The translations under genes and the position numbers were made by a program. Of a stretch of 45,390 bases of DNA, positions 1 to 45,390 are shown piece by piece. The stretch covers positions 1-45,390 of the forward strand of contig JACPAJ010000065.1 of the NCBI GenBank assembly GCA_016180865.1. The letters are read 5' to 3'. Position 1 is the stretch's first letter, and the number at the start of each line of letters is the position of its first letter. The DNA comes from Deltaproteobacteria bacterium (GTDB lineage Bacteria > UBA10199 > GCA-002796325 > 1-14-0-20-49-13). The notes under the pieces were generated by a model that saw nothing but the letters and a program-made list of their open reading frames with translations, searched no databases and had not been told where the DNA came from.

Positions 1-57
1 GGACAAGAAAAACTTGAATCTGCTGAGGAGTTTGATGAGTGCCGGACACTTATAAGG

Positions 58-1368
58 TTAAAATTTCTCCAGCACATCGGTTAATGTCGGTTTTCCGATT
101 TCTTCCAGATAATATTTTACGCGCATTGCAGGCTTATCAAGCTTGATGACACGGCGGATATCTATCGGGCTTGCGATTAAAATAAGATCGCATGGGGTTG
201 CGCGGATGGTTTCTTCCAGATCTTTCAGCTGATCCTTATAATAACCAAGCGCCGGCAATACCGCCTGCATATGCGGATACTGCTGATAGGCTTTTTTTAT
301 CGAGCCGACAGCGTAAGGCCTTGGATCAATAACATCCGCCGCGCCAAATTCGCATGCCGCGACCTTTCCTGCGCCGAAACCCATTTCGCCGTGAGTAATC
401 GTCGGGCCGTCTTCGATTACGAGGACTTTTTTGCCGCGCACGACTTTTGGATCGTCAACCGTTATCTTTGAAGCGCCGTTAATTACGAGCGCGCCGGGAT
501 TGCATTCGCAGATATTTGCAAGAAGTTTATCGATCTGCTCTTTATTCGCCTGCTCGTATTTATTAATGACAAGAACGTCCGCATCTATAAAATTAACTTC
601 GCCGGGATAATAGCGGCGCTCATGGCCTGCGCGCAATGGATCCAAAACGGTTATATGCAAGGACGGCTTAAAAAACGGGAGGTCATTGTTGCCGCCGTCC
701 CATATAATGACATCCGCCTCGCTCTCCGCCTGCCGCAGGATTTTTTCATAATCAATGCCCGCATAAACGACAAAGCCGCTGTCGATGTATGGCTCATACT
801 CCTCGCGTTCTTCTATTGTGCATTTGTGGATATCCAGGTCCTCATAGCTCGCAAATCGCTGCGATATCTGCTGTGTCAGGTCGCCATAAGGCATGGGATG
901 CCTTACAGCCACGACGCGCCGGCCTTTTTTCTTTAAAATATCGACGACTTTGCGCGATGTCTGGCTCTTTCCGCATCCGGTGCGGACGGCGCAAACCGCA
1001 ATAACGGGTTTAAGCGATTTTATCTCCGTGTGTGCCGGCGAAAGAAGCCTGAAATCTGCTCCTGCGGCTAAAACGATCGAAGCTTTTTGCATTAGGTACT
1101 CATGGCTGACGTCCGAATAGGAAAAAAATACCTGATCGATATGCTCATTTTCGATCAAATCGGCCAAGTTTTTTTCGGAATGTATAGGAATTCCTTTTGG
1201 GTATCTCGGACCCGAAAGTTCCGCCGGATAGCGGCGCCCTTCAATGTTTGGTATTTGGGTCGCCGTGAACGTGACTACCTCGTATTCAGGATTATCACGG
1301 AAAAATACGTTAAAATTATGAAAATCCCTGCCCGCCGCTCCCATTATTAAGACCCGTTTTGTGCTCAT
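58..1368 (-). CDS. P-loop NTPase of the COG2403 / cyclic 2,3-diphosphoglycerate synthetase-like family
   Basis: 436-aa ORF. It has N-terminal VLIMGAAGRDFHNF, a Walker-A-like CAVRTGCGKSQTS, and WDGGNND and VINK motifs. The family was recalled from memory, not searched. Confidence 0.7.
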   Translation of the reverse strand: MSTKRVLIMGAAGRDFHNFNVFFRDNPEYEVVTFTATQIPNIEGRRYPAELSGPRYPKGIPIHSEKNLADLIENEHIDQVFFSYSDVSHEYLMQKASIVLAAGADFRLLSPAHTEIKSLKPVIAVCAVRTGCGKSQTSRKVVDILKKKGRRVVAVRHPMPYGDLTQQISQRFASYEDLDIHKCTIEEREEYEPYIDSGFVVYAGIDYEKILRQAESEADVIIWDGGNNDLPFFKPSLHITVLDPLRAGHERRYYPGEVNFIDADVLVINKYEQANKEQIDKLLANICECNPGALVINGASKITVDDPKVVRGKKVLVIEDGPTITHGEMGFGAGKVAACEFGAADVIDPRPYAVGSIKKAYQQYPHMQAVLPALGYYKDQLKDLEETIRATPCDLILIASPIDIRRVIKLDKPAMRVKYYLEEIGKPTLTDVLEKF

Positions 1369-1433
1369 AATCCCGTTCTTTATCAGAATAGTATTTTTTA
1401 TGCAAGTGTTGCATAAATGGACCTTCTAGCAAT

Positions 1434-1484
1434 TAAGTGTCGGACACTTATTGACGAAAATCGCCGATAAGTGTCCGACACTTA
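1434..1484. promoter_or_regulatory. Two 17-bp perfect palindromes (TAAGTGTC-G/C-GACACTTA), candidate activator (bEBP) binding sites
   Basis: TAAGTGTCGGACACTTA lies at 1434-1450 and TAAGTGTCCGACACTTA at 1468-1484. Their centres are 34 bp apart and sit about 160-205 bp upstream of the sigma-54 promoter at 1641. A degenerate copy (GAGTGCCGGACACTTA) lies at 37-52. Confidence 0.4.
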
Positions 1485-1640
1485 GTTCGGGCGCATGGCA
1501 CATAAAGTGTTCCATCTTTCGAACTTTTGGACAGTAGAATGTTCCAGTTATGGCACTTGGCCAAATCATTAATTCAGTGCAGGCATTAAAATTATTTATA
1601 CTTCAAATAGTTATGAAATGTATTAGCAGGCTGGTTGAGT

Positions 1641-1656
1641 TGGCACTAATTTTGCT
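1641..1656 (+). promoter_or_regulatory. Sigma-54 (-24/-12) promoter
   Basis: TGGCAC-TAATT-TTGCT has the exact GG-N10-GC spacing. The -12 GC is at 1654-1655 and the ATG at 1668, so the transcript would be essentially leaderless. Confidence 0.7.
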
Positions 1657-1667
1657 CGTGTTTTTCC

Positions 1668-1901
1668 ATGATGAATTTAAATGTTACCAAAATTAATAAA
1701 GTCGATATGAAAACGAACCATTTTAGCAAAGTACTTACGCCGACGGAAGTTCTGATTTATAATCTTTGCGATGGCAAGTTAACCAGAGACGAAATCGCGG
1801 ATGAAGTAATTCACGAGATTAAAGATTCTTCCAAAAACCCTCATGAAGAGTTCTGCATGTGCCTCGAGACCCTGAAAAAGAAGGGCCTGATTGTGTATTA
1901 A
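1668..1901 (+). CDS. Small PqqD-family-like (RRE-type peptide-binding) protein
   Basis: 77-aa ORF. LTPTEVLIYNLCDGKLTRDEIADEV resembles the PqqD-family core (xxAxxIWxLCDGxxTxxEI). This is a motif-level call only. Confidence 0.45.
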   Translation: MMNLNVTKINKVDMKTNHFSKVLTPTEVLIYNLCDGKLTRDEIADEVIHEIKDSSKNPHEEFCMCLETLKKKGLIVY

Positions 1902-2046
1902 GCTTCTTTTCGTATAAAATTCCGGAAAAAATCACACTTAAGCGTTCCAATATCCGTACGGCATGCATCTTCCTAGTCCATAGATTATTATAGGACATAA
2001 GCGAAATCACAAATGAATTGGTCTTCTACATAAGATAAGGTTCGTT

Positions 2047-2062
2047 TGGCATACTTCTTGCT
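2047..2062 (+). promoter_or_regulatory. Sigma-54 (-24/-12) promoter
   Basis: TGGCAT-ACTTC-TTGCT with GG at 2048-2049 and GC at 2060-2061 (N10 spacing). It lies 17-23 nt upstream of the GTG 2078 / ATG 2084 start. Confidence 0.7.
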
Positions 2063-2077
2063 TCATATATTGCGCCT

Positions 2078-3361
2078 GTGAAGATGAACCAACGTTTCAA
2101 ATATTACAGGCTTATGGCTTTGGCGTTGCTTATTGTAAGCTCGCCGGCTGTTTCTGCGACGGCCATTTCAGTTGCCATAGTTCCTATCAAAGACAATCTA
2201 TCAGATGATGAATCCGAAAGCTTGACTCACCCGTTCAATAAAGCGCTTTCATTAGAAGGGTTAAATGTTGTTTCACAGGAAAAAGTGGAAGCCGTCTTGA
2301 ACTATCATAAGCGCGATCCTGAAAATGATAAAGTGAGAGAAGCGGAAATTTCAATCGCCAAGGCAAGACAGAGTTATTACGATTTTGAGTATGAACGGGC
2401 AAACGAGCAAATTAAAAAGGCAGTCGAATTGTTGGAGTCAGAGCCACAGCTTATTTCCGATGGTGGAAGAGTTCTTCGCGACGCGTACATTACCGGCGGT
2501 GTCATTATGGCCGCCGAAAAAGATGCCGGCGCATTGGCTGAAGATTATTTTGCCAAAGCGCTTAGAATAGATCCGCAATATGAACTAAGCCGGAAAACGT
2601 TTTCGCCATCTGTTCTTAATGTTTTTAACGCAGCAAAGAATAAAATTCTGAACCATCCGCTTGGCTCGGTTGAAATTTCTTCAGACCCGAAAGTTGCAAA
2701 AGTGTTTGTTAACGGAATTCAAAAGGGCGTTACACCGGCTACTATGCCAGATTTGCCCGAAGGAATTTATAATGTTTCGGTAAGAGCCAATAACTACAAA
2801 AGCGTTGAAAAAGAGATAATAATTAGAGGTCATGAAACATCAAAACTGAATTTTAAACTTCAATGGGCATATTCCCAAGCAAAAGAGGCTGCGGCTCTTT
2901 CCGATGATGCCTACACACAAACGGTTGAAGGCGTAAGGGCGGCTGATCTGCTGAAAGTCGATAAAGTTGTATTGATCGACGCCGATGAAAAGAAAAACGG
3001 CAGCGGAGTAATAACTGTGCGGATGGTTGACCGGGAATTTCGGGCTTCGCATCATCCGGTAATTGTCAATCATTCTGCGGATGAAAAAGCCTATGTAAAC
3101 AATCTGGCCGAAACCGCGGCGATTATAGCGAAACAGGCAGGAATCAATATCTTGGATAATGCCGAAAAACATTTAGATGCAAAGGGAACAGGTGATCCGA
3201 TTATTCTCGGAAAACGGAGTGCCGGATTTTCCAAAAAACCGTTTTTATTGATGGCAGCCTCGGGTGTGCTGGCGGCAACGATAGGCGCTTTGGCTTCGGC
3301 GGGTTCGGGAGGCGCGGAAAATAACTCATCCACAGGGAGCGTTCATGTTCAATTTAAATAG
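2078..3361 (+). CDS. Secreted TPR-like plus PEGA-domain protein with a C-terminal TM segment
   Basis: 427-aa ORF with a signal peptide (LMALALLIVSSPAVSA). It has a TPR-like AKALRIDPQYE and a PEGA domain (VEISSDPKVAKVFVNGIQKGVTPATMPDLPEGIYNVSV). The C-terminal hydrophobic segment is LLMAASGVLAATIGALA. Confidence 0.8.
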   Translation: MKMNQRFKYYRLMALALLIVSSPAVSATAISVAIVPIKDNLSDDESESLTHPFNKALSLEGLNVVSQEKVEAVLNYHKRDPENDKVREAEISIAKARQSYYDFEYERANEQIKKAVELLESEPQLISDGGRVLRDAYITGGVIMAAEKDAGALAEDYFAKALRIDPQYELSRKTFSPSVLNVFNAAKNKILNHPLGSVEISSDPKVAKVFVNGIQKGVTPATMPDLPEGIYNVSVRANNYKSVEKEIIIRGHETSKLNFKLQWAYSQAKEAAALSDDAYTQTVEGVRAADLLKVDKVVLIDADEKKNGSGVITVRMVDREFRASHHPVIVNHSADEKAYVNNLAETAAIIAKQAGINILDNAEKHLDAKGTGDPIILGKRSAGFSKKPFLLMAASGVLAATIGALASAGSGGAENNSSTGSVHVQFK

Positions 3362-4112
3362 ATATCAAGCTGGAATCGCATGTTTATTTGTTTTGTTTGC
3401 ATCATGCGGCGCGGATTTTTCCGATTGGCAGAGCTCCGGAGCAGAAACCGGGGCCGTTAAGGCGATTATTATCGGCTCTCAATCTTTTAATCCGAATATT
3501 TCTCACGGAAAGATTGTTCAATATAAAGTGACGATCAGCGGCAGCGATTTTTCCGAGCCGATAGTTAAAACGTTCGATGGCGCCGAAGAATCCGGAATTA
3601 TTGAAGGTGTTCCTATAGGAGACAATAGAGCATTGAAAGTGGAAGCCATTAATCAGAATAATATAAAAATCCGCGAAGGCGAAGCAGAAGGGCTGGAAAT
3701 AACGGCAGGAGAAGCGGCAGAAACAGAAGTGAAAATGGAGTCTGTTCCCGTCTTCGCCAATTTGAACGATGGAAACATAATTCCAAACACCCAGTTTAAG
3801 GTGAGGATCTTTTCCGATCCAGCCGAGCAGATAGAGGTTGAGGATGAATTTAACGGCATGATCCTTCCATTGGCGGACGCCGATCTTAATTCGGCTGAAA
3901 TTTTCCCCGATATAAGCAGCGGTTTTGCCGATATTAAGCCAGCGCTTCTTCCGCCCGGCGGGCATAATTTTACGGTCAAAAATGTCAATACAGGCCGAAC
4001 GGCGGCAGTTGCAATAAGATTGACGGACGGGACAAAATTAATTTCAGCGCCGTTATATAGCGGCAGCTCAATAAAAGTCGGTCGTATCGGCAAAACTTTG
4101 CTTCGGAAATAA
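3345..4112 (+). CDS. Lipoprotein, function unknown
   Basis: 255-aa ORF with lipobox LFASCG. It overlaps the upstream gene by 17 nt. Confidence 0.7.
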   Translation: MFNLNRYQAGIACLFVLFASCGADFSDWQSSGAETGAVKAIIIGSQSFNPNISHGKIVQYKVTISGSDFSEPIVKTFDGAEESGIIEGVPIGDNRALKVEAINQNNIKIREGEAEGLEITAGEAAETEVKMESVPVFANLNDGNIIPNTQFKVRIFSDPAEQIEVEDEFNGMILPLADADLNSAEIFPDISSGFADIKPALLPPGGHNFTVKNVNTGRTAAVAIRLTDGTKLISAPLYSGSSIKVGRIGKTLLRK

Positions 4113-4124
4113 ACGAGAGGGATT

Positions 4125-5705
4125 ATGAAACTAATAATATATTTTGTGATTTTGGCAGTAGCGTTTTCATCGTGCGGCGGAGGGGGCGGCGATTCGGTTA
4201 ATGAAGAAGATTCCGGTGAAACCGAAAATAATGCAGCCGTTATTGAAAACGCCGATTCAGCGGAACTTTTGATAACGCAGGAAGAAGAGCCGGTAACTAA
4301 TACAGCATCCGATGGAAATCCTTCAACAAACGAAGCAAAACCTGCAGAAACCGCAACAATAACATTAGATGCAGATAAAGACGGAGTGCCGGACGATGCC
4401 GATAATTGCCCATTGGCGGCAAATCTCGATCAAAAAAATTCTGATTTTGAATATTATGAAAAGGGAATAAAGACCCCTGAAGGAAAAAACGTTGAGCCCG
4501 ATTCAAACGGCGATGCCTGTGACGGCGACTTGGACGGTGACGGTGCAAATGTAACATATGTCGGAACTTTCGGTTCAGATGTGAATCCGGGGACGTTTTA
4601 TGAGCCGGCGCTTACGCTGCAAAAAGGGATGAAAATCGCCCTTAAAAATGGAAACGACGTTTATGTTTCGGCCGGCACATATAATGCCGACGGAATAATA
4701 TTCGCATCCGGCATTGATATTTACGGCGGCTTTGCGGATGGCTACGGCGATCGCAAAACCCATTCGGAAAGCAAGCTGTTTAAAACGGCGCTTGTTAACA
4801 GCCTTAGCCCGATAACAATAAATGTCCAAGCTTCAACCGGAACTGTCAAGCTGGACGGATTTTATATTTATAATAATGCTGCAGATGAGGGCGCAGGCGG
4901 AGAGCTGCCCGATACCGATGATTATGGATGCAATCAGGCAACGGTATATTCCAATGGCGGAAATATAATGCTTTCGAATAATGAAATCAGCGGAAGCCCT
5001 CTTAGCATGAGGCCTTGCGGCGTATTAATCGGAGGCGGAACGATTGCTGATTTATCGTCAAATTTTATCGATGCTTCCGGGGATGAAGACGCGGTTGCGG
5101 GCACGGCCGCGGCAATAGTTGAATCTGACGCCGTTCTTTCAAATAATATTCTTGTAGCAGGCTCCGGTAAACACAGCAGGGCCTTAAGGTTGATGGATTC
5201 CGATGCCTTGATATTAAATAATACGATTGACGGGTCTTCGGATTCGGTAAATCCAAAGACCGCTTATGGCATAGAATTTTCGGGAGGCTCGTTTACATTA
5301 ATCAATAATATTGTATATACGGCAGATGCCGACGATCAGACCGCATTGATCTGCATCGGAGATTCGCCGTCGAATTCAAAAATCGAAAATAATATCCTGA
5401 CGACCTTTCCAAACACGGGCATGAATGCTGTGCTGGCGGATTGCGACGGAAATTTTATATGGACATCCGATTTTATTGAATCGAAGGAACTTTATCTTGA
5501 AGGAGCTATCGTAAAGAATAACAGTTCGTTCTCCGGCTTAAGTATTGCCGGTCTGCTGAACGAAGATTATAGTCCGCTGGCGGAAGAGGCCGTTGACACA
5601 GGCAAAAATCTTAATGATTCCATATATGGAAATATCGCAGCGGATTTTTATGGAAATCCAAGGCCGTCGGGCAGCGGATTTGATATGGGAGCAATCGAAA
5701 AATGA
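4125..5705 (+). CDS. Lipoprotein with thrombospondin type-3 Ca-binding repeats and a right-handed parallel beta-helix domain
   Basis: 526-aa ORF with lipobox AFSSCGGGGG. The TSP3-like repeats are DADKDGVPDDADNCP and DSNGDACDGDLDGDG. The periodic beta-helix repeats are NNEISGS, NNILVAGS, LNNTIDGS, INNIVY and ENNILT. The C-terminal end is FDMGAIE. Confidence 0.8.
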   Translation: MKLIIYFVILAVAFSSCGGGGGDSVNEEDSGETENNAAVIENADSAELLITQEEEPVTNTASDGNPSTNEAKPAETATITLDADKDGVPDDADNCPLAANLDQKNSDFEYYEKGIKTPEGKNVEPDSNGDACDGDLDGDGANVTYVGTFGSDVNPGTFYEPALTLQKGMKIALKNGNDVYVSAGTYNADGIIFASGIDIYGGFADGYGDRKTHSESKLFKTALVNSLSPITINVQASTGTVKLDGFYIYNNAADEGAGGELPDTDDYGCNQATVYSNGGNIMLSNNEISGSPLSMRPCGVLIGGGTIADLSSNFIDASGDEDAVAGTAAAIVESDAVLSNNILVAGSGKHSRALRLMDSDALILNNTIDGSSDSVNPKTAYGIEFSGGSFTLINNIVYTADADDQTALICIGDSPSNSKIENNILTTFPNTGMNAVLADCDGNFIWTSDFIESKELYLEGAIVKNNSSFSGLSIAGLLNEDYSPLAEEAVDTGKNLNDSIYGNIAADFYGNPRPSGSGFDMGAIEK

Positions 5706-6145
5706 GGATTCAATTTTTAATTCTTGCCTTAGCCTTCTTATGCAATGCATGCGCCGGACATGCATCTACAAGAGCCCCCTCTCGGGTGTCCCCAAATCCC
5801 TCCTTAGAGAGGGGGCTTCTGCCTCGCGTCTTTTTTCCGTTCGATTCGGATTTTCTGACGCCGGAATCTTCCAAAAGCATAAAGTATAACATCGATTGGA
5901 TGAATGAAAATTCAGCCGCGTACATAATTCTTGAAGGTCACTGCGATGAAGTCGGTCAAAGCGAATATAATATGGAGCTTGGCGATAAAAGGGCAAGGGC
6001 TGTCGAATCTTATATGATAGAGCATGGCATTCCCGAAGAACGAATTATTATGATTGTAAGCTATGGCTCCGAAAGGCCGTTGAATTTGGGCCATGAAATA
6101 AAGGATCTTCGCGAAAACAGAAGAGTTGAATTTATCGTGAGATAA
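5702..6145 (+). CDS. OmpA-family peptidoglycan-associated lipoprotein (Pal-like)
   Basis: 147-aa ORF with the OmpA_C motifs FPFDSDFL, LEGHCDEVGQSEYNMELGDKRA and NRRVEFIV. It has an N-terminal Cys-containing signal (FLCNAC) and an ATGA overlap with the upstream gene. Confidence 0.8.
   Translation: MRIQFLILALAFLCNACAGHASTRAPSRVSPNPSLERGLLPRVFFPFDSDFLTPESSKSIKYNIDWMNENSAAYIILEGHCDEVGQSEYNMELGDKRARAVESYMIEHGIPEERIIMIVSYGSERPLNLGHEIKDLRENRRVEFIVR
5774..5816. repeat. GC-rich hairpin element lying in-frame in the Pal-like linker
   Basis: GCCCCCTCTC (5774-5783) pairs with GAGAGGGGGC (5807-5816) around a 23-nt loop. It is translated as RAPSRVSPNPSLERGLL. Confidence 0.6.
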
Positions 6146-6157
6146 TTCGGAGGTTTT

Positions 6158-7069
6158 ATGATGAAAAAAATAATAATTTTTACTATGTGCGCAATTTTTT
6201 CTAGCATGAGTTTTGCCGGAGAGCCGCCGCAGATTCCGCCGTATTTTAATTATTCAGGCTCTTTAACCGACGATGGAGGCAATCTGCTGCCTGACGGAAC
6301 GAAAAATATACGGTTTAAAATAGTAAATTCGGCAGGAGGTACTATTTTTGAGGAGACGCAGGACGTGGAAATCATTAAGGGCGAAATAAGCGCAATAGTC
6401 GGAAACGGGATAAATCCATCAACCGGCGCTCCCTCCGCGGGAATTCCCGCTGCATCCATTGAACCGGGCGATACGCTTTTTTTCCAAATAGAAATAGACG
6501 GCGAGCAAATATACGATCCTATGGAGATAGTCTCCTCTCCGTATGCGATTTGGGCCGATACAGCTTTAAGGCTGCCGGATGGATCGATTACAGGCGCCAT
6601 GCTCGGCAAAGGCATAATTACAAAGGAACATCTTAATCAGGAGCTGGCAAGCGCCATATTTCCGGATGGCGTTCCAAAAGCGCTGCTTCCAAGCGATACT
6701 GTATATACAAACAGCATTCAAAGCACTTCCGGAGCCGGCAAAGTCGGCGTGACATCCGATTTTATTTATTCAGGCTCTCAAACAGTGCAGGGTGTTCTAA
6801 AAGATTTTGATATAGCCGTTAAAAAAAGGCAGCAGGAATCGGAGTGGATTAAAGAGGATTACGGAGCGCAAATTGGCGCTGAAGCGGCAGCAAGGAAATT
6901 AGATGATGATGGTATTAAAAATCAGATTAGCGTGCAAGTTGGCGCCGAAGCATCGACAAGACAATCAGAAGATAATGAGATAAAAAATCAGCTTGGCGCT
7001 CATGCTATGGCAACGTCCGCGCACGGCATTGTCGGAAATGTTGTCTATATTGATCAATCCGGTAATTAA
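6158..7069 (+). CDS. Secreted tail-fibre-like protein
   Basis: 303-aa ORF with a signal peptide. The N-terminal pattern (YFNYSGSLTDDGGNLLPDGTKNIRFKI...EETQDVEIIKGEI...SSPYAIWADTA...DGSITGAMLGKG) is one I associate with tail-fibre-domain proteins. Two tandem ~20-aa repeats (IGAEAAARKLDDDGIKNQI and VGAEASTRQSEDNEIKNQL) lie near the C-terminus. Confidence 0.65.
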   Translation: MMKKIIIFTMCAIFSSMSFAGEPPQIPPYFNYSGSLTDDGGNLLPDGTKNIRFKIVNSAGGTIFEETQDVEIIKGEISAIVGNGINPSTGAPSAGIPAASIEPGDTLFFQIEIDGEQIYDPMEIVSSPYAIWADTALRLPDGSITGAMLGKGIITKEHLNQELASAIFPDGVPKALLPSDTVYTNSIQSTSGAGKVGVTSDFIYSGSQTVQGVLKDFDIAVKKRQQESEWIKEDYGAQIGAEAAARKLDDDGIKNQISVQVGAEASTRQSEDNEIKNQLGAHAMATSAHGIVGNVVYIDQSGN

Positions 7070-7856
7070 CGGAGCCGTTTCGGGAGAGTTTGACGGGGCT
7101 CTGCCGCCGATCGGATCGATCATCCCGTTTTATGATTTTGACGGTGCGCTGGTATTTGATGCTTCCAGATGGAAATACTGCGACGGGACGAATTATGATT
7201 TTGGCGGCAATTTAGGCGTTAAAATGCTGCCCGATATGTCAGGAAGATATTTAGTCGGCTTTGGAGGAGATGGTGGCGGCAACCTTGGAACGGCAGCATG
7301 GGAGACCGATGCGGTTGGAAATGCAGGCCATGTAATTGACTTGAAACATAACCATGCCAATGCGCTTTCAACTGATGCGCCGACAACATCCATAACCGGC
7401 TCGCATAGTCATATGGTTGATCCGCATTCTCACTCGCATAGCCACACAGTCAACAGCCATAATCATACATTGATGGAGGATGGTGAGCATGCGCATGACG
7501 GGAAGACTAATGGCATGTCTGCGATGGCCACACATAAATCATCTCCATACGAAACTTATGATGATACAAAGGGATGGCAGAAAAATGGCCCGTATTTGGG
7601 TGTTGATACATATGCTTTGCAGGGCCATCACGACCATGATATTAGCAAAGGCGGTTTGCATACTCATACGGTAAAAGAGACAACTGCAAACACTTCAAAA
7701 GACGAGACCCTATCTTCACCCGGCACAAATTCAACCGGAGATCATGCGCATACGGTCAACCACACTCACACAATCACCAACGCTTACGCTTTTTCTTCGG
7801 CGCAATCGATACAGCCGAGAAGCATTCGCGTTCGCTACATCATGAGGGTGAAATAA
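6993..7856 (+). CDS. Phage tail-collar-domain protein (MdpB-like) with a His-rich region
   Basis: Collar-domain pattern: GSIIPFYDF...WKYCDGTNY...LPDMSGRYLVGFGG...SIQPRSIRVRYIMRV. There are many HxH motifs (SHSHMVDPHSHSHSHTVNSHNH, GDHAHTVNHTHT). The true start is uncertain: it could be ATG 7038, TTG 7050, or a fusion with the upstream ORF through a 1-nt frame change near 7060-7070. Confidence 0.7.
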   Translation: MALMLWQRPRTALSEMLSILINPVINGAVSGEFDGALPPIGSIIPFYDFDGALVFDASRWKYCDGTNYDFGGNLGVKMLPDMSGRYLVGFGGDGGGNLGTAAWETDAVGNAGHVIDLKHNHANALSTDAPTTSITGSHSHMVDPHSHSHSHTVNSHNHTLMEDGEHAHDGKTNGMSAMATHKSSPYETYDDTKGWQKNGPYLGVDTYALQGHHDHDISKGGLHTHTVKETTANTSKDETLSSPGTNSTGDHAHTVNHTHTITNAYAFSSAQSIQPRSIRVRYIMRVK

Positions 7857-7857
7857 A

Positions 7858-8193
7858 ATGAAAAAACTAATATTATTAATCTGTCTAATTTGGCCTCTAG
7901 CGTGCAAAGCCGATGTCCTGCCTTTTATCCAAAAAATGTTCAGCGAGCTGCCGGACAATTATGCGATTGTCGTGAAATATGTAACCGGCAAAGAAGAAAC
8001 GATTGAGATTGCAAGCCATAATCTCAATAAAGAGCTTGGGATATTCGAATTTGTGACGAAGGACGATATCTGGAGCTGGATACCGATTTCAAGCATCCAG
8101 CGCCTTGAATTTGACAAAAGGTTTTCAAAAATAATGGCGATAAAAGAAGAGGAAGAGAAGAAAAAAGAATCGCAAACAGTTAAATCACCATGA
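7858..8193 (+). CDS. Small secreted protein or lipoprotein, unknown function
   Basis: 111-aa ORF with a signal peptide carrying Cys (LIWPLACKA) and a Glu/Lys-rich tail. It starts 1 nt after the upstream stop. Confidence 0.6.
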   Translation: MKKLILLICLIWPLACKADVLPFIQKMFSELPDNYAIVVKYVTGKEETIEIASHNLNKELGIFEFVTKDDIWSWIPISSIQRLEFDKRFSKIMAIKEEEEKKKESQTVKSP

Positions 8194-9536
8194 ATCTTCC
8201 CTATCGGTTTGGGAGATATCTGCTTACTTCAAAAATCGCCGCCGGCGGCATGGCGGAAGTCTATCGCGCCAAATATTTTGGAGAAGGCGGATTCGTAAAA
8301 AAAGTCGCGGTTAAAAAAATCCTGCCGGCGCTTTCGTCGTCAAAAGATTTCGTCACAATGCTCTGCGATGAGGCAAAAGCGCTCGTAAAGCTCCAGCATA
8401 AAAATATCGTTCAAGTATATGAGCTTGGGAAGGACAAAGACTCGTATTATATTTCCATGGAATATGTTGACGGGGCCGATTTAAGGAAGCTGTTTAAAAG
8501 GGTCGTTTTGGAATCGCAGCTTATTCCATTAAAGTTTTCGTGTTTTGTTATCGGTGAAATCCTGCAAGCCATAGATTTTGCCCATAACCTCGGCATTATA
8601 CATCGCGATGTCAGCCCGCCAAACATTCTGATTTCATATAACGGAGAAGTGAAAGTTGCCGACTTTGGAATTGCAAAAGGAGGCCACAGGCAATTTGAAA
8701 CGGTGGTAACGGAGGTCAAAGGAAAATATTCCTATATGTCGCCGGAGCAGGCGGGAGGAAAGCCGGTGGATATCAGAACGGATATCTATGCGATAGGCGT
8801 AATTTTTTATGAGCTTGTTACGGGCAAGCGCCTCTTTGACGCGCCAAACGATTTTTTGGCAATAGAACAGGTGAAAAAATCCGAGCTGCCCGAAGGGTGG
8901 CAAATGTCTATGCCGGAGGAATTGAGTCAAATTATTTCGCACGCCCTCCGAAAGGAATCAACGGATAGATATTGCTCCGCTGCGGATTTTTTAGATGAAC
9001 TTAAACAATATATCGTAAAAAGCGGACTTGCCGCCGACTCGATGGAACTTTCACAATATATAAAAGATTTATTTAACAGTGAATATAAAAAAGACGCCAA
9101 TGAATTAAAACATAAGAAAAATACGCAAATTGATTATTTATGGGAGGGGGGCAAAAAAGAAGCGGAGAAAAAAAGCGGCAGAATAATCTCTTTTGCAAGT
9201 TTCACTATTATCTCAGCTTTGTTATTTTCTTCCGGTTCAAGCCTTAATAACAGCAAGAACATTGTTGAAGACAAGGATAAGCCGCTGGATTCTTTCGGAA
9301 CAATCAGCGTCCAGGCGCGTCCATGGGCGTATGTCTATATACCGGAAGCATTAGAAAAAAAAGAGACGCCGGTGAGAAATGTAAAATTAAAATCAGGAAA
9401 TTATATTTTAAAAGTTAATTACGAGCCGGATGATTTATGGCTTCAAAAAGAGATTACAATTTCCGATGCTAAACATGTAAAATGTTTTGCTGATTTTATA
9501 GAGCAGCATGCTTTGACATGCCAATCTTTTAGGTAG
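8190..9536 (+). CDS. Hanks-type Ser/Thr protein kinase with a TM segment and an extracytoplasmic PEGA-like domain
   Basis: 448-aa ORF with kinase motifs GGMAEVYRAK, VAVKK, HRDVSPPNILI, DFGIAK and YMSPEQ. The TM segment is IISFASFTIISALLFSS. The C-terminal PEGA-like segment is TISVQARPWAYVYIPE...LKSGNYILKVNY. It has an ATGA overlap with the upstream gene. Confidence 0.85.
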   Translation: MNLPYRFGRYLLTSKIAAGGMAEVYRAKYFGEGGFVKKVAVKKILPALSSSKDFVTMLCDEAKALVKLQHKNIVQVYELGKDKDSYYISMEYVDGADLRKLFKRVVLESQLIPLKFSCFVIGEILQAIDFAHNLGIIHRDVSPPNILISYNGEVKVADFGIAKGGHRQFETVVTEVKGKYSYMSPEQAGGKPVDIRTDIYAIGVIFYELVTGKRLFDAPNDFLAIEQVKKSELPEGWQMSMPEELSQIISHALRKESTDRYCSAADFLDELKQYIVKSGLAADSMELSQYIKDLFNSEYKKDANELKHKKNTQIDYLWEGGKKEAEKKSGRIISFASFTIISALLFSSGSSLNNSKNIVEDKDKPLDSFGTISVQARPWAYVYIPEALEKKETPVRNVKLKSGNYILKVNYEPDDLWLQKEITISDAKHVKCFADFIEQHALTCQSFR

Positions 9537-9542
9537 TTTCTC

Positions 9543-9566
9543 GTCAACATATTGACTGACCGTCAA
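9543..9566. promoter_or_regulatory. Interlocked palindromes GTCAA-N4-TTGAC-N5-GTCAA, candidate activator site
   Basis: GTCAAcataTTGACtgaccGTCAA lies about 75-95 bp upstream of the sigma-54 -24 element at 9638. Confidence 0.3.
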
Positions 9567-9636
9567 TTATTTACCACAATGAGAAGTGTTGCTTCATTAT
9601 TATTGTGTAATATCAACCGGTTATAATTAATAGTAT

Positions 9637-9652
9637 TGGCATATTTGTTGCT
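9637..9652 (+). promoter_or_regulatory. Sigma-54 (-24/-12) promoter
   Basis: TGGCAT-ATTTG-TTGCT with GG at 9638-9639 and GC at 9650-9651. It is followed by SD GGAGG (9666-9670) and ATG 9679. Confidence 0.7.
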
Positions 9653-9678
9653 ATATTCTTCATTCGGAGGAATGCCAC

Positions 9679-11349
9679 ATGAATATTTATAGGACATTTA
9701 TAATATTTGGCATGTTATCTTTGCTGACAAATTGCGGCGGCGGTTCGTCCGCGCCTACATCTCCTGTGCAGGTTCCGACCGAAATATCCTTTGCAAATGA
9801 GAATGAGTATGGCGGCGGCGTAGTGATTCCGCTTGCTAAGAGCATAACTGCAACATCCGATGCCGATTTTACAAGCGGAGAAGTTGTCTTTACCGATTCA
9901 TCTACAGGCGAAGAAGATACAACCGGGGTTTGCGGGACGGCGTCCGTTGACGGGGAGACCATCACCTTAACAGGGCCGGATTCTTGGCCCAACGCGACGT
10001 CACAATGTTCGGTAAGCTTTCTCTATGATGACTCGGCAATTCCGGTTCAAGTGGCGAGCGCATCAATTTCACCCATTGGAAAAAATATTGCCAAAGCCGA
10101 TTCCGACAGCACTTCTTTAACAGCTTATTATGATACAAGCGATACGGTGTTGGAAGGGAGCGGGCTTGCGATAACAAGCGCAACGCTGCAGGAGAATGCA
10201 ATAGTCCCGACCGTGTCGGCATATGGCGGATATGTTCATGCCTGCTGGCTGACTCTTGCGAAAAGCGGAACAAATCAGAGCACCGCAAATTATAATACCA
10301 ATAAAATGGTTTATTCCAGAAGCGCCGATAACGGCGCCACATGGACAGATCCGGTTACAATAGCCGACCTCGGATCTGTTACCGTTCCAGTCACTAACGC
10401 CACTTATGGTTTGGCGGAACGCTGCCAGATAAAAGCCGGAGAGGATTCCGCCGGAAATGGGTTGATTGCAATAGTTGAAAAATATAAGAACAGCGCCGCT
10501 ACGGCACAGAAGAATCTGGTGCTAAAGTTAAGCCGCGACAATGGCGATACGTGGAGCTCCGGAGCAACAGTTGTGGAAAATACCGCTATGAATGACAGAG
10601 TGGCTATTTTGATCAATTCGGACGCGGTTCATATTGCTTACAATGCCGCTGCCAGCAAACATATTGTGCCATGCACGGTTAGCGGCAGCACCGCAACATG
10701 CGGAAGCGATTATACAATAGCCGGCGCATCGTCAAATTATGATGACGAGGTGAATCTTGCGGCTTATGGAAGCAATATATATGCGATATATACCGATAAC
10801 AGCTACAGCGCGGGAAATATTTACAATGATGTCGTTATAAAAGCCCTTTCATATTCGGATGGCTACACCCTTACAAATACCTATCAGCTTACATCAGCAG
10901 AAGCCGGCACCGGCAATGCTCTATATCCGTTTATTGCAGCCGATAACAGCGGCAGGCTGGTTGCCACCTATTCTTATGACAATGTTTATAACGCCGTCGT
11001 TGCAATCGTTGATACATCGACTGGAGATATTACAAGGGGCCAGGTAAACGATGCGGATCTTGGCGAAACGCCGCATCTTGTAAAACCGTTTGTGAGCGCC
11101 GCCAATCACTACCATTTTTTCTACGGCCTAATTGTTAATACATACCAGGGTTATTACAGGATGTGCGACAGCGAACTTATTTGTGCTGATGCGGTTCCGA
11201 TAGATATACTGGCTCTCCCGAACATTGAAGGGCTTGAAGTGGACCGTGCCGGGCGCGTTTATTTGCCGGCAAGTCCATATGAAGGCGAGAACGATCTTTA
11301 TCAATCGGGCTCAGTCCTTTTGGGAAGATTTACTCTTGGTTCATTATAA
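9679..11349 (+). CDS. Lipoprotein with BNR/Asp-box (sialidase-like beta-propeller) repeats
   Basis: 556-aa ORF with lipobox LLTNCGGG. Asp-box motifs are SRSADNGATWTDP and LSRDNGDTWSSG. Confidence 0.75.
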   Translation: MNIYRTFIIFGMLSLLTNCGGGSSAPTSPVQVPTEISFANENEYGGGVVIPLAKSITATSDADFTSGEVVFTDSSTGEEDTTGVCGTASVDGETITLTGPDSWPNATSQCSVSFLYDDSAIPVQVASASISPIGKNIAKADSDSTSLTAYYDTSDTVLEGSGLAITSATLQENAIVPTVSAYGGYVHACWLTLAKSGTNQSTANYNTNKMVYSRSADNGATWTDPVTIADLGSVTVPVTNATYGLAERCQIKAGEDSAGNGLIAIVEKYKNSAATAQKNLVLKLSRDNGDTWSSGATVVENTAMNDRVAILINSDAVHIAYNAAASKHIVPCTVSGSTATCGSDYTIAGASSNYDDEVNLAAYGSNIYAIYTDNSYSAGNIYNDVVIKALSYSDGYTLTNTYQLTSAEAGTGNALYPFIAADNSGRLVATYSYDNVYNAVVAIVDTSTGDITRGQVNDADLGETPHLVKPFVSAANHYHFFYGLIVNTYQGYYRMCDSELICADAVPIDILALPNIEGLEVDRAGRVYLPASPYEGENDLYQSGSVLLGRFTLGSL

Positions 11350-11428
11350 CCAAGCGCCGCTTTTGGCTGCCACAGGCGCCATTTTATTCTTGTAGATTTT
11401 GGGCGGTCTAGTGTAATATCCGCTACCT

Positions 11429-13120
11429 ATGTGTCCGGAACAGCCCCAAATCATAGAGGCTCAAAGCAAATCCTATAAAGTAATTAAGACGCTTGGAGCG
11501 GGCGGGACATCGATTGTCTATCTCGCCAACGACGGCAAAAGAGACGTTGCGCTTAAAATCCTCGGCGAAGATGTCGATGCGACATTTAAAGAGAGGTACA
11601 TTCAGATTCTTAAGAATGAGTTCGAGGTTTTAAGCAGGCTGCGACATCCGAATATAGCGGAAGTTTACGATTTTGAATATGCGCCGAAGCTTGGCAAATA
11701 TTTCTTCACAACGGAATATATCAACGGCGCCGATATATATAATTACACGAGTGCCGCGGATTTTAATTTAAAGGAGGATCTTTTTGTCCAGCTGCTTTTG
11801 GCGCTCGATTATGTCCACAGATGCGGCATTGTCCACTGCGATATCAAATGCGGAAATGCCCTTGTTACTCAGCTAAAGAAAACGCCGGTAGTGAAACTTG
11901 TCGATTTCGGTTTTGCCACCAGAAAGCTTGCATCAACCGGGCTTGTTGTGGGAACTCCGCATTATCTGGCGCCCGAGCTTCTTGTTGGAGGGAAGGAAAT
12001 AAATCATAAAATAGATATCTATGCCGCGGGGATTGTTTATTACAGGCTGCTGCACAGAGCGTACCCGTGCGTGTCATCTGAAGTTAATGAGATCATTAAG
12101 TGGCACAGGGAACATTCCCCGGTCTGTTATTCCGAAAGCCTTCCGGATTACACGAGGCATCTTATATCGCGGATGATAGAAACCTATCCGCCCGACAGAA
12201 TAGAATCCTGCGCAAAAGCGATAGAATTCATTAATTTCCGCACTGAGGGGAAATATAAAAAAATCACCGAAAAGATTGTGGGCCTTCAATTCAGAGAAGG
12301 GCCGCTTGTCGGAAGAAGCGATCTTCTGGAAGAGGTGAACTCTTTGTTTGCATCGCTTAAATCCCAAAAATCTCCGAAGCAATACGGATATATTTTTACA
12401 GGGCCTCAGGGAATAGGCAAAAGCCGCCTGATGAGGGAAATAAAGTATAGGGCGGAACTTGAAGAGATTCCGTTTCGCGAAATCGCCTGCGTTGAAGGCA
12501 AGGATAATGTCGCGGAGTTTATGGATAAATTCAGGGAAATTGAGAAGCCAAGGGAGGCAAAATCAGGCGAAGCAAACGAAAAGAAACTTTTTCATATTCA
12601 GTGGATAAATTCAGTCATTGCTAAGTTTAAAACCGGAGGGCTGGTTGTTGTAGCCGACGATGTGCAGGCCGGAGGCTCGGCCTTTATTGATTTTTTGAAA
12701 TTATTTGAAGAAAGAATCAGAGTCAATAGAGCCGACGGCAGCCTGCCGCTTGTAATTCTTATCGCATCCAGGCCGAAATCGGAACTGGACGATGTTGCCG
12801 TCCGGTGGTTCGACCAGACGAAAATACCCAAAAAAGATCTTGGAACGCTGAAAGACGACGAGGTCAAGGATTATATGGAAAAAATCGGCGCGGCGCAGTT
12901 CAAAGACATAGTGCCGCAAGCCGTTTCATTCTCCGGAGGAGTTCCCGGGTTATTGGAAGCTTATTGCCAGCATATTTTAGCGTTTGGGAAATCTGCCAAG
13001 CCTCCTGATAATCTGGCGCAGAGCTATCTTGACAGGATAAAACTGCTGCCTCAGCCGGCGGTTAAATGCGTGGAGTTTTTATCTGTTGCAAGACGCTGGA
13101 ACAGATCCAAAAACTTGTGA
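11429..13120 (+). CDS. Ser/Thr protein kinase fused to a P-loop AAA/STAND-type ATPase domain
   Basis: 563-aa ORF with kinase motifs GAGGTSIVYLA, VALK, HCDIKCGNALV, DFGFA and YLAPE, then Walker A GPQGIGKSRL and Walker B VVVADDVQ. It probably continues into the next ORF (see findings). Confidence 0.8.
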   Translation: MCPEQPQIIEAQSKSYKVIKTLGAGGTSIVYLANDGKRDVALKILGEDVDATFKERYIQILKNEFEVLSRLRHPNIAEVYDFEYAPKLGKYFFTTEYINGADIYNYTSAADFNLKEDLFVQLLLALDYVHRCGIVHCDIKCGNALVTQLKKTPVVKLVDFGFATRKLASTGLVVGTPHYLAPELLVGGKEINHKIDIYAAGIVYYRLLHRAYPCVSSEVNEIIKWHREHSPVCYSESLPDYTRHLISRMIETYPPDRIESCAKAIEFINFRTEGKYKKITEKIVGLQFREGPLVGRSDLLEEVNSLFASLKSQKSPKQYGYIFTGPQGIGKSRLMREIKYRAELEEIPFREIACVEGKDNVAEFMDKFREIEKPREAKSGEANEKKLFHIQWINSVIAKFKTGGLVVVADDVQAGGSAFIDFLKLFEERIRVNRADGSLPLVILIASRPKSELDDVAVRWFDQTKIPKKDLGTLKDDEVKDYMEKIGAAQFKDIVPQAVSFSGGVPGLLEAYCQHILAFGKSAKPPDNLAQSYLDRIKLLPQPAVKCVEFLSVARRWNRSKNL

Positions 13121-14838
13121 CAATGGGCTTTGCGAATATCGCATATCCTTCGATGGTGGTAAATCTTTCCAATAAGGCGATCGGCCAGACGGTAAAATCG
13201 AATCTCGACAAAAAAACATTTGCCGATCTTTCTATAAAACTCGGGAATTGGCTTGAAAAAGCGGATAGCGCCGCCATTGCAGAGATTGCCGACCATTTCA
13301 GCGATGCTGAAAATCCGGATAAAGCGCTTGTTTTTTCGGAAACGGCTGCAAAACAATTCGAAGAGCAGTTTAATCTTTCGGAAGCGTCCAAATATTTTAA
13401 TCAGGCTTTAAAATTTGCGGTAAATGAGGAGAAAAGGAAGAATCTTATAAGAGCAATCTCTCGGGCCGATATCATGATGGGAAGATATAAAGAGGCTATT
13501 GCCAAGCTGGAAGGCTTGTTAAAAAATGGAGATGAAACCCTTGAAAATTACCGCATCCTCGGAATGGCCTATTCAAAAATGCGCGATTTTGCCCATGCCA
13601 AAAGCTGGTATGAAGAAGGCCTCAAAAAAATGACCGATGAAACCGCAATCACGGATATCGTCAGATTCAAAAACAGTCTTGGCAACGTGAGTTTTTATAC
13701 GGGAGACCTGGAAAATTCGGAAAAATATTTTACCGAGGCGATTGCCGATGCGACGGAATGCCTGCTTCTTAATAATAATCTGGGGTTGATCTTAAGCGCA
13801 AAGGGAAATTACGAGCAGGCGATAAGGTTCTATGACGGCAGAAAGCGCTTTCTCTCCGCCAAAAAGAATAAAGGCGCGCTGGCTCTCTGCCACGCCGATT
13901 GCGGTTATATTAATATGACTCATAACCGCGTTTGCGATGCGATACCGGAATTCGAACAAAGCTATAAACTGGCGCTGGAGATGGGGGATTTATATAATAT
14001 TCTGGTTGTTCTTGGAAATCTTGTGCGCTGCCATCAGCAGGTGGCTGATTTTACAAAGGCTCTGGATTATGCCCTTAAAGGGCTGGAAGTGGAAGCCAGC
14101 ATCGGGTCTATAGATGAAATCGCCCAGAATCATCTTACGATCGGCATTCTTTATGAAGCCGTCGGCGTGCTGGATCTTGCCAAAAAGCATATAGGAATGG
14201 CTAAAGACAGATTTGTTGCGCTGAATAACATGACGATGGTCGGATGGTGTCATCTCACGATGTCTTATATATGGAAAGATCTGGATAAAAAAGACGATGC
14301 TAATAAAGAAATAGAAAAAGCTTTGAAAATTGTGACAGAGCTGAAGATTGAAGATCTTTTAGCATGGGTGCGGTTAAGCAAAGCAGAACTTCACATAGAA
14401 TATGGCGGATTAAAAGAGGCAGGAGAGATTATCGATAAAATTGCCGATCTAAAATTGAAAGAGTTTGAACTGAGAAAGAGAATGCTGAAGTTAAAACTGG
14501 GGAGCGCATCTGAGGCCGCTGCAAAAGAGGAGTTCAGAAAACTTATCGATGATTGCAGCGAATATCCGGAGCTTAAGTGGGAAGCATGCGCAGCTGCGGG
14601 ATACTATCTTGAACAAATTGGGCAGCCGGAAGAGGCGCTGTTTTTATTCAAGCAGTCGTTTGAAATAATAGAATCGATTGCTATCCGCCTGACGGAAGCT
14701 TATAGAGACAGCTATAAGAGCCAGCGTTTCAGATTGAAGATTGTCCAAAAATTTCAGCCTGATTTCAATGCGAAGCCTGCAGCTCAAATTTCTCCGGATG
14801 CCAGCATTATCGACGGAAAAACGTCCGAGATAAAGTGA
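13066..14838 (+). CDS. TPR-repeat protein, probably the C-terminal part of the upstream kinase-ATPase
   Basis: 590-aa ORF containing many TPR-like units. If it is independent, the start would be GTG 13117 (a GTGA overlap with the upstream stop) or ATG 13123. Confidence 0.7.
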   Translation: MRGVFICCKTLEQIQKLVTMGFANIAYPSMVVNLSNKAIGQTVKSNLDKKTFADLSIKLGNWLEKADSAAIAEIADHFSDAENPDKALVFSETAAKQFEEQFNLSEASKYFNQALKFAVNEEKRKNLIRAISRADIMMGRYKEAIAKLEGLLKNGDETLENYRILGMAYSKMRDFAHAKSWYEEGLKKMTDETAITDIVRFKNSLGNVSFYTGDLENSEKYFTEAIADATECLLLNNNLGLILSAKGNYEQAIRFYDGRKRFLSAKKNKGALALCHADCGYINMTHNRVCDAIPEFEQSYKLALEMGDLYNILVVLGNLVRCHQQVADFTKALDYALKGLEVEASIGSIDEIAQNHLTIGILYEAVGVLDLAKKHIGMAKDRFVALNNMTMVGWCHLTMSYIWKDLDKKDDANKEIEKALKIVTELKIEDLLAWVRLSKAELHIEYGGLKEAGEIIDKIADLKLKEFELRKRMLKLKLGSASEAAAKEEFRKLIDDCSEYPELKWEACAAAGYYLEQIGQPEEALFLFKQSFEIIESIAIRLTEAYRDSYKSQRFRLKIVQKFQPDFNAKPAAQISPDASIIDGKTSEIK

Positions 14839-15144
14839 TTATGAAACTTTCCAAGGCTCTCTTTTTAGGCCGCGAGCCTTCAGAATCAAACTTGCAATTT
14901 GTTGAAGATGCACAAGTATCTTCACTTTTTCTTCGATGGATAGCCCTGCCAAATCCATGCGTCTTTGCCTTTTAGCCGAGAAGAGACGTTCAATATGTCT
15001 TTTATTTATTGCGTTCAAAATATTGTTTCCATTTCTTTTTAAGAGAATGACGCTCCAAGATCGATTCCAGCTTGCCTTGATCGAATAAGGCCTCATCCAG
15101 AAGTTTCCAAATGCGCTCGCGATCCTTTGGCCTATTTGTGTCAA
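14839..15144 (-). CDS. Doubtful ORF; only the last ~39 codons (from ATG at 14958) look protein-like
   Basis: The TTG-started track ORF overlaps a more convincing alternative frame at 15002-15142 (see the finding at 14839-15473). A possible small ORF is MDLAGLSIEEKVKILVHLQQIASLILKARGLKREPWKVS. Confidence 0.2.
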   Translation of the reverse strand: MTQIGQRIASAFGNFWMRPYSIKASWNRSWSVILLKRNGNNILNAINKRHIERLFSAKRQRRMDLAGLSIEEKVKILVHLQQIASLILKARGLKREPWKVS

Positions 15145-15446
15145 GCGTATTTTACAGCCTCTTCTATCAGGGAGTTATACACAGGCAGGAACTGAACCGG
15201 GATGCCCTCGATCATCACATGTTCTTTTTCGGCACGATATCCTTTGGATTCAAGGTGTTTGTAAAGTGGGGCAATGTCGAGCAATGCGGATGTTTTTTTT
15301 GCAGAAGGAAGGAATACAAAAATGTCCACGTCAAACGTAAGTGCGGGTTCAGTATAAAATAGAAGGGCCGTGGCGCCGCCCATGGCGTAGCCTTGAATGA
15401 TGCCATCTCTTTCCAGCGCATTGATGACCTGCAGAGTTTTCTTCAT
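15141..15446 (-). CDS. Minimal nucleotidyltransferase-fold protein, apparently frame-disrupted at its 3' end
   Basis: The NTase signature GG-x13-DxD is present (MGGATALLFYTEPALTFDVDIFV). A C-terminal RPKDRERIWKLLDE segment continues in the +1 frame down to stop 15002-15004. The protein appears to be of the same type as the ORF at 43436-43960. Confidence 0.6.
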   Translation of the reverse strand: MKKTLQVINALERDGIIQGYAMGGATALLFYTEPALTFDVDIFVFLPSAKKTSALLDIAPLYKHLESKGYRAEKEHVMIEGIPVQFLPVYNSLIEEAVKYA

Positions 15447-15516
15447 TTCAACTACACATTAATCACAATTGTGCTTAAAAATCTATAAAAATTTGGTTAG
15501 GGCAGGTTTATCGGTA

Positions 15517-16821
15517 CTAATCCGCTCTCGGCCCCCAGTCGGGAAGGGTGCCGTTTCCTTTGGAAATTTTGACCTGATTTGAGCCGTCGGCGCGCATCAT
15601 ATATACTGCGGGGCCGCCGGACCGTGTGGAGCTGAATACTATAAATCTGCCGTCAGGCGACCATCTCGGGTGTTCGTTTGATCCGGAATCGATAGTCAGG
15701 CGCTGGATATTGGTACCATCGATATTCATAATGAAAATATCGAATGCGCTCGAATCCTGGCCGCAAAAAACGATTTTAGTTCCATCAGGCGAAATATCGG
15801 GCGAATCGTTATGAACTCCCACAAAGGTGAGCCTTCTGGCTTCGCCGCCGGCGACCGGCTCCGTATATACATGTAGGCGGCCTGCGCGCGTTGATGAATA
15901 GACCATCGTGCTTCCGTCCTTTGAAAAACGCGGCGCGATATTGATTCCGCCGTAATTTGTAATCTGCCTCACCTTTCCGGAAGAGTGATTTGTAGCGAGG
16001 ATTTCGGTAGAATCTCCCAGCGAAGAACTGAAGTAGAGAGTTTTATTATCAACGTACCATGCGGGCGTAATATTTGTGTTCTTATTTTTTGTAATTTGTT
16101 TTGAGGAGCCGGTTTTTACATCGCTGGCAAAAATTTCGGGATTTCCGCTTTTAAAAGAAGCGTATGCCAACTGGCTGCCGTCGGGCGACCATGCCGGACC
16201 TAAATTAATCGACGAGTCGCCGGTGATTTTTCGATTATTTTCTCCGTCAACGTCCATAACGTAAATTGATTTCCCTTTTCTTTCCGCGGAAGAATAGGCG
16301 ATTTTTGTGTTAAAAATTCCCCGCGTACCGGTCAAAGCTTCCATTATTTCATCGGAAAATCTGTGAGCGACGGACCTTATATCCTTTTCGTCGGCGGTAT
16401 ATTGCTTGCCCACCAGCATTTGCGCTGAGTAGGGGTCGAAAAGTTTCAGCTGGATTACATATTTGCCGCCTTCTTTTTTTATCAAGCCTTTTACCAGCGC
16501 GCCGGCTTCAATAGCGGTCCACTGCGAAAAATTTATCGTCTCTGCGGTGATATCGGTTCCCTGATCCAGAAAAGCCGATTCCGTTATGATGTCAAAATAA
16601 CCCGATAGGAGGAGGTCATTTTCTATGACCGAATGAATTTTTTCGGATTCGCTGTATAATCCCCTATAGCCGTCATAAATCACAGAGTGCGTAATTGCTA
16701 TCGGAAAGCGCTTGTCCGACGGCTGGTCCACCGGAATATAAATGCGCGCAGACGCAGATGAAGCAAAAAGGAGCAAGCAAGAGATAAGAAATAGAAATTT
16801 TTTCATATATTGTTTTGTCAT
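15517..16821 (-). CDS. tolB: Tol-Pal system beta-propeller protein TolB
   Basis: 434-aa ORF with a signal peptide and repeated WD40-like/TolB blades (P.WSPDG..., SPDGTKIVF, PRWSPDGRFIVFSS). It lies directly downstream of tolQRA. Confidence 0.9.
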   Translation of the reverse strand: MTKQYMKKFLFLISCLLLFASSASARIYIPVDQPSDKRFPIAITHSVIYDGYRGLYSESEKIHSVIENDLLLSGYFDIITESAFLDQGTDITAETINFSQWTAIEAGALVKGLIKKEGGKYVIQLKLFDPYSAQMLVGKQYTADEKDIRSVAHRFSDEIMEALTGTRGIFNTKIAYSSAERKGKSIYVMDVDGENNRKITGDSSINLGPAWSPDGSQLAYASFKSGNPEIFASDVKTGSSKQITKNKNTNITPAWYVDNKTLYFSSSLGDSTEILATNHSSGKVRQITNYGGINIAPRFSKDGSTMVYSSTRAGRLHVYTEPVAGGEARRLTFVGVHNDSPDISPDGTKIVFCGQDSSAFDIFIMNIDGTNIQRLTIDSGSNEHPRWSPDGRFIVFSSTRSGGPAVYMMRADGSNQVKISKGNGTLPDWGPRAD

Positions 16822-17583
16822 TTATGGTTTTAACCTCGGGTCGAATTCAATTAAAAATCCTTCGTTGTATGCCTCCCATTTCAATTTTTCCGCGGGCGTG
16901 TCAAAAGGGGAGGCCCTCTGAATCGCCCTGATGCAGGATGCATCGAAAGATGAATCGCCGGAGCGCTGTTCCCATTCGGTGGAAACGACCTCGCCGCTTT
17001 CGTTTATTATAACGACAATGCGCGCCTTGGGCCTTTGCCCTTCGGGAAGCTCATATAATTTCATCGGTATAATCCATTCCTGAATGATTCTGGCTCTGAT
17101 CATTGCTTGATACTTTACATATTCGGGATCGTCAATAGGAACCCGCAGAGGCTTGTCCGATGTGCCGTATTTATAGCCTTCGCCGCTCGCTCCAATCTGC
17201 GCCGCTTCGGGCTGCACAACCCTTTTCTTAAGCTTAACATCTATTTTTGCGAGCGCGGCCTTCATCTTCTTTTCTTCTTTTGTCAGCTTTTTTTCCTGCT
17301 TTACGGGTTTGGCCTGTTTAACCGTTTCTTTCATTACATCTTTCGGCTCTTCAGCTTCCTTCTGTTTTAAAAGATCTTTCTGTTCCTGAATCGTGCTTTT
17401 GGGGAGCGCTTCCGATTCTTTGAGCCCGGTTCCAATCTCTTCGCTTGTTCCGCGCGGAAGCTCCATCCATACCATCTGCAGAGGCCTGTCGCCAAACGGC
17501 CATCGCAGCATGAAAAGAATATGCGCAACCGCCGAATAAAAAAGCGGACGTGAAACATTTGGGACGTCCTGACGAGTGTGCAT
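16822..17583 (-). CDS. tolA: TolA-like protein (TonB_C-type C-terminal domain)
   Basis: 253-aa ORF with an N-terminal TM segment, a Lys/Glu-rich linker and a TonB/TolA-type C-terminal domain. Its position between tolR and tolB supports the call. Confidence 0.65.
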   Translation of the reverse strand: MHTRQDVPNVSRPLFYSAVAHILFMLRWPFGDRPLQMVWMELPRGTSEEIGTGLKESEALPKSTIQEQKDLLKQKEAEEPKDVMKETVKQAKPVKQEKKLTKEEKKMKAALAKIDVKLKKRVVQPEAAQIGASGEGYKYGTSDKPLRVPIDDPEYVKYQAMIRARIIQEWIIPMKLYELPEGQRPKARIVVIINESGEVVSTEWEQRSGDSSFDASCIRAIQRASPFDTPAEKLKWEAYNEGFLIEFDPRLKP

Positions 17584-17594
17584 TATAGTAGATG

Positions 17595-18014
17595 CTACCT
17601 TTTTTCTTTCTCAGGCTGGGTTACCATCCCTATCCGCAAAACCCCAGCCGACTTTGCCAATGACATGACTTTTACGACTTCTCCATAGAGGATATCGGTA
17701 TCGGCTTTGATAAAAAGATCTTTCTTTTCCTTTTCTTTGTAGACATCCCCCAGTTTCTTTTCAAGAAAGCCCATTGTGACGGGCGTCGGATCGTCCCCGA
17801 TAAACATGGATCCGTTTTTATGCATTGTAAGAACGATATCGGTCTTTTCGCGAGAAAGCGATGGAGCCGCAGCCTGCGGCAGATTGACATCCAGGCCCTG
17901 CTGCATAAGCGGCGCTGTAATCATAAAAATAATCAGCAGCACGAGCAGTATATCGCAGAAAGGAATGACGTTGATTTCCGACAGCTCTTTATTATGCGTA
18001 GAATTAAATTTCAC
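17595..18014 (-). CDS. tolR: Biopolymer transport protein TolR (ExbD/TolR family)
   Basis: 139-aa ORF carrying INVIPFCDILLVLLIIFMITAP followed by VNLP, which is typical of ExbD/TolR. Confidence 0.85.
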   Translation of the reverse strand: MKFNSTHNKELSEINVIPFCDILLVLLIIFMITAPLMQQGLDVNLPQAAAPSLSREKTDIVLTMHKNGSMFIGDDPTPVTMGFLEKKLGDVYKEKEKKDLFIKADTDILYGEVVKVMSLAKSAGVLRIGMVTQPEKEKR

Positions 18015-18724
18015 TTAAAGTACTCCTTTTCGATCCTGTGCGAGAGATCTTCGGAAAACTGCGTAATGTCCCTCGTGAGGAGCCGTATTTTATTCACAAA
18101 AAAGTTATAAAAAATAACGGCCGGAATGGCTGCCGCAAGGCCGATGGCCGTTGCAATCAGAGCTTCTGCGATATGCGGGCCGATGACGGCGATAGAAGAA
18201 GAGCCGCCGCGCCCGAGCTTCCAGAAAGCGTTTAAAATTCCCCAGACCGTTCCGAAAAGGCCGATGAAAGGGGCTGCGCTTGCGGTTGTAGCTAGAAACG
18301 GAACGTAATATTCCAGCTGTTCGATTTCTTCTTCAGCGGTTCTTGCGATATCTCTTCTTACGAAAGCGATATTTTTTGAGTTTTCGGGATCTTTTAAAGA
18401 TGTGACGCCGCTTTTAAAGATAGTGAATACCGGGCTTTTTCTAAAAGCCCCTTTGGATACCAGCGTTTCGATATTTTTAGACTGCCAGAAGGAATAAAGA
18501 AACTGGTGAGTCCTTTTTTTGAAGCTTTTCAGCTGCCTGTGCTTCATAATGATGATAGCCCATGAAATTATGGAGAAGATGAAAAGAAGAAGAAGGGCGA
18601 ATTTGACAACTATGTCCGCCTGCCAGAAAAGGTATAAAATATTGTGGTTTCCGCCGAGATCAAAGGTTTCCACCGGCGTCTGCGGCAAAGCCACCGCTTC
18701 GAAGAGTGCTATTATGCTCATCAT
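18011..18724 (-). CDS. tolQ: Tol-Pal proton-channel protein TolQ (MotA/TolQ/ExbB family)
   Basis: The MotA/TolQ/ExbB core is LATTASAAPFIGLFGTVWGILNAF. I place the start at ATG 18724 (MMSIIALFEA...), which is preceded by SD AAGGAG. The track ORF extends to 18799. Confidence 0.85.
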   Translation of the reverse strand: MMSIIALFEAVALPQTPVETFDLGGNHNILYLFWQADIVVKFALLLLFIFSIISWAIIIMKHRQLKSFKKRTHQFLYSFWQSKNIETLVSKGAFRKSPVFTIFKSGVTSLKDPENSKNIAFVRRDIARTAEEEIEQLEYYVPFLATTASAAPFIGLFGTVWGILNAFWKLGRGGSSSIAVIGPHIAEALIATAIGLAAAIPAVIFYNFFVNKIRLLTRDITQFSEDLSHRIEKEYFK

Positions 18725-18848
18725 TGGTTTTATCTCCTTGTTAGGGGGAGCATAATCCAACAAAATTATCGGCATGTCAAGAAACCTTGAAGGGAGCAAA
18801 ATTTACTTTGACTATTGCAGTATTTATAGCTAGTTGGGGCCTAAGTTT

Positions 18849-19643
18849 ATGGAGCGTGCAATAGGTATATTTGATTCTGGCGTTGGCGGATTGACTGTCT
18901 TTGCCGCAATAAGGCGTGCTTTGCCGGATGAGTCTCTGATTTACCTCGGCGATACTGCAAGGGTTCCTTATGGCACAAAATCGAGCGAAACCGTCATAAA
19001 ATATTCTCTTCAATGCGCTAAGTTCCTTGTAGAAAGAAAAATCAAGGCTCTTGTAGTCGCCTGCAACACTTCTTCGGCATATAGCCTTCCAATTTTGAGG
19101 GAAAAAAATAATATTCCCGTGATAGGCGTGATTGAACCGGGAGCTAAAAAGGCTCTTTCCGCGACTAAATCAAAGCGGATCGGTGTTATCGGCACTTCGG
19201 CGACAATCGGCAGCAATGCATACGGCTGTTTATTAAAAGAGTATGATGCCGGCGTCAGCGTTGTAAGCCAGGCCTGTCCTCTTTTTGTTCCGCTGGTTGA
19301 GGAAGGATGGCTTAATAACGAGATTGCTAAAAATACTGCAAAAATATATCTTGAATCTTTTAAACATGAGAATATTGATACACTGATTCTGGGCTGCACG
19401 CATTATCCGCTTTTAAAACCGGTTATAGCGGAGGTTGTCGGCTCTAATGTTGGCCTTATCGATTCGGCAGAAGCGGTTGCCGAAGAGCTTAAAATGAAAC
19501 TGGCCGAAAAAAGGCTGTTAAATAAAAAGTCCGGACCATCGGCTTATCAGCTTTATGTTACAGATCTGCCGAACCGGTTTGAAAAAATCGCTTCGGACTT
19601 TTTGGGCGGAAAAATCCCCTCAGTAAAAAGGATAGAGTTATAG
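18849..19643 (+). CDS. murI: Glutamate racemase
   Basis: Motifs IGIFDSGVGGLTV, ACNTSS and GCTHYP. The start is taken at ATG 18849 (MERAIG...); the track ORF starts at 18834. Confidence 0.9.
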   Translation: MERAIGIFDSGVGGLTVFAAIRRALPDESLIYLGDTARVPYGTKSSETVIKYSLQCAKFLVERKIKALVVACNTSSAYSLPILREKNNIPVIGVIEPGAKKALSATKSKRIGVIGTSATIGSNAYGCLLKEYDAGVSVVSQACPLFVPLVEEGWLNNEIAKNTAKIYLESFKHENIDTLILGCTHYPLLKPVIAEVVGSNVGLIDSAEAVAEELKMKLAEKRLLNKKSGPSAYQLYVTDLPNRFEKIASDFLGGKIPSVKRIEL

Positions 19644-19709
19644 TTGAACGGTTTTTAAAAACGTGCTAAAAGGAATAATGCGAGTTCATATGTTGAGACA
19701 TTCTAAAAA

Positions 19710-19805
19710 GTCATCCCCGTCCGCCACGGCGGAGGGATCCAGTGAATATCATGAGATCCCCCCGCCACTACTACACGGCGGGCATGGTGCTTTTGCAGGG
19801 ATGAC
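19710..19805. repeat. ~96-bp composite GC-rich hairpin element in the murI-ctp intergenic region
   Basis: The terminal inverted repeats are GTCATCCC (19710-19717) and GGGATGAC (19798-19805). The inner hairpins are TCCGCC-AC-GGCGGA (19720-19733), GGGATC...GATCCC (19735-19760) and CCCGCC-ACTACTACAC-GGCGGG (19761-19782). Confidence 0.65.
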
Positions 19806-20886
19806 ACACCGAAAAAGACTTTTTTTTAGAGGTTTTTGTCTGTTTTTGATGGCATTCGGGGTTTCTTCTAATTCGTTTGCTGTTTCCGAAGAGGGCTATA
19901 AAGAACTTCATATTTTTTCAAAAGTTTTGAGCAAAGAAGAAAAAAATTACGTCGAAGAAATCGATGATTCCAGTTTAATTAGAAACGCCAAGACAGGCGA
20001 TAAAATCATAAAAATAGACGGCGTTTCCACAAGAGATCTGAATCTTGCGGAATCGGTTTTAAAAATGCGCGGAAAAGTCGGAAGCAAAATTGTTCTGACA
20101 ATAGTCCGGGGCGACCCCAAAAAACCATTTGACGTCTCGGTTGAACGACAGTTGATAAAGGTTCCAAGCGTTCGTTCCGAAATTCTTGATAAGGAATACG
20201 GCTACGTAAAAATAAGGAGCTTTCAGGAGAGAACGTCCAAAGATTTAAGAAAAGAGATTGATAAGTTCAAAAAGGCCAATGCTTTAAAAGGGCTGCTTTT
20301 GGATTTAAGGGACAATCCCGGCGGATTGCTGGAACAGGCCGTGGAAGTGTCGGATCTATTTTTAGCGAAAGGCGTGATTGTATCGACGGAAAGCCGCGGC
20401 AAAGAGATAGACAAGAGAGAAGCTAAAGACGACGGCATTGAAGGAGAATATCCGATGGTTGTTCTTGTGAACGGCGGAACTGCTTCGGCTTCCGAAATTG
20501 TCGCCGGAGCTTTGCAGGATCATGCGCGAGCAATGGTTCTTGGCACGCAGAGTTTCGGCAAGGGGAGCGTGCAGACCGTCGTTGAAATGGACGACGGCAG
20601 CGCTTTGAAACTTACGATTGCTCTCTATTTTACTCCTAAGGGCCGGTCGATTCAGGCGTATGGAATTGTGCCGGATATTATTGTTGAAGATCAGGAAGTG
20701 GCCGCGAAAAACGGAAAGAAAGAGCTGAGGGAACAGGATTTGCCAGGCCATTTGGAAGTCCCTAGCGAAAGAGTTGAAACAGCCGAACCTGAAAAACTGG
20801 TAGCCTCGTTTGGCAAAATTGATTATCAAAAGAAGGCCGCATTGGATTACCTAAAGAGCTGGGAAATATTCAGAAAAGGGCAGTAA
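19801..20886 (+). CDS. ctpA: S41-family carboxy-terminal processing peptidase
   Basis: Motifs LDLRDNPGG, NGGTASASEIVAGALQD and SFGKGSVQ. The start is placed at ATG 19801 (MTHRKRLFF..., a signal peptide). The track ORF start at 19663 reads through the repeat element. Confidence 0.8.
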   Translation: MTHRKRLFFRGFCLFLMAFGVSSNSFAVSEEGYKELHIFSKVLSKEEKNYVEEIDDSSLIRNAKTGDKIIKIDGVSTRDLNLAESVLKMRGKVGSKIVLTIVRGDPKKPFDVSVERQLIKVPSVRSEILDKEYGYVKIRSFQERTSKDLRKEIDKFKKANALKGLLLDLRDNPGGLLEQAVEVSDLFLAKGVIVSTESRGKEIDKREAKDDGIEGEYPMVVLVNGGTASASEIVAGALQDHARAMVLGTQSFGKGSVQTVVEMDDGSALKLTIALYFTPKGRSIQAYGIVPDIIVEDQEVAAKNGKKELREQDLPGHLEVPSERVETAEPEKLVASFGKIDYQKKAALDYLKSWEIFRKGQ

Positions 20887-20983
20887 ACGTCATTTTTTTG
20901 GCAAGCGCGCCTTTTTTTGTTTAAAATGATAATAAAAATCCACAAATTATCCAATAAAATCAAGTAGTTGTCTTTAAAAAAGA

Positions 20984-20999
20984 TGGCATATATTTTGCT
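20984..20999 (+). promoter_or_regulatory. Sigma-54 (-24/-12) promoter
   Basis: TGGCAT-ATATT-TTGCT with GG at 20985-20986 and GC at 20997-20998. It is followed by SD AGGAGG (21011-21016) and ATG 21025. Confidence 0.7.
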
Positions 21000-21024
21000 A
21001 TAGTTCTTTTAGGAGGTGCCGCTT

Positions 21025-23208
21025 ATGAGAATTACAAGATTAATTATGATATCCGTTTTGATAGTATCGTTTCTGGCTTTTACGCCTGTTAGATCAGCGT
21101 ATCCTGCCGGCATAGGGACTCAATCTTCTGCTGCGGTTGTTCAAAAAGCCGAAGCGGAAAAAGGCTTTTTTGAAAAGATTGTTGATGGAATTGCAAATAT
21201 TGCAGATGAAATTGCTAAAGCTGTCAGTAAAGCGGTGAATTTTTTGAAGGGAAATAGAGTTGCTAAAGACACCGAGGTTCCCTTAATTAAGCCGTCGGAA
21301 GCGGATAAAAGCGTGATACAGGTTGGTCCGCAATCTGCCGAGGTACAATCTGAGAGAATAACGCAAGATAAACAGATTGCTGAAGTTGAATCAGAACCGG
21401 TGAAGATGATTCCGATGCAGCAAGCTTCACCGCAAACGATCGTACAACAGCCGGTAATCCAACAGCCGGTGATTCAGCAGCAGGCGGCTGTTATTGAACA
21501 AGAGCCTGTATATATTACGCCCGAAAGGACAGATACATTTTCCAGAGCAACGGGATTGAATGAAATTCAGCAGCAGCAGATCGAAGAAAATGAAAGTATC
21601 GGGATTCAGTCGGAAGCTGTGCAACAGCCCGAAGAAAAACCAGCGGAGGTTTTAATTCCCAAATCCGAAGCGGTAGTAAATATTCCGCAGGTAAAAGACG
21701 AAAGTAAAAGCGAAGTTGCTGACAAGCGGGTTGAGGAAACAGTGCCGGTTATTTCGGGCAGCATAATTATTGCCGGGAATTTGCCAAATATTCCTTCACA
21801 GCAAACTCAAACGAGCAGAACGACTACAAGTACAACAACTACAAGCTCAGCAACAGGTGTAACAACTAGGCCTCAATCGCCGATTGTTCAATCCGGTGAA
21901 GTGCTTGGAACTGCTGCGACCACAGAAAGTCCATTGGAGCTGATGGGGCGGCAAAGCGTGGCGCAGACGGGTGATGCAACCAGAACCGAGAACTCCATCA
22001 GAGAAGAAGGAGCTAGAACGGAAACAGTAACAAGAAGCCAAGAATCATGCGGTGAGACGAGAGTTTTATTTTCGGATAGCATAAGAAAAGCCGCTTTAAC
22101 GGCAGATAAAAGATATGTTGTGGCAGATGCCGGCGATGGAAAGAGGTCGGTGGTCTCTGTTTGCAGCGGATTAAAAATAGATTGTACGGCGGATGCATCT
22201 GCCGAACGTTCGATAACTGTCAGTAAAAGGGCTGCTGAAACGGAAACTTCGAGAACTGGAGAAACGGCAGGCACAGCAGCAGCTGCTGCGACCGAGGAGA
22301 GTGTTAGAGCCGGAACCGATGCCTGCAGAACAAAGCTGACAATTACGAGAGGTGAGTTGAGTGAAGATACGCGCGCGGAAATGCTTGATATTTGCAAACA
22401 ATCTGAAGAGCTCTTTCAGAACAGAACTGGAACCGGAGATGTTTCAGAAATTAAGCTTGCTTCCGTAGTCGCCAGCAGCAGCTTGCTTTATGTAACCAAC
22501 GATATGGTTAGAACGATGGAAGTTGATAGCTCCGATCAAAACAAGCCGATATTAGACGCTAACATTATTGTGGCTAACAATGTCATTCAGTTCAAACCTC
22601 TAGTCTTTTGCATGTCCGGCGATGCGGTTAGTGAATGCAGCGGAAAATATGATGAAGTGAGAGCGACAGCTTCTGACGGCTCTGAAGCTTCATCGGCAAG
22701 TTGCGAAATGGCTGGTTCGAGGAGTTTAACTCTTTTGGCGCGCGCAAAGGGAGTGGAAGTTTCGACTACGCTTGATATTGGAAAAGAGGCAAGTTCCGAA
22801 CAAGCAGCATCCGAAGCTTCAGATGAAAAAGCTGCTGGTTCTACGGAGGTCGCCGCAGCTGGTACCGAATCCGGCCAAGAAACCGCCGGTCAGGCAGCTG
22901 AAAGTGCCGCAAAGGATTTGCCTCAGCCGGATATATATGAATCCCTTCCTCCAGGCGGAGAAGCGCAGGAAATTCCGCTGCAAACTTCTAAATCTTTTGG
23001 GCCCTCGGAAGTTTCAGGCGGTGGCGGATGTTCGCTGGCTGCCCGCACGGATATGAATATCGTGCCGATCTGGGTGTGGCTTATTTTTTCAATTGGTTTT
23101 GCTTGCGTTGCCGTAATAATGTTGCTAAAAAGCGGTGCTACGGAGGTAGTTCGGCATGAACAAAAGAATCGGAATTCTTACAGGCGGAGGCGATTGCCCG
23201 GGTCTTAA
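21025..23208 (+). CDS. Large secreted low-complexity (Q/P/T/S/E/A-rich) protein with a Gly-Cys plus TM plus basic C-terminal region
   Basis: About 727 aa counted from ATG 21025, with a signal peptide (LIMISVLIVSFLAFTPVRSA). It contains the QQPVIQQPVIQQQ repeat, a TSRTTTSTTTTSS tract and the C-terminal SGGGGCSLAARTDMNIVPIWVWLIFSIGFACVAVIMLL...RRRR. Confidence 0.75.
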   Translation: MRITRLIMISVLIVSFLAFTPVRSAYPAGIGTQSSAAVVQKAEAEKGFFEKIVDGIANIADEIAKAVSKAVNFLKGNRVAKDTEVPLIKPSEADKSVIQVGPQSAEVQSERITQDKQIAEVESEPVKMIPMQQASPQTIVQQPVIQQPVIQQQAAVIEQEPVYITPERTDTFSRATGLNEIQQQQIEENESIGIQSEAVQQPEEKPAEVLIPKSEAVVNIPQVKDESKSEVADKRVEETVPVISGSIIIAGNLPNIPSQQTQTSRTTTSTTTTSSATGVTTRPQSPIVQSGEVLGTAATTESPLELMGRQSVAQTGDATRTENSIREEGARTETVTRSQESCGETRVLFSDSIRKAALTADKRYVVADAGDGKRSVVSVCSGLKIDCTADASAERSITVSKRAAETETSRTGETAGTAAAAATEESVRAGTDACRTKLTITRGELSEDTRAEMLDICKQSEELFQNRTGTGDVSEIKLASVVASSSLLYVTNDMVRTMEVDSSDQNKPILDANIIVANNVIQFKPLVFCMSGDAVSECSGKYDEVRATASDGSEASSASCEMAGSRSLTLLARAKGVEVSTTLDIGKEASSEQAASEASDEKAAGSTEVAAAGTESGQETAGQAAESAAKDLPQPDIYESLPPGGEAQEIPLQTSKSFGPSEVSGGGGCSLAARTDMNIVPIWVWLIFSIGFACVAVIMLLKSGATEVVRHEQKNRNSYRRRRLPGS

Positions 23209-24196
23209 CGCTGTTATTCGCGCAGTTGTCTGGCGGGCCACTCAATATCAGGACAAAGTTATAGGAATAAAAAACGGATGGGCCGGACTTCTTAACTGCG
23301 AAACCATGCCTCTTGACCGAAAGTCCGTTGGAGGCATCCTGTATCGCGGCGGAACAATCCTTGGAACGTCGAGAACCAACATTTTTAAAGATTCCTCAAC
23401 CGCAAATCTTGCAATGAAGAATATCAAAAAAATGGGGCTGGATGTTGTAATCGCCGTGGGCGGCGAAGATACTCTCGGGGCCGCGTATAAGCTGTCGCAG
23501 AAGAATTTCCCGGTCGTTGGCGTTCCGAAAACAATTGATAATGACCTGGCTGGAACGGATTTTACGTTCGGTTTTGATACTGCCGTATCGATTGCAACAG
23601 AGGCGGTGGACAGGATTCATACAACTGCCGAATCGCACAACAGGGTTTTAGTCGTGGAAGTTATGGGCCGCCATGCGGGATGGATCGCGACCTATTCCGG
23701 ACTTGCCGGCGGCGCGGATATAATACTTGTTCCGGAGTACCCGTTTACAGTTGAGGAAGTTTGCAATGCGGTTCGCAGGCGCCATGACGCCGGAAAATTT
23801 TTCAGCATTGTGGTTATCGCGGAAGGCGCGCAGATGGTCACAAAGAAGGGCAAAGAGGTTGTTTTATCATCAAAAGCTAAAGATGAATTCGGCCATGTCA
23901 GGCTCGGCGGAATCGGCGCGGTTCTTGCCGAAAAAATCGAGGACGAGACCGGATATGAAACGCGGGTTACTGTTCTGGGACATATTCAGCGCGGTGGAAC
24001 GCCCACAGCTCATGACAGGGTTTTAGCTACGCGGTATGGCGTTGAGGCGATGGACTGCGTGAAAGACGGCGATTTTGGAAAGATGGTTGCCCTTAACGGA
24101 ACAAAAATTGCCCGCGTTTCCTTAAAAAGCATAGCGAAAAAGATAAAAACAATTGATAGAGACTTTTACGAGCTGACCAAAGTTTTTCAATATTAA
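23156..24196 (+). CDS. pfkA: 6-phosphofructokinase (motifs lean toward the PPi-dependent / group III type)
   Basis: Motifs GILTGGGDCPGLNAVIR, GGEDTLG and PKTIDNDL. SD GGAGG lies upstream. The gene overlaps the end of the upstream ORF by 53 nt. Confidence 0.9.
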   Translation: MNKRIGILTGGGDCPGLNAVIRAVVWRATQYQDKVIGIKNGWAGLLNCETMPLDRKSVGGILYRGGTILGTSRTNIFKDSSTANLAMKNIKKMGLDVVIAVGGEDTLGAAYKLSQKNFPVVGVPKTIDNDLAGTDFTFGFDTAVSIATEAVDRIHTTAESHNRVLVVEVMGRHAGWIATYSGLAGGADIILVPEYPFTVEEVCNAVRRRHDAGKFFSIVVIAEGAQMVTKKGKEVVLSSKAKDEFGHVRLGGIGAVLAEKIEDETGYETRVTVLGHIQRGGTPTAHDRVLATRYGVEAMDCVKDGDFGKMVALNGTKIARVSLKSIAKKIKTIDRDFYELTKVFQY

Positions 24197-24210
24197 TGCC
24201 GGCAGAAGCG

Positions 24211-24858
24211 TTATTTCTTCTTAAATAAGCCTTTAAGTCCTCCCATGCCCTTGGATCCGCCTTCAGCTGCTGCAGCTTTGCCGCCGCATTTTGGAAGAGA
24301 TGTTTTGAAAAGCCCCAATCTCATATTGGTCTTAGTGCTGAAGAACTGGCAGGTCTGATCCTTAAATTCACAGGAGGAAACGGCATCCACTGCGCGTACG
24401 GATGCAGGTGCAAATACAACGAGCCCCTTCTTGGCATATTCGGCGTCAACCCAGTCGGAAGCATCTATGCCGCTTTTTTCCGGAGGCGCAAGATAGCGTT
24501 TTTCAAACTGCCCGTCCAGTATGCCGCCGCCTGTGAAACCGCCGTTTTTGTCACATTGGAATTTATAACCTTTGCTTGAAAAATAGTCCGCCGCCTCTTT
24601 GCTCATTACCGGATAATAGCCGATATCATCGTTTACAGCGACGTTGAGTTCGGAGCCGTCTATCTTTTCGGTTTTAACGCATCTATAACCGCTTTCTTTT
24701 TCTGCAAGGCCTTCTTTATATTTTATCTTTCCAAAATCGCACTTATACCATTCAACCGAATTGAATTTTGGATCAGGCGGCGTATCTTCCGCTAAAAGCT
24801 TTGCGGAAAATGCGCAGATTAAAAAACTTGCCAATGAAAACAAAAATAATCTTTTCAT
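24211..24858 (-). CDS. Secreted Cys-containing protein, unknown function
   Basis: 215-aa ORF with a signal peptide (LASFLICAFSAKLLA) and a Gly/Lys-rich tail. Confidence 0.6.
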   Translation of the reverse strand: MKRLFLFSLASFLICAFSAKLLAEDTPPDPKFNSVEWYKCDFGKIKYKEGLAEKESGYRCVKTEKIDGSELNVAVNDDIGYYPVMSKEAADYFSSKGYKFQCDKNGGFTGGGILDGQFEKRYLAPPEKSGIDASDWVDAEYAKKGLVVFAPASVRAVDAVSSCEFKDQTCQFFSTKTNMRLGLFKTSLPKCGGKAAAAEGGSKGMGGLKGLFKKK

Positions 24859-25121
24859 GCGAGCCTCCTTGTTTTTTGATGGAGATTTTTAGCATAATAA
24901 AATTTGCTTAACAATAGTATTTTCCGGCTTTAAGATAATTCCAGTTAAGACAACAACTTACGAATGTTACTGTAATTAAAAACTTTATAGTTGGATAAAC
25001 ATCAGAAGCGGGTGGCAAACGGCCAGTGCTCTGGCAAGCATAAAATAATACAATATCAATCGAAGTGGAAGCAGGTGCTTTCTAGACATAAATAATGTAG
25101 AAGGGAAAGGGGGTATTTGTC

Positions 25122-25847
25122 ATGAAGAGACATTTAAAGTTGTTGCACATATTGGGGTTGTTGGCGGCATTTCTTCCATTTTTACTCCAATGCGGAAGTG
25201 CAAGCGATGGAACGTCACAGAGTACGGCGAAGACGGCATTAACGGGTGAAATCTCGAACCTCGATACAGAGGCGAAGTTGTTCGAACTCGGCGGGCAGGA
25301 GGTGGATTTTTCGGCTGCCGGCTTTGAAGGGGGAACGGAAGATGATCTTGCAGATGGAGAGGATGTCGAAGTAGAGGGTTCATTGGCAGAAGGCGAAGTT
25401 ATTGAAGCGGAAGCGGTCAAATTTGAAGATAATAACGACGTTGAAGCGGGGAAGATTAAAATAAAGGCGGATGTGGATGCAGTTGATTCCGAAATGGGAA
25501 CAATCACACTGCGTGGATTGCAGCCTCTAATCTTCAAGGCAGATGCAGCTACAAAATTAGTAAGCTTTAACAGCCTTGCCGAACTTGCATCCGGCGACCA
25601 TATAAAGATTAAAGCTATAATGGACGGTTTCAGCGGACAGCTGACGGCCACCGAAATTAAAGGCGTGTCCATTGATTTTGCTCAAATAGAAAGTTTCTTT
25701 CTGGAGAGAGGCATTGCCGTGGATGTTGCTGCTGTGCTGGGCGGAGCTTCTGCCGGCGACGAGATTTCAATAAAGGGCAGCATAAACCTTTCAACTGGTG
25801 CCGTCACATTGGAAGAGATCAAAGTGAAAAATGAGGGAATACTATAG
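25122..25847 (+). CDS. Acidic lipoprotein, unknown function (repeated small beta-domain pattern)
   Basis: 241-aa ORF with lipobox LLQCGS and repeated D/E-rich G..V.V.G segments. The antisense ORF at 25082-25672 is judged spurious. Confidence 0.65.
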   Translation: MKRHLKLLHILGLLAAFLPFLLQCGSASDGTSQSTAKTALTGEISNLDTEAKLFELGGQEVDFSAAGFEGGTEDDLADGEDVEVEGSLAEGEVIEAEAVKFEDNNDVEAGKIKIKADVDAVDSEMGTITLRGLQPLIFKADAATKLVSFNSLAELASGDHIKIKAIMDGFSGQLTATEIKGVSIDFAQIESFFLERGIAVDVAAVLGGASAGDEISIKGSINLSTGAVTLEEIKVKNEGIL

Positions 25848-25931
25848 CCCGACCCCTTTTCCCTTGTAATCGTTAAGATATTCAAACCATAACAATGAGT
25901 TAGCAGGATTCTGACTTCACGGTTGTTCTTG

Positions 25932-25954
25932 CCCGCCGACGGGTTAGTGGCGGG
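25932..25954. repeat. CCGCCACTAA-family hairpin (reverse orientation)
   Basis: CCCGCC-GACGGGTTAGT-GGCGGG. Its reverse complement begins CCCGCCACTAA, as do the copies at 28742 and 27213. Confidence 0.55.
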
Positions 25955-26109
25955 AACGGATATTAACGGCTGTTATTGACAAAAGGGGGCCCAAAAGGGG
26001 CCTAGAGATATGCGGCGACAGCTATGTATATTCCTTGGTTTGTTTTATTTGAGAAATAGCTATTAAAAGTGCTTGACAAGTATGACCTGTTGTACTAGTC
26101 CATAGATAC

Positions 26110-26412
26110 ATGGAGGCTGACTGGAAAAGAGAATTAATTGATTTGATAGAGTCCTCACACAGTAAAGGGGAGATGAACGAGCTTTTAACTGCGCTTTTAA
26201 CACCATCAGAATACAAGGAATTGGCTAAGCGCTGGCAAATTGTGAAAAAACTAATTGAGGGTGCTACGCAGAGAGAGATAAGGAATGAACTCAAAGTTTC
26301 TATAGCGACGGTAACACGAGGTTCAAGAGAAATACAGTATGGAAACGGTGTTTTTAAAAAGTTTTACAAGCGGTTATGTGACAGAAAATCACATCAACAC
26401 AAGTCTACCTAA
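26110..26412 (+). CDS. TrpR-related YerC/YecD-family DNA-binding protein
   Basis: 100-aa ORF. LLTPSEYKELAKRWQIVKKLIEG.TQREI...VSIATVTRGSR is the characteristic YerC/YecD pattern. Confidence 0.75.
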   Translation: MEADWKRELIDLIESSHSKGEMNELLTALLTPSEYKELAKRWQIVKKLIEGATQREIRNELKVSIATVTRGSREIQYGNGVFKKFYKRLCDRKSHQHKST

Positions 26413-26434
26413 TTTTTCCCATCTTCATTTCTGG

Positions 26435-26455
26435 TGGCTGGTCTAAAACCAGCCA
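26435..26455 (+). terminator. Stem-loop after the trpR-like gene (weak terminator candidate)
   Basis: TGGCTGGT-ctaaa-ACCAGCCA, an 8-bp stem. The downstream sequence is only moderately T-rich. Confidence 0.3.
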
Positions 26456-26535
26456 AATGTGTTGTTATTAAAATAGCTTTTTTAACTTTAACAATTTGCC
26501 CTGCAAAAACGCAGGGAATAAAAAAGGAGAATAAT

Positions 26536-26868
26536 ATGTCTCAGGATGTATGTATTACAAAAACGAAAACTTATGGCCCGCCTTGCTTTATTGACGGAAA
26601 TGGTCAACCAAACTGTGAATATAAAGTTACAGAATGTGGTATGAGCTTGGTAGGCATTCCAAGAAATGCTGAAACGGAGAGATTTTTTCAGGCCGCTTCC
26701 AGAACTGGCCACAGTGAAATTCTTTCCGATGGTGATATTAGTTCACAAGTTAACGCTGAACTTAAGGGTTTCTTGAAACCTTCCGAAGAAAAAAGAATTT
26801 TAGAGAAGAGTATAAAGCAATTTAGACAAGACGCTGAAGCTCTTCTGGAAAAGTTCCGCAGGAAGTAA
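26536..26868 (+). CDS. Small 4-Cys protein, unknown function
   Basis: 110 aa from ATG 26536 (MSQDVCITK...), preceded by SD AAGGAGA. The track ORF start at 26434 reads through two hairpins. The Cys residues are at positions 6, 17, 27 and 34. Confidence 0.6.
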   Translation: MSQDVCITKTKTYGPPCFIDGNGQPNCEYKVTECGMSLVGIPRNAETERFFQAASRTGHSEILSDGDISSQVNAELKGFLKPSEEKRILEKSIKQFRQDAEALLEKFRRK

Positions 26869-26878
26869 AGCGACATTT

Positions 26879-26924
26879 GGTCTTTGGGTGCCGGTGTTTT
26901 ACTGGCACCCAAGACCATTTCTTT
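26879..26924 (+). terminator. Rho-independent terminator
   Basis: GGTCTTTGGGTGCC pairs with GGCACCCAAGACC (a 13-bp stem with one bulge). It is followed by ATTTCTTT. Confidence 0.65.
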
Positions 26925-27119
26925 GCAGAAAAGGTCGATGACTTTGTAAGAAACGGCGATGGCCAAATTGTTGTGAGTCCTATTACTCTAAGCGACCTTA
27001 ATAAGAAATTTGATGTGCTGATGTCTCCGTAAATCGGGAAGTAATTTCTTGGGCCCTTTTTGGGCCAAAAAAACACACACTTTGCCAAACATCCAAAACC
27101 CGCAAATACGCGTCAATTG

Positions 27120-27191
27120 TGGGCCTCGAGGGACTCGAACCCCCAGCCAACCGGTTATGAGCCGGTAGCTCTACCATTGAGCTAGAGGCCC
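27120..27191 (-). tRNA. tRNA with anticodon CAT: elongator tRNA-Met, or possibly lysidine-modified tRNA-Ile2
   Basis: The reverse complement folds as a cloverleaf: acceptor GGGCCTC/GAGGCCC plus discriminator A, D arm GCTC-AATGGTA-GAGC, anticodon arm ACCGG-CTCATAA-CCGGT, and a T arm with TTCGAGT. G1 pairs with C72, so it is not an initiator. No CCA is encoded. Confidence 0.9.
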
Positions 27192-27235
27192 AATTCGCCA
27201 AAGGCGAATTGGCCGCCAACGTTTTAGTGGCGGAC
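27192..27235 (-). repeat. Twin-hairpin module abutting the tRNA 5' end
   Basis: On the tRNA strand it reads GTCCGCCACTAAAACGTTGGCGGCC followed by AATTCGCC-TTT-GGCGAATT, which ends immediately before tRNA position +1. The first hairpin is 22/25 identical to rnpB 28741-28765. Confidence 0.7.
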
Positions 27236-27315
27236 TCGCCCTCCATATAGCCAAAATTAAAAATAAAAGCAAGTTGACAATTTTATCCGCATTGCATATA
27301 TCCCCCCTTAACTTA

Positions 27316-27988
27316 ATGGCACCGGATTTGAAAACTCAATTAGCGCTTTATCCCTGTTAAAGTTGCAGAGGCAAGAGCCGATTATGACGCGCTATTAAAT
27401 GCAATACATCGAAAAGAGGCCGAAAAAGCCGATTTTGAGAAGAAGCGCAAAAGCGACGAAAAAGATGTCGAGGTCGAAAATCTAAGGATTAAAGAGCGGG
27501 AGGCCAAGCTCTATGCTATTAAAACTAATAAGGAATATCAGGCTGCTATCAAAGAAATAGCCGATGCGAAGCAGGCAAATCGCGAAAAAGAAGAGAGCGT
27601 TATCGTTCTAATGGAAAAAATTAATGCTTTGGCTGAAGAAATCACGCAACTTTCTTCCGGACTTGCCGATAAAGAGAAAGTGTTTAATGAAAAAGAAGCG
27701 GAGCTCCGGAAAAACGAAGGAGAGCTGAAAACTGATAGGGACAAGTATCATGCAGAGCATCAGGATGCCGGAACAAAGGTTGATCCGGCGGTTTTAAAGC
27801 AGTATCGCTATATTCAGAATAAATACAGCGATGCGATGGCGCTAGCTGTAAACGGCATATGCAGCGGATGCAATAAGAGGATTCCTCCGCAGTTATATAT
27901 TGAACTGCAGAAATGGAATGAGCTTATAAGCTGCACTAATTGCCACAGGCTGCTGTTTTATCAGGAGCCGGCGGAAGAGGTAAAATGA
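27316..27988 (+). pseudogene. COG1579/DUF164-type coiled-coil protein with a C4 zinc ribbon; 5' region frame-disrupted
   Basis: The C-terminus carries KTNKEYQAAIKEI and the zinc ribbon CSGCNKRIP...CTNCHRLL. The frame is open from 27344, but the first in-frame start is ATG 27611. A 14-codon ORF (MAPDLKTQLALYPC) starts at 27316 in another frame and stops at 27358-27360. Confidence 0.6.
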
Positions 27989-28296
27989 ATTTAAAAAATA
28001 TGCCAAAAGATATCGCGGCGGAAATCCTCGGTTATCTCGCCGAAAACGAAGAGTTTGAATCGATCGAAAAACTCGCCGGAGGCGATGTTTCGATCGCCGA
28101 GGTGAGGGCTCTTCTGCGCGAAATTTCAGGCTTACTGGCCGCTGAAGCTGCAAGCGAAAACAAAAACGCGTTTAATGCAAAGAACAGCCGCGATTTATCC
28201 AAAATATCAAAAGATATTATTTCCAGTCTTTCACCGAGGGAAGAACGGCAGTTGCTTTCAACGTTCGGCCTTATTGATAAACAGACTAAAAAATAG
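27985..28296 (+). CDS. Small protein with a sigma-70 region-4-like C-terminal motif
   Basis: About 103 aa from ATG 27985, which makes an ATGA overlap with the upstream stop. The C-terminal LSPREERQLLSTFGL resembles the region 4.2 signature. Confidence 0.55.
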   Translation: MNLKNMPKDIAAEILGYLAENEEFESIEKLAGGDVSIAEVRALLREISGLLAAEAASENKNAFNAKNSRDLSKISKDIISSLSPREERQLLSTFGLIDKQTKK

Positions 28297-28298
28297 CC

Positions 28299-28712
28299 GT
28301 GAAGAGATTAATAATTAATACCGATGGCGCCGCGCGCGGAAATCCCGGCCCTGCAAGCTTGGGCGTCGTGATTAAAAACGCGGACGGGCATGTTGTCAAG
28401 GAACTCTCCGCATATTTGGGAGAGATGACAAATAATCAGGCTGAATATAAGGCGCTTATTGCAGCGCTTGAAACCGCGGCGGAAATTGGAGCAGAATCCA
28501 TTGCCATATTTGCGGATTCGGAGCTGATGGTTAAACAGGTTAAAGGGTTATATAAAGTTAAAAATGAGGGGCTGAAACCCTTATTTGACGAGGTAAAGGG
28601 GCTCTTGCGTAAATTTAAAAATTGTAATATAGAATATGTGCCCCGCGAAAAGAATAAAGAGGCGGATAAGCTGGCAAATTTGGCGATTGATAAACATTTT
28701 AAGGTTCTTTGA
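28299..28712 (+). CDS. rnhA: Ribonuclease HI-type protein
   Basis: 137-aa ORF with a GTG start. Motifs are TDGAARGNPGPAS, NNQAEYKALIAAL, DSELMVKQ and REKNKEADKLAN (the DEDD-type RNase H fold). Confidence 0.8.
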   Translation: MKRLIINTDGAARGNPGPASLGVVIKNADGHVVKELSAYLGEMTNNQAEYKALIAALETAAEIGAESIAIFADSELMVKQVKGLYKVKNEGLKPLFDEVKGLLRKFKNCNIEYVPREKNKEADKLANLAIDKHFKVL

Positions 28713-28716
28713 AATT

Positions 28717-29112
28717 CAGGGTCTGGTGGTCGCCGAAATTGCCCGCCACTAAAACTTTGGCGGGCGAAAATTTTGCCATAGGCAAAATTTTCGGAGGAAA
28801 GTCCGGACTTCGCAGAGCATCATGCCAGCTAACGGCTGGGCGCATTTTGGAAAGATGCGACGGAAAGTGCAACAGAAAGTATGTACAGGTAATGCTGTAG
28901 TGAAATCAGGCAAACCCCATGAGAAGCAAGGGCAAATAATCGAGCACTTTCTTGAGATTACTCAAGAAGGAAGACTTGCTCGGTCGAAGTCTCGGTTCGT
29001 TTTACTAGCTAGGACGAGCTGAAAGTGCTCGAGGGTAGCCCGCTGGAGCGCCGCAGCGATGCGTCGCCAAGATGAATGATCACCTTACACAAGATCCGGC
29101 TTATAGACCCTG
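28717..29112 (+). ncRNA. rnpB: RNase P RNA, bacterial type A
   Basis: Universally conserved blocks are present: GGAGGAAAGTCCGGAC (5' strand of P4), GTGCAACAGAAAGT, AGCAAGGGCAAATA, GGGTAGCCCGCTGGAGC, AGATGAATGA and ACAAGATCCGGCTTATAG (3' strand of P4). P1 pairs CAGGGTCT (28717-28724) with AGACCCTG (29105-29112). Confidence 0.92.
28741..28791 (+). repeat. Twin-hairpin module embedded in the P3 region of rnpB
   Basis: GCCCGCC-ACTAAAACTTT-GGCGGGC followed by AAAATTTTGCC-ATA-GGCAAAATTTT. It has the same design as 27192-27235. Confidence 0.7.
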
Positions 29113-29121
29113 TTTTCCATG

Positions 29122-29153
29122 ACCCCGCATCAGCAATGGTGCGGGGTTTTTTT
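29122..29153 (+). terminator. Rho-independent terminator of rnpB
   Basis: ACCCCGCA-N10-TGCGGGGT followed by a T7 run. Confidence 0.8.
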
Positions 29154-29202
29154 ATTTTGTAATTTGCGCGCTTTTGGATATTATGGGCTACCGGAGGTTT
29201 AT

Positions 29203-30429
29203 ATGGAACAGGCTGTAATTGTCGCTGCTGTCAGGTCGCCTTTAGCAAAAGCCGGCAAGGGAGCTTTTGCTGATTTGCGCATAGATGATGTTTGCGCGGA
29301 GGTGTTGCGAGGCGCATTACAGCGCGTGCCTCGGTTGAATCCGAAGCTTATTGAAGATGTGTTAATCGGCTGTGCAATGCCGGAAGGCGAGCAGGGTTTG
29401 AATGTTGCAAGGAATGTTAGTTTTCTTGCCGGTCTGCCGCTTTCCTGCGGTGCGGCAACTATAAACCGCTTTTGCTCATCAAGCTTGGAAGCGATAAATC
29501 AGGCTGCGCGGGCGATCATGTGCGGAGACGGCGAATGTTTCATAGCGGGCGGCGTTGAATCGATGTCGCACGTTCCGATGGGCGGATTCAATCCTTCGCT
29601 GAACGAAAAGCTGATGAAAGACGGGATGCCGGCAGCCTACATCGGCATGGGCGAAACCGCAGAAAAGCTCGCAAATAAATATAAAATTTCGCGCGAAGAG
29701 CAGGATAAATATTCGCTCGCTTCTCATCAGAAAGCGGTCGCGGCGATTAAGAGCGGAAAATTTAAAGATGAGATTGTGCCGATAAGAATAAGCCATCCTG
29801 ACCCCGAGCGAAGTCGAGGGGAAAGGATCTCCGGCATACAGTTGGGAGATTCTTCGGTCGGTGCACTCCCTCAGAATAACATAATTGTTATGCAAGACGA
29901 AGGGCCGCGCGAAGACACGGCACTTGAAAAACTCGCCGCTCTGAAACCGGCGTTTTTAAAGGACGGCACGGTTACTGCCGGCAACTCCAGCCAGATGACC
30001 GATGGCGCCGCTATTACGATTGTCATGTCCAAAAGCCTTGCAAAAAAACTAAAGATAAAACCTCTTGCCCGGATTATATCGATGGCTGTCGCAGGCTGCG
30101 ATCCTTCGACAATGGGCGAAGGGCCGATTTTTGCCGTGCCAAAGGCATTGAAGCGTGCAGGGATGAAACTGAAGGAGATCGATCTTGTGGAGCTTAATGA
30201 AGCATTCGCGTCTCAAACAATTGCGGTAGTGCGCGGGCTTAGAATTGATACAGCGAAACTAAATATTCACGGCGGTGCCATTGCTTTGGGCCATCCTCTT
30301 GGCGCAACCGGTGCGCGTTGCATGGCAACTCTTATAAACGCACTCCGCCAATATAAAAAATCCATCGGTCTTGAAACCATGTGCGTTGGCGGAGGGCAGG
30401 GCGTTGCTACGATTATAGAAAGAATATAA
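29203..30429 (+). CDS. fadA: Acetyl-CoA C-acyltransferase (3-ketoacyl-CoA thiolase)
   Basis: Thiolase signatures are NRFCSSSLEAI (active-site Cys), NEAFASQ, GGAIALGHPLGATGAR and CVGGGQG. The start is placed at ATG 29203 behind SD GGAGG; the track start at 29119 overlaps the rnpB terminator. Confidence 0.9.
   Translation: MEQAVIVAAVRSPLAKAGKGAFADLRIDDVCAEVLRGALQRVPRLNPKLIEDVLIGCAMPEGEQGLNVARNVSFLAGLPLSCGAATINRFCSSSLEAINQAARAIMCGDGECFIAGGVESMSHVPMGGFNPSLNEKLMKDGMPAAYIGMGETAEKLANKYKISREEQDKYSLASHQKAVAAIKSGKFKDEIVPIRISHPDPERSRGERISGIQLGDSSVGALPQNNIIVMQDEGPREDTALEKLAALKPAFLKDGTVTAGNSSQMTDGAAITIVMSKSLAKKLKIKPLARIISMAVAGCDPSTMGEGPIFAVPKALKRAGMKLKEIDLVELNEAFASQTIAVVRGLRIDTAKLNIHGGAIALGHPLGATGARCMATLINALRQYKKSIGLETMCVGGGQGVATIIERI
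29791..29880. repeat. ~90-bp GC-rich repeat element lying in-frame inside the thiolase gene
   Basis: ATCCTGACCCCGAGCGAAGTCGAGGGGAAAGGAT, then GGATCTCC-N11-GGGAGATTCTTCGG...CTCAGAATAAC. It is related to the GAGATTGCTTCG...CGCAATGACA elements at 32520-32565 and 36097-36125. It is translated as SHPDPERSRGERISGIQLGDSSVGALPQNN. Confidence 0.6.
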
Positions 30430-30505
30430 AAAATCGGCATGAAAAAAGCACGCAACTTATTTACAACTCTGCCGATAAGGAACATGAAAAGAGGAGGATA
30501 TTATT

Positions 30506-31126
30506 ATGAGCGCCGGAGACAGCGTAACCAGCAGTAGCGATAACGGCTTAAATCAAAGTTTAAGCACGATTGTTTGTCTTGCTTATGAGCATCCAAGTCC
30601 GGCATGGAGAAGTAATATTCCGTTCTGCGTAGCAGACGTGGACCATGATGAGGATACAACATATCAATTAATAGGTTTTGGAGAAACCTGCAAACAGGAA
30701 GGCTACAAAATCCAGGGTTATTTGACATCACAAAATGCGGACAAGTTTCTAGCTGTGCACAAGGCAGAAATTAACAATGCGCAGTTTAGAAAAGTCGATC
30801 TTATTTCCTGCGCTGCATTGGGGATTGAGGATAACAGGCGAACGGAGTGGTTAAATACGTATATTCCGCTGGGGGGAGGCTCGATAGCTGCAGGAGTGCT
30901 TTATTGTTTCAGCAGCGCCAAAAAATTCAAGTCGATAATAAATGTCGAGGGTTTTTCTTTGGCTAAGAGACTTAAGGATGCCGCGGTAGTTACGGGCCTT
31001 TTAGGTGCAGCAGGCACGATTTTTTGGTTTTTACTTGAATTGCACGCAGAGCATTTAAAAGAAGAGCAGCGTTACAAAAGAATTCAAGATCTCCTGTCGG
31101 GAACGGCAACTGCCGAGAAGAAATAA
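30506..31126 (+). CDS. Hypothetical protein with two predicted C-terminal TM helices
   Basis: 206-aa ORF preceded by SD GAGGAGGA. The hydrophobic segments are GGGSIAAGVLYCFSS and VVTGLLGAAGTIFWFLL. I recognise no family. Confidence 0.6.
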   Translation: MSAGDSVTSSSDNGLNQSLSTIVCLAYEHPSPAWRSNIPFCVADVDHDEDTTYQLIGFGETCKQEGYKIQGYLTSQNADKFLAVHKAEINNAQFRKVDLISCAALGIEDNRRTEWLNTYIPLGGGSIAAGVLYCFSSAKKFKSIINVEGFSLAKRLKDAAVVTGLLGAAGTIFWFLLELHAEHLKEEQRYKRIQDLLSGTATAEKK

Positions 31127-31165
31127 TTACAGCAACTTATTTAAGAAGGCGCCGATATATGGCAC

Positions 31166-32563
31166 ATGGGCGCAAATTTTCCAAAAATATGCTTTGGCAA
31201 GAAGCATCCTTCGTGTTTCCCGCTTCAAAAGATCGAAACTGCGTCTAATGACAGCCGTGATGTAATGCAAAAGGCGGAAGAGCTGCCCGGCACAAGAATT
31301 ATTACCTGCAACAAGGGCAAAATGTGCAGTCTTTTTAATGTCGGGATCGCTGATATCCAGCTTAATGCGGTATCGTGGAGTTTCTGCAGTGCGGACGTTA
31401 TGCCCAATGGCCTCTTAGATTATTTTTACAGTGATAAATTTCCGTATAATGCATGGTCAAACACGAATTGCAAGATGGAGATTTTTACGGGTCATTCATA
31501 TGCGATGGCTTATATGATTTTGCCAGATCAGATATCTTTTGAGGTGTTTTCAAAATGGTTGTACTATATCGGCGACAAAACGGGCATTTTGACAGAAAGA
31601 GAACGCGCAATTCATGAAATTGCCGATGTCATTTCCGGCTTAGTCAAGTCCAAAAAAACAACTGAAGGCATCCCTCCGCCAAAGGAAGCCATCGATCTAA
31701 ATTATTTTGATCCATACGAATTATGGATTAGAGAAGGGCTGGATTTATATACAACTCCGTCGCAGGAGCTGCTTGCTACAAGCGATGAAGAATTGACAGT
31801 CAAATTTTATAACTGGGCGCAGGAACAGGGTGAATATCCCCTAGATAAGTGCCTTAAAGAAACGAAGTTTGCATTTTCTCTTCAAGATTCTAAGCAAGGT
31901 CGGTATCTTAATGGGGCTTATTATTCCCGATTTCTTGATGTCGTTGTTTTAAGACCGCCAAGCATCGAACAGTTGTTAAAAGATGATAAGAGCTTTGATG
32001 ATGTAGTGATACATGAATGTCTTCATTGGGAATGGAATAATTACAATGTTAGAGATGAACTTCTGTCTCTGTTGTATGAAGGGATGTTGCTTTTTTTTGA
32101 AAAAGAACATGTCAGCAGAAAAGAGAGACAGAGGCTGGATAAACTATTATATCCCATATTCGAAGGATCCTCAGGTAACGAAATCAGAGCTTATGTGCTT
32201 GGTAATGTTAGAGCCGCCACCATAATTTTAAATGAAGTAATGCCCTTTTTGCCAGACTCCGCGGTTGTTTATTCATTTAATTGGCTGGACGAGATTTTAG
32301 AAGCGGATCAACAAGAAATAAAAAGGGTGGATGTTGGAAACCGCAGAGAGTTTCTAAAAACTTATAAGGATGCTTATCTCTTATATATGAGAAAATTGCC
32401 AGCTGCGTATGCTAAATTATCAGACTTGGCCTCGAATCTGTCATTGCGCAGAGTCCGCCGAGCCTTAGTGGCGGAAGCCCCGAAGGGGCGCGGCAATCTC
32501 CTGCAAACACTTGATTTATTGAGATTGCTTCGTCATCCGCCCGAGGCGGACTCCTCGCAATGA
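31166..32563 (+). CDS. Hypothetical protein with an HExxH (SprT/WLM-like) zinc-metallopeptidase motif
   Basis: 465-aa ORF with no signal peptide. NGAYYSRFLDVVVLRPP...SFDDVVIHECLHWEW resembles the minimal SprT-like metalloprotease core. The last ~40 codons are supplied by a repeat element. Confidence 0.6.
   Translation: MGANFPKICFGKKHPSCFPLQKIETASNDSRDVMQKAEELPGTRIITCNKGKMCSLFNVGIADIQLNAVSWSFCSADVMPNGLLDYFYSDKFPYNAWSNTNCKMEIFTGHSYAMAYMILPDQISFEVFSKWLYYIGDKTGILTERERAIHEIADVISGLVKSKKTTEGIPPPKEAIDLNYFDPYELWIREGLDLYTTPSQELLATSDEELTVKFYNWAQEQGEYPLDKCLKETKFAFSLQDSKQGRYLNGAYYSRFLDVVVLRPPSIEQLLKDDKSFDDVVIHECLHWEWNNYNVRDELLSLLYEGMLLFFEKEHVSRKERQRLDKLLYPIFEGSSGNEIRAYVLGNVRAATIILNEVMPFLPDSAVVYSFNWLDEILEADQQEIKRVDVGNRREFLKTYKDAYLLYMRKLPAAYAKLSDLASNLSLRRVRRALVAEAPKGRGNLLQTLDLLRLLRHPPEADSSQ
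32442..32562. repeat. ~121-bp composite palindromic element
   Basis: The outer inverted repeat pairs CATTGCGCAGAGTCCGCC with GGCGGACTCCTCGCAATG. The inner hairpins are TCCGCC-N10-GGCGGA (32454-32475), GCCCC-GAA-GGGGC and GCAATCTC-N20-GAGATTGC. Confidence 0.7.
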
Positions 32564-32637
32564 CACATTGGTGGGCTTTTAGAGGCGCCCTTAATAAAAC
32601 TAGCTGACTTTTAAAACTTCCGTGCTATATTAATAAG

Positions 32638-34827
32638 GTGATTCTCAAAAAAGCGGCGGTTTTGGGCGCGGGTGTTATGGGCGCGCAGATTGCGGGGCAT
32701 TTGGCCGGGTGTGGGGTAGAAGTGTTGTTGATGGATATTGCGCCGTCTCTTGCCTTGCAGGGGATCGAGCGCCTCAAAAAATCAAAGCCTGCCGCAATGT
32801 ATGATTTAGACGATTTGCGGTTGATTACACCCGGCAATTTTGAAGATGATCTGCCTAAGATCGCCGAATGCGATTGGGTTATCGAAGCGGTTCTTGAAAA
32901 GCTCGAAATCAAACAGAAATTATTCGGCGAAGTTGAAAAATATCTGAAGCCATCGACAATTATCAGTTCAAACACGTCCGGAATCCTTCATAAGCAATTA
33001 GTTGGCGGTCGCAGCGATATATTCCGCAAAAATTTCCTCATCACGCACTTTTTTAATCCCGTTCGCTACATGAAACTCGTGGAGGTTATAAGCGGAGGTG
33101 AAACAAGACCCGAGGTTGTGAAAGAGATCGCAGAATTTTTGGAGGATGGCTTAGGCAAAGGCGTTGTTTATGCCAAAGACACGCCCAATTTTATCGCAAA
33201 CCGCATTGGCGTTCACGCCGTTGTAACGGCGTTTCATAAGACAGCGGAAAATAACTGGCCGATTGAAGTCGTGGATCAGGTTATGGGCGTTCCCTGCGCC
33301 AGGCCTAAAAGCGCAATCTTTAGGACGGCAGATATCGTCGGCATCGATACGCTGGCGCTCGTCGCCAAAAATAGCGGCATAAAACTTCCGGCGTTTGTTG
33401 AAGAGATGGTTAAGCGCGGATGGATTGGAGATAAGGCGGGGCAGGGATTTTATAAGAGAGTGAGGCCGGAAGTCGGAAGTCAGAAGTCAGAAATTTTAGT
33501 ATTGGATCCAAAGACGATGGAATACAGGCCGCAGCAGAAAATAAAAACGCCGTCCCTTGGAAAGGCGCGCGAAATAAGTGATCCGGCGGAACGTTTGCGA
33601 ACTGTTGTCCTAGCCGATGATGAAGCGGGTAAAATTGCGCAGCCTCTTGTAAACGAATCGATTGCTTATGCAGCCGAAGTGGCGGATGAAATTGCGCACA
33701 ATATTGATGAAATCGACAAGGCCATGCGGTGGGGTTTTAACTGGGAGCTGGGGCCGTTTGAGCAGAGAAAGGCGCTGGATAACACCCTCCCCTTAATCCC
33801 CTCCCATCAAGGGAGGGGAGAAAAGAAGATAGTAAAAACCAATTCCGGCGCCGACTTGACCGATCTTGGCGATGGCGTTTTTGCCTGCGAGTTTCATACG
33901 AAAATGAATGCGATTGATGGTGATGTAATCGCTATGCTGAATCAGGCAATTGATCTGGTCGAAAAAGAGGGAGCGGGCCTTGTTATCGGCAATGACGGAG
34001 CAAATTTCAGCGTGGGCGCTAATTTAATGATGATATTTATCGCGGCGTCAAACGGCCAGTGGGACGAAATCGACAGGATGATCCGCGCATTTCAGGGCGT
34101 CGGCCAGCGGATCCGCTTTTGCAAAAAGCCGGTTGTGGCCGCGCCGTTTGGAATGACGCTTGGCGGCGGGGCCGAAATTACGATGGCGGCAAATTATATT
34201 AATGCCGCAGCCGAAACATATATGGGGCTTGTAGAAGCAGGAGTCGGCCTTATTCCTGCCGGCGGAGGCTGCAAAAACCTTTTGCTTCGCATGGAAGAGC
34301 GGCACAAGCAGGCTTTTCACCCAAAAGATAAAATCTGGATGGCGCCGGATGATGGCGGGCCGTTTCCAAAAGTCCGCGATGTTTTTCAGACAATTGCTTT
34401 TGCAAAAGTTTCGGCCTCGGCTAAGGAAGCCGTCAAGATAGGCTATATGAAATCATCCGATAATATTACGCTCGATCGCGAAAAATTGATAATGAGCGCC
34501 AAGAAAAGAGTTTTGGATATCGCAAAATCGTATCAACCGCCGGCATCGCGCGAGGATATTTTGCTTCCAGGAGACGGCGGCAAAATGGCGCTTGTAAACA
34601 GCATCCGCCAGACAAGGCTTAAAGGCGATATTTCGGATCACGATGCGCTGATAGGCGAAAAACTGGCGCATGTTTTAACGGGCGGCGACAGGCAGGCGCT
34701 TCACAAAACAAATGAACAGCATATTTTAGACCTTGAACGCGAGGCTTTTATGTCTCTTTGCGGAATGGAAAAGACGATTGCGCGAATCCAGCACATGCTT
34801 TCAAAGGGCAAACCGCTTAGAAATTAA
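32638..34827 (+). CDS. fadN: Bifunctional 3-hydroxyacyl-CoA dehydrogenase / enoyl-CoA hydratase (FadN-type domain order)
   Basis: 729-aa ORF with a GTG start. It has an N-terminal NAD-binding AVLGAGVMGAQIAGHLA, the dehydrogenase core and a C-terminal crotonase fold (GANFSVGANL, AAPFGMTLGGGAEI). Confidence 0.85.
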   Translation: MILKKAAVLGAGVMGAQIAGHLAGCGVEVLLMDIAPSLALQGIERLKKSKPAAMYDLDDLRLITPGNFEDDLPKIAECDWVIEAVLEKLEIKQKLFGEVEKYLKPSTIISSNTSGILHKQLVGGRSDIFRKNFLITHFFNPVRYMKLVEVISGGETRPEVVKEIAEFLEDGLGKGVVYAKDTPNFIANRIGVHAVVTAFHKTAENNWPIEVVDQVMGVPCARPKSAIFRTADIVGIDTLALVAKNSGIKLPAFVEEMVKRGWIGDKAGQGFYKRVRPEVGSQKSEILVLDPKTMEYRPQQKIKTPSLGKAREISDPAERLRTVVLADDEAGKIAQPLVNESIAYAAEVADEIAHNIDEIDKAMRWGFNWELGPFEQRKALDNTLPLIPSHQGRGEKKIVKTNSGADLTDLGDGVFACEFHTKMNAIDGDVIAMLNQAIDLVEKEGAGLVIGNDGANFSVGANLMMIFIAASNGQWDEIDRMIRAFQGVGQRIRFCKKPVVAAPFGMTLGGGAEITMAANYINAAAETYMGLVEAGVGLIPAGGGCKNLLLRMEERHKQAFHPKDKIWMAPDDGGPFPKVRDVFQTIAFAKVSASAKEAVKIGYMKSSDNITLDREKLIMSAKKRVLDIAKSYQPPASREDILLPGDGGKMALVNSIRQTRLKGDISDHDALIGEKLAHVLTGGDRQALHKTNEQHILDLEREAFMSLCGMEKTIARIQHMLSKGKPLRN
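33468..33488. repeat. Tandem heptamer (GGAAGTC GGAAGTC AGAAGTC), in-frame in fadN
   Basis: Three 7-bp units total 21 bp and are translated as EVGSQKS. Confidence 0.6.
33785..33818. repeat. C/G-tract hairpin element, in-frame in the fadN inter-domain linker
   Basis: CCCTCCCC-TTAAT-CCCCTCCC-ATCAA-GGGAGGGG, translated as LPLIPSHQGRGE. Confidence 0.6.
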
Positions 34828-35459
34828 AAAGAATAAGTCAATCCCACTTTCACCGGTATTGAAATAATCGGGGTCGTTTTGCTGTCTGCCAGTTCCTGAT
34901 CGTTTACAAAAAGCATGATTTTAACGGGTACTTCTGCGGTAAATGATAGATTCGTAACATTTGGAGAGCCGGCCATTGCATATTCAACAAGCGTGTATCT
35001 CATGCCAAAACCTGCGCCAAAGCTCGGGCCGAAAGACTGGGAGCCGTTTGAATCACTTCCTTCGGTGAGAAAATTAAATCCAATTAAACCCGCAACGTAA
35101 GGGTCGAACTTATTTTCCGAATCCATGAAATGAAAAATAGCTTCGGCGTCGGCAGTGATGAGCTGCACCCACTCATCTTTATTAAGGCGGACGAGGCTCC
35201 AGCTGACGGGCATCGCCAAACCAAACCAGTCGGCCTTTTCAAATTCATAGCCGCCGACAAGATAACCTCCGAATCCGGGCCAGAATTTTATTGAGCTGCC
35301 GGGATCAACGGCGACAGTGCTTTGTTTTTTCCACGTAAGCATCACAGGCTGCTGATAACCGCCTCCAATATAAAAACCTGACGAACGGGCATGGGCTGTT
35401 GCCTGAATCAAAATTGAAAAGGTGAAAAGCGCAACAAAAAGGGCAAAAATCTTTTTCAT
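34824..35459 (-). CDS. Outer-membrane beta-barrel protein (OmpW/OmpA-barrel-like)
   Basis: 211-aa ORF with a signal peptide, alternating hydrophobic beta-strand patterning and a terminal aromatic residue (LTYSF). Confidence 0.7.
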   Translation of the reverse strand: MKKIFALFVALFTFSILIQATAHARSSGFYIGGGYQQPVMLTWKKQSTVAVDPGSSIKFWPGFGGYLVGGYEFEKADWFGLAMPVSWSLVRLNKDEWVQLITADAEAIFHFMDSENKFDPYVAGLIGFNFLTEGSDSNGSQSFGPSFGAGFGMRYTLVEYAMAGSPNVTNLSFTAEVPVKIMLFVNDQELADSKTTPIISIPVKVGLTYSF

Positions 35460-35472
35460 AAGGTTGTAGTCC

Positions 35473-36144
35473 TCATTTTAAAATAAATAAATTATTATCT
35501 AACCCCACGTTCACTCTTATATTATTAAACACATAAGTCGAAATATTTCCAGATTTATTATGGATTGTCATTTCTTTCAATAGATTATCGGCCCCAAAAA
35601 TGCAATCGAGGCTGTTGTATTGAGGATTTTTTGATTTAGGCGTCAGTTTTAGATATGCAAAGCCGGATTTTATTTTTTTTGGTTTGAATGGTTCCACAGA
35701 GAAAAGCTTTTCCATATCTGAAAAGCCTTTTAATAACTCAAGCCCCTCTTTTGGAACGGAGTCTTTGGAAACTTTGTAAGTCTCCACCTGTTCCAGCTCG
35801 GAATCTATTATCCAAAGGCGTTTGCCGTCCGAAATATACTGTTTGGGATGTTCCCCGGTATATTCTATTCTAAGCATCCCGGGTTTTTTCATGGAAAAAA
35901 TTCCGGGCTCTTTAATCGTTTTATCCAGAACAGCCACATAAGTTGACTGGATGAAATCGGCCTGAAGATCGGTAATAGAAGCATAAGCGGATTGGATTGT
36001 TTGAATCGCTGAATTTGCATAAGCGCAAGAGACCGGGAAAAGCATCGTCATTGAGAAGAGCGCAAGCGACGAAGCAATCTCATGCAATATGTTCAGGAGA
36101 TTGCTTCGCTGCGCTCGCAATGACAAACCAACTTTTTTCATCAT
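35473..36144 (-). CDS. lolA: Outer-membrane lipoprotein carrier protein LolA
   Basis: LolA-like core: DLQADFIQ...GIFSMKKPGMLRIEY...YISDGKRLWIID. Its position immediately downstream of ftsK matches E. coli. The signal-peptide region contains a repeat element. Confidence 0.75.
   Translation of the reverse strand: MMKKVGLSLRAQRSNLLNILHEIASSLALFSMTMLFPVSCAYANSAIQTIQSAYASITDLQADFIQSTYVAVLDKTIKEPGIFSMKKPGMLRIEYTGEHPKQYISDGKRLWIIDSELEQVETYKVSKDSVPKEGLELLKGFSDMEKLFSVEPFKPKKIKSGFAYLKLTPKSKNPQYNSLDCIFGADNLLKEMTIHNKSGNISTYVFNNIRVNVGLDNNLFILK
36070..36125. repeat. GAGATTGCTTCG...CGCAATGACA-family element inside the lolA 5' end
   Basis: CGAAGCAATCTC (36070-36081) pairs with GAGATTGCTTCG (36097-36108), followed by CTGCGCTCGCAATGACA. 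The same 3' motif occurs at 32520-32565. Confidence 0.65.
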
Positions 36145-38471
36145 CCCCTCTCCTGCAGGCTGCTCACCAGCACTTCTCTCGGCTTTGCTCCGTCCGCGGG
36201 GCCTACGACTCCTTCGGCCTCCATTTTTTCAACAAGCCTTGCCGCGCGATTGTAGCCGATTCTAAAACGCCGCTGTATCATCGATATGGACGCCTGCTTT
36301 GTCTCCGCAACAAGTTTAACCGCCACATCATAAAGTTCGTCATATTCCTGCTCAATGGCCGGCAAACCGTCTTCGCCGACATTTTTTTCTTCGACGATTG
36401 TTTCGTCATAAACGGGCTTTCCCTGTTCTTTAACGTGGGCGACGACCCTTGCTATTTCGCCTTCGGTAACAAACGCGCCGTGCAGGCGCAAAATATCGGA
36501 AGTGTTTGGCGGCATAAACAGCATGTCACCCATGCCTAAGAGTTTCTCCGCTCCGACGGTGTCTATTATAGTTCTGGAATCGTGCTGGCCGCTCACTTTA
36601 AAAGCCATTCTGGCGGGGAAATTTGCTTTGATGAGGCCTGTTATTACATCGACGCTCGGCCGCTGGGTCGCAAGGATAAGATGGATTCCCGCCGCACGCG
36701 CCATTTGCGCGAGGCGCGTAATGCTCTCCTCCATGTCTTTCGATGCGACCATCATTAAATCGGCAAGTTCATCGATGATTATAACGATACAAGGAATCTT
36801 GCCTGTATGGCAGACTGCTTCCTTGTTTGTCTCCTGTATTTTGGCCGCTTCATCGATTGAAATTACTTTCAAAGCCCCTTTTTCTATTTTTTCGTTATAA
36901 CCGGCGATATTTCTGACTCCGGCATCGGCAAGAATCGTGTAGCGCCGCTCCATTTCATGCACGGCCCACTGAAGCGCCAGAACCGCTTTGCGCGGTTTTG
37001 TAACGACCGGCAGAAGCAGATGAGTTATTCCGTCGTAAATAGGGAGTTCCAGCATTTTTGGATCGATAAGGATCATCCTGACATCTTCGGGCGTTGCTTT
37101 GTAGAGAATGCTTACGATCATTGTGTTTATAGCGACGCTTTTTCCGGAACCGGTCGCTCCGGCAACAAGAAGATGCGGCATTTTTGAGAGATCCGTTATT
37201 ACGGGGTGCCCTTCGATATTTTTTCCAAGCGCAAAAGTAAGCCTTGAATTCGAGCGTCTGAACTTTGGATCGCTTACAATGTCCTTGAGCCAGACGATTT
37301 CACGTTCGTTATTGGGAATTTCTATGCCGATTGCGGCTTTTCCGGGAAGATGGGCGACTATCCTTACGCTTCGTCCGCCCATTGTAACAGACAAATCGTC
37401 TTCAAGATTTACGATTTTGCCGATTTTTACGCCGGGGGCCGGTTCAAACTCGTACATTGTGATAACGGGCCCCGGATGTATTTCCGTTACGCGCCCTTCG
37501 ACCCCATAATCTTTAAGTTTTTTCTCGAGCAGCACCGAATTTCTTTTTAAGGCTTCCTCATCAACGGTCGAAACTTTTTGCTCGGGAGAATCAAGAAGAG
37601 AAATAGGCGGAAACGAATAATCTTTGCTCATTCTTGCAAGCATAAGCTGGCTGTCTTTCGCCTTAACAGGCTTTGCATCGGCTCTTTCGAATATTTTCGG
37701 GCCGGAGGACTGTTCCTGAAACTGTGGCGGAAGCTGGGTTTCTGCGGGAGCATCTGTCTTTTCAACCTGCTTGTGTGAAAGAGCCACTTTAACAGCCTTC
37801 TTTTTTTCCGCAAAGATTTTTTTCCATAATAAGGCGATTTTTTCGATTACAACTGGAGATATTTTCGCAATCCATTTTTTCGTCTGCTCGAAACGGACGA
37901 TTGCAAATGAAGTAAGCCACATTACGAGAGCAACCGAATATTTTTTAACTAGTGAAGCAACTGTCACTACTGAAAGGTGCGTTGAATAAAGAAGAGACAG
38001 CACCGCTAATGTTGAGGAGATGACATAGGCGCCGGCGTTTCCAAGCCACTTTTTCAAAATCTGGCCGAATAGCCCGCCGAGAAGCCCGCCGGCTTCGATA
38101 GGCTGATTGTGGAGATGAATAGTTTCAAACCTGATGTGTAAAATTGCCGCGACGGATATTAAAAGCATGGCGTATGCCGCCGCCTCTTTCCAGTTCAGGC
38201 TGATATTCCGCCCCACAAACTGCATAAAGCTTATCAAAAAAATAACGAGGCATAAAAAATAAGCGCTTATGCCGAACGTGCTGAAAAGAATATCGGCAGT
38301 ATAGGCTCCCACAATGCCGCCGAGGTTGTTTATCTCCTGCACCGTTGAAATCGCATTCAATGCGGGATCTGCGGGGTCATAAGAAGCAAGGCTTAACGAG
38401 AAGAATATTCCAATCGCCGCAAAAAAAACGCCGAACAGCTCATTTTTGATTGTTAATTTGCCGTTTTTCAT
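36141..38471 (-). CDS. ftsK: DNA translocase FtsK
   Basis: 776-aa ORF with N-terminal TM helices, motor-domain Walker A GATGSGKS, the IIIDELADLMM Walker B region and a C-terminal gamma wHTH (ASISMIQRRFRIGYNRAARLVEKME). Confidence 0.92.
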   Translation of the reverse strand: MKNGKLTIKNELFGVFFAAIGIFFSLSLASYDPADPALNAISTVQEINNLGGIVGAYTADILFSTFGISAYFLCLVIFLISFMQFVGRNISLNWKEAAAYAMLLISVAAILHIRFETIHLHNQPIEAGGLLGGLFGQILKKWLGNAGAYVISSTLAVLSLLYSTHLSVVTVASLVKKYSVALVMWLTSFAIVRFEQTKKWIAKISPVVIEKIALLWKKIFAEKKKAVKVALSHKQVEKTDAPAETQLPPQFQEQSSGPKIFERADAKPVKAKDSQLMLARMSKDYSFPPISLLDSPEQKVSTVDEEALKRNSVLLEKKLKDYGVEGRVTEIHPGPVITMYEFEPAPGVKIGKIVNLEDDLSVTMGGRSVRIVAHLPGKAAIGIEIPNNEREIVWLKDIVSDPKFRRSNSRLTFALGKNIEGHPVITDLSKMPHLLVAGATGSGKSVAINTMIVSILYKATPEDVRMILIDPKMLELPIYDGITHLLLPVVTKPRKAVLALQWAVHEMERRYTILADAGVRNIAGYNEKIEKGALKVISIDEAAKIQETNKEAVCHTGKIPCIVIIIDELADLMMVASKDMEESITRLAQMARAAGIHLILATQRPSVDVITGLIKANFPARMAFKVSGQHDSRTIIDTVGAEKLLGMGDMLFMPPNTSDILRLHGAFVTEGEIARVVAHVKEQGKPVYDETIVEEKNVGEDGLPAIEQEYDELYDVAVKLVAETKQASISMIQRRFRIGYNRAARLVEKMEAEGVVGPADGAKPREVLVSSLQERG

Positions 38472-38473
38472 TT

Positions 38474-39961
38474 TTAGTTTTCTATTAATCCTGTAAAAAT
38501 AGCCACTACATCGGGGTCGAATTGATGCCCGGCGCCTTTTTTAAGCTCATCAAGCGCTTGATCCAGAGAAAATGCTTCTCTGTATATCTGCGGAGTTATC
38601 ATAGTATCCCAAGCTTCGGCAAGGGCTACAATCCTAGATTGCAGAGGAATGTTTGTGCCCTGCATATGGTCAGGATAGCCGCTGCCGTCGAAGTTTTCGT
38701 GGTGATGCAGGATTGTATTTATCTCTCCCTTAATAAAAGCCGATTCCGAAAGCATCTGAGCCCCCAAAACCGGATGCTGTTTTATAAAGGCATATTCAGT
38801 TCCCGTGAGCGGGCCGTTTTTGCCGACAATCCGCTCGTCAATCGCAAGTTTTCCGATATCGTGCAGAAGCGCGCTTATTTTTATGGAACTCAACTCTTCC
38901 GCCCCGAGCCCCATTTTATTCGCAAGCCGTTCGCTGTAAAACGCAACGTGCTCGGAATGAGAGAGAAATTTTCTATACAGCGGAATATCTTCAAAAAATT
39001 TCAGGATATTTGAATAGTGCGATTTTTTCGACTCTTCGGTTAGCAGATAGATTTTACGCTTAATTGCATTTATCAGCTCCGTATTTTCTTTTACCGGTTC
39101 TTCTATCGATTTTGCTTCGTCAAAGGTGCAGACATTGTTTTGGCCGCGTTTTTTGGCTCCTTCTAGCGCAAGGCGGGCATGGCTCAAAAGCTCATTTGGC
39201 GCTCGCGTCAGCGTTGAAAGGGTAGCGATTCCTATGCAGGCGGTGACGTTTAATCCGGCTTCGCCGTTGGCAAAAGCGAAATTCTGGGTTGCGTTTAAAA
39301 TCCGCCGGCAGACTTTTAATGAATTGGACTGCGGAGTTTCCGGGAGGATTGCCAAAAATTCGTCTCCGTTGAATCTTCCGACCGTATCGACGCACCGAAG
39401 CGAATTGGCAACTATGAGGCCGAAGTCTAAGATCACCCGATCGCCCACTTCATGGCCGTATTTGGAATTGACGCTCCTTAAATTATCAAGGCCTGTATAT
39501 AGAAGCGTCAGCGGAGAATTATAGCGAATGGCTTTTTTAATTTCAATTCCAAGCGTTTCGATGAGGAATCGCTGGTTGTAAAGCCCGGTCAGCTCGTCTT
39601 TGATGGAACTTTCTTTGAGCTCTTTTGACAATTTTTCGGTTTCAAGAATATTTTTTACGGCTCTCGCGAGCACATAAGTTTTTATCTCCTTTTCCGACAC
39701 GAAATTCGAAGTGGGCCACTTGGAAGGATCTTTAGCTTCCGATTCGGTCAAAATATAGAGAACCGGACACGCAGCATTAATTCCCCTGAAATCAGGGTCG
39801 GCGATAATCAGGTCTAATCCTTTGAAATTAAGCAGTTTTTCGGCGGAATCGGTTTGAGAAGCCGTTAATTTTGGAAAAGCTTGTTTCAAGCTTTGAACGA
39901 GAGTAGTTATTGCATTCGGTTTTTTTGTGAGATAACAGATGGTGATTTGTGAATTTGCCAT
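38474..39961 (-). CDS. Pseudo-receiver / GGDEF (NGDEF variant) / HD-GYP three-domain cyclic-di-GMP protein
   Basis: 495-aa ORF. DELTGLYNQRF and GRFNGDEFLAIL mark the GGDEF domain. HSEHVA, LLHDIGKLAI and HHHENFDGSGYPD mark the HD-GYP domain. The N-terminal receiver-like region lacks the acidic DD pocket. Confidence 0.85.
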   Translation of the reverse strand: MANSQITICYLTKKPNAITTLVQSLKQAFPKLTASQTDSAEKLLNFKGLDLIIADPDFRGINAACPVLYILTESEAKDPSKWPTSNFVSEKEIKTYVLARAVKNILETEKLSKELKESSIKDELTGLYNQRFLIETLGIEIKKAIRYNSPLTLLYTGLDNLRSVNSKYGHEVGDRVILDFGLIVANSLRCVDTVGRFNGDEFLAILPETPQSNSLKVCRRILNATQNFAFANGEAGLNVTACIGIATLSTLTRAPNELLSHARLALEGAKKRGQNNVCTFDEAKSIEEPVKENTELINAIKRKIYLLTEESKKSHYSNILKFFEDIPLYRKFLSHSEHVAFYSERLANKMGLGAEELSSIKISALLHDIGKLAIDERIVGKNGPLTGTEYAFIKQHPVLGAQMLSESAFIKGEINTILHHHENFDGSGYPDHMQGTNIPLQSRIVALAEAWDTMITPQIYREAFSLDQALDELKKGAGHQFDPDVVAIFTGLIEN

Positions 39962-39988
39962 AGGATAAACTACGGCTAATAATACATT

Positions 39989-40945
39989 ATGATTGTAAAA
40001 GAAGCAAGAATCTTAATACTCCTCCTTCTTATTGCAAGGCCTCTCTGCGCCGCCGATGTGATCTCCGATACGATGCGCGGCAAAGAGCTTTTATTTCAGC
40101 GTGATTATCCCGCTGCATTTGAAGTTTTTAAAAAGATAGAGCTTGATTATCCCGATTCCCCCGCTGGATTTTTCGGCCAGATGGCCGCGTGGCAGATTAT
40201 GATGTATGAAAATTTGGATTTCCGTTTTCGGGCCGAATATGAGGAAGTTGAACAGAAATTTGAAAAAACGGTTTCGATTATGCTCCAGAATGACCCGACC
40301 CCGTGGAATCTGTTCGTGGCCGGCTCTGCATATGGAATGCGCGGATTTTATTACATGCGCGACAATAAATGGTTCAGGGCTTTGGGATCTGCAATCAGAG
40401 GAATTCAGCTGATGAAAAGGGCAGTTTGGATGGATCCTTCCCTTATAGACGCCAAGCTTGGAACCGGAATGTACAATTACTGGCGGAGCGTAATGACCAA
40501 GAGCATAAACTTTCTGCCGTTTTTTGGAGACAGGCGGCAGGAGGGCATAGCCGAGGTAAGAGAAGTGATCGAAAAAGGGACATATTCAAAAGATTTGGCG
40601 GAAGCCAATCTTGCGTTTATTTACGGGCAGGAGAATAATTATAAAATGGCGCGCGTGATCGCAGATAAATTTCTGGCTCTCTATCCGAATAATATTATTT
40701 TCCGCCTTTTTTCCGCCAGACTCTATTCATGGACCAAGGATTATGATAAATCGATTGAAGAATTCAAGAAAGTGATGAAAATAGACCCGGCCATGACGAA
40801 ATGCCTTTATTATATCGGCGTTGTAATGACGAAAAAGCCCGGGGGAATTCTTGAAGCCGAAAATTATTTTAACGATTTTTTGGCAACAGGGCCGGAAAAA
40901 GATTGGGCCGATGCGGCAAAGAAGCAGATAAAGAAATGGGAATAA
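39989..40945 (+). CDS. Secreted TPR-like repeat protein
   Basis: 318-aa ORF with a signal peptide (LILLLLIARPLCA) and helical repeat patterning (ALYPNNII, AMTKCLYYIGVV). Confidence 0.65.
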   Translation: MIVKEARILILLLLIARPLCAADVISDTMRGKELLFQRDYPAAFEVFKKIELDYPDSPAGFFGQMAAWQIMMYENLDFRFRAEYEEVEQKFEKTVSIMLQNDPTPWNLFVAGSAYGMRGFYYMRDNKWFRALGSAIRGIQLMKRAVWMDPSLIDAKLGTGMYNYWRSVMTKSINFLPFFGDRRQEGIAEVREVIEKGTYSKDLAEANLAFIYGQENNYKMARVIADKFLALYPNNIIFRLFSARLYSWTKDYDKSIEEFKKVMKIDPAMTKCLYYIGVVMTKKPGGILEAENYFNDFLATGPEKDWADAAKKQIKKWE

Positions 40946-42009
40946 CGATTATACAAAAAAGCGGTCGCGCCAAACACAAAAAGGGCGCAAAGAAAGCGCT
41001 GATATTGGCCGGAGGCGCTGTTACCGGCGCCTCTTTTATGGCCGGCGGACTCAAAGCGCTTAACGACTATATGGATGATTTTACGGTGAACGATTTCGAT
41101 ATCTATGTTGGGATAAGCGCCGGAAGCCTTCTTGCCGCGCCGCTTGTGGGAGGAATCAGCCCCGAGGAGATGCTTAAAGGGCTGGACGGAACTTCAAAAG
41201 AATTCACAAAATTTGCAGGCTGGCATTATTACTGGCCGAATTTCGGGGAATTTGTCGCGAGACCCTTCGCTTTTTTAAAGAAATTTTTAGACGATAAAAC
41301 TTTGCCGTCTCTCTATGAGATTCTGCCGTCGGGTATTTTTGACAACAGCCCCATCGAGCATTACATAAGAAAAAATATCGAGAGGAACGACCTTACAAAT
41401 AATTTCAAGAGCACTTTGAAAGCCACCGGAAAATATTTGTATATAGTGGCTTCCATTCTTGACGGAGCTAAACGCGCGGTCTTCGGGCCGGATGAAATCA
41501 GCAGCGTCACGATATCCAAGGCGATTCAGGCATCGACCGCGATGCCGGGATTTTACAAGCCGGTGCGCATTAATAATGCGGATTATGTGGATGGCGGCGT
41601 GCAGGATACCGCTTCAATAGATATCGCTGTAAAAAAAGGAGCGAAGCTGATAATTTGCTACAATCCTTTCAGGCCTCATACAAAGGCCGGAAGGCTTGCG
41701 GGAGAGGGAATTCTGGCGGTTTTGAATCAGATTTTCAGGACATTTTTTTATTCGCGCCTGCATGTGGCGCTGGAACAATATCGCGATGATCCTTCTTTTG
41801 ACGGCGATATAATACTTATCGAGCCGAAGGATGACGATAAGGATTTTTTCGATTTAAATCCGCTGATTCTTTCAAATAAAACAAAAGGGGCGTCGCTCGG
41901 TTTTAAATCCGCAATGAATTCAATAAACGAGCATTATGGCGATATCTCAAAAATTCTTGCGCTTTATGGAATTAAAATGAAAAACCGGTGCCAGGCACCG
42001 AAGTTGTAA
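40936..42009 (+). CDS. Patatin-like phospholipase
   Basis: Oxyanion-hole GGAVTGASF, the nucleophile elbow GISAGS (GxSxG) and the catalytic Asp motif DGGV. The start is placed at ATG 40936 (MGITIIQ...), which overlaps the upstream stop by 10 nt. Confidence 0.8.
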   Translation: MGITIIQKSGRAKHKKGAKKALILAGGAVTGASFMAGGLKALNDYMDDFTVNDFDIYVGISAGSLLAAPLVGGISPEEMLKGLDGTSKEFTKFAGWHYYWPNFGEFVARPFAFLKKFLDDKTLPSLYEILPSGIFDNSPIEHYIRKNIERNDLTNNFKSTLKATGKYLYIVASILDGAKRAVFGPDEISSVTISKAIQASTAMPGFYKPVRINNADYVDGGVQDTASIDIAVKKGAKLIICYNPFRPHTKAGRLAGEGILAVLNQIFRTFFYSRLHVALEQYRDDPSFDGDIILIEPKDDDKDFFDLNPLILSNKTKGASLGFKSAMNSINEHYGDISKILALYGIKMKNRCQAPKL

Positions 42010-42150
42010 GCTATTGAAATTTCACAAAAATCTGCATTTGGTTAAATTGCAAATTCTTTATTTGTCAAGTAGTTAGCGATTTTCAGAATAACTTGCAGAA
42101 CTAAATAAGTTTTGACTTAGTTAATAGTCGTTGTTAACAACAATTGATAC

Positions 42151-43389
42151 ATGGAACAGCAGACGTTAAATTTTGATGCGGTCATCAAACCTGCGTCGAA
42201 GGCGGAGACCGAAAAGACTCCGCGGATATTTACGGTAGGCGAGATAATTGGCGCAGTGCGAGGTTTGCTTGAGGGAAATTTTGCAAATTTATGGGTGGTT
42301 GGTGAAGTCTCTAATTTGCGCACCTCTCCATCGGGTCATACCTATTTTTCTTTAAAGGACAGCAAGGCGCTTCTTAAATCCGCACTGTTTAAAGGCTTTG
42401 CGTCGAAATTAAAATTCCAAATTAAAGACGGGATGGAGCTTGTCTGCCACGGCAATCTTTCGCTTTACGAAAAGGGCGGCGATTTTAATTTAATAGTCGA
42501 TCATTGCGAGCCAAAAGGCGTCGGCGCCTTGCAATTGGCGTTCGAACAGTTGAAAGATAAACTTGCAAAAGAAGGCCTTTTTGCGGCGGAGAGAAAAAAA
42601 CCGCTGCCGTTTCTGCCGCGAAAAATCGGTATTGTAACCTCGCCGACAGGCGCTGCAATAAGGGATATATTAAATATCCTCGGCCGAAGATTTCCCGACA
42701 TTGATGTGTTGCTATATCCGGTCCGGGTTCAAGGCGATGGCGCGGCGGCAGAGATTGCGCAGGCCATAAATTGGATGAATGCGCAAACCGGCATTGATGT
42801 GATGATCGTCGGGCGCGGAGGTGGTTCATTGGAAGATTTATGGGCGTTTAACGAAGAGATTGTCGCGCGCGCAATTTTTGCATCAAAGATTCCGGTGATA
42901 AGCGCTGTCGGACATGAAATAGATTTTACAATTTCGGACTTTGTAGCCGACAAGCGCGCGCCGACGCCATCAGCGGCGGCGGAAATCGCCGTCCCCAAAA
43001 AAGAAGACCTGAAAAAGCTTACCGCCGATAGATTTCAAAGATTAATGCGCGGGGTTTTGGTCTGCCTGGAAATGAAGCTTAAAACATTTTCACAGACAAA
43101 ATCGCATCTAAAGCCTCCAACGGCGAGGTTTCCCGATTTAACAATGCAGATAGACGGGCTTAGAACGCGCCTGCAAAACGGCTTAAAGAATCTTGTCGAC
43201 CGCTCGGATTCAAAATTGCGCCGGCTTGCAGCGGAGCTTTCCCATTTATCGCCGCTGGCGGTTCTTGCAAAAGGCTATAGCGTGGTTTACAAGGGCGATA
43301 AAGTAGTTAACTCATCGAAATCGCTAAACAAAAACGATGAAATTAAGATAAGGATGAGCGAAGGAAAGATTGCAGCAAAAGTGATTTAA
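42151..43389 (+). CDS. xseA: Exodeoxyribonuclease VII large subunit
   Basis: 412-aa ORF with the OB-fold N-terminus (FTVGEIIGAVRGLLEGNFANLWVVGEVSNLRTSPSGHTYFSLKD) and the catalytic core (IGIVTSPTGAAIRD, RGGGSLEDLWAFN). Confidence 0.9.
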   Translation: MEQQTLNFDAVIKPASKAETEKTPRIFTVGEIIGAVRGLLEGNFANLWVVGEVSNLRTSPSGHTYFSLKDSKALLKSALFKGFASKLKFQIKDGMELVCHGNLSLYEKGGDFNLIVDHCEPKGVGALQLAFEQLKDKLAKEGLFAAERKKPLPFLPRKIGIVTSPTGAAIRDILNILGRRFPDIDVLLYPVRVQGDGAAAEIAQAINWMNAQTGIDVMIVGRGGGSLEDLWAFNEEIVARAIFASKIPVISAVGHEIDFTISDFVADKRAPTPSAAAEIAVPKKEDLKKLTADRFQRLMRGVLVCLEMKLKTFSQTKSHLKPPTARFPDLTMQIDGLRTRLQNGLKNLVDRSDSKLRRLAAELSHLSPLAVLAKGYSVVYKGDKVVNSSKSLNKNDEIKIRMSEGKIAAKVI

Positions 43390-43390
43390 T

Positions 43391-43429
43391 GACTAATTAA
43401 TTGACAATTAGTCGTTAAATTGTTATTAT
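43391..43429 (+). promoter_or_regulatory. Sigma-70-type promoter with an overlapping inverted repeat (operator-like); predicted leaderless transcript
   Basis: The -35 is TTGACA (43401-43406), the spacer is 17 bp and the -10 is TATTAT (43424-43429), 6 nt before ATG 43436. The inverted repeat GACTAATT (43391-43398) / AATTAGTC (43406-43413) overlaps the -35. Confidence 0.55.
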
Positions 43430-43435
43430 TAAGCT

Positions 43436-43960
43436 ATGGATAAAGATGTCATGACAAATGCTTTCAGATCGCTCGATGCCAAGCTGAAAGTTTCTGCCCA
43501 GATATTAATCGGCGGGGGCGCGGCGATGATTTTTGCCCATAATGTTAATTTGAGCACTATGGATATCGACGGGCTGTTAATAAATACGCCTTTGACCGCT
43601 TCCGAGCTTGATCCTCTGGTAAAAAAAGTTGCGAAAGAATTAAAAATTAACCCGCATTGGTTTAACAGCTACTTCAACACCTTTACTTATACTATTCCTC
43701 CGGATTACAAAGAGCGCCTTATTTCCATATACAAAGGCAAAAATCTCGAGGTGTTGGCTCTCGGTTTGGAAGACCTGTTAATTATGAAATGTTTTTCTGG
43801 AAGAGAAAAAGATATCGGACATGCAAAAGCGCTTATTAAACGCGGCGCGAATCTTAAATTTGTCGAAGATCATATCGAAAGGTTGAAAAGCAAAGGCGTT
43901 CCCAACGGCGGAAAGGCGCTCGATTTTTTTGACGATATCAGGGAGCAGGAGGGGGTGTGA
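43436..43960 (+). CDS. Minimal nucleotidyltransferase-fold protein (DUF6036-like by memory)
   Basis: 174-aa ORF. The GG-x13-DxD signature is IGGGAAMIFAHNVNLSTMDIDGL, and the C-terminal region carries MKCFSGREKDIGHAKALI. Confidence 0.65.
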   Translation: MDKDVMTNAFRSLDAKLKVSAQILIGGGAAMIFAHNVNLSTMDIDGLLINTPLTASELDPLVKKVAKELKINPHWFNSYFNTFTYTIPPDYKERLISIYKGKNLEVLALGLEDLLIMKCFSGREKDIGHAKALIKRGANLKFVEDHIERLKSKGVPNGGKALDFFDDIREQEGV

Positions 43961-43964
43961 AGAA

Positions 43965-44672
43965 ATGGCAATGCTGAAGGCTATTCCAACAGAGGCTCAT
44001 TTGAGCCGCATTTATTGGGAACTTGCAAAAATCGGGGCCGATTGTGTAGGCTCAAACGCGCACTGGCCTTATGAAGCCGGTAAAAAAGAATATTTATTGG
44101 CGCTAGGCTGTGAAATGTCCAGATTTGATCCGCGCCTTTTTGGCATTCTTGTCTCCTATTTTTTACAGAACTGGCGTAAGATTAATCCTGTAGATATTCG
44201 TTTGCATTATAAAGATATGGCCTGCCCGCAAACAATTGCAGTTGTGGGAGAATTTGTAACAGCTGTGGCCAAAGACAACGAATTGATTTTCTTCATTCAA
44301 TATTTGAACAGGGGCTTATTCCCGGTGGCATATCAATTTTATTTTCATAATCTCTATGCGCCGGGCGGCAAACTTGCTGCAAGGGCAGTGGAAGAAGGGC
44401 TCCAAGAGTTTAAAAAGTGGGGGTTCTTTGCATGTGAAAGGCCTGTGATAAATTTATCGACTAGAGAAACGGCCGGCTCGTTGGATGCAGCATCTAGATT
44501 GAATATTTTGAAGGGGATTGTTAAGGAAAAGAAGGAAATCTCCATTGGAGATTATCTTGAGGCGACGCGAAATTCAATATCGCGGCAGCAGGCCTTGCTG
44601 GATATAAAAGAAAGCGGGCTTGTAATCCGCGTGGGCAATGGTCGGGGAGCAAGGTGGAAAGCTGCGGCGTAA
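43965..44672 (+). CDS. Hypothetical protein with a probable C-terminal winged-helix domain
   Basis: About 235 aa from ATG 43965, preceded by SD GGAGGGGG. The C-terminal ISIGDYLEATRNSISRQQALLDIKESGLVIRVGNGRGARW looks like a wHTH. Confidence 0.6.
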   Translation: MAMLKAIPTEAHLSRIYWELAKIGADCVGSNAHWPYEAGKKEYLLALGCEMSRFDPRLFGILVSYFLQNWRKINPVDIRLHYKDMACPQTIAVVGEFVTAVAKDNELIFFIQYLNRGLFPVAYQFYFHNLYAPGGKLAARAVEEGLQEFKKWGFFACERPVINLSTRETAGSLDAASRLNILKGIVKEKKEISIGDYLEATRNSISRQQALLDIKESGLVIRVGNGRGARWKAAA

Positions 44673-44702
44673 ATAGCGGTCAGTGATCAGAAGGAGGAAA
44701 CT

Positions 44703-44930
44703 ATGAAACAGGAAAGTTTTGAAGAGTCGCTCGGCAAGTTAGAAGAAATTGTGCGCCATCTGGAAAAGGGCGATCTTTCTCTAGATGGCTCGCTTAAGGC
44801 GTTTGAAGAAGGGATAAAATGGTCGCGCGCCTGCGAACAGAAATTAACCGAAGCAAAAGGAAAAATTGAAATGCTTGTTAAGGCTGAAGGCGGCGCTTTG
44901 AAAGAAGCGCCTTTTAAGGTGGAAGAATAA
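44703..44930 (+). CDS. xseB: Exodeoxyribonuclease VII small subunit
   Basis: 75-aa ORF. FEESLGKLEEIVRHLEKGDLSLDGSLKAFEEGIKWSRACEQKL is the XseB signature. Confidence 0.9.
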   Translation: MKQESFEESLGKLEEIVRHLEKGDLSLDGSLKAFEEGIKWSRACEQKLTEAKGKIEMLVKAEGGALKEAPFKVEE

Positions 44931-44931
44931 T

Positions 44932-45390
44932 ATGGATATAAAAAAATATTTAACCGAAAAGAAGGCTCTCGTTGATAAAACTCTGGAAGAATATTTCGCC
45001 AAAGAACGCGATTTTCCTCCAGCTCTCAAGGAAGCGGTGTTTTACAGCCTTCGGGCCGGCGGCAAGCGCGTAAGGCCGATTTTAACGATTGCCTCTGCCG
45101 AAGCATGCGGAGGCAAAGCGGAAAATGTTCTCGCAATTTGCGCTGCTTTGGAGATGATTCATACGTTCTCTTTAATTCATGACGATCTGCCGGCTATGGA
45201 TAATGACGATTTAAGGCGCGGGCTTCCTACGAGCCATAAAAAATTCGGAGAGGCGGCTGCGATTTTGGCCGGCGATGCGCTGCTTGCGGAAGCTTTTAGC
45301 TGTTTAGCTGCTTCTTTTGGACGCCAAAATCTTATCGAAATCATACGCGATATTGCCGAGGCAACAGGCGCCCGGGGAATGACCGGCGGA
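44932..45390 (+). CDS. ispA: (2E,6E)-farnesyl diphosphate synthase, 3' end outside the window
   Basis: This ORF is not in the track because it runs off the end of the window. My translation from ATG 44932 gives GGKRVRP and the first Asp-rich motif LIHDDLPAMDNDDLRRG. The xseB-ispA order matches E. coli. Confidence 0.85.
   Translation, partial: MDIKKYLTEKKALVDKTLEEYFAKERDFPPALKEAVFYSLRAGGKRVRPILTIASAEACGGKAENVLAICAALEMIHTFSLIHDDLPAMDNDDLRRGLPTSHKKFGEAAAILAGDALLAEAFSCLAASFGRQNLIEIIRDIAEATGARGMTGG

Follow-up and report, generated by a model that had tools for sequence, protein, structure and literature searches.

We found that the stretch of DNA analysed here (45,390 nucleotides, hereafter the window) carries a conserved block of envelope genes that is real, is preceded by a sigma-54 promoter motif and has a fibre and a Pal-like binder of peptidoglycan at its centre. 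Its core opens with a PEGA/TPR protein and a lipoprotein bearing two FN3-like domains, usually followed by a TSP3/beta-helix lipoprotein, and closes with a Pal-like OmpA_C lipoprotein and the fibre. Nine further independent loci show this order as well, each with a sigma-54 promoter ahead of it (Table 1).

Table 1. Features of the envelope gene block and adjoining genes, with positions in the window.
Feature	Position	Strand	Evidence or remark
Sigma-54 (-24/-12) promoter TGGCATACTTCTTGCT	2047..2062	+	Perfect GG-N10-GC match
Exported PEGA protein, 427 aa, first core gene	2078..3361	+	Pfam PEGA 2.9e-12
Lipoprotein, 255 aa, two tandem FN3/Ig-like beta-sandwich domains	3345..4112	+	Lipobox Cys21, AlphaFold model
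Lipoprotein, 526 aa, TSP3 Ca-binding repeat and probable right-handed beta-helix	4125..5705	+	Pfam TSP_3 2.1e-7
Pal-like OmpA_C peptidoglycan-binding lipoprotein, 147 aa, core gene	5702..6145	+	Pfam OmpA 5.1e-19
Fibre gene, 5' part	6158..7045	+	Signal peptide, MAT_N-like N-domain, conserved shaft, repeat/coiled region, joint
Break point in fibre gene	7045..7046	+	62 nt missing relative to L049
Fibre gene, 3' part (ORF6 frame), phage-type tail-fibre tip	7047..7856	+	79% identical to L049 residues 336-604
Exported 111-aa protein, charged C-terminal tail	7858..8193	+	87% identical in L049
Membrane Hanks-type Ser/Thr kinase, 448 aa	8190..9536	+	Pfam Pkinase 6e-45

The window comes from an uncultured groundwater bacterium. 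All nine open reading frames of the initial annotation were recovered between 2047 and 9536, tightly packed on the plus strand, and the junctions were as it described: an overlap of 17 nt (3361/3345), ATGA overlaps (5705/5702 and 8193/8190), gaps of 12 nt (4112/4125 and 6145/6158) and a gap of 1 nt (7856/7858). The consensus sigma-54 promoter it had placed ahead of them is likewise present, and the predicted transcription start, at about 2073, leaves a leader of only 5-11 nt ahead of the PEGA gene. Where chance would give 0.15 sigma-54 sites, the window holds four, all on the plus strand; some of them stand in front of unrelated genes for lipoproteins or exported proteins, at 9679 and 21016. 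Because such sites lie ahead of other envelope genes too, shared regulation alone is no proof of a complex.

The loci compared besides the window were L001, L009, L013, L014, L015, L016, L049 and L050/L051, and in every one of these the sigma-54 motif stands immediately ahead of the PEGA gene (in L050 for the last pair). Protein identity between the window block and the related loci ranges from 27 to 78%, and a strict gene order with overlapping or near-touching frames is kept over ten loci down to identities of about 27-30%. Co-conservation of the PEGA, FN3, Pal-like and fibre genes was confirmed in all ten loci examined. The proposed nine-gene unit therefore survives as a conserved envelope block and not at its original size, since the co-conserved part amounts to four or five genes in ten loci: the kinase was found in only 3 of the 10, and the 111-aa gene is confined to close relatives of the window. 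The TSP3 lipoprotein is present in 7 of 9 independent related loci, being absent from L015 and L016. We found no paper describing the PEGA/FN3/TSP3/OmpA_C/fibre combination and no curated family describing the block, in agreement with the earlier statement that no such system is known; that statement does not extend to the fibre, which is distantly related to the mosaic adhesive trimer (MAT) fibres of Bdellovibrio.

The first core gene encodes a protein with a signal peptide, a weak TPR-like helical region and a PEGA beta-sandwich (residues 196-262), and with a hydrophobic stretch at its C-terminus. Of the two domains originally assigned to it, PEGA is clear and TPR is weak, resting on TPR-type matches and on TPR_2 in the L009 orthologue. 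Its orthologues occupy the equivalent position in other loci at 28-38% identity. The FN3 lipoprotein had no match in Pfam, NCBIfam, PHROGs or PDB, and its 61 homologues are all about 250 aa long and unannotated, with an invariant lipobox Cys21. The best PDB fold matches of its AlphaFold model (pLDDT 87.8) are tandem FN3/Ig pairs. Members of this family lie in the same block in 10 of 10 contexts examined and never outside it; the FN3 lipoprotein is the signature gene of the block. As for the third gene, the predicted TSP3 repeats were recovered directly; the parallel beta-helix is suggested only by DUF1565 in the orthologues of L009 and L013 and by a choice_anchor_Q match of 20.8 bits, below the NCBIfam cut-off of 25. 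The OmpA_C/Pal-like call for ORF4 held: Pal (TIGR02802) is its best NCBIfam match, at 103.4 bits and thus below the cut-off of 125.35. ORF4 also matches the TpgA model (4.4e-8) and the TraB model NF033763 (1.2e-13), both through the OmpA_C domain, and orthologues were found in all loci at 38-64% identity.

Downstream of ORF4, separate tail-fibre (6158-7069) and tail-collar (7038-7856) genes had been proposed. Comparison with the 78%-identical relative L049 shows a single gene instead, since L049 encodes an intact 604-aa fibre that equals ORF5, a 21-aa joint and ORF6 fused. Over residues 1-296, the window fibre shares 78% identity with the L049 fibre (residues 1-314 of the latter). The 5' part ends at the joint (...HGIVGNVV), beyond which the mechanical ORF5 reads on in the wrong frame until it stops at 7069. 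The 62 nt missing from the window encode, with L049 as reference, most of the joint GTTDEQTLSNKTITSTTLEEP, and their loss shifts the frame and so splits the fibre into ORF5 and ORF6. In the near-identical contig L004 the joint is kept (GTTDVQTLSNKTIKSTTLE) and the segment corresponding to window positions 7046-7266 is missing. The 62-nt loss may be an assembly error or a real deletion; being frame-broken, the window copy may be non-functional. ORF6 alone has neither a signal peptide nor a convincing ribosome-binding site, and the claim that all products except the kinase catalytic domain are exported holds only when ORF6 is counted as part of the fibre. By this comparison, ORF5 supplies the shaft and ORF6 the tip of a single chimeric fibre.

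Fibre C-termini diverge past a conserved joint (GT..xQTLxNKT..P.I.G). In the window the tip is a collar-like module (PPIGSIIPFYDF...RYLVGFG...QSIQPRSIRVRYIMRV) around 11 HxH motifs, a type of motif that coordinates iron in T4 gp37 (PMC11705849). The tip family counts at least 204 proteins. In phage tail modules, members are encoded immediately behind the baseplate genes, and 32 IMG/VR viral contigs carry members as well. Pfam gave no collar match for ORF6 and weak ones in 4 of 40 relatives; in a BFVD fold search of viral models the tip did retrieve tail-collar/MdpB proteins (E 6e-6 to 8e-4). These relationships show the tip, as judged from its homologues, to be of phage origin.

The rest of the fibre has other relatives. 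Its N-domain matches NF053851 (Bdello_MAT_N) at 1.3e-5, and the same model was matched by 7 of 7 proteins in the first homologue set and by 88 of 96 sampled fibre-family members at E<=1e-3 (best 1.2e-10); none of the fibre matches reaches the curated cut-off of 60 bits, and they span only about half its length. We thus regard the fibre N-domain as a distant, below-cut-off relative of the Bdellovibrio MAT N-domain. The fibre family comprises 173 clusters at E<=1e-30, with homologues outside the block too (L008). Neither the N-domain nor the N-terminal two thirds of the fibre was found in viral contigs, and in every locus the latter are conserved at an unchanged place in the operon.

The two remaining genes are, by their distribution, lineage-specific. 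The 111-aa gene occurs only beside the collar/HxH tip, in the window, L004 and L049, and is absent from the other loci; its product had no family match in Pfam or NCBIfam. It is not a lipoprotein, because Cys16 is replaced by Gly in L049. Our guess is that it serves as a tip-specific accessory factor. The kinase, an accessory gene, combines a cytoplasmic kinase domain (catalytic loop HRDVSPPN), one transmembrane segment and an outer beta-domain of about 90 aa with two conserved Cys. Its annotation as a Ser/Thr kinase was upheld, and the PEGA-like outer domain is weak, PEGA being the sole Pfam match there (E 0.066). Orthologues were found only in L001 (48%) and L049.

Overall, we see an even chance that the locus is a sigma-54-dependent operon whose products are one secreted adhesive fibre, probably a trimer, and the envelope proteins that keep it in place. 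Such a fibre would have a MAT-like architecture of signal peptide, conserved beta-rich N-domain, shaft and exchangeable C-terminal tip. In the window lineage the tip has presumably been swapped at the conserved joint for the receptor-binding module of a phage tail fibre, which has a collar-like fold and carries 11 metal-binding HxH motifs. The Pal-like lipoprotein would tie the outer membrane to peptidoglycan, the FN3 lipoprotein and the PEGA/TPR protein would act as spacers or scaffold, and the TSP3/beta-helix lipoprotein would be an optional Ca-stabilised surface component. The N-domain would dock onto this platform, and peptidoglycan would anchor the fibre system. A sigma-54 activator, not encoded in the window, would gate expression, and the membrane kinase with its PEGA-like outer domain could provide a second input in the window lineage only. 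We infer that the fibre forms trimers, is displayed at the surface, is physically docked and has its ligand on the surface of another cell. No outer-membrane translocator, whether beta-barrel or secretin, is encoded in the block, which leaves the route to the surface unaccounted for.

It is unlikely, in our judgement, that the genes encode co-regulated envelope proteins with no dedicated complex, the fibre being one secreted adhesin among them that is attached elsewhere. The promoter would then be shared since many genes for lipoproteins and envelope proteins are under sigma-54 control in this lineage, as the four sites in 45 kb, some at unrelated genes, would suggest; FN3, PEGA and TSP3 folds are also generic, and fibre homologues occur outside the block. 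Such an arrangement is hard to reconcile with the strict order and co-occurrence of overlapping or near-touching frames over ten loci down to such low identity, and with an FN3 lipoprotein never found elsewhere.

A periplasmic, Tol-Pal-linked envelope-integrity module, in which ORF4 is Pal, the PEGA/TPR protein is CpoB-like and the fibre is a periplasmic strut, is less probable again. Like Tol-Pal, the block has a small OmpA_C lipoprotein, with Pal as its best match, and a partner that contains TPR; tolQRAB is found 6 kb downstream in the window and immediately next to the block in L001, in both cases with no pal or cpoB after tolB; the missing translocator would also fit. However, the ORF4 gene is not downstream of tolB, its product scores below the Pal equivalog cut-off, Tol adjacency is missing in L009, L013, L014, L015 and L016, and hypervariable fibre tips, a phage receptor-binding module included, point to an external variable ligand. 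That a decayed prophage or tailocin remnant landed by chance in an envelope operon, without cellular function, seems very improbable: we found no other phage gene in the 45-kb window, the N-terminal two thirds have their fixed operon position and no viral counterpart, and L049 has an intact fused gene, at 78-79% identity, despite the phage affiliation of the tip family, the broken frame in the window and the further deletions in L004.

The preferred reading, a fibre held by envelope proteins, can be set beside several known systems. In the Myxococcus outer-membrane exchange receptor TraA/TraB, a polymorphic protein for surface recognition is encoded alongside a partner with an OmpA domain; the PA14-like TraA domain and the MYXO-CTERM signal are absent here, and the likeness is conceptual only. 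Phage tips of the collar/HxH type (T4 gp12/gp37; MdpB/COG4675) share collar-like motifs flanking His-x-His repeats, whereas the module here is joined to a cellular fibre with a signal peptide, lies in an envelope operon of the chromosome with no phage genes close by, and falls below significance for Pfam Collar. The trimeric adhesin AtaA of Acinetobacter sp. Tol 5 is held by TpgA, a co-operonic peptidoglycan-binding OmpA_C protein (PMC12523085). Both cases pair a fibre with an OmpA_C partner, co-transcribed and peptidoglycan-tethered in the known system, but our fibre has no autotransporter beta-barrel and ORF4 lacks the TpgA N-terminal adhesin-binding domain; the likeness is one of mechanism and not of family.

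The closest comparison for the fibre itself is with the MAT fibres of Bdellovibrio bacteriovorus, which are displayed on the predator surface and whose invariant N-domain presumably binds a still unidentified surface element (Caulton et al. 2024, PMC10769870). In both, a conserved beta-rich N-domain, for which NF053851 was the only curated model matched, comes after the signal peptide, the shaft has phage-like modules and C-terminal tips are exchanged between paralogues or orthologues; the S74 domain is absent, as in the NS74 subgroup. In contrast, the fibres described here are shorter, with about 350-600 aa as opposed to roughly 600-1,150 aa, bear a tail-collar/HxH tip ("collar" has 0 occurrences in PMC10769870), come from uncultured carriers and are encoded in a conserved sigma-54 operon with PEGA, FN3, TSP3 and OmpA_C partners ("operon", "OmpA" and "PEGA" being absent from the main text of that paper). 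The four envelope proteins of the block may be the anchor that keeps Bdellovibrio-type fibres on the cell.

The window is the whole contig of a metagenome-assembled genome that carries the NCBI label "Deltaproteobacteria bacterium". The nine open reading frames (ORFs) of the initial annotation were recovered on the + strand, with junctions that are either overlaps or gaps of at most 12 nt. The proposed sigma-54 promoter was likewise confirmed: TGGCATACTTCTTGCT is a perfect -24/-12 element with exact spacing between the -24 GG and the -12 GC, located 16 nt upstream of the start codon of the PEGA gene. A scan with the strict pattern TGGCAY-N5-TTGCW found four such sites in the window, compared with 0.15 in shuffled sequence. 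All four lie on the + strand just upstream of an ORF, 11-26 nt before its start codon, which suggests leaderless or very short-leader mRNAs for these exported protein and lipoprotein genes. An equivalent site was found in nine other loci, mostly 2-37 nt upstream of the annotated or likely start, again indicating very short leaders. No Sigma54_activat domain was found in the 30 larger window ORFs scanned.

Coordinates of features in the window and in related loci (L handles)
Feature	Coordinates	Strand	Start codon
Palindrome, two copies	1431-1487		
Sigma-54 site	1641-1656	+	ATG 1668
77-aa ORF	1668-1901	+	ATG 1668
Sigma-54 site	2047-2062	+	GTG 2078
ORF1, PEGA/TPR protein	2078-3361	+	GTG 2078
ORF2, FN3 lipoprotein	3345-4112	+	
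ORF3, TSP3/beta-helix lipoprotein	4125-5705	+	
ORF4, OmpA_C lipoprotein	5702-6145	+	
ORF5, fibre base	6158-7069	+	
ORF6, fibre tip	7038-7856	+	
ORF7, 111-aa protein	7858-8193	+	
Ser/Thr kinase	8190-9536	+	
Sigma-54 site	9637-9652	+	ATG 9679
556-aa lipoprotein	9679-11349	+	ATG 9679
Kinase-AAA_16 ORF	11429-13120		
TPR ORF	13066-14838		
Overlap of the two preceding ORFs	13066-13120		
Two 101-aa ORFs	14839-15446		
tolB	15517-16821	-	
tolQ-tolR-tolA-tolB	15517-18799	-	
Sigma-54 site	20984-20999	+	GTG 21016
730-aa exported protein	21016-23208	+	GTG 21016
Sigma-54 site, L001	19673-19688		
Lone fibre homologue, L008	9887-11149		
23S_rRNA_IVP-like gene, L009	9150-9479		
23S_rRNA_IVP-like gene, L013	13191-13586		
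Expanded block, L050/L051	5726-19339		

Two adjacent copies of a palindrome, AAGTGTCGGACACTT, with 27-nt arms that are 89% complementary, are located 560-615 nt upstream of the operon promoter and about 155-210 nt upstream of the promoter at 1641. They are the only activator-site-like palindromes and look like an enhancer-binding-protein site, matching the 1641 promoter better than that of the operon. The 77-aa ORF behind the 1641 promoter, directly upstream of the operon, has weak similarity to PqqD and RiPP-recognition elements (Pfam, 0.003; TIGR04248, 1.3e-4); it is present in the closely related contig L004, probably present as a 67-aa ORF in the 22-kb JGI contig L049, and absent from the related locus L001. 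Of the other two genes preceded by sigma-54 sites, one encodes a lipoprotein of 556 aa whose BNR/sialidase-like match is weak (E = 2.5e-4) and of which L049 has an 85% identical copy. The other encodes an exported protein of 730 aa that contains Q/P-rich repeats and falls in no family; its orthologue in L001 is also preceded by a sigma-54 site.

As a probe for related loci we took the family-less ORF2, which has 61 homologues, all of approximately 250 aa. In every ORF2 context examined the order was the same: sigma-54 motif, PEGA protein, ORF2-like lipoprotein, TSP3/beta-helix lipoprotein, OmpA_C lipoprotein and a fibre whose N-domain resembles that of mosaic adhesive trimers (MAT), the surface fibres of Bdellovibrio. 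The TSP3/beta-helix lipoprotein is missing in L015 and L016. The block is found in L001, L009 (labelled Bdellovibrio sp.), L013, L014, L015, L016, L049 and L050/L051, at 27-78% protein identity to the window. The co-occurrence that the initial annotation proposed to check is seen for the core, whose genes stay together downstream of a sigma-54 promoter. Its nine-gene unit stood in part: the envelope block is real but numbers eight genes, of which four or five form the core and the kinase is accessory. Beyond the fibre, other loci carry a DUF6340/TPR protein, an M10 peptidase or nothing, and some have insertions of either a 23S_rRNA_IVP-like gene or, in L050, an RDD protein together with large unknown genes. 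The 23S_rRNA_IVP-like (four-helix-bundle) gene sits between the TSP3 and OmpA genes in L009 and L013, and the two copies are 35% identical. L050/L051 harbors an expanded block at the orthologous chromosomal position, the extra genes encoding a 642-aa unknown, an RDD-family membrane protein, a 1006-aa unknown and, after the fibre position, a 133-aa product; the 570-aa protein at the fibre position was assigned by position. We found no paper describing a block of PEGA, FN3, TSP3 and OmpA_C proteins with a fibre, in agreement with the earlier claim of an undescribed system, and neither the FN3 lipoprotein nor the fibre falls in a curated family of Pfam, NCBIfam or PHROGs.

The "tail-fibre" and "tail-collar" ORFs, initially taken as separate genes, proved to be two halves of one: L049, whose ORF2 is 77% identical to that of the window, has a single uninterrupted 604-aa ORF in this place. 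Its residues 1-314 are 78% identical to ORF5, residues 315-335 form the joint GTTDEQTLSNKTITSTTLEEP, and residues 336-604 are 79% identical to the ORF6 frame from ILINPVING on. DNA alignment against L049 revealed 62 nt missing in the window between 7045 and 7046, shifting the frame. Similarly, ORF5 homologues are single proteins of 460-498 aa that share the first ~300 residues, followed by a conserved joint (VVGT...Q.L.NK...P.IT.G) and then by unrelated C-terminal domains, and ORF5 ends exactly at this joint. ORF6 lies in the +1 frame and has neither a signal peptide nor a convincing ribosome-binding site; for these reasons, and because the L049 ORF is continuous, we rejected a separately encoded tip protein, the arrangement of some phages (e.g. 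P0034, a 242-aa tip-family homologue).

L004 (GCA_016193505.1) matches the window at 99.98-100% identity across most of the common region and at ~97% over 7267-8306. It retains most of the joint. Otherwise the two differ by just three indels, all within the operon: L004 lacks window 7046-7266, and the other two are at 5640-5795 and 6444-6544. Through one of the three, the TSP3 and OmpA genes are fused or cut short; these indels may be either strain-level decay or an assembly artefact concentrated in the locus. A second frame break is found ~6 kb from that of the fibre, where the kinase-AAA_16 and TPR ORFs overlap by 55 nt in different frames, whereas their L049 counterpart is unbroken and can be read through for 864 aa with no stop (87% identity). 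This second split suggests indel errors in the assembly and makes assembly error at least as likely as real decay for the fibre, so that the contig should not be trusted as it stands. Local switching of tip cassettes, as in a shufflon, was rejected since the rest of the window contains no copy of the joint sequence specific to L004 and a search for repeats turned up none of relevance.

Members of the MAT superfamily have a signal peptide followed by a conserved ~130-aa beta-rich N-terminal domain (NF053851). The fibre base has a signal peptide visible in its sequence, and its only family match is to NF053851, at 25.1 bits (E = 1.3e-5), below the cut-off of 60, over model positions 13-79 of 162. 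Sub-cut-off matches were likewise obtained for all seven of the first homologues and, of 96 proteins sampled from the wider family, for 88 (best E = 1.2e-10). An exhaustive HMMER search returned 173 clusters (50% identity) at E <= 1e-30 and 669 at E <= 1e-10, mostly of 350-600 aa and matched from residue 1 to about 230-300. Alignments show the mosaic expected of MAT fibres, with ~300 conserved residues up to the joint and unrelated C-termini beyond it. We read the set as probably a large family that is sister to the MAT fibres and in which the base is conserved and the tips vary. Autotransporter and YadA-anchor domains were absent from every fibre examined, the C-termini being small tip domains. 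PDB sequence searches with the fibre profile and the tip gave nothing meaningful, and an exact-sequence look-up of ORF5 returned no record. In L008, a fibre homologue (31% identity) is encoded on its own beside a SurA-like PPIase gene and not within a PEGA/OmpA block, so that fibre paralogues are not confined to the operon.

The tip family comprises at least 204 proteins, has no Pfam annotation and is encoded in 32 IMG/VR viral contigs. In a myovirus tail module, the gene of the family member P0008 comes immediately after Mu gp48 and baseplate J; that of P0034 lies behind baseplate and fibre genes on a phage-like contig of 98 kb. Neither ORF5 nor ORF6 matched GenBank phages by tblastn, so the phage link is drawn from metagenomic contexts and IMG/VR. 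The "tail-collar" assignment was only partly upheld: Pfam Collar (PF07484) did not match the window protein even at E <= 10 and was weak in 4 of 40 relatives (best E = 0.028), while fold matches in BFVD were tail-collar/MdpB proteins (E = 6e-6 to 8e-4, TM about 0.2). The AlphaFold monomer has a mean pLDDT of 57.9 and is confident in the collar-like core alone (84-91 at residues 21-70 and 261-272); against PDB folds it retrieved tail fibres, at E >= 0.07. The tip contains 11 HxH motifs, with several His columns at least 90% conserved in a 40-member alignment, and thus resembles at sequence level the tip of T4 gp37, where such motifs coordinate iron (PMC11705849). Phage members of the family carry the same joint (QTLTNKTL..P.ING) just upstream of the collar, which explains the position of the graft. 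Judged by sequence, the tip of the window/L049 lineage is a phage collar/HxH module, phage-derived in that lineage.

Profile searches agreed with the domains named initially (PEGA, 2.9e-12; TSP_3, 2.1e-7; OmpA, 5.1e-19; Pkinase, 6e-45). No Pfam family matched ORF2, ORF5, ORF6 or ORF7, and PHROGs returned matches for the OmpA and kinase proteins only. ORF2 is confidently modeled by AlphaFold (pLDDT 87.8) as two tandem FN3/Ig-like sandwiches, predicted to sit on a lipid anchor. Among the loci examined, the window, L001 and L049 alone have the kinase gene. The kinase has VAVK and DFG motifs, and its catalytic loop (residue 138) reads HRDVSPPN, with Ser for the canonical Lys of HRDxKxxN, a variant kept in the orthologues of L001 (HRDISPQN) and L049. 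Its outer domain has two conserved Cys and is weakly PEGA-like (E = 0.066), the sole addition from domain-by-domain Pfam scans at E <= 10. The gene for ORF7 was seen only with the collar tip (window, L004 and L049), and its Cys is not conserved; a role as phage tail-fibre chaperone was rejected, as it has no similarity to genes downstream of the phage homologues.

ORF4, with a lipobox-like N-terminus and an OmpA domain, raises the question of whether the block is a periplasmic module linked to Tol-Pal. Neither pal nor cpoB is present downstream of tolB in the window, where two 101-aa non-OmpA ORFs follow; the tol arrangement of L001 is the same, with tolB convergent on the kinase gene of the operon, and the lack of an own pal in both would fit such a link. 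However, the best NCBIfam match of ORF4, Pal TIGR02802, reaches 103.4 bits against a cut-off of 125.35, and ORF4 lies ~9.4 kb from tolB on the opposite strand instead of directly after it. Tol adjacency is not conserved among loci, for which reason we rejected Tol-Pal membership of the whole block, and the hypervariable phage-type tips indicate an external ligand.

A prophage remnant would account for genes resembling tail fibres, yet the fibre base is cellular and conserved, its N-domain occurs in none of the IMG/VR viral contigs, and the fibre gene is intact in L049. No phage genes were found elsewhere in the window among the larger ORFs scanned, and the remainder is ordinary chromosome (tolQRAB, PFK, thiolase, FtsK, XseA). 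The genes could also encode co-regulated but independent envelope proteins, as the lineage seems to use sigma-54 widely; against this stands the strict synteny across loci.

By prediction, the block encodes a fibre that is secreted and combines a MAT-like base with an exchangeable tip, together with a peptidoglycan-binding lipoprotein and two or three more exported or lipid-anchored beta-rich proteins. The four partners might form a peptidoglycan-tethered, outer-membrane-associated platform that would bind the fibre N-domain, leaving the tip to face outward toward the surface of another cell. Control would be exerted by a sigma-54 activator and, in the window lineage, additionally by the membrane kinase through its weakly PEGA-like outer domain. 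Such a mechanism is plausible because MAT fibres are displayed on the surface and their invariant N-domain must, according to the study describing them, bind a surface element yet to be identified (PMC10769870), and because the trimeric adhesin AtaA is stabilised by the co-operonic OmpA_C protein TpgA (PMC12523085). Its weak points are the MAT_N scores under cut-off and the block itself, which encodes no outer-membrane translocator. We give a fairly low probability to the full reading, in which the PEGA/TPR protein and the FN3 and Pal-like OmpA_C lipoproteins, with or without the TSP3/beta-helix lipoprotein, are a dock and possibly also an export route for MAT-type fibres, by which uncultured groundwater relatives of Bdellovibrio present captured phage receptor-binding tips to recognise prey or hosts. 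If true, it would amount to a new outer-membrane display pathway without any known translocator, and the finding would gain in interest were the partner proteins the MAT dock.

Overall, the initial annotation was largely right in what it observed, and its interpretation was right in direction and overstated in scope, missing the MAT link and the frame break. A MAT-like fibre beside four envelope proteins in a conserved operon provides a short list of candidates for the surface partner of the MAT N-domain (PMC10769870). The locus also appears to offer a clear example of a cellular fibre that has taken on a receptor-binding tip from phage, attached at a joint motif common to phage and cellular fibres, and is of relevance to the transfer of recognition specificities between phages and cells. 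Two families await annotation, the FN3 lipoprotein and the fibre (at least 173 clusters). Trimeric autotransporter adhesins of the type paired with TpgA carry a C-terminal outer-membrane beta-barrel translocator, whereas the fibres described here have none. The fibre appears to be a new, shorter branch of the known MAT-type chimeric fibres; what is new is its operon context and its collar/HxH tip.

Follow-up and report, generated by a model that had tools for sequence, protein, structure and literature searches.

The short hairpin, HP1, that lies both in the RNase P RNA gene (rnpB) and in the 5' leader of a tRNA-Met gene is a copy of a small palindromic repeat of about 23 nt with the consensus Y-CCGCC-ACTAAAAC-N-T-Y-GGCGG-R. 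We hypothesize, with a probability of roughly 0.6, that HP1 is a mobile palindrome of the REP/BIME kind, probably mobilized by a RAYT transposase, that spreads as selfish DNA and lands in hairpin-forming DNA. The rnpB and leader sites are best explained as separate copies of one repeat sub-family and not as a designed pair of enzyme and substrate. Coordinates of the features are collected in Table 1 and refer to the window, the whole 45,390-nt stretch of DNA that was analysed.

Table 1 Features of the window that bear on HP1 and its repeat family.
Feature	Position	Strand	Description
rnpB, bacterial class A RNase P RNA	28714..29119	+	Rfam RF00010, 187.2 bits, gathering score 100, model 1-367
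Expanded P3, 62 nt	28733..28794	+	Closing stem CCGAA/UUCGG, HP1 side branch, distal hairpin
HP1 copy in rnpB	28741..28765	+	GCCCGCCACTAAAACTTTGGCGGGC; forward orientation; unit of the repeat family
Distal P3 hairpin	28766..28792	+	GAAAATTTTGCC-ATA-GGCAAAATTTTC; core AAAATTTTGCC-ATA-GGCAAAATTTT at 28767-28791
tRNA-Met (anticodon CAT)	27119..27191	-	ARAGORN; Rfam tRNA 71.2 bits
Partner hairpin	27192..27210	-	AATTCGCC-TTT-GGCGAATT; -19 to -1; ends at RNase P cleavage site
HP1 copy in tRNA-Met 5' leader	27211..27235	-	GTCCGCCACTAAAACGTTGGCGGCC; -44 to -20; forward relative to tRNA
Diverged family copy, intergenic	25932..25954	-	CCCGCCACTAACCCGTCGGCGGG
Diverged family copy	19761..19782	+	CCCGCCACTACTACACGGCGGG
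Diverged family copy	32454..32475	-	TCCGCCACTAAGGCTCGGCGGA

An earlier, sequence-only reading had described the rnpB and leader copies as 22/25 identical, and realignment of the two 25-mers returns this value, with 3 mismatches. No pair matching at ≤3 mismatches arose in 100 dinucleotide-preserving shuffles, and the 11-nt loops of the two copies agree at 10 of 11 positions. The same reading had placed a second hairpin after HP1 at both sites and had let the leader pair occupy -44 to -1, abutting tRNA +1 (27191); both statements hold, and the sequences of the second hairpins are as it gave them. Its description of one two-hairpin module at both sites stands in part, since a forward copy with a downstream partner is a recurrent doublet of the family but the rnpB partner is unique to the species and is likely native P3. 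Exactly the same rnpB and leader sequences, over the parts covered, are present in assembly GCA_016193505.1 (L180), where the leader copy of HP1 is identical, and in the Logan contigs L082 and L181. An Rfam scan of the whole window at E ≤ 1 returned nothing at 27192-27235 and nothing specific to P3. Intrinsic terminators were rejected as an identity for HP1, because the terminator scan reports neither copy and no T run follows either of them. Recombination between the two inverted HP1 copies of the window was also set aside: it would split rnpB, the spacers differ and there is no evidence for it.

The rnpB gene is full length, and a canonical terminator lies directly 3' of it (29121-29148, terminator scan); HP1 lies at +28 of the RNA that reads through to this terminator. 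The full-length RF00010 match above the gathering score assigns the RNA to class A, and it contains the conserved GAGGAAAGUCCGG and ACAAGAUCCGGCUUA of P4 and J3/4. The branched P3 of about 60 nt that had been read from the sequence is confirmed at 62 nt, with a 38-nt insertion in the cmscan alignment and an RNAfold minimum-free-energy fold that is a three-way junction (-30.5 kcal/mol, z = -5.1). The HP1 copy sits within the P3 stem and not in the apical loop, which counts against loop-directed landing. The inserted stretch is probably AAATTG, the HP1 unit and a G, and a copy in the genome L152 shares the 5' flank GAAATTG and half of the unit without a difference. To judge from sequence comparison, the distal hairpin is most likely the native P3 stem-loop and not a repeat unit, since the corresponding position in the closest relatives (L003, L004 and L005) is occupied by a simple P3 hairpin, which has a 3-nt loop in L003 and L004 and is AU-rich in L004, and since the distal palindrome is repeated nowhere else, being confined to the window's species in 1.37 Mb of DNA. 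Alternatively, HP1 rather than the distal hairpin could be the native P3, as in the genomes L150 and L164, where the unit makes up the entire P3 and may represent an ancestral or functional variant of this helix.

At the second site, the start of the tRNA-Met gene differs between ARAGORN and Rfam (27119 or 27120), and the G1-C72 pair indicates that the tRNA is not an initiator by that criterion. Its leader may be transcribed from a weak promoter-like site, TTGCTT-17-TATATG. The partner hairpin next to the cleavage site is, by its sequence, assignable to the HP1 super-family as a short-loop unit; TTCGCC-NNN-GGCGAA units also occur beside tRNA sequences in L119 and L152, and L154 has one ~250 nt downstream of a tRNA. 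That the leader copy is preceded by a decayed 5' fragment of a tRNA was considered and rejected, the alignment not being significant (252 of 2000 shuffles scored equally well). Fragments of this kind do occur upstream of doublets in L091 and L116.

How widespread is the unit? The 21-mer CCGCCACTAAAACNNNGGCGG, a search pattern with 18 specified bases, matches in 97 stretches of GTDB species-representative genomes against ~17 expected by chance, and 29 of these stretches are labelled Omnitrophota, 13 Elusimicrobiota and 11 Planctomycetota (NCBI phylum labels of MAGs taken as given). About 15 of the 97 appear chance-like, with an unpaired closing position and an atypical NNN. The closing pair covaries, being T-A in 48/97 copies and C-G in 34/97 (82/97 together), the stem of 6-8 bp gives stable folds, and the loop ACTAAAAC is near-invariant across phyla, while outside positions -1/+21 the flanks hold ~0 bits of information. 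The same 21-mer recurs in many unrelated contexts; counted as exact matches, the complete 1.97-Mb Velamenicoccus genome has 3 copies and two MAGs have 6-9. The stretches compared from the MAG JACRLT01 have nothing but the hairpins in common with the window. Most copies are intergenic (79/103), with an orientation of ~50:50 relative to neighbouring genes, and 13-17 of the 103 form inverted doublets in which a forward copy is followed 0-1 nt downstream by a partner hairpin of opposite sense, a partner directly 3' of the forward copy being the usual layout. Units are also nested in piles, both in L152 and in the window. Within the 45-kb window there are five CCGCC-ACTA...-GGCGG hairpins, compared with none in 660 kb from relatives; the copy at 19761-19782 is nested in a composite palindrome at 19710-19805 (GTCATCCC...GGGATGAC) and that at 32454-32475 in another at 32440-32564 (GTCATTGCG...CGCAATGAC).

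Phage and plasmid records contained no meaningful matches to the hairpin and IMG/VR none, a literature text search for the sequence strings gave no relevant match, and keyword searches gave analogues only. A CRISPR repeat was rejected as an identity, there being no array in the window. The loop sequence ACUAAAAC resembles the end of the Cas13a-type CRISPR repeat; no cas genes were found among the few annotated neighbouring proteins, and the tandem cases in L110, L087 and L169 (periods of 80, 116 and 142 nt) repeat the whole unit including the 'spacer'.

The copies are strongly enriched at genes for structured RNAs. Fourteen of 103 lie ≤100 nt from an intact tRNA gene, whereas 2.0% of positions drawn at random from the same stretches do so (P = 1.7e-8), and others lie inside 5' or 3' tRNA fragments beside an intact tRNA (L087, L107, L116, L121, L154, L158, L163, L175 and L126). 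In L152, a nested pile of copies occupies the D-loop of a pseudo-tRNA. The RNase P RNAs of four other genomes carry copies as well, in P3 of L164, in P3 and P13 of L150, in P19 of L111 and in P12 of L115, where Rfam scores for L164, L150 and L111 are 202-234 bits and the P12 placement in L115 was made by reading the sequence. Copies are also found at the P3 tips of c-di-GMP-I riboswitches in L161 and L155. Relatives that lack the unit have a plain P3 at the orthologous site (L003, L004 and L005) or an unstructured tRNA-Met leader (L004 and L011).

These observations bear on two readings that had been offered for the pair of sites. The first was a REP/MITE-like element that fell by chance into two RNA genes; the REP-like part agrees with a unit that is multi-copy, mostly intergenic, orientation-independent and, in two or three genomes, RAYT-adjacent, but the enrichment at tRNA genes, rnpB and riboswitches argues against chance placement. 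In the same vein, it had been reasoned that random copies, together with relatives that lack the insertion, would indicate a neutral mobile hairpin; close relatives do lack it, but the copies are not random relative to RNA genes. The second reading, a shared recognition structure that links RNase P to a substrate leader, is unsupported. Relative to the host RNA, ~11 copies are forward and ~9 reverse, so the loop sequence in the RNA is not constant, and of the copies associated with tRNAs most are not adjacent to the RNase P cleavage site and many lie in dead tRNA fragments.

What, then, could move such a unit? An all-against-all BLAST of neighbouring proteins yielded a conserved Zn-ribbon/RNase H locus upstream of rnpB as the dominant recurrent family, together with a cluster of three members, which proved to be RAYT. 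A gene matching NCBIfam NF047646 ('REP-associated tyrosine transposase') adjoins a copy in L155 (81.9 bits, cut-off 80), and another in L169 (104.1 bits) has repeats on both sides. The match in L161 is below the cut-off (63.5 bits) and the immediate flanks of this RAYT-like gene carry a different palindrome; the RAYT homologues in L183 and L186 are likewise flanked by other palindromes, unrelated to the unit, and a search for a RAYT gene in the 45-kb window found none. In L087 and L154, where the intact tRNA serves as reference, insertion was precise and without target-site duplication, as is expected for Y1-type elements (IS200/IS605, REP). We propose the following model, in which both the mobilizing enzyme and the choice of target are inferred. 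The unit would be copied as DNA, a RAYT (Y1/HUH) enzyme that recognizes the folded single-stranded hairpin being the most likely agent, and would land preferentially in exposed loops of other hairpin-forming DNA. Such loop-directed landing would account for the accumulation of copies within and next to genes of structured RNAs, and for their nesting. In the window, a long native P3 hairpin would have taken up one copy in its 5' strand and so become the three-way junction, an insertion that may have been tolerated because P3 is peripheral, while the tRNA-Met leader would have received a forward copy with a short-loop partner. Both copies would be neutral, for RNase P RNA as well as for the processing of pre-tRNA-Met.

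An alternative hypothesis, which we regard as unlikely, is that the hairpin is a functional RNA module, a handle for an RNA-binding or processing protein, for 5' stabilization or, as a doublet, for RNase III-type processing, that stable-RNA precursors, RNase P RNA and riboswitches have repeatedly taken up. The earlier reading of one structure common to RNase P and a substrate leader is a form of this hypothesis. The recurrence of the unit in RNAs that are both transcribed and structured (rnpB of the window and of four other genomes, P3 tips of riboswitches, and the leaders, trailers and spacers of tRNAs) is consistent with this idea, as are the constancy of the loop across phyla while the closing pair covaries and the two genomes in which the unit is the whole of P3. 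Forward and reverse loops are complementary, so that kissing between RNAs of opposite orientation is conceivable; however, both window copies are forward and cannot pair with each other. The orientation to the host of about 50:50 also gives the loop ACUAAAAC in some host RNAs and GUUUUAGU in others, one loop base differs between 99%-identical strains (L081), and the position in rnpB varies by genome between P3, P12, P13 and P19. Moreover, many copies lie between genes or in truncated, evidently dead tRNA fragments, in either orientation, and orthologous sites in close relatives do without the unit. Similarly improbable in our estimate is a hairpin that acts as a sequence-invariant RNA or single-stranded DNA tag read by a putative factor or, in a variant of this idea, a bacterial repeat that, as the first of its kind, would be guided to its insertion site by structure (the apical loop) and not by sequence. 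If tag reading were true, then enzyme, substrates and regulators, in the form of RNase P RNA, pre-tRNA flanks and c-di-GMP riboswitches, would carry a common mark across phyla.

We consider it still more doubtful that the unit is the core site at which a site-specific recombinase relocates or exchanges small tRNA-gene cassettes, with the copies in rnpB and elsewhere as footprints. The geometry of inverted 6-8-bp arms around an asymmetric 9-bp spacer would suit such a site. In L126 a tRNA-Leu gene is split in the T-loop by a 166-nt segment that has inverted hairpin ends and contains an intact tRNA-Leu, and in L146, L175, L116, L121 and L107 the hairpin lies at the junction of tRNA 5' or 3' fragments and intact tRNAs. 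The tRNA-Met gene of the window is inverted relative to L004, L011 and L009, and a contig of L081 loses synteny 15 nt from HP1, although this junction is possibly an assembly artefact of a 2-kb contig. However, no integrase or recombinase recurs beside the copies, neither solo 23-nt units at the helix tips of rnpB and riboswitches nor nested piles are expected from site-specific recombination, and the spacing of 0-1 nt within doublets does not readily suit recombinase sites. The association with a Y1 transposase fits the REP model better. Finally, chance or convergent similarity of P3 helices, which in relatives are GC-rich and often of the form CCGCC...GGCGG (L043, L111) and to which the ~15 random-looking genome matches might be added, is effectively refuted by the shuffles, by the excess of genome matches concentrated in three phyla and recurring in unrelated contexts, and by the covariation of the closing pair.

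If HP1 is a REP-like mobile palindrome, then the poorly studied Omnitrophota, Elusimicrobiota and Planctomycetota have in common a minimal 23-nt palindrome that favours the helix tips of structured RNAs and that corresponds, in bacteria, to the mobile GC clusters and double-hairpin elements found in mitochondria. The odd 'expansions' of P3, P12, P13 and P19 in the RNase P RNAs of these lineages would be explained, which is relevant to covariance models and comparative structure, and the copies would constitute a natural experiment on the tolerance of extra hairpins in RNase P RNA, riboswitches and pre-tRNA leaders, one hairpin ending at the cleavage site. It would also allow a REP-like unit to be matched, concretely and testably, with candidate RAYT genes beyond the Proteobacteria, the group in which most work on such systems has been done. 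Near the units, tRNA pseudo-fragments and false tRNA calls are to be expected in automated annotation; ARAGORN made one such call in L091.

The closest known system is that of REP, BIME and REPIN elements with their RAYT transposases (PMC2817692, PMC3116915, PMC3733652). Like these elements, the HP1 unit is a short palindrome with a GC stem, mostly extragenic and present in both orientations, its units form inverted doublets and clusters of alternating orientation, insertion leaves no target-site duplication, and RAYT-family genes adjoin copies (L155 and L169). Unlike the classical REP super-families, in which one foot of the palindrome bears a conserved tetranucleotide, GTAG or CGTC (PMC3733652), the HP1 unit carries neither tag, and whereas REPs usually exceed 100 copies per genome (PMC2817692), the copy number of HP1 is apparently low when only exact 21-mers are counted. 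HP1 differs further in that it markedly favours tRNA genes, RNase P RNA and the helix tips of riboswitches. To our knowledge, a preference for structured-RNA genes is not a described property of REPs. REPs are normally species-specific, whereas the core sequence of HP1 is common to several phyla; the near-invariance of the loop across these phyla is unusual for a REP and could reflect a conserved host function. MITEs are elements of 50-500 bp with terminal inverted repeats and target-site duplication; the unit described here is ~23 nt long with unconserved flanks and no target-site duplication in L087 and L154, and only the 166-nt segment with inverted hairpin ends in L126 resembles a larger element.

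IS1397-type insertion sequences target the loops of REP hairpins and are a precedent for elements that become nested by landing in palindrome loops, although the IS1397 type is a full insertion sequence with a DDE transposase and HP1 a unit of 23 nt. Repeat insertions are tolerated in bacterial stable-RNA genes, as with STRR sequences in P12 of cyanobacterial RNase P RNA, Rickettsia palindromic elements and the intervening sequences at 23S rRNA helix tips. HP1 likewise occupies a peripheral helix or loop of an essential structural RNA whose core elements are kept, but it differs from all of these in sequence and lineage, and we know of none that has been reported as one invariant 23-nt unit across rnpB, riboswitches, tRNA loci and phyla. 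Mitochondrial GC clusters also invade variable regions of structural-RNA genes, and they nest. Mobile GC clusters, double-hairpin elements and GC-rich palindromes flanking tRNA genes are described for fungal mitochondrial DNA (PMC4478555, citing Paquin et al. 2000, Yin et al. 1981 and Weiller et al. 1989), and repetitive hairpin-forming elements are present in sponge mitochondria (PMC2800124). HP1 resembles the fungal elements in being a tiny GC-rich hairpin, often paired, in spreading within a genome and flanking tRNA genes, which is attributed there to Yin et al. 1981, and, as far as the title of Weiller et al. 1989 indicates, in occurring as single elements and tandem arrays. In contrast to these organellar elements, HP1 is hosted by free-living bacteria and is unrelated in sequence. 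While we know of no transposase for the mitochondrial hairpin elements, a Y1 transposase is a candidate mobilizer of HP1.

The hairpin that rnpB and the tRNA-Met leader have in common (HP1) is a repeat, and it is not private to these two genes. Five hairpins of the type CCGCC-ACTA...-GGCGG lie in the window (at 19762, 25933, 27213, 28743 and 32455) where ~0.003 would be expected, against none across 80 related metagenome loci totalling 660 kb. The layout described by the sequence-only reading is upheld: the rnpB and tRNA-strand 25-mers are 22/25 identical, with a match in 0 of 100 dinucleotide-preserving shuffles; a second hairpin follows HP1 directly 3' at both sites (AAAATTTTGCC-ATA-GGCAAAATTTT in rnpB, AATTCGCC-TTT-GGCGAATT at tRNA-Met); the hairpin pair spans the leader from -44 to -1; and P3 of the RNase P RNA is enlarged and branched, with a 38-nt insertion called by cmscan and a 62-nt region that folds as a three-way junction (RNAfold, -30.5 kcal/mol, z = -5.1). 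Independent assemblies of the same species (L180, GCA_016193505.1, and the Logan contigs L082 and L181) are identical here, and a 99.1% identical strain (L081) has one base changed (C to A) in the loop of its rnpB copy. A weak promoter-like site, TTGCTT-17-TATATG, would place the hairpins within the tRNA-Met transcript.

Features that carry or adjoin the hairpin unit in the window and in other fetched loci (L numbers), and c-di-GMP-I aptamers next to RAYT genes
Locus	Feature	Position	Strand	Relation to the unit	Score or source
Window	rnpB, class A RNase P RNA	28714-29119	+	HP1 in P3	Rfam, full-length, 187.2 bits vs gathering score 100
Window	HP1 in rnpB	28741-28765	+		
Window	tRNA-Met(CAT)	27119-27191	-	HP1 in leader	ARAGORN and Rfam
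Window	HP1 in tRNA-Met leader	27211-27235	-		
L164	rnpB			whole P3 is the unit	208.6 bits
L150	rnpB (closest named relative, RNase H identity 66%)			whole P3 is a one-mismatch variant; exact copy within the P13 loop	234 bits
L111	rnpB			reverse copy at P19 site	201.7 bits
L115	rnpB			doublet ahead of P12	read by eye; below Rfam threshold
L087, L154, L152, L130	tRNA copy	D-loop			
L116, L091	tRNA-Val copy	between positions 26 and 27			
L121	tRNA-Ala copy	between positions 26 and 27			
L107, L158	tRNA-Pro copy	between positions 26 and 27			
L126	tRNA copy	T-loop			
L155, Omnitrophota JACRLT01	RAYT gene			three family hairpins 200-300 nt upstream	NF047646, 81.9 bits (cut-off 80)
L169, Terriglobia	RAYT gene			four tandem repeats 72 nt downstream, exact unit in each	NF047646, 104.1 bits (cut-off 80)
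L161, Omnitrophota VGKM01	RAYT gene			hairpin 281 nt off; immediate flanks are another palindrome	NF047646, 63.5 bits (cut-off 80)
L183	c-di-GMP-I aptamer upstream of RAYT gene	3796-3874			56.9 bits
L155	c-di-GMP-I aptamer upstream of RAYT gene	1384-1470			49.9 bits

The copies at 19762 and 32455 are nested in larger composite palindromes (19710-19805 and 32440-32564), whose outer arms GTCAT...ATGAC enclose several small CCGCC/GGCGG-type hairpins; the latter palindrome overlaps the 3' end of ORF 31166-32563 and may alter the C-terminus of its protein. GGCCC-N5-GGGCC hairpins stand at ~27052-27066 (+), beside the tRNA-Met 3' end, and at 25988-26002 (-), in the intergenic region of the 25933 copy, only the second having a weak T-rich tail. 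In the related locus L003, a plain GTCATTCCCGCC...GGAGATGAC hairpin lies between RNase H and rnpB. The 2.2-kb contig of the 99%-identical strain L081 loses synteny 15 nt from HP1: set against the window left of 27250, its positions 1-231 hold the end of a DUF4325 gene in place of tRNA-Met and the hairpins; either the strain is rearranged at this point or the contig is chimeric, and L180 backs the arrangement in the window. Relative to L180 and L081, the Zn-ribbon/CT398-like gene (~27317-27988) is without 58 nt directly past codon 11 (27349), a frameshift that leaves a 125-aa ATG-initiated ORF instead of an intact 239-aa one and is either a true strain-level pseudogene or an assembly error. The DUF5666 gene (25122-25847) is shorter than in L180 by an in-frame stretch of 87 nt (29 codons) at 25660. 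Within the S41 peptidase gene, a sub-threshold Rfam match to Rickettsia sRNA47 (20458-20576, -; 49.1 bits vs 60, E = 1.3e-9) is probably coding-sequence similarity and not an sRNA.

HP1 belongs to a ~23-nt palindromic unit. Among species-representative genomes, the pattern CCGCCACTAAAACNNNGGCGG (18 specified bases) matched 97 stretches against ~17 chance matches expected from the size of the collection, counted as exact-pattern matches in fixed 8-kb stretches; ~15 of the 97 look like chance. By the NCBI record titles of the MAGs, 29 stretches are labelled Omnitrophota (including the complete Ca. Velamenicoccus archaeovorus genome), 13 Elusimicrobiota and 11 Planctomycetota, and 19 come from unclassified MAGs. 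Alignment of the 97 copies yields the consensus Y-CCGCC-ACTAAAAC-N-T-Y-GGCGG-R with a covarying closing pair (T-A 48, C-G 34) and flanks of zero information. A crude ORF call places 79 of 103 copies between genes, and the unit points either way about equally often with respect to adjacent genes or host RNAs. Doublets, with a partner hairpin resembling the unit's reverse complement 0-1 nt downstream, account for 13-17 of the 103; the tRNA-Met leader has this layout, and the short-loop partner TTCGCC-NNN-GGCGAA is also found in L119, L152 and L154. Units nest as well, with five or six stacked in one pseudo-tRNA D-loop of L152 and two lying within another's loop. Phage and plasmid records gave no meaningful matches to the unit and IMG/VR gave none, and the literature searched held no relevant match to its sequence.

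Composite elements also surround the hairpin. In L083, L093, L104, L122, L136, L141, L148, L166 and L178 it occupies a fixed position in an element of ~150-250 nt (...GAGGTCGGGAGACCTCTCCCAC..GACGCAGCCAAT[hairpin]ACTATCGCG...TGAAATCAA), which is present in at least five copies in MAG CAZAMK01 and has no Rfam match. A second composite (L110 340-560; L159, L170, L177) consists of the hairpin, ATTTAATTCGGCC and a second hairpin; it has an 80-nt tandem period in Ca. Velamenicoccus archaeovorus and also occurs in Planctomycetia MAGs.

Copies concentrate at structured-RNA genes. On whether they abut tRNA genes, a question raised from sequence, enrichment is clear when counted in matched stretches: 14 of 103 have an intact tRNA no more than 100 nt away, compared with 2.0% of random positions in the same stretches (P = 1.7e-8) and an estimated ~0.5% genome-wide (P = 6e-16). 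At least 12 copies lie within or against tRNA fragments that have the corresponding intact tRNA alongside, and in L126 (~1530-1760) a 166-nt segment with inverted-hairpin ends interrupts a tRNA-Leu and holds a second, intact tRNA-Leu. The gene order of the window recurs in L091 and L116 (tRNA-Met, tRNA-Val, doublet, Zn-ribbon gene). Synteny and shared hairpins suggest an Omnitrophota-like bacterium as the host of the window. Beyond tRNAs and RNase P RNA, the apical part of P3 in a c-di-GMP-I aptamer is an exact unit in L161 and a variant in L155.

tRNAs split or shadowed by T-loop-broken fragments were observed in L126, L089 (~5020-5430), L175 (~4730-4900) and L146 (~5890-5945), with inserts of ~110-130 nt and then a second copy of the tRNA 3' end in L089 and L175; in these phyla, small elements seem to home in on the T-loops of tRNAs. 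At L091 2897-2969, ARAGORN calls a false tRNA-Val that takes the partner hairpin as its 5' half and joins it to the intact 3' part of a disrupted tRNA-Val copy, an annotation trap made by these units. The palindrome-laden Planctomycetia rnpB at L115 5400-5932, missed at the Rfam gathering threshold, has a branched P3 and several CCCACCACTTGTTT...AAACAAGTGGTGGG elements around P15-P18 in addition to its doublet.

In the window rnpB follows directly on the RNase H gene, an order kept in 13 of the 80 related loci that the RNase H protein retrieved, the five closest among them. L003, L004 and L005 (RNase H identity 66-75%) have plain P3 hairpins such as CCCUUAU-AUA-AUAAGGG, and L001 and L002 (76%) have another, 70-nt branched insertion in P3; P3 is a hot spot of hairpin turnover in this clade. 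In these two closest relatives (~2565-2640), a long stem GGAGUAGC/GCUACUCC encloses three mini-hairpins. The tRNA-Met of L004 and L011 lies upstream of the Zn-ribbon gene, on the opposite strand relative to the window, with an unstructured leader. The sequence-only reading had wondered whether the P3 insertion is peculiar to this lineage; HP1 is indeed absent from the orthologous rnpB sites (L003-L005) and tRNA-Met leaders (L004, L011). Because the second hairpin of rnpB has no other copy in 1.37 Mb of fetched DNA and a simple stem-loop occupies its place in relatives, we take it as native P3. On that reading HP1 was inserted past the third base pair, and the inserted piece is probably HP1 with its 5' flank AAATTG, which also stands beside a copy in L152. 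Alternatively, HP1 itself may be the P3, the case in L150 and L164, with the AU-rich palindrome as the newcomer.

All-against-all comparison of proteins near copies yielded a three-member cluster of Y1_Tnp/REP-associated tyrosine transposases (RAYT, NCBIfam NF047646), the proposed mobiliser. Diverged copies also lie upstream of the RAYT gene in L169. Homologues from other assemblies have unrelated palindromes in their flanks or none, which fits lineage-specific REP-RAYT pairs and for this reason leaves two good cases tying a RAYT to this unit; the 45-kb window contains no RAYT gene. The aptamers directly upstream of RAYT genes in two Omnitrophota MAGs suggest second-messenger control of a RAYT.

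We favor, at a probability of roughly 60%, a DNA-level mobile palindrome of REP/BIME-like kind. The rationale is that the unit is orientation-independent, mostly intergenic and doublet-forming, that its stem covaries and its flanks are not conserved; that orthologous sites in relatives are empty; that insertion is precise and without target duplication; and that RAYT genes adjoin copies. Copies would land by preference in exposed loops of folded single-stranded DNA, a preference that would best explain the excess at structured-RNA helix tips and within other copies, and harmful insertions would then be weeded out by selection. The rnpB and tRNA-Met copies would accordingly be two insertions of one sub-family, with no functional link between enzyme and substrate leader, as once proposed, required. 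The earlier suggestion of a REP/MITE-like element landing by chance in RNA genes thus survives as to kind and is unsupported as to chance, given the tRNA enrichment and the rnpB and riboswitch copies. A functional RNA handle carried by structured RNAs keeps some weight, since it would suit a loop that is invariant across phyla and hosts that are so consistently structured RNAs; however, orientations are evenly split within host RNAs, dead tRNA fragments hold many of the copies, and in the window the rnpB and tRNA-Met copies have the same sense, which together make a handle unlikely. Less probable still is a recombination site, which would explain L126-type cassettes and local rearrangements but leaves lone units at the tips of helices unexplained.

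Stable RNAs are known to take insertions in their peripheral helices; examples are the STRR repeats in P12 of cyanobacteria, the palindromic elements of Rickettsia and the intervening sequences of rRNA. The REP/BIME-like unit works in the manner of REP/BIME/REPIN elements (PMC2817692, PMC3116915), but the GTAG/CGTC tag, one of the features that define REPs (PMC3733652), is absent from it. Since it is without that tag and its copies are countable only as exact-pattern matches, we name it REP-like and do not assign it to any described REP family. The unit finds its closest functional analogues in mitochondria: in fungi, GC-rich palindromes beside tRNA genes together with double-hairpin elements and mobile GC clusters (PMC4478555 and references therein), and hairpin-forming repeats in sponges (PMC2800124).
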